NCBI GenBank assembly: GCA_964583985.1 | Contig: CAZOYD010000029.1 | Coordinates: 1 to 39,773, forward strand | Length of the DNA stretch: 39,773 nt | Origin: an uncultured archaeon | Lineage (GTDB): Archaea; Asgardarchaeota; Lokiarchaeia; Sigyniarchaeales; SOKP01 | Reading direction: 5' to 3' | In this document: positions 1 through 39,773 of the stretch, piece after piece | Layout of the letters: each line of letters begins with the position of its first letter | Position numbering within the stretch: position 1 is the first letter of the stretch | Position numbers and translations under genes: made by a program | The notes under the pieces: model-generated | Database searches by the model: none | Told to the model about the DNA's origin: nothing | Seen by the model: the letters and a program-made list of their open reading frames with translations, nothing else

Positions 1-69
1 CAAACCAGAACCATAAAATTATAATCAATAAGCACATTTTCTTAAGTATCCTATTCTGATGTTGATATA

Positions 70-978
70 ATGCCCGATTTTTTAATTATTAGTAGCACAG
101 AAGACTTAGCATCAATGAATATACGTGAAAGATTATTAACTTCTTCTCAATATCATTTCCACAAGATTGATTCCACGTGGCACGATAATTTAATTTATGA
201 ATTTATAGCTTTTGATGAACAAGAAGAACGAAATTCACAAATTGAAGGAAACAGAATCTATTTAGGTCTAACTAATACTTCTTTGATACATTTAAATGAT
301 CTCAAGTTAGCTGAAACCATATTTAATTTTGATTACGTGATATTTGCAAGTCGTCATAGATCGCAAACATCCCGACCCGCATTACTAGTCCATTCTACGG
401 GAAATTGGGGGAATGAGACTGAATATGGAGGGAATCCTAAAGATCTATCAATTACTAGTGCTTTACTGCGTAAAGCAGGTTATATATCATTAATTTTCAA
501 TTCTCAAAAAATAAAATTAGAAAAATTTGCGATTGATGTTGAGGTAACTCATCATGGTCCAAGCGTCTTACCTAAACCCTTAATTTTTATGGAGTTAGGA
601 AGTAGTGAGGCGGAATGGAACGATATTGTTGCGGCTAAAGTGGTCGCTAATAGCATAATCGAGACAATCTTGAGATTTCTAGATTACAATGTGAATAAGG
701 ATCATGAAATTGGGTTAGGTTTTGGAGGAACTCATTATGCTCCCAATTTCAGCAGGCTAGAGCAAGCAAACAACATTGCTTTTTCATTTATATGTCCAAA
801 GTATTTTATAAAAGATTTGGATAATTCCATGATCAATCAAATGATTAAAAACACGATTGAAAAGATAAATTATTTTGTTATAGATTGGAAAGGAACTAAT
901 TCAGAAGAAAAACAACATTTGCTTCATATTTTGAACGAATTCGACATCCCTATTAGAAAAACTAAAGATTATAAATAA
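70..978 (+). CDS. dtdA: Archaeal D-aminoacyl-tRNA deacylase (DTD2/GEK1 family)
   Basis: Motifs FASRHRS..RPALLVHSTGN, EVTHHGP, FMELGSSE and GFGGTHYAP are typical of DTD2. Confidence 0.9.
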   Translation: MPDFLIISSTEDLASMNIRERLLTSSQYHFHKIDSTWHDNLIYEFIAFDEQEERNSQIEGNRIYLGLTNTSLIHLNDLKLAETIFNFDYVIFASRHRSQTSRPALLVHSTGNWGNETEYGGNPKDLSITSALLRKAGYISLIFNSQKIKLEKFAIDVEVTHHGPSVLPKPLIFMELGSSEAEWNDIVAAKVVANSIIETILRFLDYNVNKDHEIGLGFGGTHYAPNFSRLEQANNIAFSFICPKYFIKDLDNSMINQMIKNTIEKINYFVIDWKGTNSEEKQHLLHILNEFDIPIRKTKDYK

Positions 979-986
979 TGGGAATA

Positions 987-1850
987 TCATGCTTTAATTT
1001 CATTATAATAATTTATCAGCTTATCGAATACTTGATGAGATGCAACGTAACCCTGTGTTGCTGCTGTTTCTAATATCTTATTTAAAGCTTCAATTTTTTC
1101 ACCCTTAGTATTGCTAACGGTCAAGTTTAATTCTCGAATATTATAAAAACTTCTCCAAATTCCAGTTGGCCAATCTATCAAAGGACGAAGAAGCATGTTG
1201 TACTTTTCTTCTCCCTCCTTACTTAATTTTAATTCTTTCATGATTTCATAGTAAATGGATTTTCCCTTTTTTTGACCCTTGATAAATCCATCCTTTTCGA
1301 TTTGGTTCAGATATTTTATTATATCAGTAATGGTTAAGTTAATTTTAATTTTTTTCATGTTATCCATTATTTCAGAGTCCTTTAAACCCTTTAATTTAAT
1401 CATCAAGTAATTTCTAGCTAATATAGTATATTTTAATGGAACTGTTTCATGATCTAACATATTATATTGCACCAGATTTCCCAACAATGTGAATGCCACG
1501 AGATATTTAAGTAATAATCCATCTGACTCTGAAAAACTCTCTTTAAATAACTCGGAGTCATCGAAAAAATGATTATATAGCGCTTCTAACAATGTTTTGA
1601 TAGAATGGAAGCAATCTTCGAAAGCTAATTTGGTCGTGTTTAAGATTTGGATTCTATATTTATTGTCTTTCAAAAATTTTTCTTTTTCAATATTAATTGG
1701 ACGAATGAGGTGTGGATTTGGGTTGAATTGAGTAAAGATTAAATCCCATTCTTTTTTAAACCGAAATGATTGAGTTTTTGAGATCACTGATAATTTGTAA
1801 ATAACTTCATATAATTTTTCTAAAAACTGATCTTCTTTTACATCGGTCAT
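987..1850 (-). CDS. Hypothetical protein with probable internal winged-HTH segment
   Basis: 287-aa ORF; IIKYLNQIEKDGFIKGQKKGKSIYYEI resembles a wHTH recognition helix plus wing. Confidence 0.5.
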   Translation of the reverse strand: MTDVKEDQFLEKLYEVIYKLSVISKTQSFRFKKEWDLIFTQFNPNPHLIRPINIEKEKFLKDNKYRIQILNTTKLAFEDCFHSIKTLLEALYNHFFDDSELFKESFSESDGLLLKYLVAFTLLGNLVQYNMLDHETVPLKYTILARNYLMIKLKGLKDSEIMDNMKKIKINLTITDIIKYLNQIEKDGFIKGQKKGKSIYYEIMKELKLSKEGEEKYNMLLRPLIDWPTGIWRSFYNIRELNLTVSNTKGEKIEALNKILETAATQGYVASHQVFDKLINYYNEIKA

Positions 1851-2052
1851 TCAGTTTTACCTTAAACTTAGAATCACATTCATATGATGACGAATAATAT
1901 TAATTAACTTTCCAAATTTATTAAATTTTCATTCAATGTTAACATAAAAAATTAATATCTTAATATGAAAAATCGATTTTTTCTTAATTCGGGTTAATTC
2001 AAATCCTTTTAAGTTGTTTTACCTTATATTATATTGATTATAATACTATGGG

Positions 2053-2448
2053 ATGATTAATTTGAAAATTGAACATGTTGCTATAGGATCCAATTCAGAA
2101 GTTAAGAGTGACAAATTTTATGTTGGCTTGCTCAAATTCCAAAAAGTCAAATCTTTCATCGTTCCTAAAAAATTGATGAACCAATTTTTCGATGTAGATA
2201 AGGATCAACAAATAATTCGCTACTCTAATGAAGATGTGGATTTAGAGGTTTTTATCGTCAATGAGGATGATAAATCAATTGATAAATTTACCCATACCTG
2301 TCTAGTCATAGAAGATCGAGATAAATTAGTAGATGAGGCAAGAAAAATGGATTTTGAAGTAATTAAGGTACCTCGAGAAGGTAGCGATAATTATTACTTA
2401 TTTATTAAGGATGATTTTGGTAATTTATTTGAGATTAAATCACCGTAA
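2053..2448 (+). CDS. VOC/glyoxalase family protein
   Basis: IEHVAI..FY..LL at the N-terminus, THTCLVI, and FIKDDFGNLFEI at the C-terminus. Confidence 0.85.
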   Translation: MINLKIEHVAIGSNSEVKSDKFYVGLLKFQKVKSFIVPKKLMNQFFDVDKDQQIIRYSNEDVDLEVFIVNEDDKSIDKFTHTCLVIEDRDKLVDEARKMDFEVIKVPREGSDNYYLFIKDDFGNLFEIKSP

Positions 2449-2518
2449 ACTTTTTTACTATGAATATCCATAAAAGCATTAGTGCTACATTCAGGACATT
2501 TATAGTAGAGTAATAGAA

Positions 2519-3295
2519 ATGGCTAAATCATACAAATTGAAGTTGATGTTGCTTGGGAGCTCGGGTTCTGGTAAGACTTCATTCATAAATGGAAATAATG
2601 ATGATGATTGGCCCATTGGCATTTCGTTTACATTAGTGGAATGTTATGCAAATGAGAATGATATCTATAAATTTTTAATATGGGATCTGAAGGATCGCGC
2701 TCATTATCGCTTTATGTTTAAAGATTTTTGTCGAGGTGCATTTGTAGGTTTACTCTGTTTTGACTTGTCAAATAGACAATCATTCCTTGCATTAAATTAT
2801 TGGATAAATTTACTAAGAGAGGGATCCGGTAATATACCAATAATATTGATCGGTACTAAACGAGATTTAGAGAATCGTGAAGTAAAGGATCAAGAAATTT
2901 TAGATTTAATTAAAGATAAGAACTTGGATACTATTTTTTTTACTTCCATATATGAAGAAAATGATGCTAAACAAGAAATTTTTAGATATATTGTACAGAA
3001 ACTCGATCAAGATTATCCACTTTCTAACTTTTCAATATTACCCAGAGAATTGGAAGATGATCAATTCAAACAATTTCTAACGGAATTCTCAATTTGTCCT
3101 ATTTGTAAATCAGAATTACATTATAAAACGCTAAAAGCTATATTTTTTAGTGAAAATGCGGATTCCATAAAAATTAAAAACCAATTATTAAATCTTTTAG
3201 AAGAAATTACCAATTATAACGTTCTTCAATATAAAAACATTAAACTTGGCATTCCTTGTTGTAAATGTTATAAAAAAATATTTGAAACCGAATAA
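2519..3295 (+). CDS. Rab/Ras-like small GTPase (degenerate switch motifs) fused to a C-terminal Cys-rich putative Zn-binding domain
   Basis: G1 GSSGSGKTS, IWDLKDR (G3-like), IILIGTKRD (G4-like), FCRGA..LLCFDLSNRQSF; C-terminal CPIC...CCKC. Confidence 0.8.
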   Translation: MAKSYKLKLMLLGSSGSGKTSFINGNNDDDWPIGISFTLVECYANENDIYKFLIWDLKDRAHYRFMFKDFCRGAFVGLLCFDLSNRQSFLALNYWINLLREGSGNIPIILIGTKRDLENREVKDQEILDLIKDKNLDTIFFTSIYEENDAKQEIFRYIVQKLDQDYPLSNFSILPRELEDDQFKQFLTEFSICPICKSELHYKTLKAIFFSENADSIKIKNQLLNLLEEITNYNVLQYKNIKLGIPCCKCYKKIFETE

Positions 3296-3322
3296 ATTAG
3301 TTGCAATGAAAATCTCCGATTA

Positions 3323-4186
3323 TTACCTCTTTTTTCGAAAAGTAAAGATAAGTACAAGCAAAAATGGAAAAGCTGTAATGAGCATGATTATACCCAGTAG
3401 GATTTGATTGATGAGAAAACCAAGGAAAGCATAATCATAAGCGATGAATAAGAGAATACAAGGAGGAATTAGATCAAGCCAGTAACTTCGCCTTAAACTT
3501 GTCCTTCTTTTTATTATCATCCATAAAGCGAGTGAAACTGTAAGGATCTCCCAAATGATTACAATTACAACTGGTAGATTGTATATAAAAGGTATGAAAG
3601 TTATCAAACCCATTACCATTAAAAAAGTTAAAGCGAGTGGAACGACTGCTAATAAAGTGTAAATTTTACGTTTCTTTGAGCCGTGATTATCAATTTCGCT
3701 AATTGTAAGCAATTCTAATTGGTGTTCTACTTTATTCCAATTCATGCTATAAGATAGCAAATATGCAATGGGAATAAAAAACCAGCCGATAAAGTTAAAA
3801 CTTGGAATACCAAAGAAGGACCCGCCATGCACCCATGTCCATAAACCTAATTCAACTGCTATAGGATCCATGCCCCAATCCAAGCTCAGGGCAATCAAAG
3901 TGGTGATTAGGATGCGCATCCACAATTGAACATCTAATTTTTCGGCGATAATCATCGCACTATAAATGATTCCAACCCATGCTAGTGGAATTGATAGAGG
4001 AACAACGTTTAGAATCATGATTACTTCGGGGGCGTAAAAATGATGTCCTGACATGATCCCTATATATTCCAACAACACTCCATAAATAAATAAGGAAATT
4101 AACATTAACACTCTCTGGATCCAATTTTTCTTTCCGTCTATCAATGCATGAATCATTGCTAAAGTAAATAAAATAACTCCGATCAT
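3323..4186 (-). CDS. Carotenoid biosynthesis (CruF/DUF422-like) integral membrane protein; may start at ATT 4213
   Basis: Multi-TM protein with VPLSIPLAW, DWGMDPIAV..GLWTW and FGIPSFNFIGW motifs. Confidence 0.7.
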   Translation of the reverse strand: MIGVILFTLAMIHALIDGKKNWIQRVLMLISLFIYGVLLEYIGIMSGHHFYAPEVIMILNVVPLSIPLAWVGIIYSAMIIAEKLDVQLWMRILITTLIALSLDWGMDPIAVELGLWTWVHGGSFFGIPSFNFIGWFFIPIAYLLSYSMNWNKVEHQLELLTISEIDNHGSKKRKIYTLLAVVPLALTFLMVMGLITFIPFIYNLPVVIVIIWEILTVSLALWMIIKRRTSLRRSYWLDLIPPCILLFIAYDYAFLGFLINQILLGIIMLITAFPFLLVLIFTFRKKR

Positions 4187-4282
4187 GCTTGGCAGTAGTT
4201 CTAAATATGAAATTTTAAATTCGCCTAAATTTTATTTTTTGAATATGTAATGATGCATCATTTAACTTAAAAACTTTTAATT

Positions 4283-4696
4283 TTATAAAATACCAGAAGC
4301 TTTTATTATATCCAAGTGATCAAAAGCTAATTTCAAATCTAGTATTTTATCGAGTGGTATTATTTCGAGAGTTTTTGCATCATCCTTTGCCAGTGGTTTC
4401 TCATTTTCAGAAACAGGAACGCACTTAAAAGCGATAGAGATATTATGGCCCCTTGGATCTCGTTTAGGATCTGAAAAAACACCAATCAAATTAAGAATTT
4501 TCACATTAATGTTTGTTTCTTCAAAAGCTTCTCTTATACATGCTCGTTCTACTGTTTCACCCACATCTACAAATCCCCCGGGTAACGCAAGTTCTCCTTT
4601 AAAAGGAGGATTTTTTCTGCGAATTAGAACAATTGAATTTCGTGGAAATAATATAAGAGCATCAACTGCTACTAATGGAGTTATTGGCTTTGCTAT
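4283..4696 (-). CDS. NUDIX hydrolase (ADP-ribose pyrophosphatase-like); extends upstream of the ORF-track start (4564) to a probable ATA start at 4696
   Basis: In-frame upstream sequence reads (I)AKPITPLVAVDALILFPRNSIVLIRRKNPPFKGELALPGGFVDVGETVERACIREAFEET, which completes the Nudix box; also RDPRGH and LAFDH. Confidence 0.88.
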   Translation of the reverse strand: MAKPITPLVAVDALILFPRNSIVLIRRKNPPFKGELALPGGFVDVGETVERACIREAFEETNINVKILNLIGVFSDPKRDPRGHNISIAFKCVPVSENEKPLAKDDAKTLEIIPLDKILDLKLAFDHLDIIKASGIL

Positions 4697-4721
4697 AACT
4701 AATCATCTCTTTTTAATTTCA

Positions 4722-5528
4722 TCACTCATCCCATACCGAGGAATGTAATAAGTGTTCAATACGCGTACGACGCGGTCTGACAAATTTCGTACGAGATTCT
4801 CTTCTTTCAAGAAGGAGGTGTCTTTCTAAATTAGAAGAGTTAACCATATAAACCTCTAAATCCCCTTCATCAAGATAGATATGATTAAAGCTCGGAAGAT
4901 CATCTGCTCTGACTTTTAAAGAAGTAGAGGTCCCACAATATAGAAAAGTAGTGGGTCCAATTATCCAACCGTGGTGAACGTGACGATGTCCCATTAAAAC
5001 CAAATCAATTTCAAAGAGTTGAGTAAATTCTAATATTTCTCCTGCATCTTTAACGATTGTAAATTTTTGTCCAGATAAAGGAACGGGAATTAAATGATGA
5101 TGAAGGGCTAATACCCTATTCTCAAGGTTTTTATCAAATTGTCTTCCCGCCCAATCAAGTTGTTCATCACCAATTTCTCCATGAGCGATATCATCTCTGG
5201 CGGAGCATAGTCCTACAACAATAGTATCCTTATTCTCAATTATTAGCCTAGAACGACGCGGACCAATAATTTTCTCGAAATAAATTAAACCTGAATTTTT
5301 TGCATCATGATTACCTGGTACTGCTAAAAATTGGGTGGAATTCCTTATTCTTTGAATATAAGGAAGAACTTCACGATATTCCGTAATTCTTCCTTTATGA
5401 ATAATATCCCCAGTACATACAACAACATCAGGAGATGTATCTTCAATATAGGCAATTATATTTTCCATTAATTCTGGAATGAATTCCGAACCAAAATGTA
5501 GGTCAGATATGTGGATAATTTCAACCAT
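4722..5528 (-). CDS. Calcineurin-like metallophosphoesterase (CpdA/Icc-like)
   Basis: HISDLH, TGD, PGNHD, HHH and GHRH motifs. Confidence 0.9.
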   Translation of the reverse strand: MVEIIHISDLHFGSEFIPELMENIIAYIEDTSPDVVVCTGDIIHKGRITEYREVLPYIQRIRNSTQFLAVPGNHDAKNSGLIYFEKIIGPRRSRLIIENKDTIVVGLCSARDDIAHGEIGDEQLDWAGRQFDKNLENRVLALHHHLIPVPLSGQKFTIVKDAGEILEFTQLFEIDLVLMGHRHVHHGWIIGPTTFLYCGTSTSLKVRADDLPSFNHIYLDEGDLEVYMVNSSNLERHLLLERRESRTKFVRPRRTRIEHLLHSSVWDE

Positions 5529-5710
5529 GATTCACGCCAAATGATTCATTAATTTATGTTATAGATATCTTAATATTTGAAACGACCAAATCTTCACAAA
5601 AGGAAGATCTAAATAAATAATATTAAGCTCTAAATTTAAAATGTTTGTAGTTTTAAAAAGTAAACATAATTTGGCTTAATTTCTTATATAAATATAAATA
5701 CATAATCCAG

Positions 5711-8668
5711 TTAAAGAATTAATAATTCTTTTCTTAAATATTTATCAATCGTGCTAATTTCTAATGTGCTATCTTTAATAAATCCTTGTCCATAATCAGA
5801 ACCACCACCACCTTTACCATTGAATTTTTCGGTGCAGGATTTGATGAATTTACCCATATTAAAGACTTGATCAGTATTAGCATTTTTACCTAACATGCCC
5901 ATTAATGTAATGCCTTCTTCTGTTTTATCAATTAAAAAAGTTATTAAATCATCTTCTTTATTTACTACTTTGACACTAAGATTTTTTAGATCTTTTTGAG
6001 TTAGGTTTTCTACCGAATTGATTATGACTCTATAATTTTGTAATTTGATAGCATTTTTTAATAAATTTTCAATTGAAGAATCATGCAAAAGAGCAGTAAT
6101 TTCATTTAATTTTTCTACCGCATTATTCCATTCATCGTATAATTTTTCTACTTTTTGGAAAATCAATTCATTTTTGGTATCTAACACTTCAGAAATACGC
6201 GTTAAGATATCTCCATCTTGCTTCTCTTGAGAACTTAAGATGGTATCTTCTTTTTCATATTCACCATTTTTCAGAGATTTATGCACTTTTTTCCATTTAC
6301 CTAACAACTCTTGAATTCTCGAGATTAATTGATTGGATTGGACACCAAGTAATTTTTCTAATTTATGCACTATAACTTCTTGTTCTTTTTCTAGTTCGTT
6401 GGATGCTTTACCCGCTGTGAAAGTTATTCTCACCACTCCGTCTTGGATTTTTTGAGATTTAAGAATCTTAATTCTTCCTACTTCGGATGTGTTATTCAAA
6501 TGAGTTCCTCCACAAGCTTCGACATCAACTCCAGGGATCTCTACAATCCTTATATTTTTACCAGGTACTGCTCCCCCTTGGTAGATTGTCATTCCATATT
6601 TTTGTTCCGCTTCTGATCGAGGCATAAACGATAGTTTTAGATCAATTGCTTGGTTTACTATTTCATTCGCTTGCTTCTCTATTTCCTTTAGCTTAACATC
6701 GGGAATATTTTCATAGTGAGTTATATCTAAATGAGATTTTTTAAATGTTTTTTTCGCACCTGCTTGATTGACATGTTCTCCTAATACATGACGGGCAGCG
6801 GCGTTAACAATATGGGTTGCTGTATGGTGTTGTGATAGTTGTGTCCTCCATTCTTTATCAACCTCAATTTTAACGGTATCTCCTTCTTTAAATTTGGGTT
6901 TTTTAGATAAAACATGAATGATATAATTACCTTGCTTAAACACGTTATCAAATTTTTGATTGTTTATGGATCCAATATCATGTAACTGCCCTCCTGAAGT
7001 GGGGTATGCGACTGATTGGTCGAGAATTACCATGTTATTGATAATTTTCAAAACTTTTGCGTTGTTTGAAGTGTTAGTATAATCGTAATAGTAGAGAGAT
7101 TTAGTTTCTGGAATCCCCTTTATATCTAACTCAAGTTCTTTGTCCGTGGCGTGAATTTGTTCTTGTTTTTCGTGTCTTTCTACCACCAAACTATAAAAAT
7201 TATCAGGAATTTTTATATTGCGACCAAACTTTTTCGCAGTTTCTTTCACCATTTCAGGATTTATACCTCTGGAATCGTATATTTCTATTAAAGTCGCTGT
7301 TGAAATATCTCCTTCAGAAAGTAATTTTTCTAAAATTTTGCTGGCTTTTTTTTTTGTTTTATAAAACTTTTCTTTTTCCACCTTTAAAATTTCTCGAATA
7401 TCATCCAAATGTTCAGAAACTTCGGGAAATAATTCCTTCAATTCTTCCGCATGCCACTCGCAAACGTCGGCAAGATTAATATCCCAATCAAATTTGTCGA
7501 TAAAACTAATGGCTCTTCTAAAAATTGCTCTTAGATTGTAACCACCTCCTACATTAGAAGGAAGCATGCCATCATTTATTGCAAACAATAAGCTCCTTGC
7601 ATGATCTGCTATTGAGTAGATAGCAGTCATGGGCATGATTTTCTCTCTCAATTCTTTTACTGGGATCAATAATTCCTTGGCTACCCTCTCCCAGGCGGCT
7701 TCCATATCATCAACTTCGTCCATGTTCAAGTAAGCGGAATATTTTGAAAATTTATTGTACAAATCGAAATCCAGATTTATGGTAGTAATTTCCCTTAATT
7801 TTTTTAAAACGCGAGGAAATGTTGCTTCATAGATATTTGGAGTACCTTGTGAAAACCACGCCACCCTCTCTTGTCCAAGACCCATATCTAAAACTTTTAG
7901 ACTTAAATCTCGAGGTCCGTCAGGAGTTTGTTCGAACATTGTATAGACTTGATTGAATAATTCTACCCCCCTACTAAAAAATTCAAGACTACAACCAAAA
8001 GAACCTCCGCCCGCCCATGAATCTTCGTGAATCGTTATTTCTTCTTTTGAAAGACCTACCCCAATAGTTATAAAGTCGTGTATGTCTAAAAAAAGTTGTC
8101 CTTGATTCCATTCTTGTGGTGTGCCGAAAAAATGCTGTCCTATCATTATGAAGCCCGAATTATGTGAACTAGTGAGCCCTACGTTTTCAATATCATTAAA
8201 TCTCAAACAAAATTGAGGGATTATTAATTTTTTTGCAGGAGGTTCTACCTCACCGGTAATTACATAAGGTTGGAACGCTGATATAGAAGCGATGGTGAAT
8301 TCAGATGTAGGATTCCATCGTGCCACGCAAGGGTATCTCTTTATTGGTATATATCCCCTAGGTTCCAAAATTTCGACAATTTTTTTCCAGACTCCTATAT
8401 ATGATAGTTTAACTTTTATAGGATTGTTCTCAGTTACTTGAAATCCACCTGAACAAACAGGATCTCCACAAAAAGTTCTTTCTTTTAGCACGGTCCAGAA
8501 ATATGTACCACAACATTCACATTGTTTTCTAAAATAGCCTAATTTCTCCAATTCTTTTGTCGGAAAATATTTATCCGGATCCTTAGAAGCAATTTTTTTA
8601 AATTCCCGTTTAAGCTCCTTATCTGTTTTGCAATCCTTTAACTGAATTACTATTTCCTTAGAAATCAT
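5711..8668 (-). CDS. alaS: Alanine--tRNA ligase, archaeal type
   Basis: N-terminal CxxCGTYFWT..CGDPVC, FTIASISAFQP, QFCLRFNDIENVG, DMGLGQER, editing HHTATH and ACGGTH, C-terminal GKGGG. Confidence 0.97.
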   Translation of the reverse strand: MISKEIVIQLKDCKTDKELKREFKKIASKDPDKYFPTKELEKLGYFRKQCECCGTYFWTVLKERTFCGDPVCSGGFQVTENNPIKVKLSYIGVWKKIVEILEPRGYIPIKRYPCVARWNPTSEFTIASISAFQPYVITGEVEPPAKKLIIPQFCLRFNDIENVGLTSSHNSGFIMIGQHFFGTPQEWNQGQLFLDIHDFITIGVGLSKEEITIHEDSWAGGGSFGCSLEFFSRGVELFNQVYTMFEQTPDGPRDLSLKVLDMGLGQERVAWFSQGTPNIYEATFPRVLKKLREITTINLDFDLYNKFSKYSAYLNMDEVDDMEAAWERVAKELLIPVKELREKIMPMTAIYSIADHARSLLFAINDGMLPSNVGGGYNLRAIFRRAISFIDKFDWDINLADVCEWHAEELKELFPEVSEHLDDIREILKVEKEKFYKTKKKASKILEKLLSEGDISTATLIEIYDSRGINPEMVKETAKKFGRNIKIPDNFYSLVVERHEKQEQIHATDKELELDIKGIPETKSLYYYDYTNTSNNAKVLKIINNMVILDQSVAYPTSGGQLHDIGSINNQKFDNVFKQGNYIIHVLSKKPKFKEGDTVKIEVDKEWRTQLSQHHTATHIVNAAARHVLGEHVNQAGAKKTFKKSHLDITHYENIPDVKLKEIEKQANEIVNQAIDLKLSFMPRSEAEQKYGMTIYQGGAVPGKNIRIVEIPGVDVEACGGTHLNNTSEVGRIKILKSQKIQDGVVRITFTAGKASNELEKEQEVIVHKLEKLLGVQSNQLISRIQELLGKWKKVHKSLKNGEYEKEDTILSSQEKQDGDILTRISEVLDTKNELIFQKVEKLYDEWNNAVEKLNEITALLHDSSIENLLKNAIKLQNYRVIINSVENLTQKDLKNLSVKVVNKEDDLITFLIDKTEEGITLMGMLGKNANTDQVFNMGKFIKSCTEKFNGKGGGGSDYGQGFIKDSTLEISTIDKYLRKELLIL

Positions 8669-8924
8669 GACACTTTAATTTAGGTAATAATGAATTATTA
8701 CAGAATATAATGATTCGATTCCTAAAACAATTATGATTTTATAAAATATATAATTCTACTTAAAGCCTAAGATTAGGACTTAAATAATGAAATCATTCAT
8801 TATCTTTAAAGTAATAAAAGGAATTATTTTGACTGTTTTGTAAGGATTTTTATTTATGAATCCCTTATTGATCCTTAACATTTCTAATCCAAATTTAAAA
8901 AATAGGTTAAAGGGTGAAAATTAC

Positions 8925-9233
8925 ATGGTTAAAATCATGGTGGTGGCTAAGTATCCTCCTCATAAAACAAGTGAAATAATAAAACATTACACGGCTTTAG
9001 GTAAACCATCTTATCCCGATTATTTAAAGAAAGTGGAACATTGGGCTGCACAGGTTACTGGTGATAAATATAAAACTTACGCAGTATATGAATGTCCTGA
9101 TGACAAGATTGTTGGGGGTATGACTGCTCTTTCTAAAAGATTTAATTATTATGCTTTGATAAAAGGATATACATATAAAATTGAGTTTCTAATGGAAGCT
9201 GATGAAGCGATAAAGATAATGTCAGCAAAATAA
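8925..9233 (+). CDS. Small hypothetical protein (probable ferredoxin-like fold); likely start 8925
   Basis: ORF track gives 8856..9233; SD-like GGGTGA lies 7 nt before ATG 8925 (MVKIMVVAKYPP). Confidence 0.55.
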   Translation: MVKIMVVAKYPPHKTSEIIKHYTALGKPSYPDYLKKVEHWAAQVTGDKYKTYAVYECPDDKIVGGMTALSKRFNYYALIKGYTYKIEFLMEADEAIKIMSAK

Positions 9234-9321
9234 AATGAAAATTAATGATATTAAGAATAAAAATTATTTTTTTTTCCTATTTTCATATATGGTAATTATA
9301 TTTGAATAAAAATAGTAAATT

Positions 9322-12189
9322 TCAAGTTATCACTTCTAAATGAGTTGATACTTCACTATTGTTTATCTTAAATGTCCACATATCTCTGTTGTCATCTAGC
9401 TTATTAAAAATTGCGTCCGCTTGAACGGATTTTTGGATGTAATCTTGATACTTCGAAATCGCTTCTAAAATTTCATCGTCTTCAGCAATAAAGTATAGAT
9501 TTATTCTATTATTCGTCGATAGATTTATTTTCTTCCTATAATTATTAATATTTCGTATCAAGTTTCTAGCTATTCCTTCTAATTTCAGTTCTTTCGTGAT
9601 TTCTGTATCCAATTCTATGGATAATTCGGTCACATCTTCATTTTCAACAATGATTTCTTTCACATTTAATGCATTTGTAATTATCTCCAAAAATTCCTCT
9701 TTTAAACTTACTCCTTTCAGTGTTATCTTTTTTAATACTTGTCGCAATGGCATCTTGGCGTTTTCTCTTAATTCCAAAGATTTTTGAACAATTTCCTGTG
9801 TTAAATTCATTTTATCACGTAAGTTTGGATAGAAAAGATTTTGATCGACGCCTGGCCATAGATCCAAATGTACCGATTCGTATTTTGCGAGATTTTTTTC
9901 CCTTAATTTCTGATAAATCATTTCAGAAATGAAGGGGGTAAATGGAGCCAAAATTTTTGATAAATTATGAAGTACGTACGTCAAAGTATTCATAGCGCCT
10001 AATTTTTCTTTTAATTGATCGCTTTTAAATCTATTTCTGCTATTTTTGATGTACCACGTTGATAAATCTTCAACAAAATTAATAATTAATTTGCTTGCCT
10101 CTGCCGTCTCATAATCATCTAATTGGTGAGTCACTTCTAATGCAAGATTATTTACTAAATCTACAATCCATTTATCTAAAACATTTTCCGGTTTGGGTTT
10201 TTCTATAGATACACTGTTGATTTCAAACAAGGAATAGAAATTAAGAACATTTAATAATAACAAATTAAATCTCCGATAAAGTTGTTTAACTATTTCTTCT
10301 TTAAAGTTTAAATCCTTTGCTCGCATTAATTGAGATGCTAATAAATACATCCTTAAGGCATCAGCGCCATAAGATTCTATTATCAAAGATGGATCGGGGT
10401 AATTTTTTTTTGATTTTGACATTTTGGTACCATCTTCGGCAAGGATATTCCCATTTACTACTATATTTTTAAACGGAATTTCATCAAATATAAGAATAGA
10501 GATTACGTGCATGTAGTAAAACCAAGCTCTTACTTGTCCGATATATTCAGAAACAAAATCACTAGGAAAATTGTGTTTAAACCAATCCACATTCTCAAAA
10601 GGATAATGCTTTGCAGCATATGGCATTGAACCTGATTCGAGCCAACAGTCAAACACTTCAGGTATTCGATTCATTACATTTCCACATTCAGAGCACTTTA
10701 AATGTATATCATCTACGATGTGTCTATGCAGGTCTAAATTATCAGGAACTGCTTCGATAGCGAATTCTTGGAGTTCTTTCACAGAACCTATCACTTTAAT
10801 TGCATGACATTGCTCGCATTCCCATATTGGCATGGCAGTAGCCCAAAATCGATTTCTCGAAATACACCAATCAGGAGCATTTTCTAATATGTATTGATAC
10901 CTTTTGGAAATATCTTTAGGATACCAATTGATTTTTTCATTTGTTTTAAGAAGCTTCGATTTTATTTTTTGAATGTTTATGAACCAAGCATCAAGAGCGT
11001 TATATATCAAAGGTGTATCGCATCTATAACAAAATGGATAAGAATGCTTGTAGTCCTCTGTCAAATATGAAAGATTTCTACTATTCAAGTCTTTTAAGAC
11101 TTCTTTATCAACATTCTTAAACCATAATCCCCTCCATTCTTCTGGACCATCAGCTAGTTTTCCGTGTTCATCAATATGTTGAATTATTGGCATATCATAC
11201 TTGTTAATCATTTCATAATCAAATTCTCCATAAATTGCCATATGTACTATTCCCGTGCCTTCATCTGACAAGACTTCTTCACCTCCATCGATGACAAAAT
11301 GACCTAATTTTTCAGTCTCGGCAGAAACTTGGTATAATGGTTCGTATTGTCTATTTATTAATTCGGTTCCTTTAAATTCATCCACAATTTCATAATTCTC
11401 ACTTATTATATCTAATCGAGTTTTACTCAAAATCAAAAATTCTTTTCCTACCTTGATTTTTACATAGTCAAGTTTGCCATTTACTGCCAAAGCGACATTT
11501 CCAATTAACGTCCATGGTGTTGTGCTCCAAGCAAGCAAAAATGTATCTGAAGTACCCTTTAATTTGAATTTCACTATTACTGATTCCTCAATAACGTCTT
11601 TATAGCTATTATCCATGGAAATTTCAGAATTTGAGAGGGGTGTTTCACATCTTGGACAATATAGAAGAATCTTTTTACCTTTATACACGTGACCTTCATC
11701 ATATATCTTCTTAAATATGAACCAAATAGTTTCCATGTACGAATTATCCATTGTTTTATAAGCATTATCAAATTCAATCCATTTCCCCATCCGTTCGACC
11801 GTGTTTTTCCATTCATTCGTATACCAAAGAACTTTCGATCTGCAGAATTCGTTGAATTCACATAAACCCATTTCATATATTTCGTTCTTTTGTTTTAAAT
11901 TTAAAGCTTGTTCGCAAATACTCTCAATAGGAAGTCCATGACAATCCCAACCCCATCTTCTTTCGCAGCGATGATTTTTCATCGTCCAGTACCTTGGAAA
12001 TACGTCTTTTGTGACAAAACTTAAAATATGTCCGTAATGGGGTAAGCCCGTGGCAAATGGAGGTCCATCGTAAAATACATATGGATTAGTGCTTGGTCTA
12101 GATTCAACACTTTTTTCAAAAATTTTATTTTCTTTCCAAAACTGGATTATTTCTTCTTCTTTTTTAACATATGACATGTAATCTACCAT
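9322..12189 (-). CDS. ileS: Isoleucine--tRNA ligase, type 2 (eukaryote/IleRS2-like)
   Basis: DGPPFATGLPHYGH (HIGH), GWDCHGLPIE, WSTTPWT, DWCISRNRFW, KMSKS, YGADALR. Confidence 0.96.
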   Translation of the reverse strand: MVDYMSYVKKEEEIIQFWKENKIFEKSVESRPSTNPYVFYDGPPFATGLPHYGHILSFVTKDVFPRYWTMKNHRCERRWGWDCHGLPIESICEQALNLKQKNEIYEMGLCEFNEFCRSKVLWYTNEWKNTVERMGKWIEFDNAYKTMDNSYMETIWFIFKKIYDEGHVYKGKKILLYCPRCETPLSNSEISMDNSYKDVIEESVIVKFKLKGTSDTFLLAWSTTPWTLIGNVALAVNGKLDYVKIKVGKEFLILSKTRLDIISENYEIVDEFKGTELINRQYEPLYQVSAETEKLGHFVIDGGEEVLSDEGTGIVHMAIYGEFDYEMINKYDMPIIQHIDEHGKLADGPEEWRGLWFKNVDKEVLKDLNSRNLSYLTEDYKHSYPFCYRCDTPLIYNALDAWFINIQKIKSKLLKTNEKINWYPKDISKRYQYILENAPDWCISRNRFWATAMPIWECEQCHAIKVIGSVKELQEFAIEAVPDNLDLHRHIVDDIHLKCSECGNVMNRIPEVFDCWLESGSMPYAAKHYPFENVDWFKHNFPSDFVSEYIGQVRAWFYYMHVISILIFDEIPFKNIVVNGNILAEDGTKMSKSKKNYPDPSLIIESYGADALRMYLLASQLMRAKDLNFKEEIVKQLYRRFNLLLLNVLNFYSLFEINSVSIEKPKPENVLDKWIVDLVNNLALEVTHQLDDYETAEASKLIINFVEDLSTWYIKNSRNRFKSDQLKEKLGAMNTLTYVLHNLSKILAPFTPFISEMIYQKLREKNLAKYESVHLDLWPGVDQNLFYPNLRDKMNLTQEIVQKSLELRENAKMPLRQVLKKITLKGVSLKEEFLEIITNALNVKEIIVENEDVTELSIELDTEITKELKLEGIARNLIRNINNYRKKINLSTNNRINLYFIAEDDEILEAISKYQDYIQKSVQADAIFNKLDDNRDMWTFKINNSEVSTHLEVIT

Positions 12190-12249
12190 ATTTTGATATT
12201 TTATCTTTTTGAAATTTTATTTATTATTTACTATAAGTTCTATTTTTTA

Positions 12250-12297
12250 TTTATGAAACAGGATGTGGATAATTTCTTTCGAAATTCGTTTCATAAA
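12250..12297 (-). promoter_or_regulatory. RNA hairpin in the ileS 5' leader
   Basis: Perfect 10-bp inverted repeat (12250-12259 / 12288-12297) enclosing a 6-bp stem with a GAAA tetraloop (12271-12286) and a bulge AUCCACAUCCU. Confidence 0.65.
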
Positions 12298-12307
12298 GAA
12301 AAGAATT

Positions 12308-12382
12308 TTATCTAATAATAATTTCGGATATGATCTCTATGAAATTTGATTTTATACCTAAAAATTTAGATTTTTCATTCAT
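12308..12382 (-). CDS. Putative Ile-rich leader peptide of ileS, MNEKSKFLGIKSNFIEIISEIIIR* (24 aa)
   Basis: ATG at 12382 preceded by purine-rich GGATGTGGA; 7 Ile codons, 6 of them in the last 10 codons including ATT ATT ATT; stop is 118 nt upstream of the ileS ATG on the same strand. Confidence 0.72.
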   Translation of the reverse strand: MNEKSKFLGIKSNFIEIISEIIIR

Positions 12383-12423
12383 AACATCCACATCCGTAAT
12401 TGTATTTAAAATAAAGTAAAGAG

Positions 12424-12431
12424 TTTATAAA
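12424..12431 (-). promoter_or_regulatory. Putative TATA box for the leader-ileS transcript
   Basis: TTTATAAA about 42 nt upstream of the leader ATG, which places the TSS near 12400. The AT-rich context lowers specificity. Confidence 0.35.
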
Positions 12432-12480
12432 AATATAACGGAACTTTGGGTCGAATCAAAACTCAACTGAGTTTTATAAG

Positions 12481-12933
12481 TCACTTAAATTCTAAATATT
12501 GAAGGCGTGAGTATCCCTTTTTTATGAAATCATAATCAAGGAGCTCTATTTTTTCCGGAACTATTTTTAAAATTAGGTTTCTTTTTCCTCGTACTATTTT
12601 TTGAGCTTTTTCAAAATATTCATCTCCTTCTCTCAAAAATATCAATCTCTCTTTACCAGAAGCAGTAATTTGCATTCCTTGGATTTTCCCGGTATCCATG
12701 GGTGTATAGATTCCAATACTCACATTCGGGTTTTCTTCGATATTTCTAACCTTCCTCCCTGGAGCAGGTCCCACGTAAATATTGAAATTATCTTGAGATT
12801 TATCCATGTAAAAATCCATTGGAGTGGCACGAGGTATGTTGTCCGAACATGTGCATAAAACAATAATTTTCCTTTTCTCTAAAAAATTCCGGATTTCTTT
12901 TTTTAGCTCATCTTCAGGCATCCTAATAGACAT
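12481..12933 (-). CDS. Pyridoxamine 5'-phosphate oxidase-like (FMN/F420-binding split barrel) protein
   Basis: VLCTCSDNIPRATPM, RKVRNIEENPNVSIGI, LKIVPEKIELLDY. Confidence 0.85.
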   Translation of the reverse strand: MSIRMPEDELKKEIRNFLEKRKIIVLCTCSDNIPRATPMDFYMDKSQDNFNIYVGPAPGRKVRNIEENPNVSIGIYTPMDTGKIQGMQITASGKERLIFLREGDEYFEKAQKIVRGKRNLILKIVPEKIELLDYDFIKKGYSRLQYLEFK

Positions 12934-13025
12934 TATTATTCATATTCCTCTTATTTAATATTAAAAAAAGGTGATAGATACATAAATGTTGATATAAGCA
13001 AGTAGTGTTAAATTCCAATTTTATT

Positions 13026-14168
13026 TTAAAGATGGTTTAAATTAGATTGGGGAAATTCAGAATTATCAGCTGCAGCTTGAACATATGGTGAGATTGGTCC
13101 TCGACCTAACGCCATAATTCTAATTTTTGATCCAAGAGTTGGATTCAGTGAAGTACCAAATTTAAGAGACGCTTTTTCAGGAATTTCGTTTGAAATGGCT
13201 GAGATTATTTTATCTATTTTTGATAAAGCTAATCTATGATTTCCAGATACAGATACAATACAATTATCGACTTTTTTAGGATCAGTTTCTAATAAAGGGT
13301 TATTCAATGCGAGCCTTGCTTTTTGAATCAAATCTGTTTCTTCTCCTAATGATTCTGTAATTCCTATCAATCCAGATGGAATTTCTCCTTGTTTTTCAAG
13401 AACTCTCTTTACATCAGCATAATCGATATTAATCAAACCGCAATTGTTAATCAAACTGAGAATCTCTCTCATGCATCTTATTAATACTTCATCCATTATT
13501 TTAAAACCGGTAAGTATGGGAAGTTTTTGGTTAAATCTCAAGAGATTATCATTAGGTATAGGAATTAGTGTGTCAACGTTTTTCATAAGATTAGCTAATC
13601 CTGTTTTTGCTCTAGTAAGTCTTTCTTTCCCTTCTGAGGAAAAAGGAATTGAACAGAATGCAACTACGATAGCATTATTTTTTTTTGCTTCTCTCGCGAT
13701 TATTGGAGCAGCTCCTGTACCCGTACCTCCTCCTAAACCAAAAGTTATGAAAACCACGTCAGTATTCAATGCTTCCGATATTCTATCAGCATCTTCTTCG
13801 GCTGCTTCAGTTCCAATAGTGGGATCATTTCCTGAACCCAATCCATTACATTTATCTTTTCCAATTAATAATTTTTGTTTAGCATTCGAGTAATACAAAT
13901 CATGAGCATCGGTGTTAATGTTTAGCGTTTGTATTCCAGAAATTCCATCATCACTCATTCGTGAAACCGTATTATTACCTGCTCCACCAACTCCAACTAC
14001 TAGAGATTTTATATTTATTACTTTTAATAATTTTGATAAATATTCATCATTATCGAAATTTGAACCTCGGTTTAAACTTTGATTTTGCTTGGCAATCTCA
14101 TTAAAACGAGACCGGACTGAAATCCTAGATTCAGCGATATCACTCAAATTAAACTTTTTATCTGTCAA
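13026..14168 (-). CDS. ftsZ: Cell division protein FtsZ
   Basis: VVGVGGAGNN, INTDA, GLGSGNDP, tubulin signature GLGGGTGTG, IPNDNL, T7 loop GLINIDYADV. Confidence 0.93.
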   Translation of the reverse strand: MTDKKFNLSDIAESRISVRSRFNEIAKQNQSLNRGSNFDNDEYLSKLLKVINIKSLVVGVGGAGNNTVSRMSDDGISGIQTLNINTDAHDLYYSNAKQKLLIGKDKCNGLGSGNDPTIGTEAAEEDADRISEALNTDVVFITFGLGGGTGTGAAPIIAREAKKNNAIVVAFCSIPFSSEGKERLTRAKTGLANLMKNVDTLIPIPNDNLLRFNQKLPILTGFKIMDEVLIRCMREILSLINNCGLINIDYADVKRVLEKQGEIPSGLIGITESLGEETDLIQKARLALNNPLLETDPKKVDNCIVSVSGNHRLALSKIDKIISAISNEIPEKASLKFGTSLNPTLGSKIRIMALGRGPISPYVQAAADNSEFPQSNLNHL

Positions 14169-14383
14169 TTTGGCAGCATTCCATTAGTATAAATTGATCT
14201 ATAATATGAGTATTATATCTGAATAATATAAGGAAGTAATACGGTTGTAATATCTTCTTAATATATCATGTGATTTTCGAAGGTAATCATAATTATTCTC
14301 TTTATTCGCTTAAATATTACGACATATAATCATAGAATTAAATTTATAAGATTGAATTTTCATTATCTTCTTACGAGGATCTT

Positions 14384-14629
14384 TTGAATATAGAAACAGA
14401 ATATAATAAGGAAAGTGGTAGTCAGTCAATCGCTTCAGATTCAATTGATAATCCAATAAAAGTTAGAGCTATTATTAGCTGTCCTACTTGTACATATAAT
14501 AAAAAATTCAAAAATCAATTCTCTCGTGGAGATTTAGAGCTTATGGTAGTTACACTAAAAATCTTCGATTGGATGGTCTGTAACAAGTGTGGAGAATTAT
14601 TGAATTTAACTTTAGAATTTGATATTTAA
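14384..14629 (+). CDS. Small Zn-ribbon protein
   Basis: CPTC and CNKC pairs; GAGGA upstream of the TTG start. Confidence 0.65.
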   Translation: MNIETEYNKESGSQSIASDSIDNPIKVRAIISCPTCTYNKKFKNQFSRGDLELMVVTLKIFDWMVCNKCGELLNLTLEFDI

Positions 14630-15939
14630 TCAATTTCGAGTTTAATATGGCCATAAGTTCCCCCTCCTCCTGGTGCATATTCAATCTCTTCATTTCTCAT
14701 TGCTTTTATAACCGTTGCTAATTCACTATTTGCCTGTGCAATATTTTCTATTGGTTCATCTAATAACAATGAAAATTCTGTTCCAAATTTAGTAATTAGT
14801 GATTCATAAAGATTTATAATTGTTTTACTTGTTGAACTTTTAACTTTTTTTAAGGATCGAAGAATATCAAATAAGGGCATAGCATTAATATATGGAGGTC
14901 GATGAGGAGGATGTATTGGTTCTTTTTGCGTAGAAATCACTTCAATTCGCTCGCTTACACCTAACTTGATCTTGTAGCTTTTTTTAGTTTCAGTTTTACA
15001 AGCGGGACAGGTTTTTTTTTCTTTTGAAACATCAATAATATATTCATTCTTGACCTTTTGTGGGTTTTGTACAGAGTAGGTGATGAAATCATCTGTAACA
15101 ATATAATCATTAAGGAAAAGATCATTTTTATTGGTTGATTGTGTAAATAGAATTCTTCTCCTGCATTTATTACAAAACATTTGATAATACTTACCTAGTT
15201 TAGGATGCAATCCAACATTTAATACTATTTTTCTGTCATTTTTCCTCAAGAGTGCTAAACAAATTTCATCAAAAGATGGAGCATCAATTTCAAACTTATT
15301 AAATTCTCTACCTAAGGATCGATATCCTTCTGAATGTGCATCACTGTTACTTAGAAAACTAATATTATTTAAGGAATTCAAGCGGTCTGCTAAATCAGTA
15401 TTTGCAGATAAACCTAATTCTAAAAAGGAAACTTTCTTCCAAGCATCTTGGTAACATTCTTGAATTGTTTTATATCGATTTTGTCGAAAAATAGCTTTAA
15501 ATGGGGTAAAAGCATGAGCAGGCCCAAGCATTGCTCCCGAATCATCAATTTTGTCCACTAATGCTGGGGGAGATAAATTTACTCTTGGCCGTCCGCCCCA
15601 TTCGCCATAAATATTTTTTGAATGTGGAGCCAAGATTTTTTGAACTTCGAGCACACTTTGAAAATCAGGGAAGAGAATAACATGGTGAATATTTTCTTCA
15701 TCTTCTATTTCAGATTGCAATATAAAAGATGTACCCTTATAAGAAAAGGAATTATCTTTATTTTTGCTGAGGTTTTCTTCCATATATTTGAACCAATCAG
15801 GTTGCAATATATCCCCAGTTCCGAGGATGTGTAATCCTTTTTTTCGGCTTGTTTCAATCATCGTGTCTAAATTTAATGATTTGGAAACAGCAATGGAGTG
15901 AGGAGAGTGGATGTGGAGATCAGCATTAAAGAATTCCAT
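14626..15939 (-). CDS. PHP-domain nuclease, Endonuclease Q-like (TIGR00375-type)
   Basis: ADLHIHSPHS, GTGD, GPAHAFTP, ELGLSA, SNSDAHS, LGREFN, LGKYY..CNKC..CPAC, GVSERI, RPPY, PGGGGTYG. Confidence 0.85.
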   Translation of the reverse strand: MEFFNADLHIHSPHSIAVSKSLNLDTMIETSRKKGLHILGTGDILQPDWFKYMEENLSKNKDNSFSYKGTSFILQSEIEDEENIHHVILFPDFQSVLEVQKILAPHSKNIYGEWGGRPRVNLSPPALVDKIDDSGAMLGPAHAFTPFKAIFRQNRYKTIQECYQDAWKKVSFLELGLSANTDLADRLNSLNNISFLSNSDAHSEGYRSLGREFNKFEIDAPSFDEICLALLRKNDRKIVLNVGLHPKLGKYYQMFCNKCRRRILFTQSTNKNDLFLNDYIVTDDFITYSVQNPQKVKNEYIIDVSKEKKTCPACKTETKKSYKIKLGVSERIEVISTQKEPIHPPHRPPYINAMPLFDILRSLKKVKSSTSKTIINLYESLITKFGTEFSLLLDEPIENIAQANSELATVIKAMRNEEIEYAPGGGGTYGHIKLEID

Positions 15940-15993
15940 ATTATTTTAAAAATGCAATAGCATTTAAAGTTTAATCTAAAGTAAAAAATATCC

Positions 15994-17037
15994 TTAAGTT
16001 TCTTTTCTACAATCTTTTAAACTTTTATTAGATTCAGTTAAGTAGGTTTTTATGTCATTATCTAATGGATCCAACTCATATACTCTCTTAAAATAAGTTA
16101 ACCCTTTCTCATAATCCATATATTTATCACAATAGATTTTTCCTAATTTTTTTAAGGAGGTAATATTATCAGCATCAATTTCTAGGGCTTTTTCATAAAA
16201 TTCAATTGCCGATTCGTAATCCTCTAAAGCATAGTAACTAAAGCCAATATTGTCATATAAAACAGGATCATCGTGTTCATATGCAATTGCTTCTTCATAA
16301 GCAGAAATTGATTCTTGATATTGCTCATTGAAAGTATAAGCTAAACCTAAATTATTCCAAGCTTCGACGTACTGGGGATTAATCTTAATTGCTTGTTGAT
16401 ATGATTCAATTGCCAAAATAAAGTTTGATTGCTCATATGCGACATCTCCTAATTCACACCATAATTCAGCATTTTGGGGATCTATTTCTATTGCTTTTTT
16501 ATAGTAAAAAATCGCCTTTTCATAATTTTTATTGTCATAATAGACGAGAGCTAAATTGCTAAATAGCATAAATTCATCAGGATTAATTTTGATTGCTTTT
16601 TCATAACATTCTATTGCTTTTTCATAATTTTCTAAATCTCTATATATGAGAGCTATGTTGTTCCATATGTCTGTATAACTAGGTTCATACTCTAGGGCTT
16701 TCATGTATTTTTCTATCGCTTTTTCAAATTCTCCTTTGTCTTCATAAGCAAAACCCATGTTATAAAAAGCGATTCCATCTTCGGGATCGAGCTCAATCGC
16801 TCGTTGAAAACATTCAATTGCTTTATCATTCTCCCCTTTCATTGAATAAGCAAGCCCAAGATTATTCCAAACTTCTGGAAAATCAGGATTCAATTTTATG
16901 GCTTTATTATATGATTCTAATGCACTATTGATATCATTAGAGTCATAATATGCATCTCCTAAATTGATCCAACCATCTGCGTCATTAGGATCCAACTCGA
17001 CATGCTTTTTAAATCGTTCAATCATCAACAGATCCAA
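15994..17037 (-). CDS. Tetratricopeptide repeat protein (about 9 TPRs)
   Basis: Repeated W.NLG.AY....Y.KAI..Y.KA.E..P units of 34 aa. Confidence 0.93.
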   Translation of the reverse strand: MDLLMIERFKKHVELDPNDADGWINLGDAYYDSNDINSALESYNKAIKLNPDFPEVWNNLGLAYSMKGENDKAIECFQRAIELDPEDGIAFYNMGFAYEDKGEFEKAIEKYMKALEYEPSYTDIWNNIALIYRDLENYEKAIECYEKAIKINPDEFMLFSNLALVYYDNKNYEKAIFYYKKAIEIDPQNAELWCELGDVAYEQSNFILAIESYQQAIKINPQYVEAWNNLGLAYTFNEQYQESISAYEEAIAYEHDDPVLYDNIGFSYYALEDYESAIEFYEKALEIDADNITSLKKLGKIYCDKYMDYEKGLTYFKRVYELDPLDNDIKTYLTESNKSLKDCRKET

Positions 17038-17068
17038 TAATGATTGGTACCTATTATTTTTTTTCTTG

Positions 17069-18115
17069 CTAGTCAGTGATGATCATTTTATCAAGAGTTT
17101 GATCAATCAACAATACTCGATAAAATTCTGAATCTCGATAGGTCACTTTTTCGAGTTTTCCTTGAACCATCACTTTTTCTCCATTTTTAGCTTGTTCACA
17201 AAAACGCCCTCTATATGAATTAATTTGAGTGATAGCGTTGATCTGATTATTAATGCTTGCGTCACTCTCCAAAACTTTAGAGCATTTGATTTTATATGAA
17301 CAGGGAGTAAAAATGGAATCAATTGAATCTACTATTTCAGCTAAAAGAGATATTCGCCCCATATTTTTATATTGATAATCGTAATAAGTCCCTTCCCAAT
17401 CTTTCGGGCTTTTTATATAACGAATGAAAAAGTCTATGCCTTGAAATTTTCCTTGATGAAGTTTTCGTTGTTCGCTTTTTAGAAAGTCCTGAAATAATAT
17501 ATCTGAACCTCCTACCCGCCATTCGTAGTGTTTCTGATATTCATTTAAATTATATTTTCTGATTTGTTTGTTGTTTTTGAATAGATTTTGTAGCTTTTCT
17601 TGAAATTGTAAGCTTGCTTGAGTTCCATATAAAATAAGATCAATATCAGATTTTTTCGTATTCAAACCGATCATTGGAGAACCAGTTATTCCAATTTGGT
17701 TTTCAGGAATGCTTCCAATCTCAATAAATAATTTACACAAATATTTTGATACTTTTTCAATCTTGGTTAAATTATGTTTAGATTTAATGATGTGATAAAA
17801 ATTTCTTGGAGAATATATCATTTTGATATCTTCATTTTTTACTCCTTGAAGGTTCATGTCCATTTCTTGGGAGAAAAATGAATATTGAGGATATTTCTCA
17901 TTAATAATTGAGTATCTTCGTTGAAGATCATAAATTTTAGTGTATTTAAGCCCATCCTTGACACGATCTCCCTCAATATCAGGAATAAATCTTAAAAAAC
18001 AAATTTTTCGATCATTAGGATGATGCAAACCTTTCACATCAAAAAAAAGATGATGTCTCTTGGTTTCTATATAATCACCTTCAATTCCTATTGGAATCTC
18101 CATAAAAATCTCCAT
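17069..18115 (-). CDS. Archaeal predicted nucleotidyltransferase (Pol-beta superfamily) with C-terminal OB-like domain
   Basis: GITGS..IGL....SDIDLILYG (GS..DxD), EGDYIET..FFDVKG..HP, SYRGRFCEQA..GEKV.V.GKLE. Confidence 0.75.
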   Translation of the reverse strand: MEIFMEIPIGIEGDYIETKRHHLFFDVKGLHHPNDRKICFLRFIPDIEGDRVKDGLKYTKIYDLQRRYSIINEKYPQYSFFSQEMDMNLQGVKNEDIKMIYSPRNFYHIIKSKHNLTKIEKVSKYLCKLFIEIGSIPENQIGITGSPMIGLNTKKSDIDLILYGTQASLQFQEKLQNLFKNNKQIRKYNLNEYQKHYEWRVGGSDILFQDFLKSEQRKLHQGKFQGIDFFIRYIKSPKDWEGTYYDYQYKNMGRISLLAEIVDSIDSIFTPCSYKIKCSKVLESDASINNQINAITQINSYRGRFCEQAKNGEKVMVQGKLEKVTYRDSEFYRVLLIDQTLDKMIITD

Positions 18116-18128
18116 AATTCTTTTTAAT

Positions 18129-19232
18129 TCAATATTTAGAAGGCTTTTTGGATTTTATTTTTGTTTTTGGTATACTCTTTGCCCTCATCAGAGATTTTTC
18201 AAACTCTTTTTTTTCACTCAGAAAGCGAGATTTATCACTTTCAAGTTTTTCTCTTTCCCTTTTTATATCATTCTTTTCATCATGTATTTTAGATTTTTCT
18301 CTGGCTAAGGATCTTTCGGTATCTCTAATTTCAGCCGCAACTTTTGCTCTTTCGTTTTCCAAGCTTTTTATCTCTGAATTTAACCGTTTAATTTTATCTT
18401 CTAGATTATTTACCTTATTCTGGTTGGAATAATATTGATTTTCGTATTTTGGAATCTTATTTTCAAGTTCTTTAATTTTTGAGTCAAAATACGTCTTTTT
18501 TCTTTCTAACGACTTTATTTCTTCTTTAGATTTGTTTTTCTCTTTGTCAAGTGACTCCCGTTTTTTTTGAACATCTCGATTTAAAGATTTTAATTCAGTT
18601 TTTTTGATACGATCTTTTTCTCTTTCTTCGAGTAACTTCTTTTTTTCATCTTTAATCCTGTTTTTTTCATCGGTAATATTTCTATTCAGATCGTTAATTT
18701 CTTTATTAAGATTATCTCTAATTCTTGTTAAATCCTTTATTTCATTCCTCAAATCCATTAATTTATCTTCTAAATCATTGATTGTTCTTTCAATAGCGCT
18801 TTCTCTTCTTTCCATACCAGGAATTTTAGTTTTGATTTGTTGCAAGCGCTCTTCTGCTTTTTCTTTTTCTTTCCTTAAGGCTTGTTTTTCTTGATCAATA
18901 TTATCTTTAATTCTTTCCAAATTTTGTTTGTATTGTTTCCCTTTTTCAATCTCGTTATTGATGTTTTCCAAATCCTTTTTTAGTTTTTCATTTTGTTCAA
19001 TGAGATTTCTAAGCTCGATTTCTTTTTCTTTTCTCTTCTTTTCAATACTTTCAATATTGTCGTCATAATCTTGAAATTTTTTTACAACCTTTTCCCATTC
19101 CTCTTTTTCTCTGTTTAATTTAATTCTCTCTTCTTTTATTTTCCTAAGTAATTTTGGGTCCGACACTACCCCTAGGTCCTCATCCGGAGTTTTTTCTCGA
19201 ATTTGTTGTTTGGGAATAGGTTTTTCATCCAT
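18129..19232 (-). CDS. Long Lys/Glu-rich coiled-coil protein
   Basis: Near-continuous heptad pattern over about 320 aa with no evident globular domain. Confidence 0.8.
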   Translation of the reverse strand: MDEKPIPKQQIREKTPDEDLGVVSDPKLLRKIKEERIKLNREKEEWEKVVKKFQDYDDNIESIEKKRKEKEIELRNLIEQNEKLKKDLENINNEIEKGKQYKQNLERIKDNIDQEKQALRKEKEKAEERLQQIKTKIPGMERRESAIERTINDLEDKLMDLRNEIKDLTRIRDNLNKEINDLNRNITDEKNRIKDEKKKLLEEREKDRIKKTELKSLNRDVQKKRESLDKEKNKSKEEIKSLERKKTYFDSKIKELENKIPKYENQYYSNQNKVNNLEDKIKRLNSEIKSLENERAKVAAEIRDTERSLAREKSKIHDEKNDIKREREKLESDKSRFLSEKKEFEKSLMRAKSIPKTKIKSKKPSKY

Positions 19233-19362
19233 TTTTCTTGCACAGTTTTAATATATATATTATTGTTATATAAAGACAAATTCTAAAGTGTTTGCTATTT
19301 ATATATTATAAATTCCATTAATTTCTTAAAGTGTAATATTCTAAGAATTTGGTGTTTAAAAA

Positions 19363-19800
19363 ATGGATTTTGATGACGAATTTGACGAGGAATTTGATGA
19401 AGAATTTGATGAGGATTTCGATGAAGATCTAGACGAAGATTTAAAGGATGATTCAGAAAATTTATCTGAGCCTGCTACTAGCTCAATCACGGATGAAGAA
19501 CCTAAATCTAAAGTTCCAAATCAAATTCCAGAAGGAGAAAAAATATCAATCTTTTTTATGTCAACAATAGGTCCTGGAGAGAAAAAACAAAAATTATTGG
19601 TAAATACAGGAAATACTGTAGGAGCAATCAAAGAGACAGTAGCTAATTTATTTGGATTAGATCCAAATGATTTTCATTTATCTACTGGCGGAATCACTCT
19701 GGATGAACCGTCTACACTGAGCGATTATGGTATTAGGGATGGAGATGACATTTTATTGATTCCAGCAAGTACTGCAGGACTATATTTAATAAAATCATAA
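19363..19800 (+). CDS. Ubiquitin-like protein A (pro-form) with long acidic N-terminal repeats; C-terminus IPASTAG|LYLIKS
   Basis: Beta-grasp pattern TVGAIKETVANLFGLDP..FHLSTGGITLDEPSTLSDYGIRDGDDILLIP; paralogue of 21617..21952. Confidence 0.85.
   Translation: MDFDDEFDEEFDEEFDEDFDEDLDEDLKDDSENLSEPATSSITDEEPKSKVPNQIPEGEKISIFFMSTIGPGEKKQKLLVNTGNTVGAIKETVANLFGLDPNDFHLSTGGITLDEPSTLSDYGIRDGDDILLIPASTAGLYLIKS
19369..19440 (+). repeat. In-frame 12-nt tandem repeat (6 copies) encoding (F/L)D(D/E)(E/D)
   Basis: tttgatgacgaa tttgacgaggaa tttgatgaagaa tttgatgaggat ttcgatgaagat ctagacgaagat. Confidence 0.85.
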
Positions 19801-19801
19801 T

Positions 19802-20599
19802 TTATTTTCTTTCTTTTCTTGATGGGATAATAGCTATTTCATCGTCATCATCAATATCATATTGTTTTACTTGAGATTTTTCATCTAATAAGATACCTCC
19901 AGATGATAGTACGAAATCCTCTTGAAGATAATCGAACAATATTCCAATTCTGTCTTTAAGCTCTGCTATGAAATCGGATTTTTCGATAATTATAATTTTT
20001 GTTTTCTGCCCCGGTTCAAGAAGAGATCTAATGTAAACCCTTAGTTTGTGTTCTAATCCAAAAGGAGTTAATGAAGGAGAATATATGATTTGTTCGTCAG
20101 ATTCCTGTTGAGATTTAAGCATGTTATCAATTAAATCTTTTCTTTCAGAAGCTTCAAAATAGAGCATTTCTCTAAGAAAAAAGATCTTATCCATTTTTGA
20201 TAATTTTAAATTATCTATCTTATATAATTCTTCTTTATCAAATTCCGTGAAAATAAACTCATCGATTCTCGAAATTTCTTCATAAGATTCATCAGAATTG
20301 GCGTAGTGATCAATTAAAGGCATCGCTTCAAAATAGTCCTCAATAAGCTCTGGGGGTATATTATCATTTATTTTCTTTTTTAGAGAGTATTTATCTTTTG
20401 TAGAATTAATCTCCGTTACATTGGTATTAGACTGAATAATAGTATATATTGTACTAGATGATAAAACAGATACGCTAGATATTGCTATAATCATAAAAAT
20501 AGAAAAATTTTCAATTTTTAAAAGGAAGAAAAACAAGTATATAAATGCAAAAACAACATAAAAAGCAATAGTCCAATATACTCGAGTATTTTTCTTCAT
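19802..20599 (-). CDS. Membrane-anchored protein (2 N-terminal TM) with a C-terminal Ubl domain lacking a terminal Gly
   Basis: Two hydrophobic helices, then EPGQK..IAELKDRIGILF..FVLSSGGILLDEKSQVKQYDIDDDDEIAIIPSRKERK, homologous to the flanking Ubls. Confidence 0.8.
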   Translation of the reverse strand: MKKNTRVYWTIAFYVVFAFIYLFFFLLKIENFSIFMIIAISSVSVLSSSTIYTIIQSNTNVTEINSTKDKYSLKKKINDNIPPELIEDYFEAMPLIDHYANSDESYEEISRIDEFIFTEFDKEELYKIDNLKLSKMDKIFFLREMLYFEASERKDLIDNMLKSQQESDEQIIYSPSLTPFGLEHKLRVYIRSLLEPGQKTKIIIIEKSDFIAELKDRIGILFDYLQEDFVLSSGGILLDEKSQVKQYDIDDDDEIAIIPSRKERK

Positions 20600-20677
20600 A
20601 TTTTTAAGATAGTATATTTTCTAATTTTCTAATATATAATTCAAAATATAAATTCAATTGGAATAACTGTGAATTTT

Positions 20678-21355
20678 TCATCTTTTTTCACCAAAAATTA
20701 ACTCTTTTAGTTCATAATACTTTTTATGATCCAATTTGAATAGCAGTCTTTTTTTATTGCTTTCAAATTGAACTAATTGTAAATCATGTAAAATTTCTAA
20801 ATATTTTTTAACAGTATTATAATTTTTCTTGAGATTATTTGAGATATCTGATACTTTTAGGGATTCAGTTTGATCTATCATAAATTCAATTATTTTTTGT
20901 ACAATCTCTTGTTTTAAATAAAAATATGACTCATCTAATTCTGGATTTGAATCATAGATGAAAACAATCCTTTGATTTTCAATTTCTCTTGATCGCGTGA
21001 ATTGGAACTTTTCTAAACAGGATAGGTGCCAGAGAGCTTGATTGCTTCCAATGTTAATAGCTCTCATAATTTCATTGATATTTGATGGATTTTTTTTAAT
21101 ATAATTAAAAATTTCATTTCTAATGGGATGCTCAATTATATTATTTTTCATTAATTTAGTTCCAGGAATTAACCGTCGTTTTTTGATAAGATCTTTAATA
21201 GTCTTTTCAATTTTATTTTTATTTAAATAAGGTTTAGCTCTTGTCCTATTATTAATATAAACAACTATGTCTTCAATTGAAAAGAATGGTTTCTTCTTTA
21301 AATAATCTTTAATTAAGCCTAAGATAAGAGGCTCAACCTCTTCTGGAGTGCTCAT
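20678..21355 (-). CDS. Winged-HTH transcriptional regulator (tandem ArsR-like wHTH)
   Basis: RNEIFNYIKKNP.NINEI...WHLSCLEKF and VSDISNNLKKNYNTVKKYLEILHDLQLV. Confidence 0.8.
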   Translation of the reverse strand: MSTPEEVEPLILGLIKDYLKKKPFFSIEDIVVYINNRTRAKPYLNKNKIEKTIKDLIKKRRLIPGTKLMKNNIIEHPIRNEIFNYIKKNPSNINEIMRAINIGSNQALWHLSCLEKFQFTRSREIENQRIVFIYDSNPELDESYFYLKQEIVQKIIEFMIDQTESLKVSDISNNLKKNYNTVKKYLEILHDLQLVQFESNKKRLLFKLDHKKYYELKELIFGEKR

Positions 21356-21616
21356 AAGTATATTTCTGAATAACGTCCAAATTTCTTAATTCGATTGATA
21401 TATCTTCTCTCTAAATGATAATTTTATAGAATATATATTAATAGAATGTCATGGAATTTATAAGTATAATATAAAAGCTTACGAAAGCAATAATTTATGC
21501 TAAATTAACTAATTATGGAAACTTCAAAATCATTCCAATTGGTTTTATAATACCATTTTAGCATGTTATTATTAAGTTTTAAAAACCTTTAAAAAAAAAT
21601 ATATGGAGTGATTTAA

Positions 21617-21952
21617 ATGAGCTTTGATAATAACGATTTTGATGAGGAATTAGAACCAGTTAAGTCTAAAACCCCGTCAAGTAAAGTACCCTCGACAGGA
21701 AAAAAGGTGACTCTATATTTCATGTCTACCATTGGTCCTGGTGAAAAGAAAGAGAAACTTACAGTAAATGACGCTAATCAAATAGGTGATATCAAACAAA
21801 CATTAGGAAATCTATTTGGGCTTAATCCAGATGAATTCCATCTCTCTTCAGGTGGAAGAACAATGGATGAAAGTAATCAATTAAAAGATTATAATGTAAG
21901 TGATGGCGACGATATTCTATTAATCCCTGCGAGTACAGCGGGATACTTTTAA
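21617..21952 (+). CDS. Ubiquitin-like protein B (pro-form); C-terminus IPASTAG|YF
   Basis: Ubl core IGDIKQTLGNLFGLNP..FHLSSGGRTMDESNQLKDYNVSDGDDILLIP; SD GGAGTGA; first gene of the E1-E2-JAMM-RING run. Confidence 0.88.
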   Translation: MSFDNNDFDEELEPVKSKTPSSKVPSTGKKVTLYFMSTIGPGEKKEKLTVNDANQIGDIKQTLGNLFGLNPDEFHLSSGGRTMDESNQLKDYNVSDGDDILLIPASTAGYF

Positions 21953-21983
21953 ATAATTCTTTTCATACAATATTATATATGGT

Positions 21984-22019
21984 AAGGGCTTTAAGCCCTT
22001 CAATTTTTTTTATTTTTTT
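21984..22019 (+). terminator. Hairpin plus U-tract between Ubl B and E1
   Basis: AAGGGCT-TTA-AGCCCTT perfect stem followed by CAATTTTTTTTATTTTTTT. Confidence 0.6.
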
Positions 22020-22030
22020 GATTAAAATTA

Positions 22031-23266
22031 ATGGTGATATTAGTGAAAAAAGAATCAGATTTTTTTGCAAAAGGAATGTCGGCAGAAGAAAGAGATTTAT
22101 ATGATCGTCAATTTCGCCTTGAAGGATGGTCTCAAAAATTAATTAAAAACTCTAGAGTACTAATTGCTGGAGTAGGAGGATTAGGGTGTGAAATTGCTAA
22201 GAACTTAGCCATGTTAGGTGTTGGTCATATAGATCTTGTTGATTTAGATATAATCGAACATTCGAACTTTAACCGACAGCTTCTTTTTATTGGGGCAAAA
22301 TTAGGAGAACCTAAAGCTATCGCAGCCGCCAAAAAATTACTTGAAATTAATCCTAACATCACCGTAAAAGGATATCATACATCCTTAGAAAGATTAAATC
22401 CCTCCCTATATCATGAAGCAGATGTCATTATTGGGGGTCTTGATTCAATGAATGCGCGATTAAACTTGAACACTCAATGTGTACGATTTAGAAAACCTTT
22501 AGTAGATGGAGGGGTATCTGGTTATCATGGTCATATTTATACCATCTTTCCTTATCGAAATGCTTGCTATGAATGTAATCCACTACCGGTATTAGAGAAT
22601 GATGAAATGGCAGCTTGTACTGTAGTTGGGATCCCTCGAAAAAGGATTCATTGCTTATTTAAAGGAGATATGGCTTTTAAAGAGAAATTTGATAGGGATC
22701 CTAGTCCCAAAGATATAAATGATATAAAATATATTCAGAAAGTCACAAATGAATTAGTAAATCAACATAATTTCCATCCCGAATTTACTGAAGATGATAT
22801 CGTAAAAATTATTGATCGTCATGATCCTGGTATCATTACAATTAATTCAGTTATTTCTGCATTAGAATCTCATGAGGCAGTGAAGATAATTCACTGGAAT
22901 AATGGACATAAAGGATTAGGAGAACCTATTACAAATTATGTTATTTTTAATGCAATGACAATGAAATTTTATCATATTGAAAAGAGGAGAAATCCAGATT
23001 GTGCTCAATGTGGAAAAAATGTAAGGAGAGTTGTAATAAATATAAGGCCTAGCTCCCCTTGTGCAAATATAATAAAAACATTAGAGAAAAATGGATTTCA
23101 ACTAGATCCTGAGCTAGAACCTTTGATAACCTTACTAGATTTCAATGATATCATAATAGTAGATCTAGAAGAGAGTGTTAAAGAAAATAATCTTAGAAAT
23201 TATGAATTTTTAACGATTGCGGGATTTAAAGGGGGCGAAGTTTATGTTACCCTCAAATTAAAATAA
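22031..23266 (+). CDS. E1 ubiquitin-like activating enzyme (ThiF domain plus catalytic-Cys domain, UBA3/UBA2-like); start may be GTG 22043
   Basis: YDRQ, GVGGLGCE, DLDIIEHSNFNRQLLF, LDSMNAR, PLVDGG, CYEC, AACTVVGIPR..IHC (catalytic Cys), CAQC, and a C-terminal probable ubiquitin-fold domain. Confidence 0.92.
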   Translation: MVILVKKESDFFAKGMSAEERDLYDRQFRLEGWSQKLIKNSRVLIAGVGGLGCEIAKNLAMLGVGHIDLVDLDIIEHSNFNRQLLFIGAKLGEPKAIAAAKKLLEINPNITVKGYHTSLERLNPSLYHEADVIIGGLDSMNARLNLNTQCVRFRKPLVDGGVSGYHGHIYTIFPYRNACYECNPLPVLENDEMAACTVVGIPRKRIHCLFKGDMAFKEKFDRDPSPKDINDIKYIQKVTNELVNQHNFHPEFTEDDIVKIIDRHDPGIITINSVISALESHEAVKIIHWNNGHKGLGEPITNYVIFNAMTMKFYHIEKRRNPDCAQCGKNVRRVVINIRPSSPCANIIKTLEKNGFQLDPELEPLITLLDFNDIIIVDLEESVKENNLRNYEFLTIAGFKGGEVYVTLKLK

Positions 23267-23324
23267 AAAATTATAATAAAAATTAAAAAATATAAAAATT
23301 AAAATAAAATACGGGGTTAAAAAA

Positions 23325-23852
23325 ATGAGTATAAGAAGTAGTCGGGTTTCCCGAGATTTCGCGGGTTTAAAAAAAATGGCACAAAATGGAACTATTGTTC
23401 AATTAAAACCTTTTAATCCAAAAAATAAGAGTATTGATCACTTAGCGATTACAATAAAAGGGCCGAAAGGGACGGCTTATGCAGGAGGTTTATTTAAGTT
23501 GGAAATGAAATTTCCTGCGCAATATCCTGGACAACCACCTTTTGTAAGATTGCATACACCGATATGGCACCCTAATTTTTGGCCAAAACCGAGTGAATAC
23601 AAGGGACAAAGAAATATTTGTTTAGCTTTAGTTGATCCTTCATTAGTTGGCAAAAAAGGAGGATGGAGTCCTTCAAAAACAGCTGTAACCATTGTACAAG
23701 CAATTATTGCCATGTTAAATACTCGAGGAAAATATGTTAATCCGACTGATGTTTTTAATAAAAAAGCAGCAATAGAAATGATGAAAAATCAAAAATTATT
23801 TGAGAAAAAAGTTAAAACTTTGGTAAAGAAATACGCTAACGAAAAGTGGTGA
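23325..23852 (+). CDS. E2 ubiquitin-conjugating enzyme (UBC fold)
   Basis: IKGPKGTAYAGGLFKLEMKFPAQYP..PP, IWHPNF...NICL, WSP. Confidence 0.93.
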   Translation: MSIRSSRVSRDFAGLKKMAQNGTIVQLKPFNPKNKSIDHLAITIKGPKGTAYAGGLFKLEMKFPAQYPGQPPFVRLHTPIWHPNFWPKPSEYKGQRNICLALVDPSLVGKKGGWSPSKTAVTIVQAIIAMLNTRGKYVNPTDVFNKKAAIEMMKNQKLFEKKVKTLVKKYANEKW

Positions 23853-23859
23853 GTCTAAG

Positions 23860-24657
23860 ATGAAGATTGATGACAAAAACAGTGAAACAATTCGGGATAC
23901 GATTAAACAAAAAATAAAGGAAAAAATCAAGAAAGAAATACTTGAAGAAGTATATACCGAGCTACAACTCGAAGAATTACAAGAAGAAATAACTGCTGAA
24001 ATTTTTGATGCAAAACCTTTAGGGCATTCAAAAGATATAAAAACATACTTAGAACCTATTCCAATGGAACCTGTAATAACTATAGCTAAAAATGAAAGAA
24101 TTGAAGCAAAAATACAAATAACTGTAAAAGCTATCCTTAAAATTTCAAGCCATTCGTTGAAATATGCGAATTCTAAAATTAGGAAAGAGAACTGGGTTGA
24201 GGTAATAGGATTACTCTCTGGTAGATATGACAATGGAATACTTTATTTAGAAGATGCGTATCCAATGGGTCATGGTACTGCAGTTTATGCTGAAATTAAA
24301 GATTATAATAACTTTACAAGAGCATATGAAGACATTGTAAAAAATAAGCAATTTATCTGTGGATGGTATCATTCGCATCCCTCATATGGATGTTTCATGT
24401 CTAAAGAAGACTTAGGAACTCAAAGGCGATATCAGAAATTTTGGGATAAATCAGTTGCCCTTGTAATTGATCCATATCAAATTAACGGAAAATCTATCGG
24501 CTTTGAGATCTATCGTGCAAATTTTAATACAAAAAAATGGTTTTCCGTGCCATTTGATATCAAAGGAAGTTTAGATGTAAGGATGCTACCCGAAATATTA
24601 GAATTCATGAATCCTATTATTGAAGGTAAACCTGCCTACTTAGAATATGATGAGTGA
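23860..24657 (+). CDS. JAB1/MPN (JAMM) metalloprotease, CSN5/Rpn11-like
   Basis: EVIGLLSG, GWYHSHPSYGCFMSKED (HxH-x10-D), TQ..YQ, ALVIDP. Confidence 0.93.
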   Translation: MKIDDKNSETIRDTIKQKIKEKIKKEILEEVYTELQLEELQEEITAEIFDAKPLGHSKDIKTYLEPIPMEPVITIAKNERIEAKIQITVKAILKISSHSLKYANSKIRKENWVEVIGLLSGRYDNGILYLEDAYPMGHGTAVYAEIKDYNNFTRAYEDIVKNKQFICGWYHSHPSYGCFMSKEDLGTQRRYQKFWDKSVALVIDPYQINGKSIGFEIYRANFNTKKWFSVPFDIKGSLDVRMLPEILEFMNPIIEGKPAYLEYDE

Positions 24658-24686
24658 AGAAAAATTTTAATTGGTGAGATTAAACG

Positions 24687-25838
24687 ATGGTAAAAAAAAA
24701 ACAGAAAGCGTTAGTAATTATTCTCATTGTTTTTTCTGTAATAGGTATGATTCATGGTTTAATTTCAGCTTCATTAAATAATTTTTTAACTTGGCTATTA
24801 ATTGGATTGTGGTTAATATTTACAATAAAAATTTATAATAATATCAAACGACACCGTGAGTTTAATTCCCCCCATAATACGGCTTTTTTCGTGATCATTC
24901 CTTTATTAATAGGAGTATTTTATTCTATCTGGGGATCATATACAGGAATTTTAGGCGAAAACTTGATATTAGGTTCTAATTTCTATTTTAGTTTATGGAG
25001 TCTCATATTTGGTTTGCCTTTTGTAATTTATGGTTCACACTCAATCTATCGATGTTTTAAAAAATATAATGTAATCTATTTTGGAACCAAGTCAGTGAAA
25101 GCGAAGGGGTTAGGCTATTTTTTGTCAATTTCAGTTATTATTGCCATCATTTCTTATTGGATTGCTTTTTATAATGTGAGTGAGTTTTATTCACCATTAA
25201 CACCACTCCGTTTTTCATTGGATCTTAACCTTTTGCTCCTACTCATTATTACTATTTTCAACCTAATCATTTTTGGCTTTATAAGTAACCGTTCCAATAT
25301 ACCAGAATTAACACGTGATTATATCGCACAACGTACTAGGCGAATTAATAACTTAACTACCCCATCAACACAAAATAACAGTACTCGTACAAGAACTCAA
25401 ACAATTCAAACACCAACAAGAACAACCAGAACAACACGCACAACCACCACAAGACCCCGATCTATAAATGCACCTACATCTAGTTCTCGATCAACGAAAA
25501 CGCAAACAACTAAATCAGTTCGATCTCAAAGAACAATAAATGCCCCTAAAATTCGGGATTTTAGCAAATTTAAACCCAAAGGTTCGTTAATCTCAGAAGA
25601 CGACTTCAAGTGTATATTCTGCTTTAAACTACCTAAACTTCCAGAGGATAAAAATAAAGGAATCGTAATCTGTCCAAACTGCAGATATCCTGCTCATGCT
25701 GACGAATTTATAGCTTGGATGAAAACTTCAAATCTTTGTTCTCGTTGCAGTGCTCCCATTCCGTCAGGTTTTAGACGAAATCCTCGGATTATCACTACAA
25801 AAAATTATATTGCTATCTACAGACATTTTCTAAAATAA
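24687..25838 (+). CDS. Polytopic membrane protein (about 6 TM) with Thr/Arg-rich linker and C-terminal RING-like domain; putative membrane E3 ligase
   Basis: Six hydrophobic segments; CIFC...CPNC....HADE...W.....CSRC; last gene of the Ubl-E1-E2-JAMM operon. Confidence 0.8.
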   Translation: MVKKKQKALVIILIVFSVIGMIHGLISASLNNFLTWLLIGLWLIFTIKIYNNIKRHREFNSPHNTAFFVIIPLLIGVFYSIWGSYTGILGENLILGSNFYFSLWSLIFGLPFVIYGSHSIYRCFKKYNVIYFGTKSVKAKGLGYFLSISVIIAIISYWIAFYNVSEFYSPLTPLRFSLDLNLLLLLIITIFNLIIFGFISNRSNIPELTRDYIAQRTRRINNLTTPSTQNNSTRTRTQTIQTPTRTTRTTRTTTTRPRSINAPTSSSRSTKTQTTKSVRSQRTINAPKIRDFSKFKPKGSLISEDDFKCIFCFKLPKLPEDKNKGIVICPNCRYPAHADEFIAWMKTSNLCSRCSAPIPSGFRRNPRIITTKNYIAIYRHFLK

Positions 25839-25978
25839 TTTACTTAAAAGATTTTTTTTTAAGCTAAGCTTGAACCAATATAAGAGTTTTATAGATGATT
25901 TAGAGAAACTCACAAATTAATTCATAGTCAAAAAATGTATTGTAAAATAATATAAGATTTCAATTCGAGTTCTCTAAG

Positions 25979-27157
25979 TTATAAGCCCAAAAAACCCTTC
26001 AATAGTCCTTTCGAAAAATCTTTAACAAATCCTTTTGCTGCATCTTTTGATATTGATGTAATAAAACTATCTCTCTGTGTTTTACCTAATCTATAAGTTT
26101 GCCATTGTGGTTCAATTCTTGAGTAATTAGATAAATAGGAAGCCTTAAGAAATTTCTCAATTGCAATATCATCCTTTGAGCGAATTACACATTCGATAGC
26201 TTCAAGTTTCTTTCCTAATGTTAAATTTATAGAAGCTTTTAAACCCCAAGCTAAGCTTAAATCTGGGTCAATTTCGATAGCTTTATTAGCACAGCTCAAA
26301 GCAATATCCACATAGCTCTGGGTTTTATCATATGAATATAGAATAGTATATGCAAACCCTAAAAAACATAACGCATCTTGATGTTTTGGATTAATAATAA
26401 GTACTTTTTCAAAATAATGAATAGCATTTTTACAATTGAAGATGTTAAGTTCAATATCAATAGTTAAATCTATAGGTGACGGCTCTTTTACCTGATTAAT
26501 TGATAAAATACCAAGATAGTAATGAGAATATAGATCATCTTCATTTAGCAAAATGGCTTTTTTCAATTGTACTTCAGCATCTAGAAAGTTCTTCTGAAAA
26601 AAATAAACTCTACCAAGGTAATAACTTACTGATTTATAATCAAGTTGTACTTGGATAACTCTTTTAAACCAAGATTCGGCTTCTATATAACTTTGTTTTT
26701 TGTAATGTAATATACCAAGATAATACCAAGCGTCAATATATCCATTATCCAAACCAAGAACTTGATTAAATTGTAGCTCAGCATCTTCATATCTCTTCAT
26801 TTCTAAGTATGTACGGCCTAGAGCGTGAACTGAACGGATATAATTCACATCAATTTCAAGTGCTTTTTTGTACTGTTGTTCAGCATTAACGTAATTTCTT
26901 TGCACAAAATAAAGATTTGCAAGATTATATCGCGCATATTTATTATTTGGATCTAATTGTAGAGTTTTTATGAAACAGCGCTCTGCATCATTATACTTTT
27001 TTTGTTCTTGGTATGCACGACTGAGATAATATTGTGCATCAACATGATTTTCATCTAATTCTAGCACTTTTTTAAAAATGGTTTCAGCATCAACATAATT
27101 TCGTTCGTCAAGACTTTTCGATCCAAGTTTGTATAATTCATTTACTTGGTTTTCCAT
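25979..27157 (-). CDS. Tetratricopeptide repeat protein
   Basis: Repeated A.Y.LG..Y....Y.DAE..F.K.L.LD units. Confidence 0.9.
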   Translation of the reverse strand: MENQVNELYKLGSKSLDERNYVDAETIFKKVLELDENHVDAQYYLSRAYQEQKKYNDAERCFIKTLQLDPNNKYARYNLANLYFVQRNYVNAEQQYKKALEIDVNYIRSVHALGRTYLEMKRYEDAELQFNQVLGLDNGYIDAWYYLGILHYKKQSYIEAESWFKRVIQVQLDYKSVSYYLGRVYFFQKNFLDAEVQLKKAILLNEDDLYSHYYLGILSINQVKEPSPIDLTIDIELNIFNCKNAIHYFEKVLIINPKHQDALCFLGFAYTILYSYDKTQSYVDIALSCANKAIEIDPDLSLAWGLKASINLTLGKKLEAIECVIRSKDDIAIEKFLKASYLSNYSRIEPQWQTYRLGKTQRDSFITSISKDAAKGFVKDFSKGLLKGFLGL

Positions 27158-27477
27158 AATTAAACCATCTCAATTAAAAGATAAGAGATTCTAAGATGTA
27201 CTTAAGTACTTATAATTTAATAATTTTGTTAGGATTAATAGGAAGAAATTTCGAAAAAATCAAGTAAAATGTTTAGAATGGGAATAAATACATCGAAATC
27301 TTCTAATTTACAGTAAAAGGCGACTCAATTTAATTTGCTTGCTCATAGTTTTGCTAAAGGTAGGATTATTTTTTGTCTTTTTCGACATAATATTGGTAGA
27401 TTATTATTATTGAATTTCTAAAAAATATTTTATATGCAACCAAGTCTTTTTCAAATTAATAATTAAACATTTTCTAA

Positions 27478-28434
27478 GTGAAAAACATCCCTAAATTCAA
27501 AAAAGATTTGCAAAACTCTGGTTCTGCCATATCCATTGGAATTGACAAGGTTGGTATTATTGGAGTCGACAAGAAAGTTGAAATTGTTCAAAAGAATAAA
27601 CGCTACTCTTTCTACCCTAAAATCTCAGCATTAATATCGCTCCCACCAAATCAGAGAGGGATACACATGAGCCGTAGCAGTGAAACCATAGAAGAAGTTA
27701 TCAATGAAAGTGTATACAAGCCAGCTTCTACAATTGAAATGGTATCAGATAGAATAGCAAGAAAGTTATTCAAGGAGCATCCATATACAACGAAAATCGA
27801 AGTCAAACTTGAGGGCAAGATGATTATCCAATTAAAGGAAAACAATCATCGAGTAATCCAGAAAACTTATGATGTAAGTTCACTGGTGTATGGAACTAGA
27901 ACCGAGTTGGGTGAAGAAGAATTTAATTATTTTATTGGTGCTAAGGCAATGGGCATGTCATGCTGTCCCTGTGCCATCGATCTCAGTAAAGAATACGCTG
28001 AATCGGTCATGAAAAACAGGGAGGATATCAACATCTCAAATGAAGATATTAACACGCTCTTAAACATTTTACCCTTTTCATCTCATAATCAGAGAACTAT
28101 AGGTTCTATAACAGTTCAGATTAAAGATATCGACAAGCAACAAATTGACGTTCTTGACATTATCGATGTTATTGAGGAGTCAATGAGTGGGAGGATTCAA
28201 AGTGTTTTAAAGCGACCAGATGAAGCGCAATTAGTACGAACTGCCCATCTTAATCCCCTATTTGCCGAAGATATCGTGAGAGGGATGGCAAAAAATTTCT
28301 ACGCTAAAGGATTTCCGGATCTAGGTGAAGGAGAGATCATTTTTCAAGTAGAAAGTTTTGAGTCTATCCATCCCTATAATGTATATTGCGAGTTAAAAAT
28401 GAATTATTCCGAGCTCGAAAAAATGATGAAATGA
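27478..28434 (+). CDS. mptA: GTP cyclohydrolase MptA (FolE2 family, methanopterin)
   Basis: QRGIHMSRS, GMSCCPCA, SHNQR, LKRPDE, NPLFAEDIVR, ESIHP. Confidence 0.9.
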   Translation: MKNIPKFKKDLQNSGSAISIGIDKVGIIGVDKKVEIVQKNKRYSFYPKISALISLPPNQRGIHMSRSSETIEEVINESVYKPASTIEMVSDRIARKLFKEHPYTTKIEVKLEGKMIIQLKENNHRVIQKTYDVSSLVYGTRTELGEEEFNYFIGAKAMGMSCCPCAIDLSKEYAESVMKNREDINISNEDINTLLNILPFSSHNQRTIGSITVQIKDIDKQQIDVLDIIDVIEESMSGRIQSVLKRPDEAQLVRTAHLNPLFAEDIVRGMAKNFYAKGFPDLGEGEIIFQVESFESIHPYNVYCELKMNYSELEKMMK

Positions 28435-28549
28435 GCTTTTTGAATTAATATTTACTTTTATGAAAAGAGATTCATTTTTTAAATTTCTTTAACTTCTAAC
28501 TTATTAGCCCCAAAAGTTTATTTTTTAATTAAAGTCCCAAAAATGAAAT

Positions 28550-29719
28550 TTGGAAAGCAATATGAGTGAAAACGTAATTAAATGCGATTATGGACTCATA
28601 GGAGATGACTTGGAATTAAAAAAAGATATAGAAATAAAGACTAATAAAGAGGGGAGAATATCACAGCTATCATTTAGCACTCCTGAGAATAAATTGAAGC
28701 TGGAAGATTCTCAAACCATTCTCATGATACCGGGGTTAATCAATTCTCACATACATGTTGGAGATAGCTTTGCTAAAGAAAAAGGGTATAATAAGAATTT
28801 AGCTGAAGTTGTTGCACCTCCTGATGGCATTAAGCATTTACTTTTAAGGGAGACTCCAATGAATGTAAAAAGCCAAGGCATTCTGAAAACTGCCGAAGAT
28901 TTATTACACAATGGAATAACTTGCTTTATGGATTTTCGAGAACATGGTTTGGAAGGTATTAACTTATTGAAAAAGGTTTTATTAAATTTTCCCATTGATT
29001 ATTTCTTATTCGGTCGATTTGATGATAAAGAACAGGTATGCCCTGTCTATGATCTCGCCGATGGAATTGGTTTGGTTACTTATAACCAAGTAACTCCTTC
29101 AATTCAAGAGGAGTTAAAGATTTGCAAAAAAAGTGGGAAAAAAAAGATCGCTTGTCATTGTGGCGAGAATACAAGGGATATTGCTTTAATAGAAAGGATC
29201 ATTGATGAAGGATTAGTTGATATTCTTGTACATGGAACTCAATTTATTGAAGAAGATTTGGTAAAAATCAAAGATCACGATCTTTCACTAATAATATGTC
29301 CTCGTTGTAATGGATATTTTGGTGTTGGATTTCCTCCAATTTCACCAATTTTGAAGTTAAAAATGCAAATTTCTATTGGTAGTGATAATGTAATGGCAAA
29401 TAGTCCGGATTTATTTGAAGAACTAAGATATCTATATAGAGTTTCGAGGGTTATTGATAAAACCCAATTATTAGAGCCAAAAACTCTGTTAAGCATGATC
29501 ACAATCAATGCTGCTAAAATTTTTGAATTAGAAAATGACATTGGAAGTATTAAAAAAGGCAAATATGCTAATTTTTTTACAGTAAATCTTAATGATCCTA
29601 ACTTACATGTATATCCACTAGAAATTCAAGATATATATCGACTAATTGTGCAACGAATTAAATCATCTAACATATTAAAAACATATTATAGAGGTAACGC
29701 TGTTTTTGAACGAAATTAA
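28550..29719 (+). CDS. Metal-dependent amidohydrolase/deaminase (likely start 28562)
   Basis: PGLINSHIHVGDS, HCGE, LVHGT, CPRCN, GSDN, TINAA, GSIKKGKYAN. Confidence 0.85.
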   Translation: MESNMSENVIKCDYGLIGDDLELKKDIEIKTNKEGRISQLSFSTPENKLKLEDSQTILMIPGLINSHIHVGDSFAKEKGYNKNLAEVVAPPDGIKHLLLRETPMNVKSQGILKTAEDLLHNGITCFMDFREHGLEGINLLKKVLLNFPIDYFLFGRFDDKEQVCPVYDLADGIGLVTYNQVTPSIQEELKICKKSGKKKIACHCGENTRDIALIERIIDEGLVDILVHGTQFIEEDLVKIKDHDLSLIICPRCNGYFGVGFPPISPILKLKMQISIGSDNVMANSPDLFEELRYLYRVSRVIDKTQLLEPKTLLSMITINAAKIFELENDIGSIKKGKYANFFTVNLNDPNLHVYPLEIQDIYRLIVQRIKSSNILKTYYRGNAVFERN

Positions 29720-30377
29720 AAAACCTTATATTATATTAAGTGCCGCAATGACGATAGATGGAAAGATTGCTTCTAAAGATGGTGATACGGATATATCAGA
29801 TGAACATGATTGGAAAGAAGTTCACAAATTAAGATCTGAAGTTGATGGGATATGTGTTGGTAAGGGTACAATTATTAAAGATAATCCAAAACTACACATA
29901 AAATACCATGATCATAATGGATATTATAGGATAATTATTGATAGCAACTTAAGCACACCCATTAATTCAAATGTAATTGAATTCAATCCAAAATTATATC
30001 CAACGATCATATGCACTACTGAAAATGTTGATGAGGAAAGCGTTAAATTATTTGAATCAAAAGGGATAAAAATAATAAAATCTGGAAAGAATTCAAGAGT
30101 GAATATTGTAAAACTCATTCCCAAACTCTATAATATGGGCATTAAGTCAATATTACTAGAAGGGGGTGGTACACTCAATTGGGCATTTATTAAACATGAT
30201 CTTATCGATGAAATAAGATTAACAATTGCACCTTGGATTGTTGGTGGCAAAAATGCAATAAGTTTAGTTGAGGGAGAAGGGTTTTCAAAAATGGTAGAAA
30301 GTGCCAAATTTTCACTAGTCAAGGTTAAAGAAAGAAATAATTATGTAGTTATATATTATGAGAAAGCAGCAAGATGA
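29706..30377 (+). CDS. arfC: 2,5-diamino-6-(ribosylamino)-4(3H)-pyrimidinone 5'-phosphate reductase (RibD C-terminal-like)
   Basis: KPYIILSAAMTIDGKIA, VGKGTIIKDNPKL, ILLEGGGTLN, IDEIRLTIAP; no deaminase domain. Confidence 0.88.
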   Translation: MNEIKKPYIILSAAMTIDGKIASKDGDTDISDEHDWKEVHKLRSEVDGICVGKGTIIKDNPKLHIKYHDHNGYYRIIIDSNLSTPINSNVIEFNPKLYPTIICTTENVDEESVKLFESKGIKIIKSGKNSRVNIVKLIPKLYNMGIKSILLEGGGTLNWAFIKHDLIDEIRLTIAPWIVGGKNAISLVEGEGFSKMVESAKFSLVKVKERNNYVVIYYEKAAR

Positions 30378-31474
30378 TAAAAGAAAAAACTATTTCAGAA
30401 TATAAGGATTTATCATTAAAAAAATTAAAATTGAAGGTTTCTGAAATCCAGAACTTGAAATCTTCCGAGGAACGAAATGTGATTTCATTTTCTAAAAATT
30501 TTACTTTATCTCTTTCTAATTATTGCCAAAATCAGTGTGGATATTGTTATTATAATCAACACATTCCCAAGTCTGACAAAGATGAAAATGTAGCTTTAAT
30601 TAAAAGTGAGAAAATTGAGGAACTTATAAATCAAGGGGTTAAATACCATTGCAAGGAAGCCTTATTGATGTCAGGTGAAAATCCTGAGAAATTTGAAATC
30701 GTTCAAAAAGAACTGAAAGAGAGGAATTTTGAAAATTTTATTGATTTTATCATCCAACTTAGCAAGTTATTATTAGATAATAACGTTTTTCCACACACTA
30801 ACATAGGAGTAATCCCTTATGAAGATTTAATGGAGTTAAAGAAATATAATGCCAGCATGGGATTAATGTTAGAAAGTACATGTCAACAATTAAATCAAAT
30901 AGGAGGAGTGCATGAGCATTCTCCAAATAAAGCCCCGGCAATCAGAATTAATCACATTAAGAATGCGGGTAAATTAAAAATTCCTTTTACAACTGGACTC
31001 CTAATTGGAATAGGAGAAAGTTTTGAGGATAGAGTTAATTCGCTATATACAATAAAAGATATTCATCTTGAATTTGGACATATTCAGGAAGTGATAATAC
31101 AAAATTTCGTTTATAAAAAAGGGATTCCTTATGTCCCAAACAAGCATTTAAAGATTGATGAGCTATTAAGAATTACTGGAGTAGCACGATTAGTATTTGG
31201 GAATGAAATACCAATCCAAGTTCCTCCTAATCTAATTAAAGGTTATGAGAAGGAATTTATAGATATGGGAATCGATGATTTTGGAGGAATATCGCCTTTA
31301 ACTATGGATTATATTAATCCAGCCCAGCCTTGGCCCAATATAGAAGAATTATACCAAATTTGTTCTAAAAATGGTTTTCATTTAAAAGAAAGACTTCCTA
31401 TTTATGATAAATTTATCAATAAGGAAGGATTTATTTCAGAAAATATTAAAAAAATACTTCGAGTAATTAATTAG
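30374..31474 (+). CDS. cofG: FO synthase subunit 1 (radical SAM)
   Basis: CQNQCGYC, PHTNIG, SMGLMLES, IPFTTGLLIGIGE, HIQEVIIQNF, QVPPNL, DDFGGISP..DYINP..PWP. Confidence 0.93.
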   Translation: MIKEKTISEYKDLSLKKLKLKVSEIQNLKSSEERNVISFSKNFTLSLSNYCQNQCGYCYYNQHIPKSDKDENVALIKSEKIEELINQGVKYHCKEALLMSGENPEKFEIVQKELKERNFENFIDFIIQLSKLLLDNNVFPHTNIGVIPYEDLMELKKYNASMGLMLESTCQQLNQIGGVHEHSPNKAPAIRINHIKNAGKLKIPFTTGLLIGIGESFEDRVNSLYTIKDIHLEFGHIQEVIIQNFVYKKGIPYVPNKHLKIDELLRITGVARLVFGNEIPIQVPPNLIKGYEKEFIDMGIDDFGGISPLTMDYINPAQPWPNIEELYQICSKNGFHLKERLPIYDKFINKEGFISENIKKILRVIN

Positions 31475-32605
31475 ATGTCCGACACGTGTTGTATTGATCA
31501 AATAAACTCCGATATTAAAAAGATTTTGAGAAAGTCGCTAAATTCTGAAGAAATTGATAAAGAAGAAGCACTTAAATTATTAAAAGTGACAGGAAAAGAA
31601 TTCTTTGCTCTTCAACAAGTTGCTGATCAATTATGTCATGAAAAAAAAGAAGATCTTGTGACATTTATTATAAATCGAAATATCAATTTTACAAATGTTT
31701 GTTATCAATCTTGTAAATTTTGCTCTTTCAGCGTTTCTGCTAACGATAAAAATGCATTCTTATTAACACCTGATGTTATTAAAAATAAAGTAGAAGAAGC
31801 AAAAAAAGCGAACTGTAGTGAAGTTTGTATTCAAGGAGGAATCAATCCTGAAGTAAATTTTCAATATTACATTGATTTACTCAAATCTGTAAAAGAAATC
31901 GATCCTAAGATCCATATACATGCATTTTCTCCACAAGAAGTGTGGTTCATGTCAAAATTATATAAATCTTCAGTTGATGATGTTTTAAAAGAACTAAAAA
32001 AAGCAGGACTTGATTCAATGCCAGGCACTGCAGCAGAAATTCTTGTTGATAAAATAAGAAAAGAAATTTGTCCAAATAAAATTTCAACAGATCAATGGAT
32101 TACAATAATAAAGCAAGCTCACGATGAAAATATTCCAACTACATCTACGATGATGTATGGTCACATTGAAGGATTGAAAGATCGAATTGACCATTTGGAC
32201 ATATTAAGAGAAATTCAAAAGGGTACAAAGGGAATAACAGAATTTGTCCCTTTACCATTTATTAAAGATAATCCGTTTCTTTCAAAGCAAACTAAATACG
32301 CATTACAATGGAATCATGGAATTGATGATCTACGTTTATTTTGCGTAGCTCGAATTTATTTTAATAATTATATTGATAACATTCAATGTTCATGGGTGAA
32401 ATTAGGTCCTAAATTTGCACAAATATCACTTAATTATGGAGTTAACGATTTTTCGGGCACTTTAATGGAAGAAAATATCTCAAAAAGCGCTGGTGCGGAA
32501 TTTGGAGAATATTTATCCCCTCAAGAAATTATTGATATAATTAAATCTGCAGGAAAAATACCTGCTCAACGAGATACAACATATCATATTTTGAAACGTT
32601 TTTAG
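31475..32605 (+). CDS. cofH: FO synthase subunit 2 (radical SAM)
   Basis: NRNINFTNVC...CKFC, EVCIQGG, HAFSPQE, SMPGTAAEIL, TMMYGHIE, EFVPLPF, SWVKLG, NDFSGTLMEENIS. Confidence 0.93.
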   Translation: MSDTCCIDQINSDIKKILRKSLNSEEIDKEEALKLLKVTGKEFFALQQVADQLCHEKKEDLVTFIINRNINFTNVCYQSCKFCSFSVSANDKNAFLLTPDVIKNKVEEAKKANCSEVCIQGGINPEVNFQYYIDLLKSVKEIDPKIHIHAFSPQEVWFMSKLYKSSVDDVLKELKKAGLDSMPGTAAEILVDKIRKEICPNKISTDQWITIIKQAHDENIPTTSTMMYGHIEGLKDRIDHLDILREIQKGTKGITEFVPLPFIKDNPFLSKQTKYALQWNHGIDDLRLFCVARIYFNNYIDNIQCSWVKLGPKFAQISLNYGVNDFSGTLMEENISKSAGAEFGEYLSPQEIIDIIKSAGKIPAQRDTTYHILKRF

Positions 32606-32729
32606 GATTTCATAATGAAAGGCAAAAAAACTATTATTAATAATTTAAAAATGCAAGCGGAGCGATTCTTCACGAAATTTTTAATTAAATGAGTAATTTC
32701 TATAAATTAAAATTCTATTAATTAGGGAA

Positions 32730-33023
32730 TTGAGAAAAATGATAACTCTTATAGCTACGATAAAAATAAAGGAAGGAAAAATAGATGATGCAATCGAATT
32801 ATTAAAAGAAATAGCTCCTAAAATTAAAGAAGCAGAATCTGGTTGCATCGAATACTTACCTCATACGGTAAAAGGTTCCAATAATACTATAATCTTTTAT
32901 GAAAAATACAAGGATAGCGAAGCATTGAAAAAACATAATGCGAACATCCCCAAATCCTTAGCGAAGTTATTACCTCTGTTAGAACCAGGAATGGACGTTA
33001 AAACATGCTTTGAAATATTATAA
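32730..33023 (+). CDS. Antibiotic biosynthesis monooxygenase (ABM)-family protein (likely start 32739)
   Basis: ITLIATIKIKEGK..., ESGCIEY, FYEKYKD.EALKKH. Confidence 0.85.
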   Translation: MRKMITLIATIKIKEGKIDDAIELLKEIAPKIKEAESGCIEYLPHTVKGSNNTIIFYEKYKDSEALKKHNANIPKSLAKLLPLLEPGMDVKTCFEIL

Positions 33024-33034
33024 TTTTTTTTATT

Positions 33035-34606
33035 TTAAACATCCTGAACATATGGTTTACCCATTTTTAAACAGTATTCCGCTTTACTTAGTTCTCTTCC
33101 AATATAATTGAGATGTTCCAAGTTTGTTGTTAGTTCTAAAAATATTATTTTTTTAGATAATGATTCTGCGTTATTACCTATAAGAATATTTATTAGTTTA
33201 TCGTCAACTGAATACTGCATTACATAAATTTGTTTAGAATAATGATCTACGTATAGTTTAAAGTAGCAATTTTCATCAGGAATGTAATCCAAATTAAGAT
33301 CTGTTACATAAATTGGATTTTGGAAATTCAGATCGGGTAAAGGCTGATTTATTTTTCCTTTCGATTTGAATATTTGAATTCCTTGGTTAATTGGGGGTGT
33401 ATTTCTTTGTTTGGCAAGGTAATTTAGTTCAATACATTTTTTAAGTTCTGCCACACCTCCCATCATTTTATTGCTATGTTCCACTGTAAAAAGGATACCC
33501 ATATCTAATTCAATCGCGATGCTTGCTAATAATCCATTAATACCCACTGAGTCGATGTCCATTAATTCGACTACGTTTGATATACCAAAGAACAATGGTA
33601 ATTCGAGAGATTTATATTCTGGTTTAGAAGTCTCCTTTTTGTAGAGGAAATAGGTTTCTAAAGAATTGCATATACCCGGTGTTATTGGTGTTTCTAGCAA
33701 TGGATCAGCAATTAATTTTTTAAATCCATAACCTAATAGTATTTTGGTTAATTCAAGTAAATTTTTAACTCTCGAATCTGGATCTTTAGGAAAATAACCT
33801 TCATTAATTCGTGTTGGAAGTAACACAATAGGAATCGTCTTTGGAATATCTAAAAATTCTTCAAAATTGCCTAAATCCAAGCTTAAAATCAGATCGATGT
33901 CATTATCAATCGCAGAAAAAATTTCATCAGAAGCCATAGAATCAATGCTAATAAGAACATCATGATTCCTCCTGATGAGTTGAATGATTTCTTTAATTCT
34001 GGTTGGATCGGGTTTATTCGCGATGCATCCGATATCAATTATATCCGCACCCGAATTGATATAATGTTTCACTTTTTTAAGAATTTCATCATCATTCTTT
34101 TTCGTACAATTTACGATTTCGGCAATAATGGGAGGTGGAAGTCCTTGCCCAATAATAAGATCAGATCTTTTTGAATTTATGTAATATGTGTTAAAACCAA
34201 GATTTTCTTTAGCATTTTTATATTTCTCATCAATTATTTGTTTTAATTTTACTTCCCCAGAAATTTCAATTATTCTGTTAGCAGGGACTGTATTTGAAAG
34301 CATTAGATTATCTAAATTGTTTAATATTACTGGCAAATCAGAAGCAAATTCAGGTCCTTTCTTGATATCAATGGAAAATTCTTGTTCTATTCCCGATGAA
34401 TCCCATTGGACAAATCCAGGTAATAAAATTAGATCATAATCTGAAAGATTAAGTTTTGCTAATATATTTCTTGTAATTTGTTGAGTAAGAAAAGCTGAAA
34501 TAGAAATAGGAGCTTTTTCCACCGAGATTTGATGCTTTTTAATCGAACTCACAATCTCTAAAATAATTGGAAAACTTTCTTGTCCAGTTATTATGAGTAT
34601 ATTAAT
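33035..34606 (-). CDS. Dihydropteroate synthase-related protein (archaeal methanopterin type) with C-terminal DUF4346-like domain; probable ATT start at 34606
   Basis: IAEIVN, GADIIDIG, ISIDS, IADPLL, GISNVVELMDIDSVGINGLLA, YIGRELSKAE, KPYVQD; the in-frame upstream extension (I)NILIITGQES matches the family's expected N-terminus. Confidence 0.85.
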   Translation of the reverse strand: MNILIITGQESFPIILEIVSSIKKHQISVEKAPISISAFLTQQITRNILAKLNLSDYDLILLPGFVQWDSSGIEQEFSIDIKKGPEFASDLPVILNNLDNLMLSNTVPANRIIEISGEVKLKQIIDEKYKNAKENLGFNTYYINSKRSDLIIGQGLPPPIIAEIVNCTKKNDDEILKKVKHYINSGADIIDIGCIANKPDPTRIKEIIQLIRRNHDVLISIDSMASDEIFSAIDNDIDLILSLDLGNFEEFLDIPKTIPIVLLPTRINEGYFPKDPDSRVKNLLELTKILLGYGFKKLIADPLLETPITPGICNSLETYFLYKKETSKPEYKSLELPLFFGISNVVELMDIDSVGINGLLASIAIELDMGILFTVEHSNKMMGGVAELKKCIELNYLAKQRNTPPINQGIQIFKSKGKINQPLPDLNFQNPIYVTDLNLDYIPDENCYFKLYVDHYSKQIYVMQYSVDDKLINILIGNNAESLSKKIIFLELTTNLEHLNYIGRELSKAEYCLKMGKPYVQDV

Positions 34607-35699
34607 TTATATCACTCAATACGTTATTTCTATCAAATGGAATAAATATGTCGTCTAAAATCGATCCCGATGATTCGGTAATTTTTAGATTCGATACAAT
34701 TGGTTCAAATTCACCTTTTAATAACCCATTAGCAATAAATGCCGCCCCTTGTGCAGCGCGTTTAGAGAGATGGCTGTAGGATTTCATTAATCTTACTGGA
34801 GCAATTTCTTTTAAATCAGAAATAATTGTTTCTTTAATAGGTATTACTTCTGCTCCTCGACCAGCTAATAATATTTCTTTAATTTTATCTTTCTCTGAAA
34901 AAGATGATGTAATTCCATATACTGCTTTATTAACGCTTGAAAAATAAGCATTTAGAGCCATCTTAGTTCTTTCATCCTTTTGTGCTAGTAATGTTATTTC
35001 TTCCAGGCTTAAATCCTCGTAACCAGCAATAAATGAGACCCCACCCCGATAGATATCTTTTTTTCTTATATCTTTAATAAGATATGCTAATTCACCATCA
35101 AGGCTGCCACAAGCTCTAAATCCCATAATATTTGAACCACCTATCCCATCTATAATTTGTCCATTTTCTATTGCTAATACTGCTGTAAAACCATGACCAA
35201 TTTCCACCATTATAAAATTCGCGTTTATTGGGCTGAAATTTAATCTTTCAATCTGATCTCTTATGCCTGTTACTGCCGTACAGAGTTTATCAGCAGTTCC
35301 CATATCAATTTTATTTACTTTTCTGTATCTTGGAATAGTAGGTAAGTGTTTAACTCCTGGAACTATAACTCCGGGTAAATTTTCTTTTTGAAATAATTTT
35401 AAGACTTTACTTAATCCAAGCAGCTGACTTTTTTCTTCTAAATTAGACTTCAATGAAGTTAAAAACAGATCCTCTTCTGTTAATTCATTAACTTTTTTTA
35501 ACGGAAGTCCAAAACCGCTTGGAGCTACGATTAAGTCAATTTTTTCAATTGTTTTTATTATTGTTATTGCTTTTTCAGGACTATTTATTATCTCTTTTGA
35601 TGGGATTGAAGCATCTAAAATAATTTCCTTTCCATTCAAACCAAAGAAATCCCAACTCAATGATCCAGGATCTACGCCAATAACGGTTAGAGGTGCCAT
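34602..35699 (-). CDS. DUF1464 family ASKHA-fold (butyrate kinase-like) protein
   Basis: IGVDPGS.SWD, APSGFGLP, NKIDMGTADK, IIDGIGG, GSLDGELAY, AAQGAA..ANGL. Confidence 0.8.
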   Translation of the reverse strand: MAPLTVIGVDPGSLSWDFFGLNGKEIILDASIPSKEIINSPEKAITIIKTIEKIDLIVAPSGFGLPLKKVNELTEEDLFLTSLKSNLEEKSQLLGLSKVLKLFQKENLPGVIVPGVKHLPTIPRYRKVNKIDMGTADKLCTAVTGIRDQIERLNFSPINANFIMVEIGHGFTAVLAIENGQIIDGIGGSNIMGFRACGSLDGELAYLIKDIRKKDIYRGGVSFIAGYEDLSLEEITLLAQKDERTKMALNAYFSSVNKAVYGITSSFSEKDKIKEILLAGRGAEVIPIKETIISDLKEIAPVRLMKSYSHLSKRAAQGAAFIANGLLKGEFEPIVSNLKITESSGSILDDIFIPFDRNNVLSDIN

Positions 35700-35824
35700 C
35701 TTTTTTAAAAAAAATATCGAATGTAAACTATTGAAATAATTAATTTCTATTTTTGCTAATTATGAAATTGTAATAATCCATTTTATTTATATTAAAAATA
35801 ATATTTTTAATTGATGAATAGAAG

Positions 35825-36511
35825 ATGGTCAATCTTCAAGATTATAATTTAGAACAAGATTGTCTCTATGAGGTTCTGGCATGCACTATTTCAAAAAAGG
35901 ATGAAATTATATATCCAAATACTGCTTCTATGGGCATAAGAATACTTAATGATAAATCGATCAAAATACACCCATATCATAATACTCAAACTCATAAAAA
36001 TATAAAAGAATTTAGAGTATTATCTCTCAATTTCATTGATGATGTGGCTCTTTTTGCCCAAACTTCCTTAAAAGAATTTAAAGTGGATTTTAGTGGTATT
36101 CCCATTGAAGATTATTTCTATTACAGTTACCATCATAAAGGAAACAGCTTTAAAATCCCCTATTTAAGGCAAGCTTGGATGGTATTAATCTGTAATGTAG
36201 TGAAAGAAACTCAAATTGTGAAACAAGATAATTTTGGGAATATAGATTTGACCGAATTTGAATTACAAATAGTTCATTCTACCAAATTAAGAGAATCATT
36301 CAAATTATACAATAGAGCAGAGAATCTTGCATTGGAATGTATCATCCTTGCGACCAGATTGAAGATTGCTAAAGAAAATGACGATAATGCAGTATATTTA
36401 AAAATTGAAGCTCAAATTCATAAGTATTTTGATATGATCTCGAAATTTGGAAGAAATTTGAGTGTTTTAAGAGCATTGGATAGTGTAAAAGAGTATATTA
36501 AATCGTTATAG
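35825..36511 (+). CDS. DUF447 family protein
   Basis: YEVLACT..PNTASMGI, T.KNI, LNFIDD, YNRAE...LE..I.ATRL. Confidence 0.75.
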   Translation: MVNLQDYNLEQDCLYEVLACTISKKDEIIYPNTASMGIRILNDKSIKIHPYHNTQTHKNIKEFRVLSLNFIDDVALFAQTSLKEFKVDFSGIPIEDYFYYSYHHKGNSFKIPYLRQAWMVLICNVVKETQIVKQDNFGNIDLTEFELQIVHSTKLRESFKLYNRAENLALECIILATRLKIAKENDDNAVYLKIEAQIHKYFDMISKFGRNLSVLRALDSVKEYIKSL

Positions 36512-36516
36512 CATTC

Positions 36517-36909
36517 TTACAATTCTTCGATTTTTTCTATAAACATTAATGGATATTGTAATTTTTCAATCCATTCAATTTTAGCCACTACTCGAATCGA
36601 TTTATATTCAATAATTACAGTAACTTTAATTTTTTCACCACTTATCTCATCATAATCAAGCTCTGTAGATTTATCTCCCACAATTTTATCTTTTATAATA
36701 TTTAATTTCACTGATTTTACATACGGTTGACAAGTTATTGAAGCCTCGAATCCTTTTTCAATTGATTCTATTATTTTCTGATCAGAAGAAATTGGAACAC
36801 CACTTAATAAATGATATAGTGCTCCTAATTTGATACCAATTTCAAAAGTAGCTCGCTCTCTATCACTTAAATCGGGAGAAAAATATTCACTTTCATCATG
36901 ATCTTTCAT
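36517..36909 (-). CDS. mptD: Archaeal dihydroneopterin aldolase (DUF381)
   Basis: SDRERATFEIGIKLGALYH...GVP, QPYV, YPLMFI. Confidence 0.88.
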   Translation of the reverse strand: MKDHDESEYFSPDLSDRERATFEIGIKLGALYHLLSGVPISSDQKIIESIEKGFEASITCQPYVKSVKLNIIKDKIVGDKSTELDYDEISGEKIKVTVIIEYKSIRVVAKIEWIEKLQYPLMFIEKIEEL

Positions 36910-37922
36910 TCTTTATCATCCAAAAATTCGATTTTAGCTCCAGTATTGTTTGGTTTACAAATATAAATATGGCCCCCAATATTTTTTAATCTTTTTTGCA
37001 CTTCCTTCAGTAAACTTGCAGTAGTATCTTCATTTTCTGTAATTCCTATAACACTTGGACCAAAAGATGACATCCCATAAGCTTTTAAGCCATAATCATC
37101 GAAAAATTTTAATAAGTCCTTGACGATTTGATGTTGTAAACTAATTTCAACTTTTTTAAATCCTATATTTTGAATACGCTTTAAGCCTTCTCCAAAACAA
37201 TCAAGATTATTTTTTATCAAACCAGGTATTAATTTCATTAAAATTTGATGTGAAACTTCGTTTACTTCCTCCTTAGGAATGGGAGCATGAGATTGGAATA
37301 TGCTAATTTCTTCATCTCCATAAGCTCCCTTTTTTACATTTGGTATGACTAATAAAAAACTCCAATTTTTTGGAATAGGGTATCTCAATAGGGTGATTGC
37401 GGGATCGGCATTTACTGATGCCGAAGAAGGGAGAAATGTTTCTTTTTCTTTTCCCTTACCGAAATCATGTCCCGCATCTAATATAAATCCTCCCTCTTCA
37501 AAACCTCGCCATCCAATACCGGAAGTACCGCCTCTCTCAACTAATTTAGTTAGATCACTCAAGGATAGATCTGATAAATTTTTCAATTTTGTTATTGCAG
37601 TGGCGATTGCTAAAGATAATTGGGTTTTCGACCCAAGGCCTACGTGAGAGGGATAGTATTGTTTCAAATGAAAATGAAAATTTTTATTATTTACATTAAA
37701 TGCTTTGAAAATTTTAGAAGCTTTTTCATTAATAACTTCTATTGATTCACGATAATATTTATGAGCTTCAATCTTAAATTCTTGAGCATTATTCGAGGCT
37801 TCAAATACAACATTTGGACGATTTAACATAAGTCCAATTCCTCCATCAACTCTTCCCGTATACCCATTTTCATCAATTAAGGAAAGATGAATCCGACAAG
37901 GAGTTGTAATTCTGATTCTCAT
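36906..37922 (-). CDS. mptG: Beta-ribofuranosylaminobenzene 5'-phosphate (RFAP) synthase, GHMP family
   Basis: TPCRIHLSLID, RVDGGIG, HVGLGSKTQL, RGGTSGIG, GGFILDAGH, GMSSFGP; ATG at 37922. Confidence 0.9.
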   Translation of the reverse strand: MRIRITTPCRIHLSLIDENGYTGRVDGGIGLMLNRPNVVFEASNNAQEFKIEAHKYYRESIEVINEKASKIFKAFNVNNKNFHFHLKQYYPSHVGLGSKTQLSLAIATAITKLKNLSDLSLSDLTKLVERGGTSGIGWRGFEEGGFILDAGHDFGKGKEKETFLPSSASVNADPAITLLRYPIPKNWSFLLVIPNVKKGAYGDEEISIFQSHAPIPKEEVNEVSHQILMKLIPGLIKNNLDCFGEGLKRIQNIGFKKVEISLQHQIVKDLLKFFDDYGLKAYGMSSFGPSVIGITENEDTTASLLKEVQKRLKNIGGHIYICKPNNTGAKIEFLDDKE

Positions 37923-38196
37923 TTTAATAAAGCACTCTAAATTCAAAACTAATATTATGAATAATCAAACTAATATAAATATACTATAATTAAGATTGAG
38001 GTGAAAACTTCTTTTCTATATTTTTTAGGTAATTATGCCAATTTAAATCGAAAAGAACAAAACAATTAAAAAAGGGATTTATTATATTATATTTTGGAGT
38101 TGAATGGATTTGATTTTTTTACGTTATTGTTAAATTTAGTTGTGCGCCATAAAAATTAAATAATATAAATTCACGTTTAAAAACCGTGGGAACAAA

Positions 38197-38586
38197 ATGG
38201 TAAATATCCTAATTGTAGAAGATGATCATTCTTTACGTTTATTATATGAGAAAGCTTTAATTTTAAAAGGGTATAATGTGATTGGTTCGGCGAAAGATGG
38301 TGAAGAAGCTGTAAACCTTTATAAAAATTTCAAAAACAAGCCTGACATTATTTTAATGGATCATAGAATGCCCGTTAAGAATGGTATCGAAGCTACAAAG
38401 GAGATATTGGCAAATTCTAATGAGACGAAACCAAAAATCATATTTGCAAGTGCTGATAAGACAATTAAACAGATAGCTTTATCTATAGGAGCTACCAGTT
38501 TTAAAGATAAACCATTTACATTGGAGAGATTATTTAAAAACATAAATAAAGCATTGAGTATAGAACATTCGGATCTTATTCAGTAG
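38197..38586 (+). CDS. Single-domain response regulator (CheY-like receiver)
   Basis: ILIVEDD, PDIILMDHRMPVKNG, FASA, KPF. Confidence 0.93.
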   Translation: MVNILIVEDDHSLRLLYEKALILKGYNVIGSAKDGEEAVNLYKNFKNKPDIILMDHRMPVKNGIEATKEILANSNETKPKIIFASADKTIKQIALSIGATSFKDKPFTLERLFKNINKALSIEHSDLIQ

Positions 38587-38723
38587 CATATCAGATTCAT
38601 GATTTTACTTTTTCTACTTGCTTTTCTAGTATAATTAATGATAAATAAACGAAATTTATAATAACGGAATTGGATGAATTATATTTGAATAAACTTATTA
38701 AATAAAAAAAGAAGTGATAGAAA

Positions 38724-39665
38724 ATTAGTCAGATTCAAATAACATTACCTAATGACCCCGAAAATTATATCCAAACGATATTAGATGTATTGAAAAATGA
38801 GTTAAAAATCAAAAATATTATATTAATAAAAGGAGTAGATAATTCACTCATTATAATTAGAAGTAATAGAATGATGGTACCAGAAATAGTTAAGAATCTA
38901 AATAAGAATGGAGTCGGAACAATTCATGGAATAATTGATATTTTATCACTTAAGGCATCAATTCCAGAAATCACTTTAAATGAAGAAGAACAGGAAAAAA
39001 AGATTCTAACGCAAAGAGTTACAATTGAGGAGATTAAGAAAAATTTAGAAGACACTTCGACATTCAGTCCTGATTTTTTTGTCTTTGTATTTTTATCCGC
39101 GTTAGTTGCCGGAGTAGGATTAATCTTAAATTCTGGAATTATACTTATCGCTTCTATGATTTTATCTCCGTTAATGAGTCCGATTTTGGGAGTTTCTTTC
39201 GGGATAGCAATTAAGGAATTCAAAATGGTAAAGATTGGATTTTTAGAACAGATTTTAGGTTTACTTATTTCAATTGGTACTGGTATGCTAATAGGTGTAT
39301 TAGGGTTGGTCTTTCTAACACCTCCAACTATTACGGCACAAATGGTTGGGAGAGGATATCCTAATTTATTTGATTTAATTGTAGCAATCTGTGCGGGTAT
39401 TGCTGTCGGAATTGGAATCACTGGAAGTATCAAAACTTCATTAATTGGAGTAGCCATTGCCGTTGCATTAATGCCTCCTGTTGTGAATATAGGTCTTGCT
39501 ATCATGTATAATGATCCCCAGCTTTCTTTGGGAAGTTTTATCCTATTGCTCATGAATATAATAGCTATTAATATTTGCGCATTGATTGTATTTAAGCTAA
39601 AAAGGATAACGACTTTACCAAAAGCTTATATTTTTTGGGAAGGAACTAAAGAAATACCTGATTAA
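38724..39665 (+). CDS. DUF389/TIGR00341 family membrane protein; probable ATT start at 38724 (ORF track gives 38790)
   Basis: GLILNS..ILIASMILSPLMSPI, LIGVAIAVALMPP; in-frame extension (I)SQIQITLP behind AAGTGA. Confidence 0.85.
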   Translation: MSQIQITLPNDPENYIQTILDVLKNELKIKNIILIKGVDNSLIIIRSNRMMVPEIVKNLNKNGVGTIHGIIDILSLKASIPEITLNEEEQEKKILTQRVTIEEIKKNLEDTSTFSPDFFVFVFLSALVAGVGLILNSGIILIASMILSPLMSPILGVSFGIAIKEFKMVKIGFLEQILGLLISIGTGMLIGVLGLVFLTPPTITAQMVGRGYPNLFDLIVAICAGIAVGIGITGSIKTSLIGVAIAVALMPPVVNIGLAIMYNDPQLSLGSFILLLMNIIAINICALIVFKLKRITTLPKAYIFWEGTKEIPD

Positions 39666-39773
39666 ATATATACTATTAGAGAGATTTTCTAATTTTTTAA
39701 GAGATTCGTTCCGTAAGCTTGAGATCTTTATGAAAGATTAACAATCCACATTTGAAGATTATTGATGATCTAA

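What the first reader, a model, noticed from the sequence alone, without database searches (positions are those of the whole stretch)
12250..12400. Unannotated Ile-rich leader peptide upstream of ileS: attenuation-like control in an archaeon
Seen: a minus-strand uORF at 12382-12308, MNEKSKFLGIKSNFIEIISEIIIR*, with Ile codons clustered at the 3' end (ATA GAG ATC ATA TCC GAA ATT ATT ATT AGA TAA). It is followed immediately by a pyrimidine tract (AAUUCUUUUCUUU) and a hairpin, 118 nt before the ileS start. Established: cognate-codon-rich leader peptides control amino-acid operons and pheST in bacteria; this is poorly documented in archaea. Inference: ribosome stalling at low Ile-tRNA masks the U-tract or remodels the hairpin, allowing ileS expression.
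Basis: partly seen in the sequence, partly recalled or inferred. Interest (0 to 1): 0.85.

Follow-up and report, generated by a model that had tools for sequence, protein, structure and literature searches.

The report
Isoleucine-sensing leader before archaeal ileS
A 24-codon reading frame that always ends in three ATT isoleucine codons, set inside an RNA with two competing folds, precedes the only isoleucyl-tRNA synthetase gene found in this Asgard archaeon (a gene imported from bacteria). It resembles the ribosome-read amino-acid gauges of bacteria, which I could not find described for archaea, and how it changes gene output is still open.

Summary
In a single genome it is weak evidence: about 1% of long ORFs here have such an upstream frame by chance. 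Comparison makes it strong. In a sample of 150 genomes of the order, the same 38 hold this 951/955-aa IleRS and a single match to a covariance model of the leader, always just upstream of the gene. The frame stays open in all leaders read, all length changes are in-frame, and ATT x3 is invariant while flanking codons vary freely.

Three helices are conserved:
- A:A' joins the SD-like site to a segment 0-1 codon before the Ile run.
- A:A'' joins the same site to an anti-SD-like segment downstream.
- B:B' carries A'' in its loop and covaries at up to 8 pairs.

A ribosome stalled at the Ile run would cover A' and favour A:A'' over B:B'.

The gene is of bacterial origin and is the only IleRS detected in this genome. 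The nearest bacterial relatives show no homologous leader. The output step is unresolved: there is no canonical terminator and no predicted change in ileS SD access.

The same scan already reported this element on orthologous DNA of other genomes. I found no published archaeal case. It is a new variant of a known kind and is untested at the bench.

The parts
12424..12441 (-). P1: conserved A/T-rich TATA-like box with a C-rich 5' edge, about 30 nt upstream of element A. It is the putative archaeal promoter of the leader, and the TSS is inferred a few nt 5' of A.
   Evidence: Conserved block at the 5' end of alignments A1 and A3 in all groups, although the upstream genes differ. Its function is inferred, and no TSS data exist.
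12387..12396 (-). Element A: SD-like site of the leader frame (core GGATGTGG, 6 nt before the ATG). It is the 5' strand of both alternative helices A:A' and A:A''.
   Evidence: Invariant in 28 aligned leaders. It resembles the complement of the genome's 16S 3' end. SD-type motifs are enriched at -18..-7 of gene starts in this genome.
12308..12382 (-). Leader frame (uORF): ATG, 24 sense codons of which 7 are Ile, then TAA.
   Evidence: The frame is open in all leaders read, while the other two frames hold stops in 27/27. Lengths are 20-25 codons and every indel is in-frame.
12325..12332 (-). Element A' (inside the frame, codons 17-20): pairs with A.
   Evidence: 98.7% of cells paired in 28 sequences, and the closing pair occurs as U-A, U-G and C-G. 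In L114 a change in A is matched in A'.
12314..12322 (-). Sensor codons ATT ATT ATT, one codon after A' and one codon before the stop.
   Evidence: ATT in 27/27 at all three codons, while codon 20 shows 11 different codons and codon 24 shows 10. The run is present in all 38 leaders read.
12287..12302 (-). Element B: 5' strand of helix B:B', which overlaps the pyrimidine tract after the stop.
   Evidence: RNAalifold consensus in the whole set and in each subgroup. The inner 11 bp are 95% paired with 5 covarying pairs.
12261..12269 (-). Element A'': anti-SD-like segment that pairs with A. It lies in the loop of B:B', 1-2 nt from B'.
   Evidence: 99.6% paired over 9 bp in 28 sequences. Compensatory changes occur in L008/L096 and in L114.
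12245..12260 (-). Element B': 3' strand of helix B:B'.
12190..12244 (-). Poorly conserved A/T-rich spacer, 118-170 nt in relatives. It holds a motif that resembles P1 and may be a second promoter.
   Evidence: Alignment A3. This is inference only.
9322..12177 (-). ileS, bacterial-type class I IleRS (951 aa from the conserved ATG at 12177, or 955 aa from 12189), with an SD-like GGTAG at 12183..12187.
   Evidence: Pfam tRNA-synt_1, Anticodon_1 and DUF5915. It sits inside a bacterial clade in the tree. It is the only IleRS detected in the assembly.

Best explanation
This is a cis-acting leader-peptide switch that reads the supply of charged tRNA-Ile for an imported ileS gene.

Proposed sequence of events:
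1. A transcript starts at P1. One ribosome loads at the SD-like site A before A' has been made.
2. With ample Ile-tRNA, the ribosome runs through ATT x3 and leaves at the stop. A re-pairs with A', and B pairs with B' (state Y).
3. With scarce Ile-tRNA, the ribosome waits at the ATT run. Its 27-nt footprint covers A', so A is free when A'' emerges. A:A'' forms (state X). Because A'' lies 1-2 nt from B', this keeps B:B' from closing.
4. State X should give more ileS expression than state Y, because the only IleRS of the cell needs negative feedback.

Basis for each part:
- Shown by comparison: the frame, its codon run, the three helices, their placement, and the one-to-one link with the gene.
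- Inferred: translation of the frame, stalling, the TSS, and the direction of the effect.
- Not resolved: the output step. My best guess, about 40% within this model, is premature 3'-end formation or cleavage of P1 transcripts in state Y by an archaeal route (FttA/aCPSF1 or another nuclease acting on the pyrimidine-rich loop displayed by B:B'). Next come RNA stability (about 25%) and translation (about 15%).
For: 1. Link to the gene. In 150 genomes of the order, model R1 matches once in each of 38 genomes, and the same 38 hold the orthologue at 72-100% identity. The other 112 have neither. The leader stays with ileS where the upstream gene differs.
2. Coding constraint. The start codon is ATG, or GTG once. 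27/28 frames are 75 nt, and the other frames are closed in 27/27. Divergent leaders have 20, 22, 23 and 25 codons, all in-frame. A 1-nt insertion in L039/L079 creates a stop right after the run.
3. Sensor. ATT x3 is invariant amid variable neighbouring codons. The run sits 0-1 codon after A' and 0-1 codon (or 1-2 further Ile codons) before the stop.
4. Switch. State Y is 92.7% paired with 8 pairs changed on both sides (0/500 shuffles; slid controls 35-53%). A:A'' is 99.6% paired. An exhaustive scan finds only these helices conserved. In L114 one change in A is compensated in both A' and A''. X and Y are near-isoenergetic, at -2.8 +/- 3.0 kcal/mol. Masking the footprint flips the predicted fold to A:A'' in the four examples printed.
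5. Footprint geometry comes from PMC7261190.
6. Need for feedback. No archaeal-type IleRS was found in G000.
7. The idea exists in this gene family. CPR relatives carry their own Ile-rich leaders with hairpin-U6 terminators, and Clostridium relatives carry T-boxes.
Against: - There are no expression, TSS, Ribo-seq or structure-probing data for any of these organisms.
- No conserved hairpin-plus-U-run exists. B:B' is followed by A-rich sequence, the hairpin after the stop shifts register, and the pyrimidine tract is lost in L114.
- In this genome terminators look like T5+ runs just after stops. Such runs are not a universal part of the leader.
- Predicted access to the ileS SD is the same with and without the stall mask, 0.465 against 0.467. 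Loop-to-SD pseudoknots could not be modelled.
- The spacer holds a P1-like motif, so ileS may have its own promoter.
- Several simple readings give 'stall turns the gene down': the post-stop hairpin plus U's as a terminator, A:A'' plus a U-rich tail, or an exposed U-tract for FttA. These fit the physiology badly.
- Third-codon positions are only slightly more variable than first and second positions (0.85 against 0.73/0.75).
- The related genomes are kin, so the shuffle statistics overstate independence.
Confidence: 0.6

Rival explanations
1. The leader is an independent small gene, either a small protein or a dual-function or small RNA with its own promoter and end. It is merely linked to ileS, which is transcribed from a proximal promoter in the spacer. 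The helices gate translation of the small frame, as in type I toxin mRNAs where the SD is sequestered.
For: The SD-like site is sequestered in both folds. A P1-like motif lies in the spacer, and T-runs occur there in two of the three groups. One metagenome contig starts 4 nt after the stop of the frame.
Against: There is one-to-one, same-strand, fixed-order linkage with ileS in 38/38 genomes and none elsewhere. The peptide is not a clean membrane helix, varies at most positions, and keeps nucleotide-level invariance of ATT x3. T-runs are absent from the spacer of the window's own group.
Confidence: 0.12
2. The leader is a structured RNA switch that senses something other than a ribosome, such as tRNA-Ile, isoleucine or a protein like IleRS itself. 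The open frame would be incidental.
For: Strong conservation at the nucleotide level, including synonymous sites of the Ile run. There are two alternative partners for one strand. T-boxes control ileS in Clostridium relatives and in Actinobacteria (PMC1262725).
Against: No Rfam family matches, even at E up to 10. Start, frame and stop are kept through five in-frame length changes. The UGGA in A does not fit the usual T-box pairing to an A73-CCA end (this last point is my own knowledge).
Confidence: 0.1
3. The frame is translated, but it gauges general translation or coupling rather than Ile specifically. Alternatively it serves as a one-shot ribosome loading device that sets basal expression.
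For: Sequestration of the SD once A' is made would limit loading to about one ribosome per transcript (inference). Archaeal factor-dependent termination is proposed to monitor coupling (PMC11616081).
Against: It does not explain the invariant Ile run next to the stop, the 29% Ile content, or the cognate match to the downstream gene. None of 13 other synthetase genes in this genome has a comparable frame.
Confidence: 0.1
4. The frame is a chance open frame in A/T-rich spacer DNA.
For: The base rate of similar frames in this genome is about 1% per gene.
Against: Conservation and covariation across 38 genomes.
Confidence: 0.01

Closest known systems
Bacterial leader-peptide transcription attenuators (E. 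coli pheM-pheST, trpL, ilvL, thrL; own knowledge; predicted cases in PMC1262725)
   Same: A short co-oriented frame with a run of cognate codons close to its stop, mutually exclusive helices with one strand under the stalled ribosome, and control of a synthetase gene.
   Different: The host is an archaeon. The switching strand (A) lies upstream of the frame and doubles as its SD. Exclusion of the second helix is steric, with A'' in the loop next to B', rather than by strand sharing. No GC-rich hairpin plus U-run is present.
Ile-rich leaders before ileS of CPR bacteria found here (L052 Saccharibacteria, L060 Absconditabacteria)
   Same: The same IleRS family and the same idea: Ile runs in a short upstream frame.
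   Different: They end in clear hairpin-U6 terminators. They show no sequence or model similarity to the Asgard leader.
T-box leaders of ileS (Clostridium relatives; translational T-boxes in Actinobacteria, PMC1262725)
   Same: They sense tRNA-Ile charging to control ileS through alternative RNA folds.
   Different: A T-box binds tRNA directly and needs no reading frame. There is no T-box match here.
Factor-dependent leader control (tnaC-tnaAB with Rho; own knowledge) and mycobacterial poly-Cys short ORF attenuators (bioRxiv 10.1101/834739, title and abstract only)
   Same: A stall next to the stop codon and no canonical intrinsic terminator. The output may go through a termination factor or RNA remodelling.
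   Different: The archaeal factor would be FttA/aCPSF1, and no binding site has been defined. Nothing of this was tested here.
ermC/cat translational attenuation (own knowledge)
   Same: A stalled ribosome on a leader frame frees one strand of a helix cascade.
   Different: In ermC/cat the last helix holds the SD of the regulated gene. Here the ileS SD is 100-150 nt away, at variable distance, and outside the conserved helices.

Membership tests
Classical leader-peptide transcription attenuator | Short co-oriented upstream frame with its own start signals | tested here: met
   ATG with an SD-like site 6 nt upstream. The frame is kept in all leaders read, and all indels are in-frame.
Classical leader-peptide transcription attenuator | Cluster of codons cognate to the regulated gene | tested here: met
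   ATT x3 is invariant, with a fourth or fifth Ile codon in many leaders. 7 of 24 residues are Ile, against 10.4% in the proteome.
Classical leader-peptide transcription attenuator | Mutually exclusive helices, one strand lying under a ribosome stalled at the cognate codons | tested here: met
   A:A' competes with A:A'', and A:A'' competes with B:B'. There is covariation, and A' lies 0-1 codon before the run. Footprint geometry comes from PMC7261190.
Classical leader-peptide transcription attenuator | One alternative is an intrinsic terminator (stable hairpin followed directly by a U-run) | tested here: not met
   B:B' is followed by A-rich sequence. The post-stop hairpin is weak (-1 to -9 kcal/mol), shifts register, and lacks a U-run in the window's group.
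Classical leader-peptide transcription attenuator | Read-through responds to charged tRNA supply | not testable with these tools
   This needs reporter, Term-seq or Ribo-seq data.
T-box riboswitch (RF00230) | Match to the T-box covariance model (Stem I specifier and T-box antiterminator) | tested here: not met
   No match at the gathering score or at E up to 10. The same scan detects T-boxes in L058 and L059.
Translational attenuation (ermC type) | SD or start of the regulated gene lies in the helix released by the stall | tested here: not met
   The ileS SD is outside the conserved helices, the spacer length varies from 118 to 170 nt, and the predicted SD access does not change. Pseudoknots were not modelled.
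Factor-dependent (Rho/FttA-type) leader control | Factor loading or cleavage site exposed in one conformer only | tested here: inconclusive
   The B:B' loop is pyrimidine-rich in two groups and less so in the window's group. No model of an FttA site is available.
Type I toxin-like small ORF | Hydrophobic membrane peptide with an antisense RNA partner, and no fixed partner gene | tested here: not met
   The peptide carries charged and polar residues throughout. It is strictly linked to ileS. G-U pairs place the structure on the ileS strand.

The most novel reading that the evidence does not exclude
A ribosome-read gauge of tRNA-Ile charging arose within Asgard archaea for an ileS gene taken from bacteria. 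It works through an output that is not the bacterial hairpin-plus-U terminator, for example structure-gated FttA/aCPSF1 termination or cleavage. That would make it the first leader-peptide attenuator described in Archaea and direct evidence that regulatory transcription-translation coupling operates in the closest prokaryotic relatives of eukaryotes.
Probability: 0.45. Interest if true: 0.88.

Novelty: new variant of a known kind. Interest (0 to 1): 0.76.

Why it matters
Leader-peptide attenuation is a textbook bacterial mechanism that depends on a ribosome following RNA polymerase closely. In six full-text searches I found no archaeal example.

- A conserved, covarying case in Asgard archaea would show that such coupling is used for regulation there.
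- It would give a defined RNA on which to test how archaeal termination or RNA decay reads RNA structure.
- It would show how an imported bacterial gene acquires host-compatible feedback control. In this genome the gene is the only IleRS detected, so the control would bear on an essential function.

Tried and rejected
- **T-box or any Rfam family:** none matched.
- **Sequestration of the ileS SD:** no change in predicted access. By eye, A'' and the ileS ribosome site share only 5-6 complementary bases, and not consistently.
- **Post-stop hairpin (T5:T3) as a conserved terminator:** its register is not conserved, it is missing from the exhaustive helix scan, and the pyrimidine tract is lost in L114.
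- **Pairing of the Ile codons with a downstream A-rich segment:** seen in single folds but not in any consensus.
- **A second small frame starting in element B:** its length is not conserved, from 2 to 15 codons (read).
- **Frameshifting at the ATT run** (a lead from earlier notes on other synthetase leaders): the +1 and -1 frames stop within a few codons in most groups and never reach ileS (read).
- **Import of the leader with the gene:** R1 finds nothing in 23 bacterial or other relatives. The sister bacterial clade and the nearest representatives, at no more than 54% identity, have no Ile-rich leader.
- **Cognate leaders before other synthetase genes of this genome:** a run-based scan and inspection of 13 genes gave nothing convincing.
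- **The sigma-70 and GC-hairpin terminator scan** is uninformative here.
- **Metagenome contigs** carrying the exact protein give no usable transcript ends.

Full report
**What is there**

On the minus strand, a frame runs from 12382 to 12308. It has ATG, 24 sense codons and TAA. Seven of the residues are Ile, and ATT ATT ATT lies at 12322..12314, one codon before the stop.

Downstream lies a long ORF whose product carries tRNA-synt_1, Anticodon_1 and DUF5915. Its first ATG (12189) is 118 nt from the stop of the small frame. In orthologues that codon is TTG or GTG. The conserved start, with an SD-like GGTAG 5 nt upstream, is 12177.

The upstream gene (12933..12481) is a PNPOx-family protein followed by its own hairpin. 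The window is 30-32% G+C and has no tRNA or Rfam match.

**Is it more than chance?**

In this genome alone, barely.
- Ile is 10.4% of codons and ATT is half of them.
- 6% of long ORFs have an upstream small frame with three Ile in a row.
- 0.9% have the run within one codon of the stop, against 0.5% on the reverse complement.

The weight comes from comparison.

**Whose gene is it?**

The contigs of close relatives are labelled Promethearchaeota, the Loki-type Asgard archaea.

This IleRS is not the usual one of the group. Most genus-mates have a 1050-1095-aa IleRS that is only 35-37% identical to it. In a tree, that long form groups with other archaea. The window's protein and its orthologues form a clade (support 100) inside a bacterial clade (support 100), next to 'Gammaproteobacteria'-labelled MAGs and CPR bacteria.

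The nearest representatives among 1.8 billion clusters are at most 54% identical.

In this genome no archaeal-type IleRS is found by three searches. PF00133 finds only this gene plus genes that, by their sizes and low identity to either IleRS, I take to be the Val, Leu and Met enzymes (identities not confirmed) and weaker partial matches.

Of the 38 carriers in the sample:
- 24 also have the archaeal type.
- 14 do not, and five of these are at least 95% complete.

Here the imported gene is therefore the only detectable IleRS, not a spare.

**The leader belongs to the gene**

All four first orthologues and 12 further GenBank loci show the same small frame and flanking motifs, including one with a different upstream gene.

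I built a covariance model (R1) from 14 distinct leaders. It matches exactly once in each of 38 of 150 genomes of the order, all in two genera of one family. A protein search of the same sample finds the orthologue (72-100% identity) in the same 38 genomes, with the R1 match just upstream each time.

**The frame is under coding constraint**
- The start codon is ATG, or GTG once.
- 27 of 28 aligned frames are 75 nt.
- The two other frames contain stops in 27/27.
- More divergent leaders have 20, 22, 23 or 25 codons, always in-frame.
- One lineage has a 1-nt insertion that creates a stop directly after the Ile run.
- The three Ile codons are ATT in every sequence, while the codon before them takes 11 forms and the codon after takes 10.
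- In one genus a fourth Ile codon follows, and one leader has five.
- Third positions are only slightly more variable than first and second, so peptide-level selection is weak. That is expected for a leader whose product does not matter.

**The RNA**

RNAalifold on all sequences, and on each of three subgroups, gives the same two helices.
- A:A' joins the SD-like site just upstream of the ATG (12396..12387) to codons 17-20 (12332..12325).
- B:B' joins 12302..12287 to 12260..12245 around a 27-nt loop.

On 28 sequences this structure is 92.7% paired, with 8 pairs changed on both sides. No shuffle out of 500 reaches that, and slid controls are 35-53% paired.

The same strand A is also perfectly complementary to A'' (12269..12261), at 99.6% paired. 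A'' lies inside the B:B' loop, only 1-2 nt from B', so a 9-bp A:A'' helix and B:B' cannot coexist. That exclusion is my inference from pseudoknot geometry.

Further results:
- An exhaustive scan for conserved helices finds only these three, plus short G-U-rich matches.
- In the most divergent leader (L114), the first G of A is A, and both A' and A'' carry the matching C-to-U change. This supports both alternative pairings at once.
- G-U pairs place the structure on the ileS strand.
- The two conformers are close in energy, X minus Y = -2.8 +/- 3.0 kcal/mol in 21 leaders.
- A'' resembles the 3' end of this genome's 16S rRNA, and A resembles an SD.
- SD motifs are enriched before genes here.

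**How the sensor would work**

Elongating archaeal ribosomes protect 27 nt, beginning 12 nt before the P site (PMC7261190). With the first ATT in the A site, the ribosome covers all of A' and ends before the stop codon.

Masking that stretch in silico moves the predicted fold from A:A' plus B:B' to A:A'' in the four examples printed.

A closely following ribosome that does not stall would leave before A'' is made, so A:A' re-forms and B:B' closes. The kinetics here are inferred.

**What I could not settle: the output**
- B:B' has no U-run after it.
- The small hairpin overlapping the stop is weak, changes register between lineages, and lacks a U-run in the window's group.
- Terminators in this genome look like T5+ runs within 30 nt of stops, about twice enriched. 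Such runs occur in the spacer of two groups but not in the window's group.
- The ileS SD lies at a variable distance and its predicted access does not change.
- The spacer contains a motif like P1, so a second promoter is possible.
- Simple terminator readings would make a stall lower expression, which makes no sense for a sole IleRS.

I therefore favour an archaeal route in which state Y is the low state. One candidate is factor- or nuclease-dependent 3'-end formation on the loop displayed by B:B'. FttA is proposed to police coupling (PMC11616081). This is a guess.

**Origin of the leader**
- R1 finds nothing in 23 bacterial and other relatives.
- The sister bacterial clade and the nearest representatives have no Ile-rich leader.
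- Two CPR relatives have unrelated, classical Ile leaders with hairpin-U6 terminators.
- Clostridium relatives have T-boxes.
- None of 13 other synthetase genes in this genome has a cognate-rich frame.

The leader thus looks like an invention of this Asgard lineage, or of an unsampled donor.

**Literature and earlier notes**

Six full-text searches gave bacterial cases only. PMC1262725 describes leader peptides and translational ileS T-boxes in Actinobacteria.

The scan's own notes show that orthologous leaders in other genomes were already reported, with the same reading. I reached my results before reading them.

What this report adds:
- In this genome the gene is the only IleRS detected.
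- The L114 double compensation and the in-frame length variants.
- The 38/38 concordance.
- The negative results on the output step.

**Verdict**

This is a real, conserved cis element. It is very probably a translated Ile-sensing leader (0.6 for the whole model). It is a new variant of a known kind, and its mechanism of output is open.

Noticed in passing
own genome G000, contig C64, about 2700-4700 (minus strand); not in the window: The putative leucyl-tRNA synthetase gene has an in-frame TAG after residue 151, inside what looks like a 9-residue insertion. The frame continues to about 948 aa.
   Followed up: no
L003 (G000:C40), about C40:11060-11250, minus strand, upstream of the putative valS: A tRNA-like sequence with matching acceptor ends and CCA, apparently interrupted by introns. 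ARAGORN reports nothing there.
   Followed up: partly
L052:2330-2440 and L060:1567-1680: ileS genes of a Saccharibacteria MAG and an Absconditabacteria MAG are preceded by short frames with two runs of Ile codons, followed by hairpin-U6 terminators. These look like classical attenuators and are unrelated in sequence to the Asgard leader.
   Followed up: partly
L110:901-4401 and L112:1201-4647 (proteins P0001, P0003): The nearest representatives of this IleRS (49% identity) are about 1150-aa bacterial enzymes with a His_Phos_1 domain inserted in the catalytic domain.
   Followed up: no
alignment A3, last columns (for example L090, L095, L100): In the second genus, the ileS ATG is replaced by ATT or ATA 7-8 nt after AAGGTG. 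An in-frame GTG lies 9 nt upstream inside that motif, so the true start is ambiguous.
   Followed up: no
L009 (G032:C1): Another genome of the order carries a different bacterial-type IleRS that groups with Bacteroidota-like sequences. This appears to be a separate import.
   Followed up: no
genus-mates G002, G007, G015, G019, G020 and others: Several near-complete genomes of the genus matched neither IleRS type at the thresholds used (1e-40, 1e-80, 1e-90). Their IleRS may be a third type or may be split.
   Followed up: no
window 12457-12474, minus strand: An 8-bp hairpin with A-run and U-run arms directly follows the PNPOx gene stop and looks like a terminator.
   Followed up: no
L108 (JGI 3300063170 contig): A 3.4-kb contig carrying the identical ileS begins 4 nt after the stop of the leader frame. 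Whether this is an assembly end or an RNA end is unknown.
   Followed up: no

Follow-up and report, generated by a model that had tools for sequence, protein, structure and literature searches.

The window analysed here is a 39,773-nt stretch of DNA from a Lokiarchaeia genome. It encodes a bacterial-type isoleucyl-tRNA synthetase (ileS), and the 291 nt that separate ileS from a small PNPOx-like ORF contain a leader element of ~158 nt, the features of which are compiled in Table 1. Directly 3′ of the stop codon of the upstream PNPOx-like ORF, the sequence contains an 8-bp hairpin (AAAACUCA / UGAGUUUU, 4-nt loop; 12457-12476, minus strand) that no U run follows.

The encoded IleRS is short and of bacterial type. 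Its nearest relatives outside this archaeal group are bacterial (44-53% identity), and most genomes of the genus carry an archaeal IleRS of 1050-1090 aa that is only 37% identical to the enzyme of the window. We regard ileS as horizontally acquired by Lokiarchaeia from bacteria. In the window's own genome (G000, 100% complete by markers) the bacterial-type enzyme is the only IleRS detected, as it is in G006 and G105, while two relatives (G008 and G023) have an archaeal IleRS alongside it. Since the bacterial-type IleRS stands alone in some genomes, the imported gene has replaced the native one in some lineages.

Table 1 Coordinates of the leader features and of ileS in the window, in the order of transcription
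Feature	Position	Strand	Remarks
TATA-like box, core AUUUUUAA, with C/G-containing stretch upstream	12424-12440	-	Invariant columns in 25 aligned leaders
Second conserved A/T-rich block	12402-12420	-	Conserved columns
Leader Shine-Dalgarno site (SD), GGAUGUGGAU, 5′ arm of the long-range helix	12386-12395	-	Core 8-mer identical in 48/49 homologues
Leader ORF, 24 codons plus stop, MNEKSKFLGIKSNFIEIISEIIIR	12308-12382	-	ORF kept in 49/49 homologues
ORF-internal anti-SD (aSD1), AUCAUAUCC plus G, 3′ strand of hairpin P1	12325-12334	-	98.2% paired
Three AUU Ile codons (codons 21-23), presumed sensing codons	12314-12322	-	Zero entropy, 41 distinct sequences
Pyrimidine/U-rich tract right after the leader stop	12295-12307	-	Position conserved in all leaders
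P2 5′ strand (outer stem of the original prediction)	12287-12297	-	Covariation, including U:A extension
Inner GAAA-capped stem-loop within the P2 loop	12271-12287	-	Window's clade only
Loop anti-SD (aSD2), AUCCACAUCC, 3′ arm of the long-range helix	12261-12270	-	98.9% paired, compensatory changes, low entropy
P2 3′ strand plus A-tract pairing with the U-tract	12245-12260	-	Consensus fold, covariation
ileS, bacterial-type isoleucyl-tRNA synthetase	9322-12177	-	Start ATG at 12177 (MSY...), preceded by a GGU-type SD

The TATA-like box is the putative promoter of the leader transcript, which would start ~26 nt downstream of the box and 5-10 nt 5′ of the SD. The A/T-rich block that follows could be a promoter-proximal element; if it is instead an alternative TATA box, the transcript would be leaderless. 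The 3′ end of GGAUGUGGAU lies 3 nt before the leader AUG (12382-12380, minus strand), a spacing at which the genome as a whole shows a 10-fold enrichment of SD-like motifs upstream of ATGs. The 3′ end of the genome's 16S rRNA reads GGAUCACCUCCU, and the leader SD pairs with this tail at -7.6 kcal/mol.

The original prediction had proposed a long-range 10-bp pairing between the ribosome-binding region of the leader and the bulge of a hairpin. We found GGAUGUGGAU (12395-12386, minus strand) to be the exact reverse complement of AUCCACAUCC (12270-12261), and the latter does lie in a hairpin loop, with a 10-bp outer stem (12297-12288 with 12259-12250) on one side and a GAAA-capped 6-bp inner stem on the other. 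This loop segment, aSD2, is located at the 3′ edge of the P2 loop and adjoins the P2 3′ strand with zero linker. The accompanying claim that such a match is unlikely by chance is weaker than it was put: a 10-mer inverted match with at least five G+C occurs in ~0.1% of dinucleotide shuffles of the 291-nt intergenic region, but in 30% of shuffles of the whole 39.8-kb window (mean 0.45 per window). The 8-mer SD core, GGATGTGG, has 109 occurrences genome-wide, and a chance complement no more than 250 nt away is expected ~0.2-0.4 times. It is therefore conservation in homologous leaders, and not single-sequence statistics, that takes the SD:aSD2 match beyond chance.

Homologous leaders were collected by protein-guided retrieval in genome and metagenome collections, which yielded 25 distinct upstream regions. 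A covariance model built from these regions was used to search 150 Lokiarchaeia (Promethearchaeota) genomes of the order, and the final alignment set comprises 49 distinct leaders with lengths of 144-161 nt. The element was detected in 38 of the 150 genomes, in exactly one copy each. All leader-bearing genomes belong to one family and come from two genera, the window's own (9 of 41 genomes) and a second one (29 of 53), and the contigs of near-identical loci belong to Promethearchaeota (Lokiarchaeia). Wherever the downstream flank of a locus was read, the leader is followed by the bacterial-type ileS, even where the upstream genes differ. It is absent upstream of all 17 canonical archaeal ileS loci examined, nor was it found in front of ileS genes that are more distantly related to this one (29-66% identity).

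Covariation analysis of these homologues, the check proposed with the original prediction, showed the long-range pairing to be conserved: in the 49 distinct leaders, nine of the ten pairs are kept in 98.9% of cells. Among these first nine pairs, five are invariant, two vary through G.U only and two show compensatory change, namely G-C to A-U in leader L127, with a G.U intermediate in L063, and A-U to U-A in L005. The unpaired cells number five: L058 and L132 each have a U.U in the centre of the helix, and the other three cells are at the ninth pair. The tenth pair is unpaired in 7 of 25 leaders of the first alignment. Since the SD core is nearly invariant (GGAUGUGG(AU) in the leader consensus, with an identical core in 48 of 49 leaders), true SD:aSD2 covariation amounts to two events, each in a single sequence. 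One-sided changes in the SD and anti-SD segments are all transitions, ~58% of which would by our own estimate be wobble-compatible under neutrality, and wobble-only substitutions were therefore rejected as proof of pairing. The fitting of alignments A3 and A4 to the model took P1 and P2 into account, but not the long-range helix. Column entropy is 0.0 for the SD, 0.11 for the aSD2 loop 8-mer and 0.84 for the remaining loop, and the difference between the latter two values argues that the loop 8-mer is under selection. We thus regard SD:aSD2 as real in the sense of conserved complementarity and as very probably functional. That it is a functionless coincidence in A/T-rich non-coding DNA is scarcely credible: the 30% of shuffled windows with a match and the genome-wide expectation for the 8-mer pair would allow for it, but the match has been kept in 49 distinct leaders of two genera, in which the loop and spacer around it have diverged.

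The loop segment is not the sole partner of the SD. A second complement, aSD1 (AUCAUAUCC, 12334-12326), lies within the leader ORF, where it spans codons 17-19, one codon upstream of the Ile triplet; the hairpin P1 that it forms with the SD in the predicted fold would mask both the leader SD and the start codon. SD:aSD1 is paired in 98.2% of cells of the 49 leaders, with changes on both sides at two pairs. The flanking pair, formed by the base 5′ of the 8-mer and the base 3′ of aSD1, covaries (U-A in 26, C-G in 13 and U-G in 8 sequences), and a further aSD1 pair is G.U in 35 sequences, G-C in 14 and mismatched in none. By these comparisons, SD:aSD1 is supported about as well as SD:aSD2. Both anti-SDs resemble the 3′ tail of 16S rRNA, and both carry an A opposite the U at which the leader SD departs from consensus. 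This shared non-consensus A argues for direct pairing of each anti-SD with the SD and against two independent resemblances. In L127, the G to A change in the SD is matched by a C to U change in both aSD1 and aSD2. We read SD:aSD2 as one of two competing anti-SD pairings within a larger leader-peptide device.

The outer stem of the loop hairpin, P2 (12297-12287 with 12260-12250), covaries strongly, with both-sided changes at 8 of 14 pairs in the 49 leaders, including the U:A extension; in the consensus fold, four U of the U-rich tract pair with the A-tract behind P2. The inner GAAA-capped stem is paired in 72% of cells overall in the first alignment (25 leaders) and is mostly lost in the other clade. 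A hairpin of the form AAAUUC...GAAUUU was considered as a possible competitor of P2; it is paired in 86-93% of cells but shows no covariation.

We calculated the energetics of the competing structures across the leaders. The mean duplex energies are -16.3 kcal/mol for SD:aSD2, -12.2 kcal/mol for SD:aSD1 and -7.6 kcal/mol for SD:16S, so that both cis anti-SDs form duplexes with the leader SD that are more stable than the one with 16S rRNA. SD:aSD2 crosses P2 in segment order. Mean fold energies of -28.6 kcal/mol for P1+P2, -29.0 kcal/mol for the pseudoknot (a rough estimate) and -28.8 kcal/mol for a nested fold in which SD:aSD2 replaces P2 are isoenergetic within model error. By our reasoning, with no nucleotide at the junction, 18 nt in the connecting loop and 88 nt in the ORF loop, it is sterically possible for the SD:aSD2 helix to stack coaxially on P2 as an H-type pseudoknot. 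In the model of the free leader RNA, the SD is 95% paired, with fractions of 0.40 to aSD1 and 0.44 to aSD2; when the footprint of a ribosome is masked at the Ile codons or at the stop, the fraction paired to aSD2 becomes 0.83-0.86. The two pairings are mutually exclusive, and the ribosome mask shifts the balance between them in these simulations. In our reading, the SD:aSD2 helix is most likely a stall-specific or post-translation state.

A simpler account would have only the local hairpin P1 form in vivo, with the loop 8-mer CCACAUCC kept for the binding of a protein or RNA and its complementarity to the SD a consequence of the general likeness between SD and anti-SD sequences. We consider this account unlikely, yet it draws on several observations. 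RNAalifold on the alignment selects SD:aSD1, the same segments are paired in the minimum free energy fold of the window, and SD:aSD1 has its high paired fraction and its covarying flanking pair; aSD1 is closer to the SD, is transcribed first and could alone explain SD sequestration. SD:aSD2, moreover, requires either a pseudoknot or loss of the well-supported P2 stem, and central U.U mismatches are tolerated in two leaders. Against it, changes in the SD are mirrored in aSD2 both in L127 (C to U opposite G to A) and in L005 (U-A in place of A-U); aSD2 also has the A that matches the non-consensus U of the SD and forms the strongest of the three duplexes. In every leader it lies directly next to the P2 3′ strand, an arrangement that would suit coaxial stacking, and no other complement of aSD2 was found, the ileS SD being no better a partner than shuffled sequences.

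The alignment also bears on the possibility that the mRNA is leaderless and starts at the AUG, so that GGATGTGG would lie in the promoter and, together with its two inverted copies, would represent DNA sites recognised by a transcription factor. About 30 nt separate the AUG from the beginning of a conserved TTTTAAA-type box, and TATA-like motifs of SD-less genes in this genome are most frequent at just this distance; the concerted change of three copies in L127 would equally fit a shifted site preference of a protein. Differences between the copies are, however, almost all G.U-compatible on this strand, as at the aSD1 pair with 35 G.U, 14 G-C and zero mismatches, and the flanking base pair covaries. 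The 8-mer stands where an SD would be expected and can pair with the 16S tail; a G+C-rich sequence of this length would be unusual between a TATA box and the transcription start, and spacings of 55 and 119 bp are unlike those of operator half-sites. We therefore judge a leaderless mRNA improbable and treat the three segments as RNA elements.

The ORF that begins downstream of the SD is preserved in all 49 homologues at a length of 20-25 codons, with an ATG start in 48 and GTG in one, and its indels (3, 6 or 12 nt) are all in frame. The leader peptides contain 6-9 Ile each, and the Ile triplet is present in 49 of 49 leaders, followed by 0-2 codons and the stop. Small ORFs ending in III are common by chance (16 in this genome), so that the leader ORF, taken by itself in a single genome, would be no evidence. 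We judged the pairing between the AUU run and A/U-rich segments of the spacer to be chance in A/T-rich sequence and set it aside. The ORF might instead encode a functional peptide, and the pairing might serve fold-back inhibition unrelated to ileS, as in type I toxin mRNAs, in which sequestration of the SD by distant segments is typical; an N-terminal M-N-x-x-x-K/N-F-L motif is indeed fairly conserved. This explanation is very improbable in view of an element that precedes the bacterial-type ileS despite different upstream genes, a peptide that is not of the membrane toxin type and an invariant feature that is the Ile codon run, cognate to the downstream enzyme.

In its sequence, the leader shares two features with leader-peptide attenuators, namely an SD-led short ORF upstream and tandem codons cognate to the product of the downstream gene, IleRS. 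The original prediction had suggested an RNA switch that shuts off leader translation or toggles termination. The first option is supported by the strong selection on the SD and aSD2 segments, which stay complementary through wobble and compensatory changes, and since the 5′ arm of the helix is the Shine-Dalgarno site, SD:aSD2 pairing would shut off leader translation. For the second option, no terminator was found: a scan of 12100-12520 for bacterial terminators detected none, P2 has an A-tract and not a U run behind it, and only one clade has T runs in the spacer. Because the terminator is missing, we do not classify the leader as an attenuator of the trpL, ilvL or pheM type. The Rfam search that the original prediction had called for gave no family at gathering score in the window; a T-box covariance model had no match, the region 12100-12550 returned noise only (all Rfam E values at least 0.24), and neither tRNA nor tmRNA was found.

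Two routes by which the switch might act on the SD of ileS itself were rejected. Exposure of the ileS SD by a stalled ribosome, as in ermC or cat, is at odds with predicted unpaired fractions of 0.44 in the free RNA and 0.42 with the ribosome mask; sequestration of the ileS SD by aSD2 would involve duplex energies no better than those of shuffles, with a mismatch in the window itself. As aSD2 has no partner in the ileS SD, the accessibility of the ileS SD is unchanged and there is no terminator, the folding model provides no route from the switch to ileS expression.

We lean, with modest confidence, towards a reading of the long-range pairing as one arm of a conserved isoleucine-sensing leader-peptide switch in front of the bacterial-type ileS. 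In the naked transcript, the SD would pair with the nearer aSD1 soon after transcription, and the resulting hairpin P1 would limit initiation to early-loading ribosomes close behind the polymerase. A translating ribosome would open P1. Under shortage of Ile-tRNA, a ribosome stalled on the AUU triplet would cover aSD1 within its trailing footprint, and the freed SD could then be captured by aSD2 in a helix that may stack coaxially on P2 to give a pseudoknot. This capture would block re-initiation on the leader and alter the fold around P2 and the U-rich tract, and the altered fold would, we assume, set read-through or stability of the ileS message. In this scheme, the sequence elements with their conservation and covariation, the kept ORF, the energetics and the association with ileS are observed; we infer (i) the presence of the SD in the transcript, (ii) the stalling of the ribosome, (iii) which fold is adopted when and (iv) the whole output step. 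Two candidates can be named for the output: a ribosome at the end of the ORF could hide a U-tract signal for termination by FttA/aCPSF1, by analogy with tnaC and Rho, or the pseudoknot at the 5′ end could change message stability. Archaeal RNA polymerase terminates at U tracts with FttA/aCPSF1 (PMC8716108, PMC11616081), and the U-rich tract behind the leader stop may act as such a signal. More tentatively, and as a possibility that we would not yet favour, the leader could be a working ribosome-mediated amino-acid sensor in Asgard archaea, in which a stall-switched 5′ pseudoknot governs read-through, via the U-tract and FttA/aCPSF1, or stability of the ileS message and in which the logic, possibly together with the leader, was imported with the bacterial gene and re-fitted to archaeal transcription.

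Leader-peptide attenuation is a textbook bacterial mechanism that needs coupled transcription and translation, and E. coli pheM-pheST, ilvL, thrL and trpL are bacterial leader-peptide (ribosome-mediated) transcription attenuators. The archaeal leader shares with them an SD-led short upstream ORF with a run of cognate codons beside the stop, and predicted alternative RNA pairings that overlap the footprint of a ribosome at the cognate codons. It differs in that it lacks a G+C-rich hairpin followed by a U run and in that its pairings centre on the leader's own SD instead of on a terminator and antiterminator. The case closest in logic is pheM-pheST, where the regulated gene likewise encodes an aminoacyl-tRNA synthetase; pheST is named in PMC1262725. 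In a further parallel, to the trp leader, the ribosome-binding site would be sequestered by a segment of the same leader RNA that lies downstream of it. In E. coli, according to work reportedly carried out in the Yanofsky laboratory in the early 1980s, a distal segment of the trp leader transcript pairs with the leader ribosome-binding site, and this self-sequestration is said to limit leader translation to an early window. Unlike the trp leader, the archaeal element has two conserved anti-SDs, both mimics of the 16S tail, one of which is located in a hairpin loop and would form a pseudoknot helix.

A stalled ribosome controls Rho-dependent termination in E. coli tnaC. The archaeal leader resembles this system in that its regulatory codons are at the end of the ORF and a pyrimidine-rich tract lies behind the stop, so that a stalled ribosome could hide a factor-loading site; unlike in tnaC, the factor would, by pure inference, be FttA/aCPSF1 and not Rho. 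Control of factor-dependent termination by stalled ribosomes has been described as a general principle (PMC13675443). Translational T-boxes upstream of actinobacterial ileS sense uncharged tRNA and sequester the ileS SD (PMC1262725). Here, too, ileS stands behind an RNA leader with an SD that a hairpin is predicted to sequester, but this SD is that of the leader ORF, and the SD of ileS is unaffected in the model. Runs of cognate codons without a classical terminator are also found in the poly-Cys leaderless ORFs of mycobacteria (bioRxiv 10.1101/834739) and in candidate cys leaders in Actinobacteria (PMC1262725). These Cys leaders have in common with the archaeal element a small upstream ORF, cognate codons, the lack of a classical terminator and a non-canonical output; they are, however, bacterial, and a double anti-SD architecture is not described for them.

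Our literature search found no published case of a leader-peptide attenuator in archaea. The test of the long-range helix, the triple concerted change in L127, the argument from 16S mimicry, the geometry of the junction and the finding of a sole IleRS are contributed here. The leader represents a conserved, sequence-defined candidate for an amino-acid gauge in Asgard archaea and would make it testable whether archaeal ribosomes and RNA polymerase act jointly as such a gauge, and by what means the gauge operates when a bacterial terminator is lacking. Its double anti-SD would be a compact natural bistable RNA around a ribosome-binding site, with two mimics of the 16S tail as rivals for a single SD. 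It would also illustrate how an imported essential gene, encoding the only IleRS of the genome, is wired into host control.

Several further features were observed between the leader and ileS and at the ileS start. The consensus fold of the window's clade has a small local hairpin that comprises the SD, the start codon and the first codons of ileS (12175-12196, minus strand). Loci of the second genus have ATT, or in a few cases ATA, at the site that corresponds to the ileS ATG, ~170-190 nt after the leader (L039, L106, L108, L109, L111-L113, L116, L117, L119-L123, L125 and L126). A good Shine-Dalgarno site, AAGGTG, is found 7-8 nt upstream of this ATT or ATA, and the sole alternative start is an in-frame GTG inside the SD; from these sequences, the synthetase of the second genus seems to start at a near-cognate Ile codon. 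The spacer between P2 and ileS contains T runs of 5-10 in L038, L040, L041, L044, L063, L066 and L067 as well as in the second genus, followed ~45-60 nt before ileS by a conserved block with the consensus AATTAGTTWAATG, or TTTTTAAGT in the other genus. The window's clade is devoid of these T runs and of the block and has a ATTTATAAAA box instead. Either arrangement, T runs with block or ATTTATAAAA box, could be a terminator or a second promoter.

A different type of leader precedes a related ileS (46% identity) on a contig of Candidatus Absconditabacteria, a CPR bacterium (L053:1351-1450, plus strand). It contains a 15-codon ORF, MLKIQGIIINIIIHY, and a long hairpin that starts at the stop codon of the ORF and is followed by a U6 run, with a fold z-score of -2.7. 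By its sequence layout, this leader looks like a classical bacterial Ile leader-peptide attenuator, and it has no sequence in common with the archaeal leader.

Follow-up and report, generated by a model that had tools for sequence, protein, structure and literature searches.

The ubiquitylation operon of Caldiarchaeum subterraneum groups genes for ubiquitin (Ub), E1-like and E2-like enzymes, a small RING protein, and an Rpn11-like JAMM protease (PMC5654768, PMC6043591). In Caldiarchaeum, Rpn11 matures pro-Ub, which E1, E2, and RING conjugate (PMC5654768), and according to the 2017 paper such small RING proteins were the only ones then known in archaea (PMC5654768/PMC6043591). Odin-, Hel-, and Heimdall-type Asgard archaea carry a system linked to ESCRT and UEV (PMC9192718; bioRxiv 10.1101/2023.07.25.550441). 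This canonical Asgard set comprises an 81-aa soluble RING (locus L056), a Ub whose ...TRTEGG end carries a short tail, a short insertion-free E2, and an E1 of about 312 to 341 aa, with UEV/ESCRT genes adjoining. Among eukaryotes, polytopic RING ligases (Hrd1/gp78, MARCH, and Pex2/10/12) join a multipass membrane domain to a cytosolic RING-H2-like finger, and in the SUMO pathway the E2 recognizes a consensus lysine (psi-K-x-E) while chains form on the modifier's flexible N-terminal arm. We present here a locus of a Loki-type Asgard archaeon that holds a complete ubiquitin-like tagging gene set. The operon class is already known; the Ala-Gly tag and the membrane RING were found in no paper within the searchable literature.

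The locus occupies positions 18129 to 25838 of the window, the 39,773-nucleotide stretch that was analyzed as a whole. All nine ORFs that the first-pass annotation had placed there were recovered at the same positions: a coiled-coil gene, two free Ubls, a Ubl protein with two transmembrane (TM) helices, a double winged-helix (wHTH) regulator, and a compact Ubl-E1-E2-JAMM-membrane RING operon. The co-oriented operon genes are separated by gaps of 78, 58, 7, and 29 nt. Pfam assigned three proteins (19363-19800, 19802-20599, and 21617-21952) to the ubiquitin family above curated cutoffs (E values of 1e-7 to 3e-7), and the ThiF, UQ_con, JAB, and ArsR-type HTH matches given below likewise exceed these cutoffs. 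Synteny of the five-gene core extends through the genus and the order to at least seven other families in the phylum, which rules out a chance grouping. The proposed Ubl/E1/E2/JAMM/membrane RING/regulator locus stands on ORFs, Pfam domains, and synteny, its RING having no above-threshold Pfam match but support of four kinds. We consider it probable that this is a complete, vertically inherited Asgard ubiquitin-like conjugation system, here called system A, which is paralogous to Caldiarchaeum/ESCRT-linked ubiquitin and acts at the membrane by the steps set out below. Its gene content, catalytic motifs, folds, synteny, and paralogy were seen directly.

Ubl B, the first operon gene (21617..21952, plus strand; 111 aa), consists of an acidic arm with a KSKTPSSKVP motif and a ubiquitin-fold domain that closes with ...LLIPASTAG before a final YF (Pfam ubiquitin, 2.2e-7). 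The free paralogue A (19363..19800, plus strand; 145 aa) has a long acidic arm of FDEE repeats, a KSKVP motif, and a ubiquitin-fold domain ending ...IPASTAG with the tail LYLIKS (2.9e-7); it shares 59% identity with Ubl B across 100 residues, and a second free Ubl is likewise present at L029, L030, L042, L043, L046, L049, and L052. The AF2 model of Ubl B (pLDDT 91) is closest in structure to Caldiarchaeum ubiquitin (6fno_D, 5.8e-8) and then to ubiquitin. Pfam ubiquitin was matched in 20 of 20 members of the Ubl family, whose profile matches ubiquitin and Caldiarchaeum Ub. Pfam Ufm1 was matched in none of these 20, UFM1 was absent from the best 60 profile matches and the top 50 fold matches, and PF03671 had no match above noise in the host genome; a Ufm1-family modifier was thus rejected, the Ubl being of ubiquitin type by profile, Pfam, and fold.

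The C terminus ...LLIPxS(T/R)AG is conserved phylum-wide, and every free operon Ubl examined ends in Ala-Gly rather than di-glycine, as distinct from the ...TRTVGG of Caldiarchaeum. In most operon orthologues examined the stop codon immediately follows the Gly; in the others the tail is at most 6 aa long, the host genome having 2 residues after ...STAG in Ubl B and 6 in paralogue A. Some members of system A share with Caldiarchaeum a pro-form with a C-terminal tail. The single-Gly (AG) modifier and the acidic N-terminal extensions that had been proposed were both supported, the motif being conserved across the phylum with Gly often the last codon, and the arms being conserved too. The acidic arm, with its K-T-P motif, is a further difference from the Caldiarchaeum modifier, with which the ubiquitin fold is shared.

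E1-A (22031..23266, plus strand; 411 aa) matches ThiF at 1.6e-57. It contains GxGxxG as well as CxxC zinc pairs, and its catalytic-Cys segment is of the CT..PR..HC type found in eukaryotes, comparable with the aligned UBA3 rows. Its description as UBA3-like proved nonspecific, as the scores against PDB sequences are similar for UBA2 (131 bits), UBA3 (127 bits), and UBA1 (122 bits), and no gene for a partner subunit (APPBP1 type) was found at the locus. Elsewhere the host genome has further ThiF genes. The UBA3 match spans residues 35 to 352, with the last ~60 residues beyond it; for Loki E1s, C-terminal ubiquitin-fold domains for E2 recruitment have been reported (PMC5654768). E2-A (23325..23852, plus strand; 175 aa) matches UQ_con at 3e-26 and has a UBC fold, HPN, and a catalytic Cys (NICL), both of which align across all E2 clades. 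What sets it apart from the Caldiarchaeum E2 is a pair of clade-specific insertions flanking the catalytic Cys, HPNFWPKPSEYKGQRNIC and a loop that follows this Cys, and it is no nearer to Ubc9 than to other E2s. The third enzyme (23860..24657, plus strand; 265 aa) is an Rpn11/CSN5-type JAMM metalloprotease (JAB, 8.8e-14) with an intact HxH-x7-S-x2-D motif (HSH here) and a charged N-terminal extension of ~80 aa. Its nearest solved relative is the ubiquitin-processing enzyme CsRpn11 of Caldiarchaeum (6fjv, 9e-16), followed by Rpn11 and CSN5, and it is presumed to be a deconjugase, and also a maturase where the Ubl has a tail.

The enzymes place system A beside, and not within, the canonical Asgard system, with which it shares phylum and enzyme classes. 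In trees of 20 to 24 rows, drawn from a quick search and excluding eukaryotic and Caldiarchaeum E1/E2 sequences, A, B, and C are separate clades for E2 (99/98/99) and E1 (99/99/100). The E1 and E2 of system A (SH-aLRT of 99 for each) stand apart both from a third, paralogous B system and from the canonical GG-ubiquitin system linked to ESCRT/UEV. With the Caldiarchaeum enzymes themselves outside the tree, system A can be said to lie in another clade than the ...TRTEGG-type systems. By tblastn, E2-A shares 54 to 72% identity with orthologues in other families versus about 36 to 41% with the in-genus paralogue E2-B. The first-pass annotation had argued for a different modifier pathway and had named a lack of synteny in relatives, or components inside the canonical ubiquitin clade, as grounds against it; the synteny and, for E1 and E2, the trees bear the pathway out. 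The core itself is not special to this locus; it is an old and widespread Asgard operon, for which a family-level addition could be shown in the TM-Ubl alone. A second ubiquitin-type tagging branch, probably membrane based and distinct from the characterized archaeal system, likely predates eukaryotes.

The strongest alternative, plausible though we consider it unlikely, is that system A is simply the general ubiquitin system of its lineage, sending soluble proteins to the proteasome, for instance, with Ala-Gly a neutral variant of Gly-Gly and the membrane RING one E3 having no special membrane role. The host genome encodes no UQ_con (UBC E2) protein other than E2-A, and 100 genomes of the order yielded no canonical-type E2; the earlier view that the pathway is orthogonal to canonical Asgard ubiquitin therefore fails for the host. 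Published surveys, moreover, take the Loki "Ub region" to be the ubiquitin system (PMC9192718), and for Ubl fold and JAMM alike the nearest match is the Caldiarchaeum ubiquitin/Rpn11 pair. Against this, strong conservation holds for the Ala-Gly end, the acidic arm, and the K-T-P motif, and the operon offers no E3 candidate besides the membrane RING, which is coinherited with it across the phylum. At least one genome, G280, from another class than the host's, the only class where the two were seen together, carries system A alongside a canonical GG-ubiquitin system, and this speaks for a role of its own.

The fifth operon gene (24687..25838, plus strand) encodes a 383-aa membrane protein with about six TM helices (five clear hydropathy segments and one weaker), a Thr/Arg/Ser-rich tether of ~80 aa, and a C-terminal finger of the pattern C-x2-C-x16-C-x2-C-x4-H-x2-E-x3-W-x6-C-x2-C. 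The protein has 378 homologues, each unannotated and devoid of Pfam domains. The finger has seven invariant Cys/His residues, invariant Glu and Trp, and RING-H2-like spacing, the Glu at position 6 aligning with a His of the canonical RING. Its AF2 model is moderately confident (pLDDT 76), and its top 50 structural matches are all RING or RING-like/U-box by both Foldseek (probability, 0.85 to 1.0; best E value, 5e-3) and VIA-align (Z up to 7.9), among them the HRD1 RING (6f98, 6a3z). The protein is presumed to be the E3 of the system, and the membrane-embedded E3 candidate of the first-pass annotation was upheld. Rather improbably, the Cys-rich end could instead be a generic zinc ribbon or treble clef, with E2 acting either alone or with an unlinked E3. 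The protein has no RING match above the Pfam threshold, zinc-ribbon families too (DZR in 20 of 22 members, Zn_ribbon_15 in 17 of 22) score weakly, the sixth ligand is Glu, and structural scores are middling. However, RING families match below threshold (Prok-RING_1 in 21 of 22 members, zf-RING_16 in 19 of 22, zf-RING_2 in 8 of 22), two independent aligners agree on RING/U-box, the gene is always fifth in the operon, and hhalign places the finger with the operon-encoded soluble RING of the canonical Asgard system (95.6%, E value of 1e-8), in ligand-for-ligand register and with the Trp conserved. Homology to the small-RING family is thus judged on the Asgard srfp of L056 and not on the Caldiarchaeum srfp itself, from whose system this RING differs in its fusion to about six TM helices and in having Glu in place of His.

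As the RING-type candidate E3 of system A, the protein shares the architecture of Hrd1/gp78, MARCH, and Pex2/10/12, a likeness of design and not of shown descent. Its full-length profile matched no Hrd1 or other membrane protein among PDB sequences, the TM domain gave no usable Atlas match, and no Derlin, Cdc48, or Hrd3 partner was found at the locus. The TM domain, being unlike anything solved by sequence, could therefore have a function of its own. Analogies drawn earlier to ERAD, UFMylation, and NEDDylation found no specific support, with a Ubl of ubiquitin type, not Ufm1 type, and a TM domain that matches no Hrd1 sequence.

That system A is instead a Bil/CBASS-like antiviral defense module (Ubl-E1-E2-JAB) and not a housekeeping modifier is very improbable: its gene content resembles that of bacterial Ubl-E1-E2-DUB defense operons (PMC10557695, PMC11601596), and PADLOC models for E1-E2 (Cap2) match the adenylation core of E1 at 57 bits, but that match covers the generic ThiF core only, JAB reaches 18 bits, the Ubl, E2, and RING protein have no PADLOC match, and the locus is single copy, in conserved synteny, and present in most genomes of the family, unlike patchy defense islands.

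The coiled-coil gene (18129..19232, minus strand; 367 aa) has only coiled-coil-type Pfam/NCBIfam matches. It adjoins the operon in L029 to L034, L046, and L050 whereas tblastn did not detect it in families f9, f26, f18, and f32. Its product carries a K-T-P-type motif near the N terminus (QIREKTP) and a degenerate copy (KKP) at the extreme C terminus (KIKSKKPSKY); the orthologues examined have terminal K(T/V)P-type motifs, with the C-terminal copies in L033 being KAP/KHP. The motif is kept in Ubl arms phylum-wide. Its strict form, which was defined after the motif had been seen, occurs in 4 of 6,462 ORFs genome-wide, 2 of these 4 at the locus. Common to the Ubl arm and both coiled-coil ends, K-T-P may mark a substrate or docking site, making the coiled-coil protein a candidate substrate, scaffold, or docking partner; the T-P could equally be a kinase site. 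The parallel with SUMO is a lysine motif in the disordered N-terminal arm of the Ubl that recurs in a candidate substrate, together with E2 loops near the active site, whereas the motif here is I-x-x-K-T-P, not psi-K-x-E, and its lysine is a putative acceptor.

What follows for system A is inferred, from the biochemical steps to the site of action at the membrane and the part played by the motif. The nascent Ubl would carry a flexible acidic arm and, in the host genome, 2 or 6 residues beyond ...STAG, a tail that the Rpn11-type JAMM would trim. E1-A would adenylate the terminal Gly and form a thioester on its catalytic Cys, and the tag would move on to the E2-A Cys. From its TM segments and positive-inside pattern, the six-TM protein is predicted to present its RING-type finger on the cytoplasmic side of the membrane, at the end of a long basic tether; there the finger would recruit charged E2, so that tagging would fall on membrane or membrane-proximal proteins. 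The K-T-P lysines of the tag arm and both coiled-coil ends may be preferred acceptors or a docking site, and as acceptors they would make chains and a built-in substrate possible. The JAMM would later remove the tag from targets, and since many Ubl orthologues end at Gly and need no trimming, deconjugation is probably its conserved role. A more speculative extension, which we regard as doubtful, is a dedicated membrane-localized pathway in which E2-A, by way of its clade-specific active-site loops, and the tethered membrane RING modify the I-x-x-K-T-P lysine on the tag arm (in SUMO-like chains) and on both ends of the coinherited coiled-coil protein, building a polymeric layer that lines the membrane on its inner side and can be reversed. 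Such a pathway would represent an archaeal precursor of the membrane RING ligase systems of eukaryotes, apart from the ESCRT-linked ubiquitin branch.

Two minus-strand genes lie between paralogue A and the operon. The membrane-anchored Ubl protein (19802..20599; 265 aa) has two N-terminal TM helices by hydropathy, and its C-terminal part is a ubiquitin-fold domain (residues 196 to 255 match Pfam ubiquitin at 1.3e-7). Because it ends in SRKERK, with no Gly, it is not conjugatable; present in 52 of 80 genomes of the host family and 0 of 19 in the order's other families, it may be a membrane decoy or adaptor added in the host family. The double-wHTH protein (20678..21355; 225 aa) is of the ArsR/HTH_5 type, matching HTH_5 (2.2e-8) with two stretches as well as other wHTH families. 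Its gene diverges from the operon across an AT-rich spacer of 261 nt, and the protein is presumed to be a regulator, probably controlling the divergent promoters. The gene is syntenic in L029 and L030, with 64 to 67% identity.

The window corresponds to contig C29 of a genome of 3.8 Mb and about 30% GC, which the source names of near-identical proteins assign to the Lokiarchaeota/Promethearchaeota MAGs. The ORF list reproduced exactly, coordinates included, the gene map of the first-pass annotation. A coiled-coil gene (18129-19232, -), the free ubiquitin-like (Ubl) gene Ubl A (19363-19800, +), a Gly-less, membrane-anchored Ubl-domain protein (the 2-TM Ubl protein; 19802-20599, -), and a double-wHTH protein (20678-21355, -) precede a co-oriented run of Ubl B (21617-21952), E1 (22031-23266), E2 (23325-23852), JAMM (23860-24657), and a 383-aa membrane protein (24687-25838). 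The gaps within the run are 78, 58, 7, and 29 nt, in that order. Pfam identified three ubiquitin-family domains, ThiF, UQ_con, JAB, and an ArsR-type HTH, all above curated cutoffs, and NCBIfam gave nothing specific beyond Pfam for the locus proteins. A reading as a defence system was dropped, PADLOC having returned essentially nothing.

Between the wHTH gene and Ubl B, the 261-nt divergent spacer has many imperfect AT-rich inverted repeats, including a 20-nt repeat at 21389-21447 (85% complementary, 19 nt apart). No operator is claimed, since at 27% GC such repeats are not separable from chance without comparison across relatives. The coiled-coil gene adjoins a gene for a 348-aa nucleotidyltransferase-fold protein (17069-18115, -) with weak NTP_transf_2 and poly(A)-polymerase-palm matches, which keeps its position in two genus relatives (loci L029 and L030) and has no evident link to the Ubl system. 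TPR-repeat proteins are encoded on both flanks (15994-17037, - and 25979-27157, -), the upstream one syntenic in the genus relatives; as TPR proteins are common in this genome, these flanks may be meaningless.

The same two relatives share the full nine-gene layout, and the core of Ubl, E1, E2, JAMM, and membrane RING protein recurs in four families of the order (L031 to L034). Across the phylum, a profile of the membrane RING protein matched 130 of 300 sampled genomes, many of these matches being full length, others covering the C-terminal half, and some being weak ones in ORFs of about 190 to 200 aa. Families with matches include f9 (26/28), f26 (19/21), f18, f20, f32, f14, and f6; f11 (0/76) and f16 (0/19) had none. 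Two closed genomes of the sister family, G031 and G037, do not have the complete operon. The whole set was present in 10 of 12 loci fetched from the families with matches, either contiguous or in two adjacent blocks (L044, L045, and L051); of the other two, L048 ends at a contig edge and L046 shows only part of the RING protein. E2 identity in loci from other families was 54 to 72%. The first-pass observation of the locus holds, and its interpretation is supported in part. The operon, designated system A, encodes a real and ancient Ubl-conjugation system that is conserved widely in Asgard archaea and is a paralogue of the characterised one; its mechanism is inferred throughout.

Both free Ubls end in IPASTAG, followed by YF or LYLIKS, and the domain end LLIP(A/V/H/F/S)S(T/R)AG was shared by 21 Ubl sequences, drawn from the order and from seven more families of the phylum. 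A stop codon directly follows the Gly in most orthologues examined, strong comparative evidence for the single Gly as the predicted mature end of the modifier. The same arrangement implies that the conserved job of the JAMM protein would be deconjugation, with maturation needed only where Ubl tails exist. The Ubl domain is, by sequence and predicted fold, ubiquitin-type: Pfam ubiquitin matched 20/20 family members, profile matches were to ubiquitin, ubiquilin, ISG15, and Caldiarchaeum ubiquitin, and the AF2 model (pLDDT 91) was nearest to Caldiarchaeum ubiquitin and then to ubiquitin. The single-Gly end resembles the UFM1 tail (IIPRDRVG). Kinship with Ufm1 was considered on these grounds and because Asgard Ufm1 homologues were recently reported (PMC12962969), and was rejected: Pfam Ufm1 matched no member, UFM1 was absent from the best 60 profile matches and the top 50 fold matches, and PF03671 had no match above noise in the genome. 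In other lineages, the same domain type lies at the C terminus of large operon-adjacent proteins (L046:15072-16814, - and L033:9691-11448, -). One is a HerA/DUF87-like ATPase ending in SSRAG, and the other is a VWA-domain protein ending in ASTAG plus a tail; such a large enzyme could itself be conjugated via its own C terminus.

The E1 had been called UBA3-like. Its catalytic-Cys segment follows the eukaryotic CT..PR..HC type, but the label is not specific, since scores were near-equal for UBA2 (131 bits), UBA3 (127 bits, residues 35 to 352), and UBA1 (122 bits). The E2 showed no preference for any eukaryotic E2 class and is marked out from the other clades by two insertions flanking the catalytic Cys. 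Among solved structures, the JAMM protein was closest to the Caldiarchaeum Rpn11-like ubiquitin maturase, with Rpn11 and CSN5 next.

The 383-aa protein had no Pfam match at threshold, and its 378 database homologues are all unannotated. An alignment of 15 full-length and 22 C-terminal sequences revealed the invariant pattern C309-x2-C312-x16-C329-x2-C332-x4-H337-x2-E340-x3-W344-x6-C351-x2-C354. Every member had subthreshold RING-family matches (Prok-RING_1, 21/22; zf-RING_16, 19/22; zf-RING_2, 8/22). Foldseek searches with an AF2 model of the finger (pLDDT 76) returned only RING/U-box domains and RING-like fingers, the HRD1 RING among them (best E value, 5e-3; TM score, ~0.55), and an independent all-against-all structure aligner found RING/U-box or RING-like folds in 50/50 top chains (Z up to 7.9). 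In a profile-profile comparison, the finger matched the 81-aa soluble RING of a canonical Asgard ubiquitin cluster at 95.6% probability (E value, 1e-8), with Glu340 aligned to the second His of that protein's H-x2-H. From these sequence and model comparisons, we conclude that the finger is a predicted RING that belongs to the small-RING lineage of archaea and has exchanged a His for Glu. The finger takes up roughly residues 296 to 383 and the TM domain residues 1 to 215. Hydropathy indicates five clear transmembrane (TM) segments and one weaker segment, and the basic loops fit a cytoplasmic side for the finger. The membrane-embedded RING is the probable ligase of system A. Homology of the TM domain to Hrd1 found no support: by sequence, the domain matched no solved structure, and it had no usable match in the protein Atlas, so the Hrd1 likeness reduces to architectural analogy. 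Relative G025 carries, after its membrane RING gene, another gene, of 137 aa, with the same finger and no TM domain (L032:7490-7903, - and L032:7900-8916, -).

System A is accompanied in the phylum by paralogous sets. Most relatives have a second E2 (set B), roughly 36 to 46% identical and about 2 kb from an E1 of the 527-aa type. Other classes have a third, canonical set (C), in which the ubiquitin ends in TRTEGG with a short tail, the E2 is short and lacks insertions, and the E1 is about 312 to 341 aa long; L056 shows an 81-aa soluble RING, and both L056 and L060 have UEV-like genes close by. In trees of 24 E2 and 20 E1 sequences, A, B, and C separate into clades with SH-aLRT values of 98 to 100. 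Caldiarchaeum ubiquitin ends in ITRTVGG plus a 9-residue tail, which places the characterised cascade in type C. One genome (G280) combines A and C with another set, Ubl(KGG)-E1-E2-JAB, so systems can coexist. These comparisons point to three or more paralogous E1/E2 sets within the phylum. The third operon type in G280 (L058, G280:C1:1375300-1395299, at ~6770-10810) includes genes for a Ubl ending in QIKGG, an E1 (about 408 aa), an E2 of 183 aa that sits on a long branch, and a JAB protein.

The present genome encodes a single UBC E2, that of the operon. No E2-B, which most genus members have, turned up in the assembly; tblastn with E2-B at E ≤ 10 matched the operon E2 alone, disposing of a hidden second E2. 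The genome does contain a 527-aa E1-B with a large insertion (C61:5985-7568; L007:1192-2775, -) and a separate 87-aa GG-type Ubl ending in TQAGG-F (C3:76589-76780; L002:1486-1749, -). A type-C E2 query against 100 genomes of the order recovered A- and B-type genes alone. Orthogonality to canonical ubiquitin, as first proposed, therefore holds for the phylum, where A and C can coexist, but not for this organism.

Asgard ubiquitin-type tagging is usually treated as one system, the ESCRT-linked forerunner of eukaryotic ubiquitin, and multiple Ubl pathways and membrane-anchored RING ligases are both commonly seen as eukaryotic elaborations. Here, one of at least three sets is widespread, with a tag ending in Ala-Gly and its only ligase candidate in the membrane. 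If this is true, both the branching into several Ubl pathways and membrane-anchored RING ligases would be older than eukaryotes. For Loki-type genomes, which lack the canonical set, it would have to be asked anew which tag is read by the ESCRT-I UEV proteins. PMC5654768 reports reconstitution of the Caldiarchaeum cascade, divides archaeal operons by E2 phylogeny into Clusters I and II, and states that the RING proteins then known in archaea were all small. Lokiarchaeota have a discrete "Ub region" apart from ESCRT genes (PMC9192718), and a Hel-type GG pro-ubiquitin has been used with a soluble RING (bioRxiv 10.1101/2023.07.25.550441). For Asgard archaea, the text of the searchable literature describes no Ala-Gly modifier, K-T-P arm, or polytopic RING; figures or supplements, such as Supplementary Fig. 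1 of PMC5654768, may show the operon without comment.

Among the accessory genes, the 2-TM Ubl protein was found in 52/80 genomes of the family and 0/19 in the rest of the order and is a family-level addition. Within the order, and also in families f20 and f6, the coiled-coil gene is found with the operon. In the Ubl arm, one or two copies of (S/T)KTP follow the acidic stretch, and the coiled-coil protein bears this motif too, no more than about 30 residues from its N terminus and about 10 residues from its C terminus. The arm motif is kept in most operon Ubls across the phylum, and the coiled-coil motif is kept in orthologues examined, the C-terminal copy being degenerate here (KKP) and in L033 (KAP/KHP). 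Genome-wide, the strict form occurs in 4 of 6,462 six-frame ORFs, two within this locus; this count is post hoc, so conservation across lineages is the better evidence. By analogy with SUMO, the lysines of the K-T-P motif may be acceptor sites; alternatively, the motif may be a putative docking site or a putative proline-directed phosphosite. System A is small and self-contained and has a candidate built-in substrate, features that favour reconstitution in vitro. Outside the locus, only two ORFs have a strict K-T-P-type motif; one of them (C56:18939-19448, -) encodes a 169-aa protein with RVRSKTPW near its N terminus and a hydrophobic segment at the C-terminal end, and this protein may be another target or partner.

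Follow-up and report, generated by a model that had tools for sequence, protein, structure and literature searches.

A conserved acidic repeat arm distinguishes two ubiquitin-like modifier paralogues encoded beside one E1-E2-RING gene set in a Lokiarchaeial lineage

Introduction

Archaeal gene clusters encoding ubiquitin together with E1, E2, RING and Rpn11 proteins have been described as an operon in Caldiarchaeum subterraneum and from Asgard archaea (PMC5654768, PMC6043591, PMC9192718). The locus reported here, which is found in the genome of an uncultured Lokiarchaeial archaeon, likewise combines a ubiquitin-fold modifier with genes for E1-like, E2-like, JAB/Rpn11-type and RING proteins, and its modifier also has a tail to be trimmed; judged by gene content, it belongs to this known class of archaeal eukaryote-type ubiquitylation clusters. 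It differs from the described clusters in four respects: the modifier ends with Ala-Gly instead of Gly-Gly; it carries a 58-residue N-terminal extension, which consists of an acidic repeat and a linker with a K-x-P motif; two free paralogues (Ubl A and Ubl B) and a membrane-anchored Ubl accompany a single set of enzymes; and the RING protein is polytopic. Neither an acidic arm nor a pair of paralogues was found mentioned in the literature searched on the archaeal clusters (the three publications cited above).

In design, the closest analogue is SUMO, the N-termini of which are disordered, bear acidic residues and regulate interactions (10.1101/2024.01.04.574143). SUMO1 and SUMO2/3 are, like Ubl A and Ubl B, modifier paralogues with disordered acidic N-terminal tails and with a tail lysine at a conserved motif; the SUMO paralogues share one E1/E2, as Ubl A and Ubl B probably do. 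In SUMO2/3 the lysine of the tail motif builds chains. The original prediction had compared the two Ubls with SUMO1 versus SUMO2/3, and as an analogy of design this is fair. However, the arm of Ubl A consists of tandem repeats and has three times the length of SUMO tails; its conserved tail motif is K-x-P and not the hydrophobic-K-x-E consensus of SUMO; it ends with Ala-Gly; and by profile it does not belong to the SUMO family, the score with the SUMO-type profile (Rad60-SLD, PF11976) being 14.3 bits, below the cut-off of 23.8.

Several Ubl tags with different meanings are handled by shared enzymes in eukaryotes, where disordered tails help to set specificity. A disordered polyacidic segment for electrostatic docking in a ubiquitin cascade, as could be the case here, is known from the E2 enzyme Cdc34/UBE2R, whose acidic tail docks on a basic surface of its cullin-RING ligase. 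In that case the E2 bears the acidic segment and the E3 the basic surface, whereas in the present locus the modifier bears the acidic arm, and both E2 and E3 are basic.

The stretch of DNA that was analysed (the window) comprises 39,773 nucleotides, positions 1 to 39,773 of contig CAZOYD010000029.1 (GenBank assembly GCA_964583985.1). Its relevant features, with the basis of each assignment in brackets, are:

18129-19232, minus strand: coiled-coil protein, 367 aa, divergent neighbour of Ubl A, with K-T-P-type motifs at both termini (adjoins the Ubl in two-Ubl and single-Ubl loci)
19281-19320, plus strand: conserved upstream elements, namely TTCTAAAGTGTTTG, a TATA-like box (19297-19311) and TTCCATTA (19313-19320) (conserved upstream of A orthologues)
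19351-19354, plus strand: GGTG ribosome-binding site, 8 nt 5' of the ATG (comparison of A genes)
19363-19800, plus strand: Ubl A gene, 145 aa, with acidic arm, linker, beta-grasp core, C-terminal tail and stop (ORF; PF00240; database relatives)
19369-19440, plus strand: six (F/L)-D-(D/E)-(E/D) units, aa 3-26 (Tandem Repeats Finder, period 12; codons; orthologue consensus)
19441-19452, plus strand: degenerate seventh unit, LKDD (direct sequence reading)
19453-19536, plus strand: fast-evolving linker, aa 31-58 (dN/dS 0.80 to the nearest relative, 0.35 pooled)
19504-19518, plus strand: KSKVP, aa 48-52, local form of the K-x-P motif (K50 and P52 invariant or nearly so)
19537-19779, plus strand: ubiquitin-fold core, ending with Ala138-Gly139 (AlphaFold2 pLDDT about 90 over aa 60-134; Foldseek; dN/dS 0.10)
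19780-19797, plus strand: six-residue tail LYLIKS after Gly139 (tails in 12 of 63 A orthologues)
19802-21355, minus strand: membrane-anchored Ubl (19802-20599) and wHTH regulator (20678-21355), situated between A and B (Pfam)
21617-21952, plus strand: Ubl B, 111 aa, with short arm, directly 5' of E1 (BLASTP; Pfam; B-position genes of 108-111 aa)
22031-25838, plus strand: E1 (22031-23266), E2 (23325-23852), JAB protease (23860-24657) and membrane RING protein (24687-25838) (Pfam ThiF, UQ_con and JAB; synteny in about 65 loci)

Results and Discussion

Fold and C-terminus of Ubl A

The reading frame of Ubl A begins with ATG and extends upstream by just one codon. The Pfam ubiquitin profile PF00240 matched aa 75-132 with 30.6 bits (cut-off 25.4), and ubiquitin chains were matched when the PDB was searched with a profile of 117 relatives; NCBIfam profiles yielded nothing useful for Ubl A. 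An AlphaFold2 model, built from 117 aligned relatives, contains the predicted elements of a beta-grasp fold (strands 60-67, 74-81, 104-108 and 129-134; helix 86-97). The top Foldseek matches, with a probability of 1.00, were the ubiquitin of Caldiarchaeum subterraneum and ubiquitin itself, with an rmsd of 1.4-1.6 Å and TM scores of 0.79-0.90 on the target. The PDB entries 8HM1-3 ("putative ubiquitin") are homologues from Bacteroides and were set aside as not relevant.

A C-terminal Gly-Gly was absent from all 128 family members examined, in which an invariant Ala-Gly is present instead. Most A orthologues (51 of 63) stop exactly at this Gly; the tails of the others are mutually unrelated and vary in length and sequence even among near relatives. 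The LYLIKS tail of Ubl A must come off before activation; the tail of Ubl B has two residues.

Membership in an anti-phage Ubl system (of the Bil or CBASS Cap2/Cap3 type) was considered and rejected. PADLOC found no match for Ubl A, Ubl B or the E2, and for the E1 only generic partial matches to the ThiF part, with 18 bits for JAB; such a role is unsupported also because the locus is syntenic in many species and not island-like.

The acidic arm

The arm consists of the units FDDE, FDEE, FDEE, FDED, FDED and LDED, that is, five Phe-led units followed by a Leu-led one, and the net charge of aa 1-27 amounts to -19. Tandem Repeats Finder reported a period of 12 with 5.0 copies (19365-19424, 81% matches) and, in a second call, a period of 24 with 3.2 copies (19365-19442). 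The units differ in synonymous codons (TTT/TTC, GAT/GAC, GAA/GAG, CTA/TTA). The original prediction had regarded the arm as an expansion of the DFDEEL of Ubl B; its six units, the 12-nt repeat and the synonymous variation were all found, but an expansion in this genome was not borne out, since single-Ubl relatives already possess three to five units. No other protein of the genome bears the arm, as at least three consecutive units of this kind occurred in none of the other six-frame ORFs (10,101 ORFs of 60 aa or more; genome size 3.8 Mb), and thus it is not a widely shared motif. In the AlphaFold2 model, aa 1-55 have pLDDT values of 45-57, with no helix or other secondary structure and with no folded or bound state; the N-terminal arm is predicted to be disordered.

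Among the 63 A orthologues, the consensus unit is F/L-D-E-E/D with a period of four residues. A total of 358 units was evaluated: Phe or Leu occupies position 1, Asp accounts for 82% of the residues at position 2 and Glu for 74% of those at position 3, and the hydrophobic residues are spaced four apart in 309 cases. Phe-led units come first in the A orthologues and Leu-led units after them. This periodicity, together with the residue preferences, argues for more than bulk charge. The number of units varies in steps of whole 12-nt units; the comparison of copy numbers, which had been proposed with the original prediction, gave 6, 6, 4, 5 and 5 units in near relatives and three to seven across the A orthologues. 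In one relative (L074:10010 region) a run of unknown bases is situated inside the arm of the A orthologue, with duplicated arm sequence on both sides. The repeat appears to disturb the assembly there, and published unit counts may be misleading in some genomes.

Pooled dN/dS ratios from 57 gapless pairs of 41 species, which are not independent of each other, were 0.14 (arm), 0.35 (linker) and 0.10 (core); in comparison with the nearest relative, the ratio of the linker was 0.80. In comparison with the nearest relative whose arm is equally long, six of 26 arm codons differ; three of these differences are silent, two exchange Asp and Glu, and one changes Phe to Leu. The reading frame is intact in all 63 A orthologues. 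Judged by these substitution patterns, the arm is under purifying selection and constrained much as the folded core. Selection at the protein level had been suspected from the synonymous variation, and both the ratio of 0.14 and the position-specific consensus of the units agree with it.

Enzymes, neighbours and the question of one cascade

The modifier and the ThiF, UQ_con and JAB genes lie together in a stretch of 6 kb. The polytopic RING protein had no Pfam match and was assigned by reading of its motif. The genome, which is rated 100% complete, contains a single UQ_con E2, at the Ubl locus, and five ThiF-type genes, one of them at this locus. One cascade for two modifiers is the simplest reading, since Ubl A and Ubl B have the same last 14 core residues and there is a single E2; we infer it as plausible.

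The genes for the membrane Ubl and the wHTH protein were found in the two-Ubl type of locus only. Beside the coiled-coil gene, a 348-aa protein of nucleotidyltransferase fold is encoded (17069-18115, minus strand), with weak Pfam matches to poly(A)-polymerase-like palm domains; in two-Ubl loci this gene is always a companion of the coiled-coil gene, next to which it was not found in the single-Ubl loci that were fetched. A fourth small Ubl of 87 aa, ending with Gly-Gly-Phe, is encoded on another contig (G000 contig C3, 76577-76840, minus strand, identical with L004:1498-1761, minus strand), 8 kb from a ThiF-type gene of 251 aa. These two genes look like a separate Gly-Gly tag system.

Distribution and history of the two paralogues

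A search with Ubl A of a collection of 5.8 billion proteins yielded 823 significant relatives. A repeat arm of the same kind is present on all of the 120 best of these 823, and the source labels of the best relatives denote Loki-type and other Asgard proteins. Some labels of relatives (Hod-, Hermod-, Odin- and Thor-archaeota, even Bacillota) are probably imprecise. When species-representative genomes were scanned, 78 loci were retrieved, about 65 of which have the order nucleotidyltransferase (-), coiled coil (-), Ubl A (+), membrane Ubl (-), wHTH (-), Ubl B (+), E1, E2, JAB and RING. Two contigs with Asgard loci (L005, L039) are filed under bacterial names (Bacillota, Nanopelagicaceae) and were probably mis-binned.

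BLASTP aligned Ubl A and Ubl B with 53% identity over 126 columns (E 1e-43). In the ungapped core ending with Gly139, 54 of 84 residues are identical, which is close to the approximately 54 of 82 obtained earlier by manual counting; the final 14 core residues, through Ala-Gly, do not differ at all. Genes for both Ubls are complete in 52 species-level genomes, including the source genome; as had been proposed, A and B are true paralogues, and they have been retained together. Genes in the A position encode three to seven strict units, with a median of 23 acidic residues ahead of the fold. Those in the B position encode 108-111 aa in nearly all loci, with a mini-head of one or two units (zero to two by the strict count), and single-type Ubls have one or two strict units per protein.

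Members of the Ubl family were detected in 96 of 250 sampled genomes of the phylum. Genomes with three matches, one each for A, B and the membrane Ubl, belonged mostly to the genus of the source genome (18 of 20 matched genomes) and to one sister genus of the same family (18 of 18); among the sampled genomes, the A/B pair thus dates back to the level of genera, not to that of the phylum. Eight loci possess a single Ubl directly 5' of E1, usually with the coiled-coil gene still adjacent, and include those of Lokiarchaeum ossiferum, Promethearchaeum and Hel-, Sif- and Sigyn-type genomes. In single-Ubl genera of the same family, about three to five units make up the arm, and in more distant families a head of Met-Ser-Glu plus Phe/Leu and acidic residues is followed by one to three S-K-T-P motifs. 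A short acidic head was likely the ancestral state, and, because the arms of single-Ubl relatives are intermediate, A was probably lengthened after the duplication and B shortened. The long arm is, as the orthologues indicate, a conserved trait of the whole A group and not a local expansion.

At eight of the ten core positions which discriminate best between A and B, single-type Ubls carry the residue of A, and so the core of B is the more derived one. The mean core distance is 0.196 for A and 0.139 for B, and it is larger for A in 86% of the species pairs. A quick maximum-likelihood tree of the 84-column core placed A apart from B with weak support. The discriminating positions, mapped by secondary-structure position only, lie mostly on strands 1 and 2 and helix 1 (61-63, 76, 79, 82, 83, 87, 91, 93, 94); at 76 and 82, Ubl B has gained acidic residues. 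The pair arose by duplication inside one Lokiarchaeial family; A kept most of the ancestral core residues, and B, besides the shortening of its head, changed residues on strands 1 and 2 and helix 1.

Other rearrangements of the family were noticed. In four loci of other Asgard families (L085, L086, L090, L098) two tandem Ubl genes are situated directly 5' of E1, and the modifier was thus duplicated more than once. A locus of the sister genus (L096) has A and two copies of B, with an E2 fragment between the latter. Near cascade genes, larger proteins occur which end in a family Ubl domain at Ala-Gly (L045:4365, L094:11367, L095:9204 and 10365; L088:7075, L089:3422); they are of two kinds. The first, of about 300 aa, has a zinc-ribbon-like Cys-x2-Cys part at its N-terminus, and the second, of about 590 aa, contains a P-loop (GSGKT) part.

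Promoters

The genes for Ubl A and the coiled-coil protein are divergent. Their common promoter region, as had been proposed, is a spacer of 130 bp with two opposed TATA-like boxes and the conserved upstream elements listed above. An SD-like site of the GGTG type precedes 52 of 62 A genes versus nine of 57 B genes. Ubl B has a conserved promoter of its own (approximately 21440-21500), which is unlike that of A; an element ATTCCA(T/A)T is common to both promoters and might be a candidate operator for the wHTH protein encoded between A and B.

Basic partners and the K-x-P motif

Net charges were surveyed in 2,712 ORFs of at least 150 aa, for which the median was -0.3 per 100 residues and the 5-95% range was -5.0 to +4.7. 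Ubl A, with -19.3 per 100 residues, is below all of them. The E2 (+12.6 per 100 residues, 99.7th percentile), the RING protein (+9.7, 99.2nd percentile) and the coiled-coil protein (+5.2, 95.9th percentile; net charge +19) are at the basic end, and the extremes of all four proteins are kept across loci. The basic partners which had been suggested for the arm are therefore real outliers in charge. They do not single out the long arm, because arm length does not covary with the charge of E2 or RING, both of which are equally basic in single-Ubl loci with short arms; the charges thus fit a general electrostatic match between modifier and enzymes and not the long arm specifically. The acidity of the arm is correlated with the number of motif copies at the C-terminus of the coiled-coil protein (Spearman rho 0.55), but largely through one clade, and so this value is not independent evidence.

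The K-x-P motif of the linker, in which x is usually Thr, is present in all 63 A, all 57 B and all eight single-type Ubls. Its distance to strand 1 is 13 residues in 55 of 63 A and eight residues in 56 of 57 B sequences. The usual form in Ubl linkers is (V/I)-K-S-K-T-P. The motif hydrophobic-(K/R)-x-K-T-P, situated at aa 15-20 in Ubl B, is present also in 69 of 70 coiled-coil orthologues, where it is confined to the first 45 and the last 25-45 residues, the N-terminal copy being followed by an acidic patch. Other families, and the cultured lineages of Lokiarchaeum and Promethearchaeum, likewise have coiled-coil neighbours with the motif. The E1, E2, JAB, RING, wHTH and nucleotidyltransferase proteins of the same loci had zero or one occurrence. 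No genome-wide enrichment of [ST]KTP was detected (27 observed versus 21 expected); the significance of the motif lies only in its being conserved in Ubls and coiled-coil proteins. Thr-Pro as a phosphorylation site was considered and rejected; many orthologues have V, I, A or S in place of Thr, whereas Lys and Pro do not vary.

Possible functions of the arm

Taken on balance, we regard it as somewhat probable that both Ubls share their activation and that the arm is a docking handle for basic parts of the cascade. A single set of neighbouring enzymes, E1, E2 and RING, would serve for the activation and conjugation of both Ubl A and Ubl B, and the JAB protease would trim both. The arm would be a multivalent handle, polyanionic and aromatic, which could bind basic components of the system, namely the E2, the linker of the RING protein and the Lys-rich termini of the coiled-coil neighbour. 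Proteins modified with A, or A itself as an acceptor, would thereby acquire properties absent from B. The invariant lysine of K-x-P, which is situated between the arm and the fold, could serve as an acceptor or for docking. Against docking would speak that the charge of E2 and RING does not track the length of the arm, and that the AlphaFold2 model shows no bound state of the arm. Docking on E2, RING or coiled coil is ranked first, a SUMO-like control in cis second and a pure effect of charge third.

Control in cis would mean that the arm transiently folds back on basic residues of strand 2 and helix 1 (K74, K75, K77, K90) and masks a surface for partners until it is displaced. The precedent is SUMO, with disordered N-termini whose acidic residues inhibit binding to the groove between strand 2 and helix (10.1101/2024.01.04.574143). 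The four lysines are invariant in the core of Ubl A, the positions discriminating A from B are concentrated on strands 1-2 and helix 1, and the short-armed B has acquired acidic residues at 76 and 82, all of which would suit a masked surface. On the other hand, the core of Ubl A is itself acidic (net -6), and the Pfam model of the SUMO type remained below its cut-off; we consider this explanation unlikely.

That the arm itself is the effector appears still less likely. Attachment of A would then add about 23 negative charges and alter the solubility of the target or free it from nucleic acid, membrane or basic partners, while B would be a plain tag. The charge of Ubl A, below that of all 2,712 surveyed ORFs, the predicted disorder of the arm and the conservation of charge despite drift in unit number are compatible with this, but the strict period-4 hydrophobic residues, the preference for Asp as the second residue (82%) and the placement of Phe-led before Leu-led units would be left unexplained.

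It is quite improbable that Ubl A is never conjugated and acts as a free ubiquitin-fold regulator or decoy, with the arm binding E2 or RING non-covalently and tuning the conjugation of B. Its own promoter, its location outside the enzyme operon and the faster evolution of its core in comparison with B could be so explained; an end that is invariant up to Ala-Gly in 63 A orthologues, 51 of which stop at Gly, would however be needless in a protein which is never activated. Finally, a functionless low-complexity sequence made by slippage, or a decaying duplicate gene, is disfavoured and hardly credible, although unit number differs among close relatives and the repeat breaks at least one assembly (L074), in view of a frame kept in 63 of 63 orthologues, dN/dS values of 0.14 (arm) and 0.10 (core), position-specific residue preferences and a conserved promoter and ribosome-binding site.

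Docking of the arm could perhaps be part of a two-part device, an extension which is speculative and rather doubtful: the arm would dock the very basic E2, with the adjacent K-x-P lysine as acceptor; A would build chains, or be capped, by way of this tail; and the coiled-coil protein, having the same motif beside an acidic patch at both termini, would be a dedicated substrate. This would amount to a consensus-directed modification of the SUMO kind, read by the E2 and with specialised paralogues, that existed already in Asgard archaea.

Conclusions

An Asgard lineage has retained, across two genera, two free tags together with one enzyme set which they would appear to share, and the main distinction between the tags is a disordered arm under selection. 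The common K-x-P motif points to the coiled-coil neighbour as a concrete candidate partner. As the system is small, with about ten genes, short proteins and one E2, its reconstitution is realistic. If both Ubls are conjugated, the divergence of modifier paralogues and control by means of a tail would have arisen in archaea independently of, or before, eukaryotes.

Follow-up and report, generated by a model that had tools for sequence, protein, structure and literature searches.

Does the small protein encoded at positions 21617–21952 (+) of the window, by which we mean the whole stretch of 39,773 nucleotides, from a Loki-type Asgard archaeon, analysed here, serve as the precursor of a ubiquitin-like tag, and if so, to which of the known modifiers is this tag related? 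The open reading frame translates into 111 residues followed by a stop codon, with a C-terminus of ...DGDDILLIPASTAG-YF, and its product (here Ubl B) matches the ubiquitin-family profile PF00240 in Pfam with an E-value of 2.2e-7 and a score of 31 bits, above the cut-off of 25.4. Homologues numbered 834 at E ≤ 1e-3, and all of the 48 family members that we compared residue by residue match PF00240. We consider it very probable that Ubl B matures into a protein modifier of the ubiquitin family, that it belongs to an Asgard-specific subfamily (here AG-type), and that it is processed and conjugated by the enzymes of its own operon. We file it as a variant of the ubiquitin family because an Ala-Gly dipeptide replaces the di-glycine end.

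The fold of Ubl B is a prediction by AF2 (mean pLDDT of 79.5, with about 90 in the core), and the model is a β-grasp in the order β-β-α-β-β-3/10-β, with strands at residues 30–37, 44–51, 74–78, 81–83, and 99–104 and a helix at residues 56–67. As its best matches, Foldseek returned the ubiquitin of Caldiarchaeum subterraneum, or CsUb (PDB IDs: 6fno, 6fnn, and 6fj7), with an E-value of 1e-8, a TM-score by target of 0.77–0.83, and 23% sequence identity, while VIA gave Z-scores of 14.3 for ISG15-C, 13.3 for ubiquitin, and 13.4 for the Dsk2 UBL. The best structural matches were Caldiarchaeum ubiquitin, ISG15, ubiquitin, NEDD8, and SUMO. The superposition of residues 31–108 of the model on residues 1–75 of ubiquitin gave a rmsd of 1.3 Å for 75 residues, and the β-grasp fold expected in the original prediction is borne out by the model and these comparisons.

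Ahead of the β-grasp core (residues 30–104; 21704–21928 (+)), as supported by the AF2 model, Foldseek, and VIA, lies an N-terminal arm (residues 1–29; 21617–21703 (+)) that is predicted to be disordered, with a pLDDT of 48–64. Here, an acidic stretch of Phe, Asp, and Glu residues leads into a conserved K-S-K-T-P motif and then G-K-K, and Ser17, Pro20, Lys23, Pro25, Gly28, and Lys30 are invariant in the close relatives of Ubl B. In the wide set, Lys18 is present in 40 of the 48 members and Pro20 in at least 90%. Within the core, the long β1–β2 loop (S-T-I-G-P-G-E-K) is specific to the family.

At the other end of the protein, the tail segment P104-A-S-T-A-G109 (21926–21943 (+)) is followed by Tyr110-Phe111 (21944–21949 (+)), a predicted removable cap, or propeptide. 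The paralogous free Ubl A (145 residues; 19363–19800 (+)), identified from its ORF, Pfam, and BLASTP, has a longer acidic arm and ends in ...DGDDILLIPASTAG-LYLIKS, with IPASTAG before the tail, and BLASTP aligned it to Ubl B with 59% identity over 100 residues. Just as had been proposed, the two free Ubls carry one and the same stretch and then unrelated tails: 14 of 14 residues are identical up to the glycine and none after it, and this identity between the two sequences is far beyond chance. Across the 48 members, which reach down to about 39% identity, only Gly40, Gly80, Pro104, Ala108, and Gly109 are invariant columns, while 17 members have a gap at column 110 and the others hold mixed residues there. 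All of the 156 relatives share the ending P-x-S-x-A-G before any tail; 46 of these terminate right at ...AG, and the remaining 110 have tails of one to six residues, of which there are about 45 kinds (YF, YI, RLI, KLI, CFE, K, IF, and others).

Moreover, there are tandem precursors of three units (P0121, known from 1.2-kb contigs only, without genomic context) and two units (P0122), in which ...STAG stands at every junction and the acidic arm of the next unit follows directly, the arm being in-frame in every unit, and some of the syntenic operons of relatives encode a Ubl without any tail. Gly109 falls on ubiquitin Gly76 by HMMER, by structural superposition, and by hhalign, which pairs it with the last glycine of a GG-type Asgard ubiquitin. 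Ala108, on the other hand, stands in for ubiquitin Gly75 in all 48 members, and the di-glycine end of ubiquitin, NEDD8, SUMO, ISG15, and CsUb is absent from the AG-type family. The original prediction of a glycine that is conserved in homologues, serves as the mature C-terminus, and is masked by a dispensable tail agrees with its invariance, with the untailed proteins, and with the tandem junctions, and we predict Gly109 to be the mature, activated C-terminus of Ubl B. We also considered whether the Tyr-Phe tail works as a C-terminal signal in its own right, for instance one of the penultimate-Tyr, proteasome-docking type, and rejected this on the untailed relatives (those of syntenic operons included) and the variety of tails.

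Turning to the gene neighbourhood, the Ubl, ThiF-type E1, UQ_con-type E2, and JAB genes form one co-oriented run that is syntenic in relatives. The E1 (411 residues; 22031–23266 (+)) matches ThiF with an E-value of 1.6e-57, carries two CxxC zinc motifs, and is UBA3/UBA2-like, its E-values being 5e-37 for SAE2, 1e-35 for UBA3 over residues 35–352, and 4.5e-15 for UBA5. Aligned with UBA3 at the residue level through the catalytic cysteine and both CxxC motifs, it shows Cys196 (22616–22618 (+)) at the catalytic position and Tyr170 (22538–22540 (+)) at the gate. Next comes an E2 of the canonical UBC fold family (175 residues; 23325–23852 (+)), with an E-value of 3e-26 for PF00179 and sequence matches to UBC proteins in the PDB, and this was the sole UQ_con gene found genome-wide. 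With one UBC-type E2 found in the genome, this E1 and E2 might handle the orphan GG-type Ubl as well. The third enzyme is a JAMM/MPN+ metalloprotease (23860–24657 (+); PF01398, E-value of 8.8e-14) with an intact H-S-H-x7-S-x2-D motif, whose best solved relative is the Caldiarchaeum Rpn11-like CsRpn11 (PDB ID: 6fjv; E-value of 9e-16), and it is the probable maturase and deconjugase. After it, at a position conserved in synteny, lies the gene for a polytopic membrane protein of 383 residues (24687–25838 (+)), in which Pfam found no match, the zinc-finger region included, though the pattern of Cys and His residues in its C-terminal region makes it a candidate RING-like E3. A dedicated E1 with a catalytic cysteine and a UBC-type E2 adjoin the Ubl B gene, and the expected conjugatable modifier with adjacent E1, E2, and JAMM finds support in gene order and homology matches.

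Between the Ubl B and E1 genes, we noticed a terminator-like 7-bp GC hairpin with T8 and T7 runs behind it (21984–22016 (+)); there are two such sites against 0.4 expected, with a fold z of only −1.7. On the upstream side are a divergently transcribed winged-helix (ArsR-type) protein (20678–21355 (−); PF01022, E-value of 2.2e-8), which is conserved in synteny, and a membrane protein (19802–20599 (−)) with a C-terminal ubiquitin-family domain at residues 196–255 (PF00240, E-value of 1.3e-7). The latter, like its orthologues P0233 and P0240, ends without a glycine (...IIPSRKERK) and so is non-conjugatable.

The AG-type family was found in nine GTDB families, amounting to about 120 of 300 sampled genomes. 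Of 15 loci drawn from eight other GTDB families, 14 have, as this window does, the Ubl gene beside E2 and intact JAMM genes, and a ThiF-type E1 with a Tyr gate is found in the same 14 loci; the single f16 locus examined, on a 7.6-kb contig, holds Ubls only. In the literature searched, with subscription journals mostly outside its range, Asgard tags are nowhere described as having an Ala-Gly end, an N-terminal arm, or poly-Ubl precursors. At the position equivalent to UBA3 Arg190, all 16 of the AG-type E1s examined have Tyr, and both of the GG-type (...TRTEGG) Asgard operon E1s examined have Gln, the AG-type loci in this comparison being related and non-independent. The comparison covers two GG-type loci, as pattern scans of the 16 kb around the GG-type ubiquitin of genome G026 and of the whole 11-kb G091 contig yielded no further E1, but only a UEV/E2-like gene in G026.

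Read together, these genes suggest a pathway in which the Tyr-Phe cap would be removed behind Gly109, the Rpn11-like JAMM of the operon being the most probable protease, whereupon the UBA3-like E1 would adenylate Gly109 and load it onto Cys196. The single UBC-type E2 would then receive the tag, which would be ligated to lysines of target proteins, probably at the membrane via the polytopic zinc-finger protein, and the JAMM would also reverse the modification. From homology and gene order, we infer that the precursor is cleaved after Gly109, that the E1 is charged, which protease does the trimming, and that the membrane protein acts as an E3. For Caldiarchaeum, experiments have shown that CsRpn11 removes a nine-residue propeptide from the pro-ubiquitin and that only afterwards can its E1 activate the tag (PMC5654768; PMC6043591). 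By analogy, we infer that the JAMM removes the propeptide of Ubl B before E1 activation. Recognition would rely on a set made up of the penultimate Ala, Pro at Ub-71, the lack of Arg at Ub-72, and the Tyr in the E1 gate, and this matched set would keep the pathway apart from ubiquitins of the Gly-Gly type; the same genome encodes one of these at another site.

Extending this, we tentatively propose, while regarding it as a possibility rather than an expectation, that Loki-type Asgard archaea have two pathways, the one for a Gly-Gly ubiquitin read by ESCRT UEV domains and the other for an Ala-Gly, N-armed operon tag, kept apart by a co-evolved pair of tail and gate. In such a scheme, Pro71, non-Arg72, and Ala75 would go with the E1 Tyr, versus Arg72 and Gly75 with Gln, and the Ala-Gly tag would be the true substrate of the only operon with a UBA3-like E1, a UBC E2, a JAMM, and a membrane ligase.

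As regards the surface of the tag, HMMER aligned residues 47–101 of Ubl B without gaps on ubiquitin 14–68, such that ubiquitin numbers are those of Ubl B minus 33, and the equivalents of Ile44, Lys48, Lys63, Arg72, Gly75, and Gly76 are Ser77, Arg81, Asp96, Ala105, Ala108, and Gly109. This reproduces the by-eye alignment made beforehand, the structural alignment agrees with it, and the predicted loss of the Ile44, Lys48, and Lys63 equivalents stands: position 77 (21845–21847 (+)) is Ser in 41 of 48 members, position 81 (21857–21859 (+)) is Arg, Val, or Ile, and position 96 (21902–21904 (+)) is Asp or Asn, with not one Lys among the 48 at either of the last two. What did not hold was a 'NEDD8-like Ala72', as position 105 varies in the family (Ala in 19, Val in 9, and Ser in 8 of 48). 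Could the tag then be a strictly mono-modifying, non-degradative signal, as opposed to a chain-forming or proteasome-targeting one? The missing lysines and the Ser at the Ile44 hot-spot speak for it, and so does the likely ligase, which as a membrane protein suggests the regulation or sorting of membrane proteins. Chain formation may nonetheless be possible because other lysines are conserved, namely Lys44 at the ubiquitin Lys11 position (39/48, with Arg in another 7), Lys47 (43/48), Lys60 at the Lys27 position (45/48), and Lys18 in the arm, and SUMO-type chains do employ lysines of the N-terminal arm. Hydrophobic residues are likewise conserved in the 48 members, these being Leu101 and Ile103 (His68 and Val70 in ubiquitin) and Ile39 in the loop. 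A strictly mono-modifying role thus seems to us open to doubt, albeit conceivable.

Other readings would deny Ubl B its place among the ubiquitin-family modifiers altogether. Foremost, its IP-x4-G|xx end resembles the UFM1 ending IIPRDRVG|SC, with which L-I-P-A-S-T-A-G|YF shares the spacing, a single reactive glycine, and a two-residue cap. Ubl B might accordingly be an archaeal member or a mosaic of the UFM1 lineage, which owes its ending, cap, and N-terminal strand to common descent and acts in a UFM1-like pathway. Such an affinity formed part of the original prediction, and it was not upheld: no Ufm1 or Urm1 Pfam model matches any of the 48 members even at E-values up to 10, in contrast to PF00240, and UFM1 is missing from the best 50 matches of both Foldseek and VIA, those listed by VIA all having Z-scores of at least 11.8. 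UFM1, moreover, works with UBA5 as E1, UFC1 as E2, and a UfSP-type Cys protease, while here the E1 is far closer to UBA2/UBA3 (1e-35 to 1e-37) than to UBA5, the E2 is a canonical UBC of the UQ_con type, and the protease belongs to the JAMM metalloenzymes. The AG-type profile also aligns end to end with that of a GG-type Asgard ubiquitin (hhalign probability of 93.8%). UFM1 kinship, being extremely unlikely, was rejected because of the profile searches, the ranking of fold matches, and the kinds of enzyme present, and the likeness of the endings would be an analogy only. Alternatively, Ubl B could be a non-conjugated adaptor like the UBLs of Dsk2 and Rad23, with a structural glycine and a tail that is never removed. 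Its model matches the shuttle-factor UBL fold about as well as it does the modifiers, and a same-family Ubl domain that cannot be conjugated is encoded 1 kb away, in the membrane protein at 19802–20599. However, it is specifically the glycine that this paralogue has lost, which shows what relaxation looks like, while the AG-type proteins keep the Ala-Gly end invariant with varied or missing residues beyond it, occur as head-to-tail poly-Ubl precursors, and show, in nine GTDB families, a strict linkage of their genes to those for E1, E2, and JAMM; an adaptor role is thus very unlikely. As for a sulfur carrier of the ThiS/MoaD/SAMP type, activated by a ThiF protein for cofactor or tRNA thiolation, five of the 48 members do have marginal ThiS matches (best E-value of 0.01), and the activating enzyme does fall within the ThiF superfamily. 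Yet this E1 has the eukaryote-type catalytic-Cys insertion along with its extended alignment to UBA3, Pfam revealed no rhodanese or sulfurtransferase domain in it, and a UBC-type E2 and a JAMM isopeptidase share the operon. The insertion together with the E2 and JAMM led us to rule out a sulfur carrier, the chances of which we rate as negligible.

Asgard ubiquitin operons serve as models for the origin of the eukaryotic ubiquitin system, and a conjugatable AG-type modifier bears on this in that the operon-encoded tag of many Asgard lineages is something other than a Gly-Gly ubiquitin. It represents a separate and strongly conserved subfamily, with an invariant Ala-Gly, a conserved arm, poly-tag precursors, and a matching change in the E1 gate. 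If the two kinds of tag are indeed handled separately, the E1-gated diversification of ubiquitin-like modifiers would predate or parallel the eukaryotes, and an orthogonal splitting comparable to that of eukaryotic ubiquitin, NEDD8, and SUMO would already exist in archaea. The 'Lokiarchaeal ubiquitin' studied so far would then be a different protein from the one conjugated by the operon. Proteomics based on Gly-Gly remnants, moreover, would overlook every conjugate of the AG-type tag.

Among the eukaryotic systems, that of NEDD8 is called to mind by an E1 whose closest full-length resemblance is to the catalytic subunit UBA3 and by the non-Arg residue at Ub-72 in Ubl B, and by analogy, the residue aligned with UBA3 Arg190 would provide a NEDD8-like discrimination at that position. 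In contrast, NEDD8 has a Gly-Gly end and no N-terminal arm, its conserved Ala72 is not kept in the AG-type family, the gate is Tyr instead of the Arg in UBA3, and the ORFs and Pfam matches of the locus include no APPBP1-like partner gene. Features in common with SUMO are the flexible arm ahead of the β-grasp and the need for C-terminal maturation (both predicted in Ubl B), an E1 that matches SAE2 best by sequence, and weak matches to the Rad60-SLD profile in 42 of 48 members. For Ubl B, however, this match scores 15.4 bits, short of the 23.8-bit cut-off, and its end is Ala-Gly, whereas SUMO ends in Gly-Gly and is matured by Ulp/SENP-type Cys proteases. With UFM1, there is an analogy of layout in the single reactive glycine after a non-Gly residue, the Pro five residues upstream, and the two-residue propeptide.

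A closer resemblance is found in archaea. In the ubiquitylation operon of Candidatus Caldiarchaeum subterraneum, pro-ubiquitin CsUb is encoded with an E1-like protein, an E2-like protein, a small RING finger protein, and CsRpn11 (PMC5654768; PMC6043591), and the structures that we compared are PDB IDs 6fj7, 6fnn, 6fno, and 6fjv. In both systems, the reactive glycine of the precursor is followed by a short peptide, and both have the modifier gene clustered with genes for an E1, an E2, and an Rpn11-like JAMM. Unlike the AG-type tag, CsUb ends in Gly-Gly (...TVGG; PMC5654768), lacks the conserved 29-residue arm, and has a shorter β1–β2 loop, and the ligase is a small soluble RING protein rather than a putative polytopic membrane one. 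GG-type Asgard ubiquitins, which include a Helarchaeial pro-ubiquitin with an SPKN tail (bioRxiv 10.1101/2023.07.25.550441) and short ...LYLITRTEGG proteins in five other Asgard genomes, likewise belong to the ubiquitin family, lie in a Ub-E2-E1 operon (as seen in genome G023), and have optional short tails beyond the reactive glycine, and the hhalign alignment with the AG-type profile takes in the last glycine. They differ in being only 76–80 residues long without an arm, in having Arg at Ub-72, Gly-Gly at the C-terminus, and Val in place of Ile44, and in E1s with a Gln gate and without the long UBA3-like insertion. Finally, the 'Lokiarchaeal ubiquitin' Lokiarch_37670, used in a study of Asgard ubiquitin and ESCRT and reported to bind UEV domains (PMC9192718, Supplementary Data 1), has an orthologue of 87 residues in the same genome, on contig C3. 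Though this too is of the ubiquitin family, from the same organisms, and shares the A-x-x-A-G tail pattern (ATQAGG|F versus ASTAG|YF), it is a different gene, 29% identical, with a Gly-Gly end, no N-terminal arm, I-F-K-G-K kept at the Ile44/Lys48 region, and no adjoining E1/E2 operon. Searches with it as the query recovered this gene only from the class to which the window belongs (families f1–f4), against nine families for the AG-type. By these comparisons, the AG-type tag stands among the archaeal forerunners of ubiquitin as a variant of its own, and is very probably no relative of UFM1.

The 111-residue Ubl B (21617-21952, + strand; ending in ...DGDDILLIPASTAG-YF) is encoded in a 3.8-Mb Asgard genome, and its near-identical proteins carry the database organism name 'Promethearchaeota archaeon'. 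PF00240 (ubiquitin) is matched above the curated threshold by Ubl B, by its paralogue Ubl A (19363-19800, +; ending in ...DGDDILLIPASTAG-LYLIKS) and by a membrane protein with a C-terminal ubiquitin domain (19802-20599, -). Downstream of Ubl B and co-oriented with it (+) lie four genes, which encode a ThiF-family E1 (E 1.6e-57), an E2 of the UQ_con type (E 3e-26), a JAB/MPN protease whose H-x-H-x7-S-x2-D motif is intact, and a polytopic membrane protein bearing a Cys/His finger at its C-terminus; a divergent winged-helix gene lies upstream. Between the Ubl B stop and the E1 start, we noticed a 7-bp GC hairpin and, after it, runs of T8 and T7 (21984-22016, +), a possible partial terminator that could raise tag abundance above that of its enzymes. 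Nearby, a 367-residue coiled-coil protein (18129-19232, -) carries I-R-E-K-T-P near its N-terminus, which is kept in the orthologue at locus L013, whose C-terminal end also reads K-I-K-S-K-T-P-S-K-Y. The motif resembles the K-S-K-T-P of the Ubl arm, and K-T-P occurs only three times in the 13,699 residues of the window's long open frames.

The original prediction had assigned Ubl B mixed UFM1/NEDD8/SUMO features, to be checked by structure prediction and structure search. Our AlphaFold2 model, built from a 48-sequence family alignment, is a predicted beta-grasp (strands 30-37, 44-51, 74-78, 81-83, and 99-104; helix 56-67; core pLDDT ~90), with a disordered arm (1-29) and a flexible tail (105-111). 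Its top Foldseek matches were Caldiarchaeum subterraneum ubiquitin (6fno, 6fnn, and 6fj7; E ~1e-8), followed by ISG15, ubiquitin, NEDD8, SUMO1, and Hub1, and an all-against-representatives structural search scored the ISG15 C-domain at Z 14.3, ubiquitin at 13.3, and SUMO at 12.6. UFM1, URM1, and SAMP were absent from the best 50 matches in either list, so that these folds gain no support from the rankings. All 48 family members match PF00240 and 42 of them, weakly, the SUMO-like Rad60-SLD model, while the Ufm1 and Urm1 profiles match none of the 48, even at E up to 10. The E1 matches SAE2 (5e-37) and UBA3 (1e-35, in an alignment spanning residues 35-352), then UBA1, as against just 4.5e-15 for UBA5; the E2 matches are canonical UBC enzymes; and the best solved relative of the JAMM protease is the Caldiarchaeum Rpn11-like enzyme (9e-16), before Rpn11 and CSN5. 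From these sequence affinities, the system is therefore classed as a eukaryote-like ubiquitylation operon of the Asgard/Caldiarchaeum type, and the proposed UFM1 resemblance shrinks to one of layout. For the Caldiarchaeum operon of this type, propeptide removal by the JAMM enzyme and subsequent E1 activation have been demonstrated experimentally (PMC5654768).

Residues 47-101 align gap-free with Ub 14-68 (HMMER), and residues 31..108 of the predicted structure superpose on Ub 1..75 at 1.3 A, the sole length difference being three additional residues in the beta1-beta2 loop. This fixes the residue equivalences as S77 (Ub I44), R81 (K48), D96 (K63), L101 (H68), I103 (V70), P104 (L71), A105 (R72), A108 (G75), and G109 (G76). 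The by-eye alignment behind the original prediction was thus correct, and so was its claim that the I44, K48, and K63 equivalents are absent, with Ser at position 77 in 41/48 members and Lys at 81 and 96 in none of the 48. Four other lysines are conserved, namely K44 at the Ub K11 position in the Pfam alignment (Lys in 39/48, Arg in 7), K47 (43/48), K60 at the Ub K27 position (45/48), and K18 in the S-K-T-P motif of the arm (40/48), and therefore it does not follow from the data that the tag is unable to form chains.

Ubl A and Ubl B are 59% identical over 100 residues, and, just as originally described, all 14 pre-Gly residues are the same and nothing is shared beyond. Five independent lines agree on Gly109 as the mature C-terminus of Ubl B, the cleavage itself being predicted from sequence. 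I-P-[AS]-S-[TS]-A-G is kept by 120/120 best homologues, about one third of which end exactly at ...AG, the others having tails such as YF, YI, RLI, KLI, CFE, K, and IF. With remote representatives added, 156 proteins have P-x-S-x-A-G at the C-terminal end; 46 of them stop there, and in the other 110 it is followed by 1-6 further residues, in ~45 different tails. The 48-sequence alignment reaches down to 39% identity, column identity averages 39%, and invariance is confined to G40, G80 (= Ub G47), P104, A108, and G109. In syntenic relatives with the same nine genes, the Ubl ends directly after Ala-Gly, and the same Gly is the junction residue of tandem precursors.

Two such metagenomic precursors, both known from 1.2-kb contigs only, contain three (P0121, 372 aa; L011:59-1177) and two (P0122, 250 aa) head-to-tail AG-type units (those ending in Ala-Gly). 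Each unit comprises the whole acidic arm with its S-K-T-P motif, the beta-grasp, and ...STAG, after which the next acidic arm begins at once; the last unit has a short tail, a layout like that of polyubiquitin precursors. An AG-type Ubl also forms the C-terminus of 13 larger proteins (P0126, P0127, P0128, P0131, P0132, P0133, P0138, P0143, P0152, P0157, P0158, P0167, and P0169; 255-570 aa), which end exactly or nearly at ...STAG; a zinc-ribbon-like domain (Y-N-C-P-K-C-K ... Y-P-F-P-Y) recurs among their fusion partners, and the whole fusion might be conjugated as cargo via its Ubl end. Separately, homologue P0146 ends in ...I-P-T-S-T-A-G-G-F, and this Ala-Gly-Gly may be intermediate between the AG and GG ends. 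Another, P0154, joins the N-terminal half of a Ubl to a class-II aminoacyl-tRNA-synthetase-like C-terminus and is probably an assembly or frameshift chimera.

In residue-level alignment with UBA3, the E1 keeps both CxxC zinc motifs and the catalytic Cys (C196; A-A-C-T-V-V-G vs P-M-C-T-I-A-S), and the UBA3 segment G-N-A-R-V-I becomes G-H-I-Y-T-I, placing Tyr170 (22538-22540) at the Arg190 position. Arg190 of UBA3 excludes ubiquitin Arg72, and Uba1 has Gln at the gate. The Arg190 gate is mentioned in the PDB titles of 3dbh, 3dbl, and 3dbr. G-H-x-Y was found in 16/16 E1s adjoining AG-type Ubls (the window, 14 loci from eight other GTDB families, and one close relative). Both GG-type Asgard operon E1s that were read have G-N-[VI]-Q-V-V, with Gln at the gate; they are shorter (355-368 aa open frames), bear a ubiquitin-like domain at the C-terminal end, and accompany a short ubiquitin ending in ...TRTEGG with Arg at position 72. 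This Tyr/Gln covariation, drawn from only two GG-type loci and from related genomes, would fit a tail and gate that have co-evolved.

In a family profile search of 300 Asgard genomes, strong AG-type members (E 1e-36 to 1e-48) occur in GTDB families f1, f2, f4, f7, f12, f16, f18, f24, and f30. In families f5, f14, f15, f21, and f26, as well as in those f7 genomes that belong to genus g35 (G026 and G074), the search gave weak matches only, which in the five genomes read (G001, G023, G026, G028, and G091; f14 left out) are GG-type ubiquitins. The window's own genome also encodes an orphan GG-type Ubl of 87 aa (contig C3:76577-76837, = L001:1486-1749; -; ending in ...ATQAGG-F), which is not part of an E1/E2 conjugation operon. 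It keeps I-F-K-G-K at the Ile44/Lys48 region and shares just 29% identity with the AG-type tag; A-x-x-A-G is common to both tails. As a query, it was found solely in families f1-f4, with 89-96% identity across most f1 genomes. Also on contig C3, 7 kb from the orphan and adjoining a Roadblock/LC7 gene, is a 249-aa MoeB/ThiF-type E1 (L015:16053-17169, -) without the catalytic-Cys insertion, a candidate alternative activator of the orphan tag.

Comparison with Supplementary Data 1 of the Asgard ubiquitin-ESCRT study (PMC9192718) identified the orphan as the orthologue of Lokiarch_37670, which served there as 'Lokiarchaeal Ub'; the published Lokiarchaeal ubiquitin is thus the other, GG-type gene and not the AG-type tag. 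The E2 aligned in that study is orthologous to the operon E2, the one UQ_con gene found in the window's genome, and the operon enzymes may serve one tag or both. Public entries label the family 'ubiquitin-like domain-containing protein', and the searchable literature yielded no description of an Ala-Gly end, a conserved arm, tandem precursors, or a Tyr gate in the E1. Overall, what the original prediction observed is confirmed and its interpretation is partly supported. We consider the interest moderate to good, because the early diversification of ubiquitin-like modifiers becomes directly testable. Within an operon type that is already known (PMC5654768; PMC9192718), Ubl B is a ubiquitin-type tag ending in Ala-Gly, like UFM1 in layout only.

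Follow-up and report, generated by a model that had tools for sequence, protein, structure and literature searches.

A polytopic membrane protein with a glutamate-variant RING finger, encoded beside ubiquitin, E1, E2 and JAB genes in Asgard archaea, is a putative membrane-anchored E3

In a Loki-type Asgard archaeon, a ubiquitin-type operon ends with the gene for a polytopic membrane protein that carries a C-terminal RING finger; we refer to this protein as TM-RING. The gene lies in a window of 39,773 nucleotides (the whole stretch of DNA analysed; G+C ~30%), occupies positions 24687-25838 on the + strand, begins with ATG and encodes 383 aa plus a stop codon; the ORF call is accompanied by 378 homologues at E ≤ 1e-3. 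On balance, TM-RING is probably the operon's membrane-anchored RING-type E3, or an E2-recruiting factor, a reading based on sequence comparisons and structure models. We consider this the best reading because of the homology and predicted fold of the finger, the conservation of its E2-contact positions, the operon linkage, and a lysine desert in the tether that connects the finger to the membrane domain.

TM-RING consists of six membrane helices, a Thr/Arg/Ser-rich tether of ~95 aa and the C-terminal RING finger. Hydropathy identifies six hydrophobic segments (residues 8-26, 29-47, 65-83, 97-116, 141-160 and 178-199), and an AlphaFold model built on 31 homologues places six long helices at the same positions, with a short beta-hairpin in the loop between helices 4 and 5. 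These observations bear out the approximately six TM helices proposed in a preliminary description of this DNA and, together with charge distribution and conservation, delimit the membrane domain to residues 1-199 (24687-25283, +). The tether, residues 200-296 (25284-25574, +), is recognised by its composition and by its disorder in the AlphaFold model (pLDDT 27-50). The preliminary description had correctly recognised a Thr/Arg/Ser-rich linker, but had put its length at roughly 70 aa rather than the ~95 aa found here. The duplicated RSINAP/RTINAP that it singled out is indeed present, at residues 258-263 and 282-287; however, orthologues do not keep it, and the duplication is therefore idiosyncratic rather than a conserved feature. 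The RING domain and its flanking helices (residues 297-383; 25575-25835, +) are defined by the AlphaFold model, by matches to RING and U-box structures, and by alignment with hhalign to RING-H2 sister proteins; the finger core, C309 to C354 (25611-25748, +), is defined by conservation, codons and sequence. Lys and Arg residues are concentrated at the N-terminus, in the loops joining helices 2-3 and 4-5, and behind TM6; they are almost absent from loops 3-4 and 5-6. Given this distribution, the positive-inside rule would place the finger in the cytoplasm together with the N- and C-termini, on the side of the E1 and E2.

The TM-RING gene is the fifth and last of five co-directional genes on the + strand, in the order Ub-E1-E2-JAB-TM-RING, with intergenic gaps of 7-78 nt. 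The run begins with a ubiquitin-like modifier (21617-21952, +; Pfam ubiquitin PF00240, E 2.2e-7), which is syntenic in related loci, and continues with an E1-like activating enzyme of the ThiF family (22031-23266, +; PF00899, E 1.6e-57), an E2-like conjugating enzyme (23325-23852, +; PF00179 UQ_con, E 3.1e-26) and a JAB/MPN metalloprotease (23860-24657, +; PF01398, E 8.8e-14). Read from the sequence, a Shine-Dalgarno-like GGTGA (24673-24677, +) lies 9 nt 5' of the TM-RING ATG, and a T9 run (25852-25860, +) lies 3' of the stop codon; the latter is likely to be the end of the operon's transcription unit. The next gene, encoding a TPR protein, is convergent (25979-27157). The region upstream encodes a second Ubl paralogue, which has an acidic arm, together with a membrane-tethered Ubl and a winged-helix regulator. 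Two metatranscriptome runs contain small fractions of the operon's sequence words. The operon's content is Ubl, E1, E2, JAB and the TM-RING gene, with no Hrd3, Der1 or Cdc48-recruiting partner within it. The preliminary description had arrived at an E3 without using this context; membership of a Ub-E1-E2-JAB operon supports that reading.

The homologues, retrieved from among 5.8 billion proteins, are all recorded as 'hypothetical protein' with no Pfam domain, and carry the NCBI labels Lokiarchaeota/Promethearchaeota. Labels of close homologues conflict at 60-65% identity (Lokiarchaeota, Hodarchaeota, Odinarchaeota, Hermodarchaeota), and we do not name classes from them. Among contigs from one genome per species, 135 stretches encode a relative, and 80 loci were kept. 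The JAB gene is always directly upstream of the TM-RING gene (80/80 loci), and E2, E1 and Ub precede this pair wherever the contig reaches. The E1 is syntenic and 72-89% identical in 67 of the 80 loci, the remaining 13 of which start downstream of E1; the E2 is ~90% identical across species, with its HPN, Cys99 and WSPS loop invariant. A scan of 331 genomes of the phylum gave matches in 206. Full-length matches were found in 106 of the 116 genomes of the window's own family and, in other classes, in 26/27 (f12), 8/9 (f14), 18/19 (f15) and 2/2 (f25) genomes, and in none of the 71 genomes of one large family (f28). The gene is single-copy in most genomes. In ten loci from distant groups, TM-RING is only ~27-38% identical, yet the E2, JAB and TM-RING genes remain contiguous, and Ub and E1 are next to them; hence, the linkage has outlived the divergence of several Asgard classes. 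Among the papers searched, none describes the family.

The finger reads C309-x2-C312-x16-C329-x2-C332-x4-H337-x2-E340-x3-W344-x6-C351-x2-C354, in agreement with the pattern given in the preliminary description. Its ligand codons (+ strand) are at 25611-13, 25620-22, 25671-73, 25680-82, 25695-97 (H337), 25704-06 (E340), 25737-39 and 25746-48, and that of W344 at 25716-18 (+). Across 35 orthologues with 19-64% identity, the residues that never vary are P297, all six Cys, H337, E340, W344 and Y374, and nothing else; the pattern is therefore not due to chance. The codons of each ligand Cys, His and Glu vary synonymously over 89 distinct DNA versions (for E340, GAA in 78 and GAG in 11). A search of 1.84 billion representatives with a profile built on the finger retrieved only 117 proteins. 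Most of these are TM-RING proteins, and all complete ones among them have H-x2-E and, four residues on, a Trp. The weakest matches are soluble proteins in which H-x2-H, or in one case H-x2-D, stands at the H-x2-E site; nine of these soluble sisters were scanned, of which seven meet the zf-RING_2 cut-off of Pfam and two narrowly miss it. Aligned with hhalign to seven sisters, of which four were scanned and all four pass the PF13639 cut-off, the finger reaches a probability of 98.4% (E 4.6e-15) over 55 gapless columns, with HADEF over HRDHF. In a set of 35 diverse family members, 10 match zf-RING_2 and nine match Prok-RING_1 at E ≤ 0.01 (best Prok-RING_1 match among relatives, E 8.4e-5), and none matches a PHD model. 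The finger of the window protein itself has no significant Pfam model (Prok-RING_1, E 0.11; zf-RING_16, E 0.4) and lies below the curated cut-offs: PF13639 is unlisted even at E ≤ 10, and PF14446 gives 12.9 bits where 29.1 are required. A whole-genome scan with these two models misses the TM-RING gene.

The AlphaFold model of the finger (pLDDT 75.7) comprises an N-terminal helix (304-310), a beta-hairpin (326-337, with strands 326-328 and 335-337) that carries C329 and C332, a central helix (338-347) that begins directly after H337 and carries E340 and W344, and C-terminal helices at 360-364 and 371-382. When the RING domain was searched separately against the PDB with Foldseek, the list was dominated by RING-type domains: RING-like domains of IFT-A and GATOR2 came first, followed by RING1B/BMI1, the HRD1 RING, EL5, RNF24, RNF38 and U-boxes, with probabilities of up to 1.0. 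The best 50 rows from VIA-align are nearly all RING or U-box structures (Z 4.5-5.8, rmsd 2.1-6.5 over 48-70 residues); since these Z scores are modest, the weight rests on the uniformity of the match list. We conclude, from sequence and model comparisons, that the finger belongs to the RING superfamily and shares ancestry with archaeal RING-H2 fingers.

Seven of the eight metal-ligand positions are Cys or His, and position 6 is an invariant Glu. The gapless hhalign alignment places Glu340 over the His of the soluble sisters, which confirms the earlier assignment of Glu as the sixth ligand position; the soluble RING paralogues of the same genome read C-x2-C-x4-H-x2-C-x3-W, with Cys at this position. 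H337 and E340 are invariant down to 19% identity. The neighbouring D339 is invariant in close relatives and lost in the wide family, and E340 is therefore the constrained carboxylate. The Trp that the preliminary description had taken for the E2-binding one, and had called retained, is W344 at ligand 6 + 4, a RING-typical position; it is invariant in the 35 orthologues. Only F, I, L or V, all hydrophobic, occur at ligand 1 + 2 (F311 in the window protein). Directly after ligand 8, the family has Ser or Asn, never Arg or Lys, and this speaks against a mechanism that is canonical in every respect. Because Glu rarely serves as a ligand in structural zinc sites, zinc site 1 could be altered or empty. 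A literature search found no RING type with Glu at a ligand position. With its Glu fixed at a zinc-ligand position, the finger defines a RING subtype to which current Pfam models are blind; Asgard 'E3' genome surveys have therefore probably overlooked TM-RING. One survey of Asgard Ub-ESCRT systems sought E3s by IPR018611 only (PMC9192718), and TM-RING is outside its reach.

The tether contains 25 Thr, 15 Arg and 11 Ser among the 95 residues counted. In the window protein, a K-free run spans residues 141-270, such that residues 200-270 are lysine-free. Across 157 orthologues, the tether has a K/(K+R) of ~0.25 (0.27 among close orthologues, n = 121, and 0.24 among distant ones, n = 36), compared with 0.71 in the window's ORFs of at least 200 aa and 0.54-0.64 in the RING part; a G+C of 30% would lead one to expect a value of 0.71. 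Runs free of lysine have a median length of 61 aa in close orthologues and 85 aa in distant ones, and the few tether lysines sit in the two-fifths nearest the RING. Despite its low lysine content, the tether is strongly basic, with a net charge of about +20. AAA (Lys) and AGA (Arg) are one transition apart; that Arg has nonetheless been kept over such a depth of evolution points to selection against lysine in the tether. We conclude from these sequence comparisons that the tether is a conserved lysine desert, described here for the first time. Lysine deserts are reported to be enriched in proteins of the eukaryotic ubiquitin system and in E3s such as Slx5 (PMC10169902, 10.1101/2023.01.18.524605), and conserved deserts in disordered regions of eukaryotic ubiquitin-proteasome components are described as preventing unwanted self-ubiquitylation (PMC10169902, PMC10665810, 10.1101/2023.01.18.524605). 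By analogy, the desert would lend indirect support to TM-RING working beside a charged E2. An Arg-rich, Lys-poor tether can also have other causes, such as lipid or nucleic-acid binding, or phosphorylation. Tether charge does not covary significantly with that of the acidic arm of the second Ubl paralogue, Ub2 (rho 0.19, p 0.21); the lengths of arm and tether are weakly correlated (rho 0.36, p 0.016, uncorrected for phylogeny).

In the close family, the membrane domain is as strongly conserved as the finger. It has two conserved cytoplasmic loops, HREFNSPHNT at residues 56-65 and YRCFKKYNVIYFGTKSVKA at 121-139, and many invariant polar residues in or next to helices (H23, N52, R57, E58, N60, S61, N64, T65, S80, T86, S102 and S105). 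In the wide family, the membrane domain drifts to near-random identity, leaving topology and a few motifs, whereas the finger is fixed. Searches for relatives of the membrane domain gave nothing significant in Pfam and nothing usable in the ESM Atlas. The full-length model had no membrane-protein match in the PDB with Foldseek, and VIA-align over 48,161 chains returned only mixed helical bundles (Z ≤ 9.3). Neither Foldseek nor VIA-align matched the full-length model to an Hrd1 chain, Pfam gave no match to Hrd1, and none of the four resources matched the membrane domain to Doa10 or to a transporter or enzyme family. The PFF1 membrane-domain model gave a weak match in 2 of 35 family members (E 2.2e-4). 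Longer fused forms (815-2325 aa) were looked for and none was found, which is weak evidence. The preliminary description had spoken of a Hrd1-like architecture while claiming no TM homology to Hrd1. That caution was justified by the separate searches with the TM domain, and the bare layout, a polytopic TM domain with a cytosolic RING, holds; however, beyond the layout the analogy is unsupported, the TM domain having matched no Hrd1 in these searches. A Hrd1-like origin is unsupported because the membrane domain has no detectable relatives, and a role in quality control or ERAD is likewise unsupported.

Given the spacing of its ligands, the finger could be thought of as a reader, of the PHD type or another, with a peptide or the Ubl as its ligand and no activation of the E2. 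The spacings ligand 3-x2-ligand 4 and ligand 4-x4-ligand 5, in a C4H...C2 order, are those of PHD rather than RING-v fingers (PMC5240574). When we tested TM-RING against the PHD C4HC3 pattern, in which ligands 3 and 4 are separated by x2-4 and ligands 4 and 5 by x4-5, the x2 and x4 spacings fitted, and ligand 6 was Glu. PHD fingers typically have a Trp two residues before ligand 7, where TM-RING has Asn349; the Trp of TM-RING is instead at the RING-typical ligand 6 + 4, and the central helix of a RING is present. Moreover, no PHD model matches the window protein or its 35 relatives, no PHD finger is among the rows listed from Foldseek or VIA-align, and the homologous sisters pass zf-RING_2. 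The PHD reading was rejected on these grounds, and we regard it as highly improbable.

The main alternative, which we consider unlikely, is that the finger is a non-catalytic RING-like scaffold that oligomerises, or docks JAB, the Ubl or the membrane-tethered Ubl at the membrane, like the C-terminal RING-like domains of IFT-A, GATOR2/SEA and HOPS, and that the real E3 is a soluble RING protein of the genome. The C-terminal zinc domains of IFT144/WDR19 and GATOR2 are mainly structural joints, and the first Foldseek matches are to IFT-A and GATOR2; the best PDB sequence match is likewise the IFT144 C-terminal zinc domain (E 0.024), with CP-x-C-x-[FY]-P-A in common, although the PDB matches as a whole are marginal (E 0.012-0.07). 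The lack of an Arg/Lys linchpin after ligand 8, and the resemblance of the RING-flanking helices to those of dimeric RINGs, also fit a scaffold. The E2-contact positions do not: the hydrophobic residue at ligand 1 + 2 and W344 are kept, whereas IFT144/WDR19 lacks the ligand 5/6 residues and the Trp. The genome does encode six other RING-like ORFs that could supply an E3, all soluble, of which three exceed the zf-RING_2 cut-off, but none is linked to the operon; and the lysine desert is in keeping with a protein that encounters charged E2. Distinctly improbable, in our estimation, is a third arrangement in which the membrane domain is the working part, as a transporter, channel or membrane enzyme, and the RING couples the protein's own turnover or gating to the Ubl system, making TM-RING a regulated substrate. 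The finger-like conservation and invariant polar residues of the membrane domain in the close family would be explained in this way, as would the weak PFF1 matches. However, it is the finger that stays fixed when the membrane domain drifts in the wide family, no transporter or enzyme family matches, and a tether that avoids lysine is the opposite of what self-tagging needs, although lysines reappear near the RING.

We return to the reading of TM-RING as a membrane-anchored E3, for which the following mechanism can be proposed. C309, C312, H337 and E340 would form zinc site 1, and C329, C332, C351 and C354 zinc site 2, in a cross-brace. F311 at ligand 1 + 2, W344 at ligand 6 + 4 and the loop between ligands 7 and 8 would bind the operon's Ubl-charged E2, and the Ubl would then be passed to lysine residues on membrane-associated or membrane-embedded proteins. 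Substrates may be selected or held by the membrane domain, which is conserved, as are its cytoplasmic loops. The lysine-free, Arg-rich tether would give the RING its reach and spare the ligase from self-tagging, and the RING-flanking helices may dimerise, as in RINGs of the RING1B/BMI1 type. A complex prediction for the E2 and the RING domain scored 0.00, which counts neither for nor against this scheme. A bolder version, which we offer as speculation and think rather unlikely as a whole, is that TM-RING represents a prokaryotic forerunner of the eukaryotic membrane-embedded ligases. Its Cys2-His-Glu site would be switchable by pH, metal or redox, its lysine-free tether would be self-protecting, and the tether (~+20) would capture the acidic arm (~-18) of the second Ubl paralogue; tagging in Loki-type and several other Asgard classes would then be organised at the membrane by a substrate-selecting membrane domain.

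No known prokaryotes are more closely related to eukaryotes than the Asgard archaea, whose ubiquitin systems serve as models for how the eukaryotic ubiquitin system arose. To our knowledge, the archaeal E3s tested to date are small soluble RING proteins. If the operon's E3 is indeed TM-RING, a conserved polytopic membrane protein of most Loki-type genomes and of several further Asgard classes, then ubiquitin ligation at membranes, on which ERAD, receptor down-regulation and ESCRT sorting depend, would be older than eukaryotes, and membrane proteins would be the first substrates to look for. The TM-RING family is unannotated; the lysine desert in its tether is new here and offers a simple, testable sign of a protein that meets a charged E2.

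One of the closest known systems is Prok-RING_1 (PF14446), reportedly described by Burroughs, Iyer and Aravind in 2011, a prokaryotic RING family linked to Ubl/E1/E2/JAB neighbourhoods. Its bacterial members carry membrane helices; the TM-RING finger falls short of the family's cut-off. Prokaryotic RINGs have been described as C4HC3 (PMC11354881). The eukaryotic C-terminal zinc domains of IFT144/WDR19 and GATOR2/SEA share CP-x-C-x-[FY]-P-A...C-x2-C with TM-RING, at marginal scores, but stand behind a beta-propeller and alpha-solenoid and have no conserved ligand 5/6 residues or Trp. Replacement of ligand 5 or 6 also occurs in plants, where RING-D, RING-S/T and RING-G have Asp, Ser/Thr or Gly instead of Cys/His (PMC5240574). 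Whereas these modified RINGs are sporadic RING-HC variants with a ligand 3-x1-ligand 4 spacing, the Glu is fixed in the whole ancient TM-RING family, with C-x2-C at ligands 3 and 4.

In layout, TM-RING resembles Hrd1/gp78, TRC8, RNF121 and MARCH6/Doa10, which likewise combine several membrane helices with a cytoplasmic RING that acts with a cytoplasmic E2, the partner E2 of TM-RING being a predicted one; the HRD1 RING (6f98) is among the structural matches of its finger. It differs from these ligases in that no membrane-domain similarity was detected and that its finger forms the very C-terminus, separated from the helices by a long tether. Two archaeal RING E3s, srfp of Caldiarchaeum subterraneum (PMC5654768) and the helarchaeial protein of an ESCRT-linked cluster (10.1101/2023.07.25.550441), are active, small and soluble. 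TM-RING, in contrast to srfp, is a putative E3, as judged by sequence, and has 383 aa, six membrane helices and a 95-aa lysine-poor tether. In srfp, I30, W58 and the 'linchpin' Arg69 after the last ligand are all required for activity, and C3/H4 are out of register with an extra Cys present (PMC5654768). Where srfp has His at ligand 6 and the essential Arg69 after ligand 8, TM-RING has Glu and Ser/Asn. Like srfp, however, TM-RING is encoded in a Ub/E1/E2/JAB gene cluster, has an archaeal-type RING with an extra Cys at ligand 4, and keeps both the hydrophobic residue at ligand 1 + 2 (F311, corresponding to I30) and the Trp (W344, corresponding to W58).

Two of the 35 diverse relatives aligned with the TM-RING protein, the six-helix membrane protein with a Glu-variant RING, gave weak membrane-domain matches to PFF1_TM, the Pfam model of the transmembrane domain of vacuolar membrane proteases (lowest E value 2.2e-4). 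These matches may be a compositional effect.

At most related loci, the region downstream of the TM-RING gene contains a gene for a folE2-type GTP cyclohydrolase, which is usually encoded on the opposite strand. In the window, a TPR-repeat gene (25979-27157, reverse strand) is inserted, separating the TM-RING gene from the folE2-type gene (27478-28434, forward strand). DNA near-identical to the operon stretch (21617-25838) was found mainly in salt-marsh sediment metagenomes from 2019, at shares of 0.2 to 0.93 across 11 metagenome runs; the sample from which the window was assembled may be among them.

The Thr/Arg/Ser-rich tether of the TM-RING protein (25284-25574, forward strand) is basic, with a net charge of about +20.6. 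The second Ubl paralogue (19363-19800, forward strand) carries an acidic N-terminal arm with a net charge of about -18 (45 loci), opposite in sign to the tether and similar in magnitude. We detected no significant covariation of arm and tether charge across species (rho 0.19, p 0.21).

Besides the TM-RING gene, the same genome encodes six RING-like ORFs: L083 (G000:C24:30860-30994), L084 (G000:C6:83669-83803), L085 (G000:C16:52291-52419), L086 (G000:C19:29979-30110), L087 (G000:C4:78533-78655) and L088 (G000:C59:6388-6516). All six are soluble and have the spacing C-x2-C-x4-H-x2-[C/H] in common; two form a paralogous pair of about 375 aa, with two RING-like fingers apiece. The TM-RING finger also has a sister family whose members are small and soluble (P0225, P0230-P0234 and P0239; alignment A5). 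They have an N-terminal zinc ribbon, a helical stretch, the motif ISGEKCIICLQ, a RING-H2-type finger that reads CPNC-x-YAGH-x2-HF-x2-W and, at the C-terminus, a conserved strand.

Among PDB sequences, the TM-RING finger best matched the C-terminal zinc domain of IFT144/WDR19 (E value 0.024), with the matching stretch falling in the second half of the finger (25671-25760) and the pattern CP-x-C-x-[FY]-P-A...C-x2-C common to both. Relatives gave weak matches to the Pfam zinc-finger models of IFT121 and IFT122. These matches may point to a shared origin of archaeal RINGs and the C-terminal RING-like domains of protocoatomer proteins, or may instead reflect convergence.
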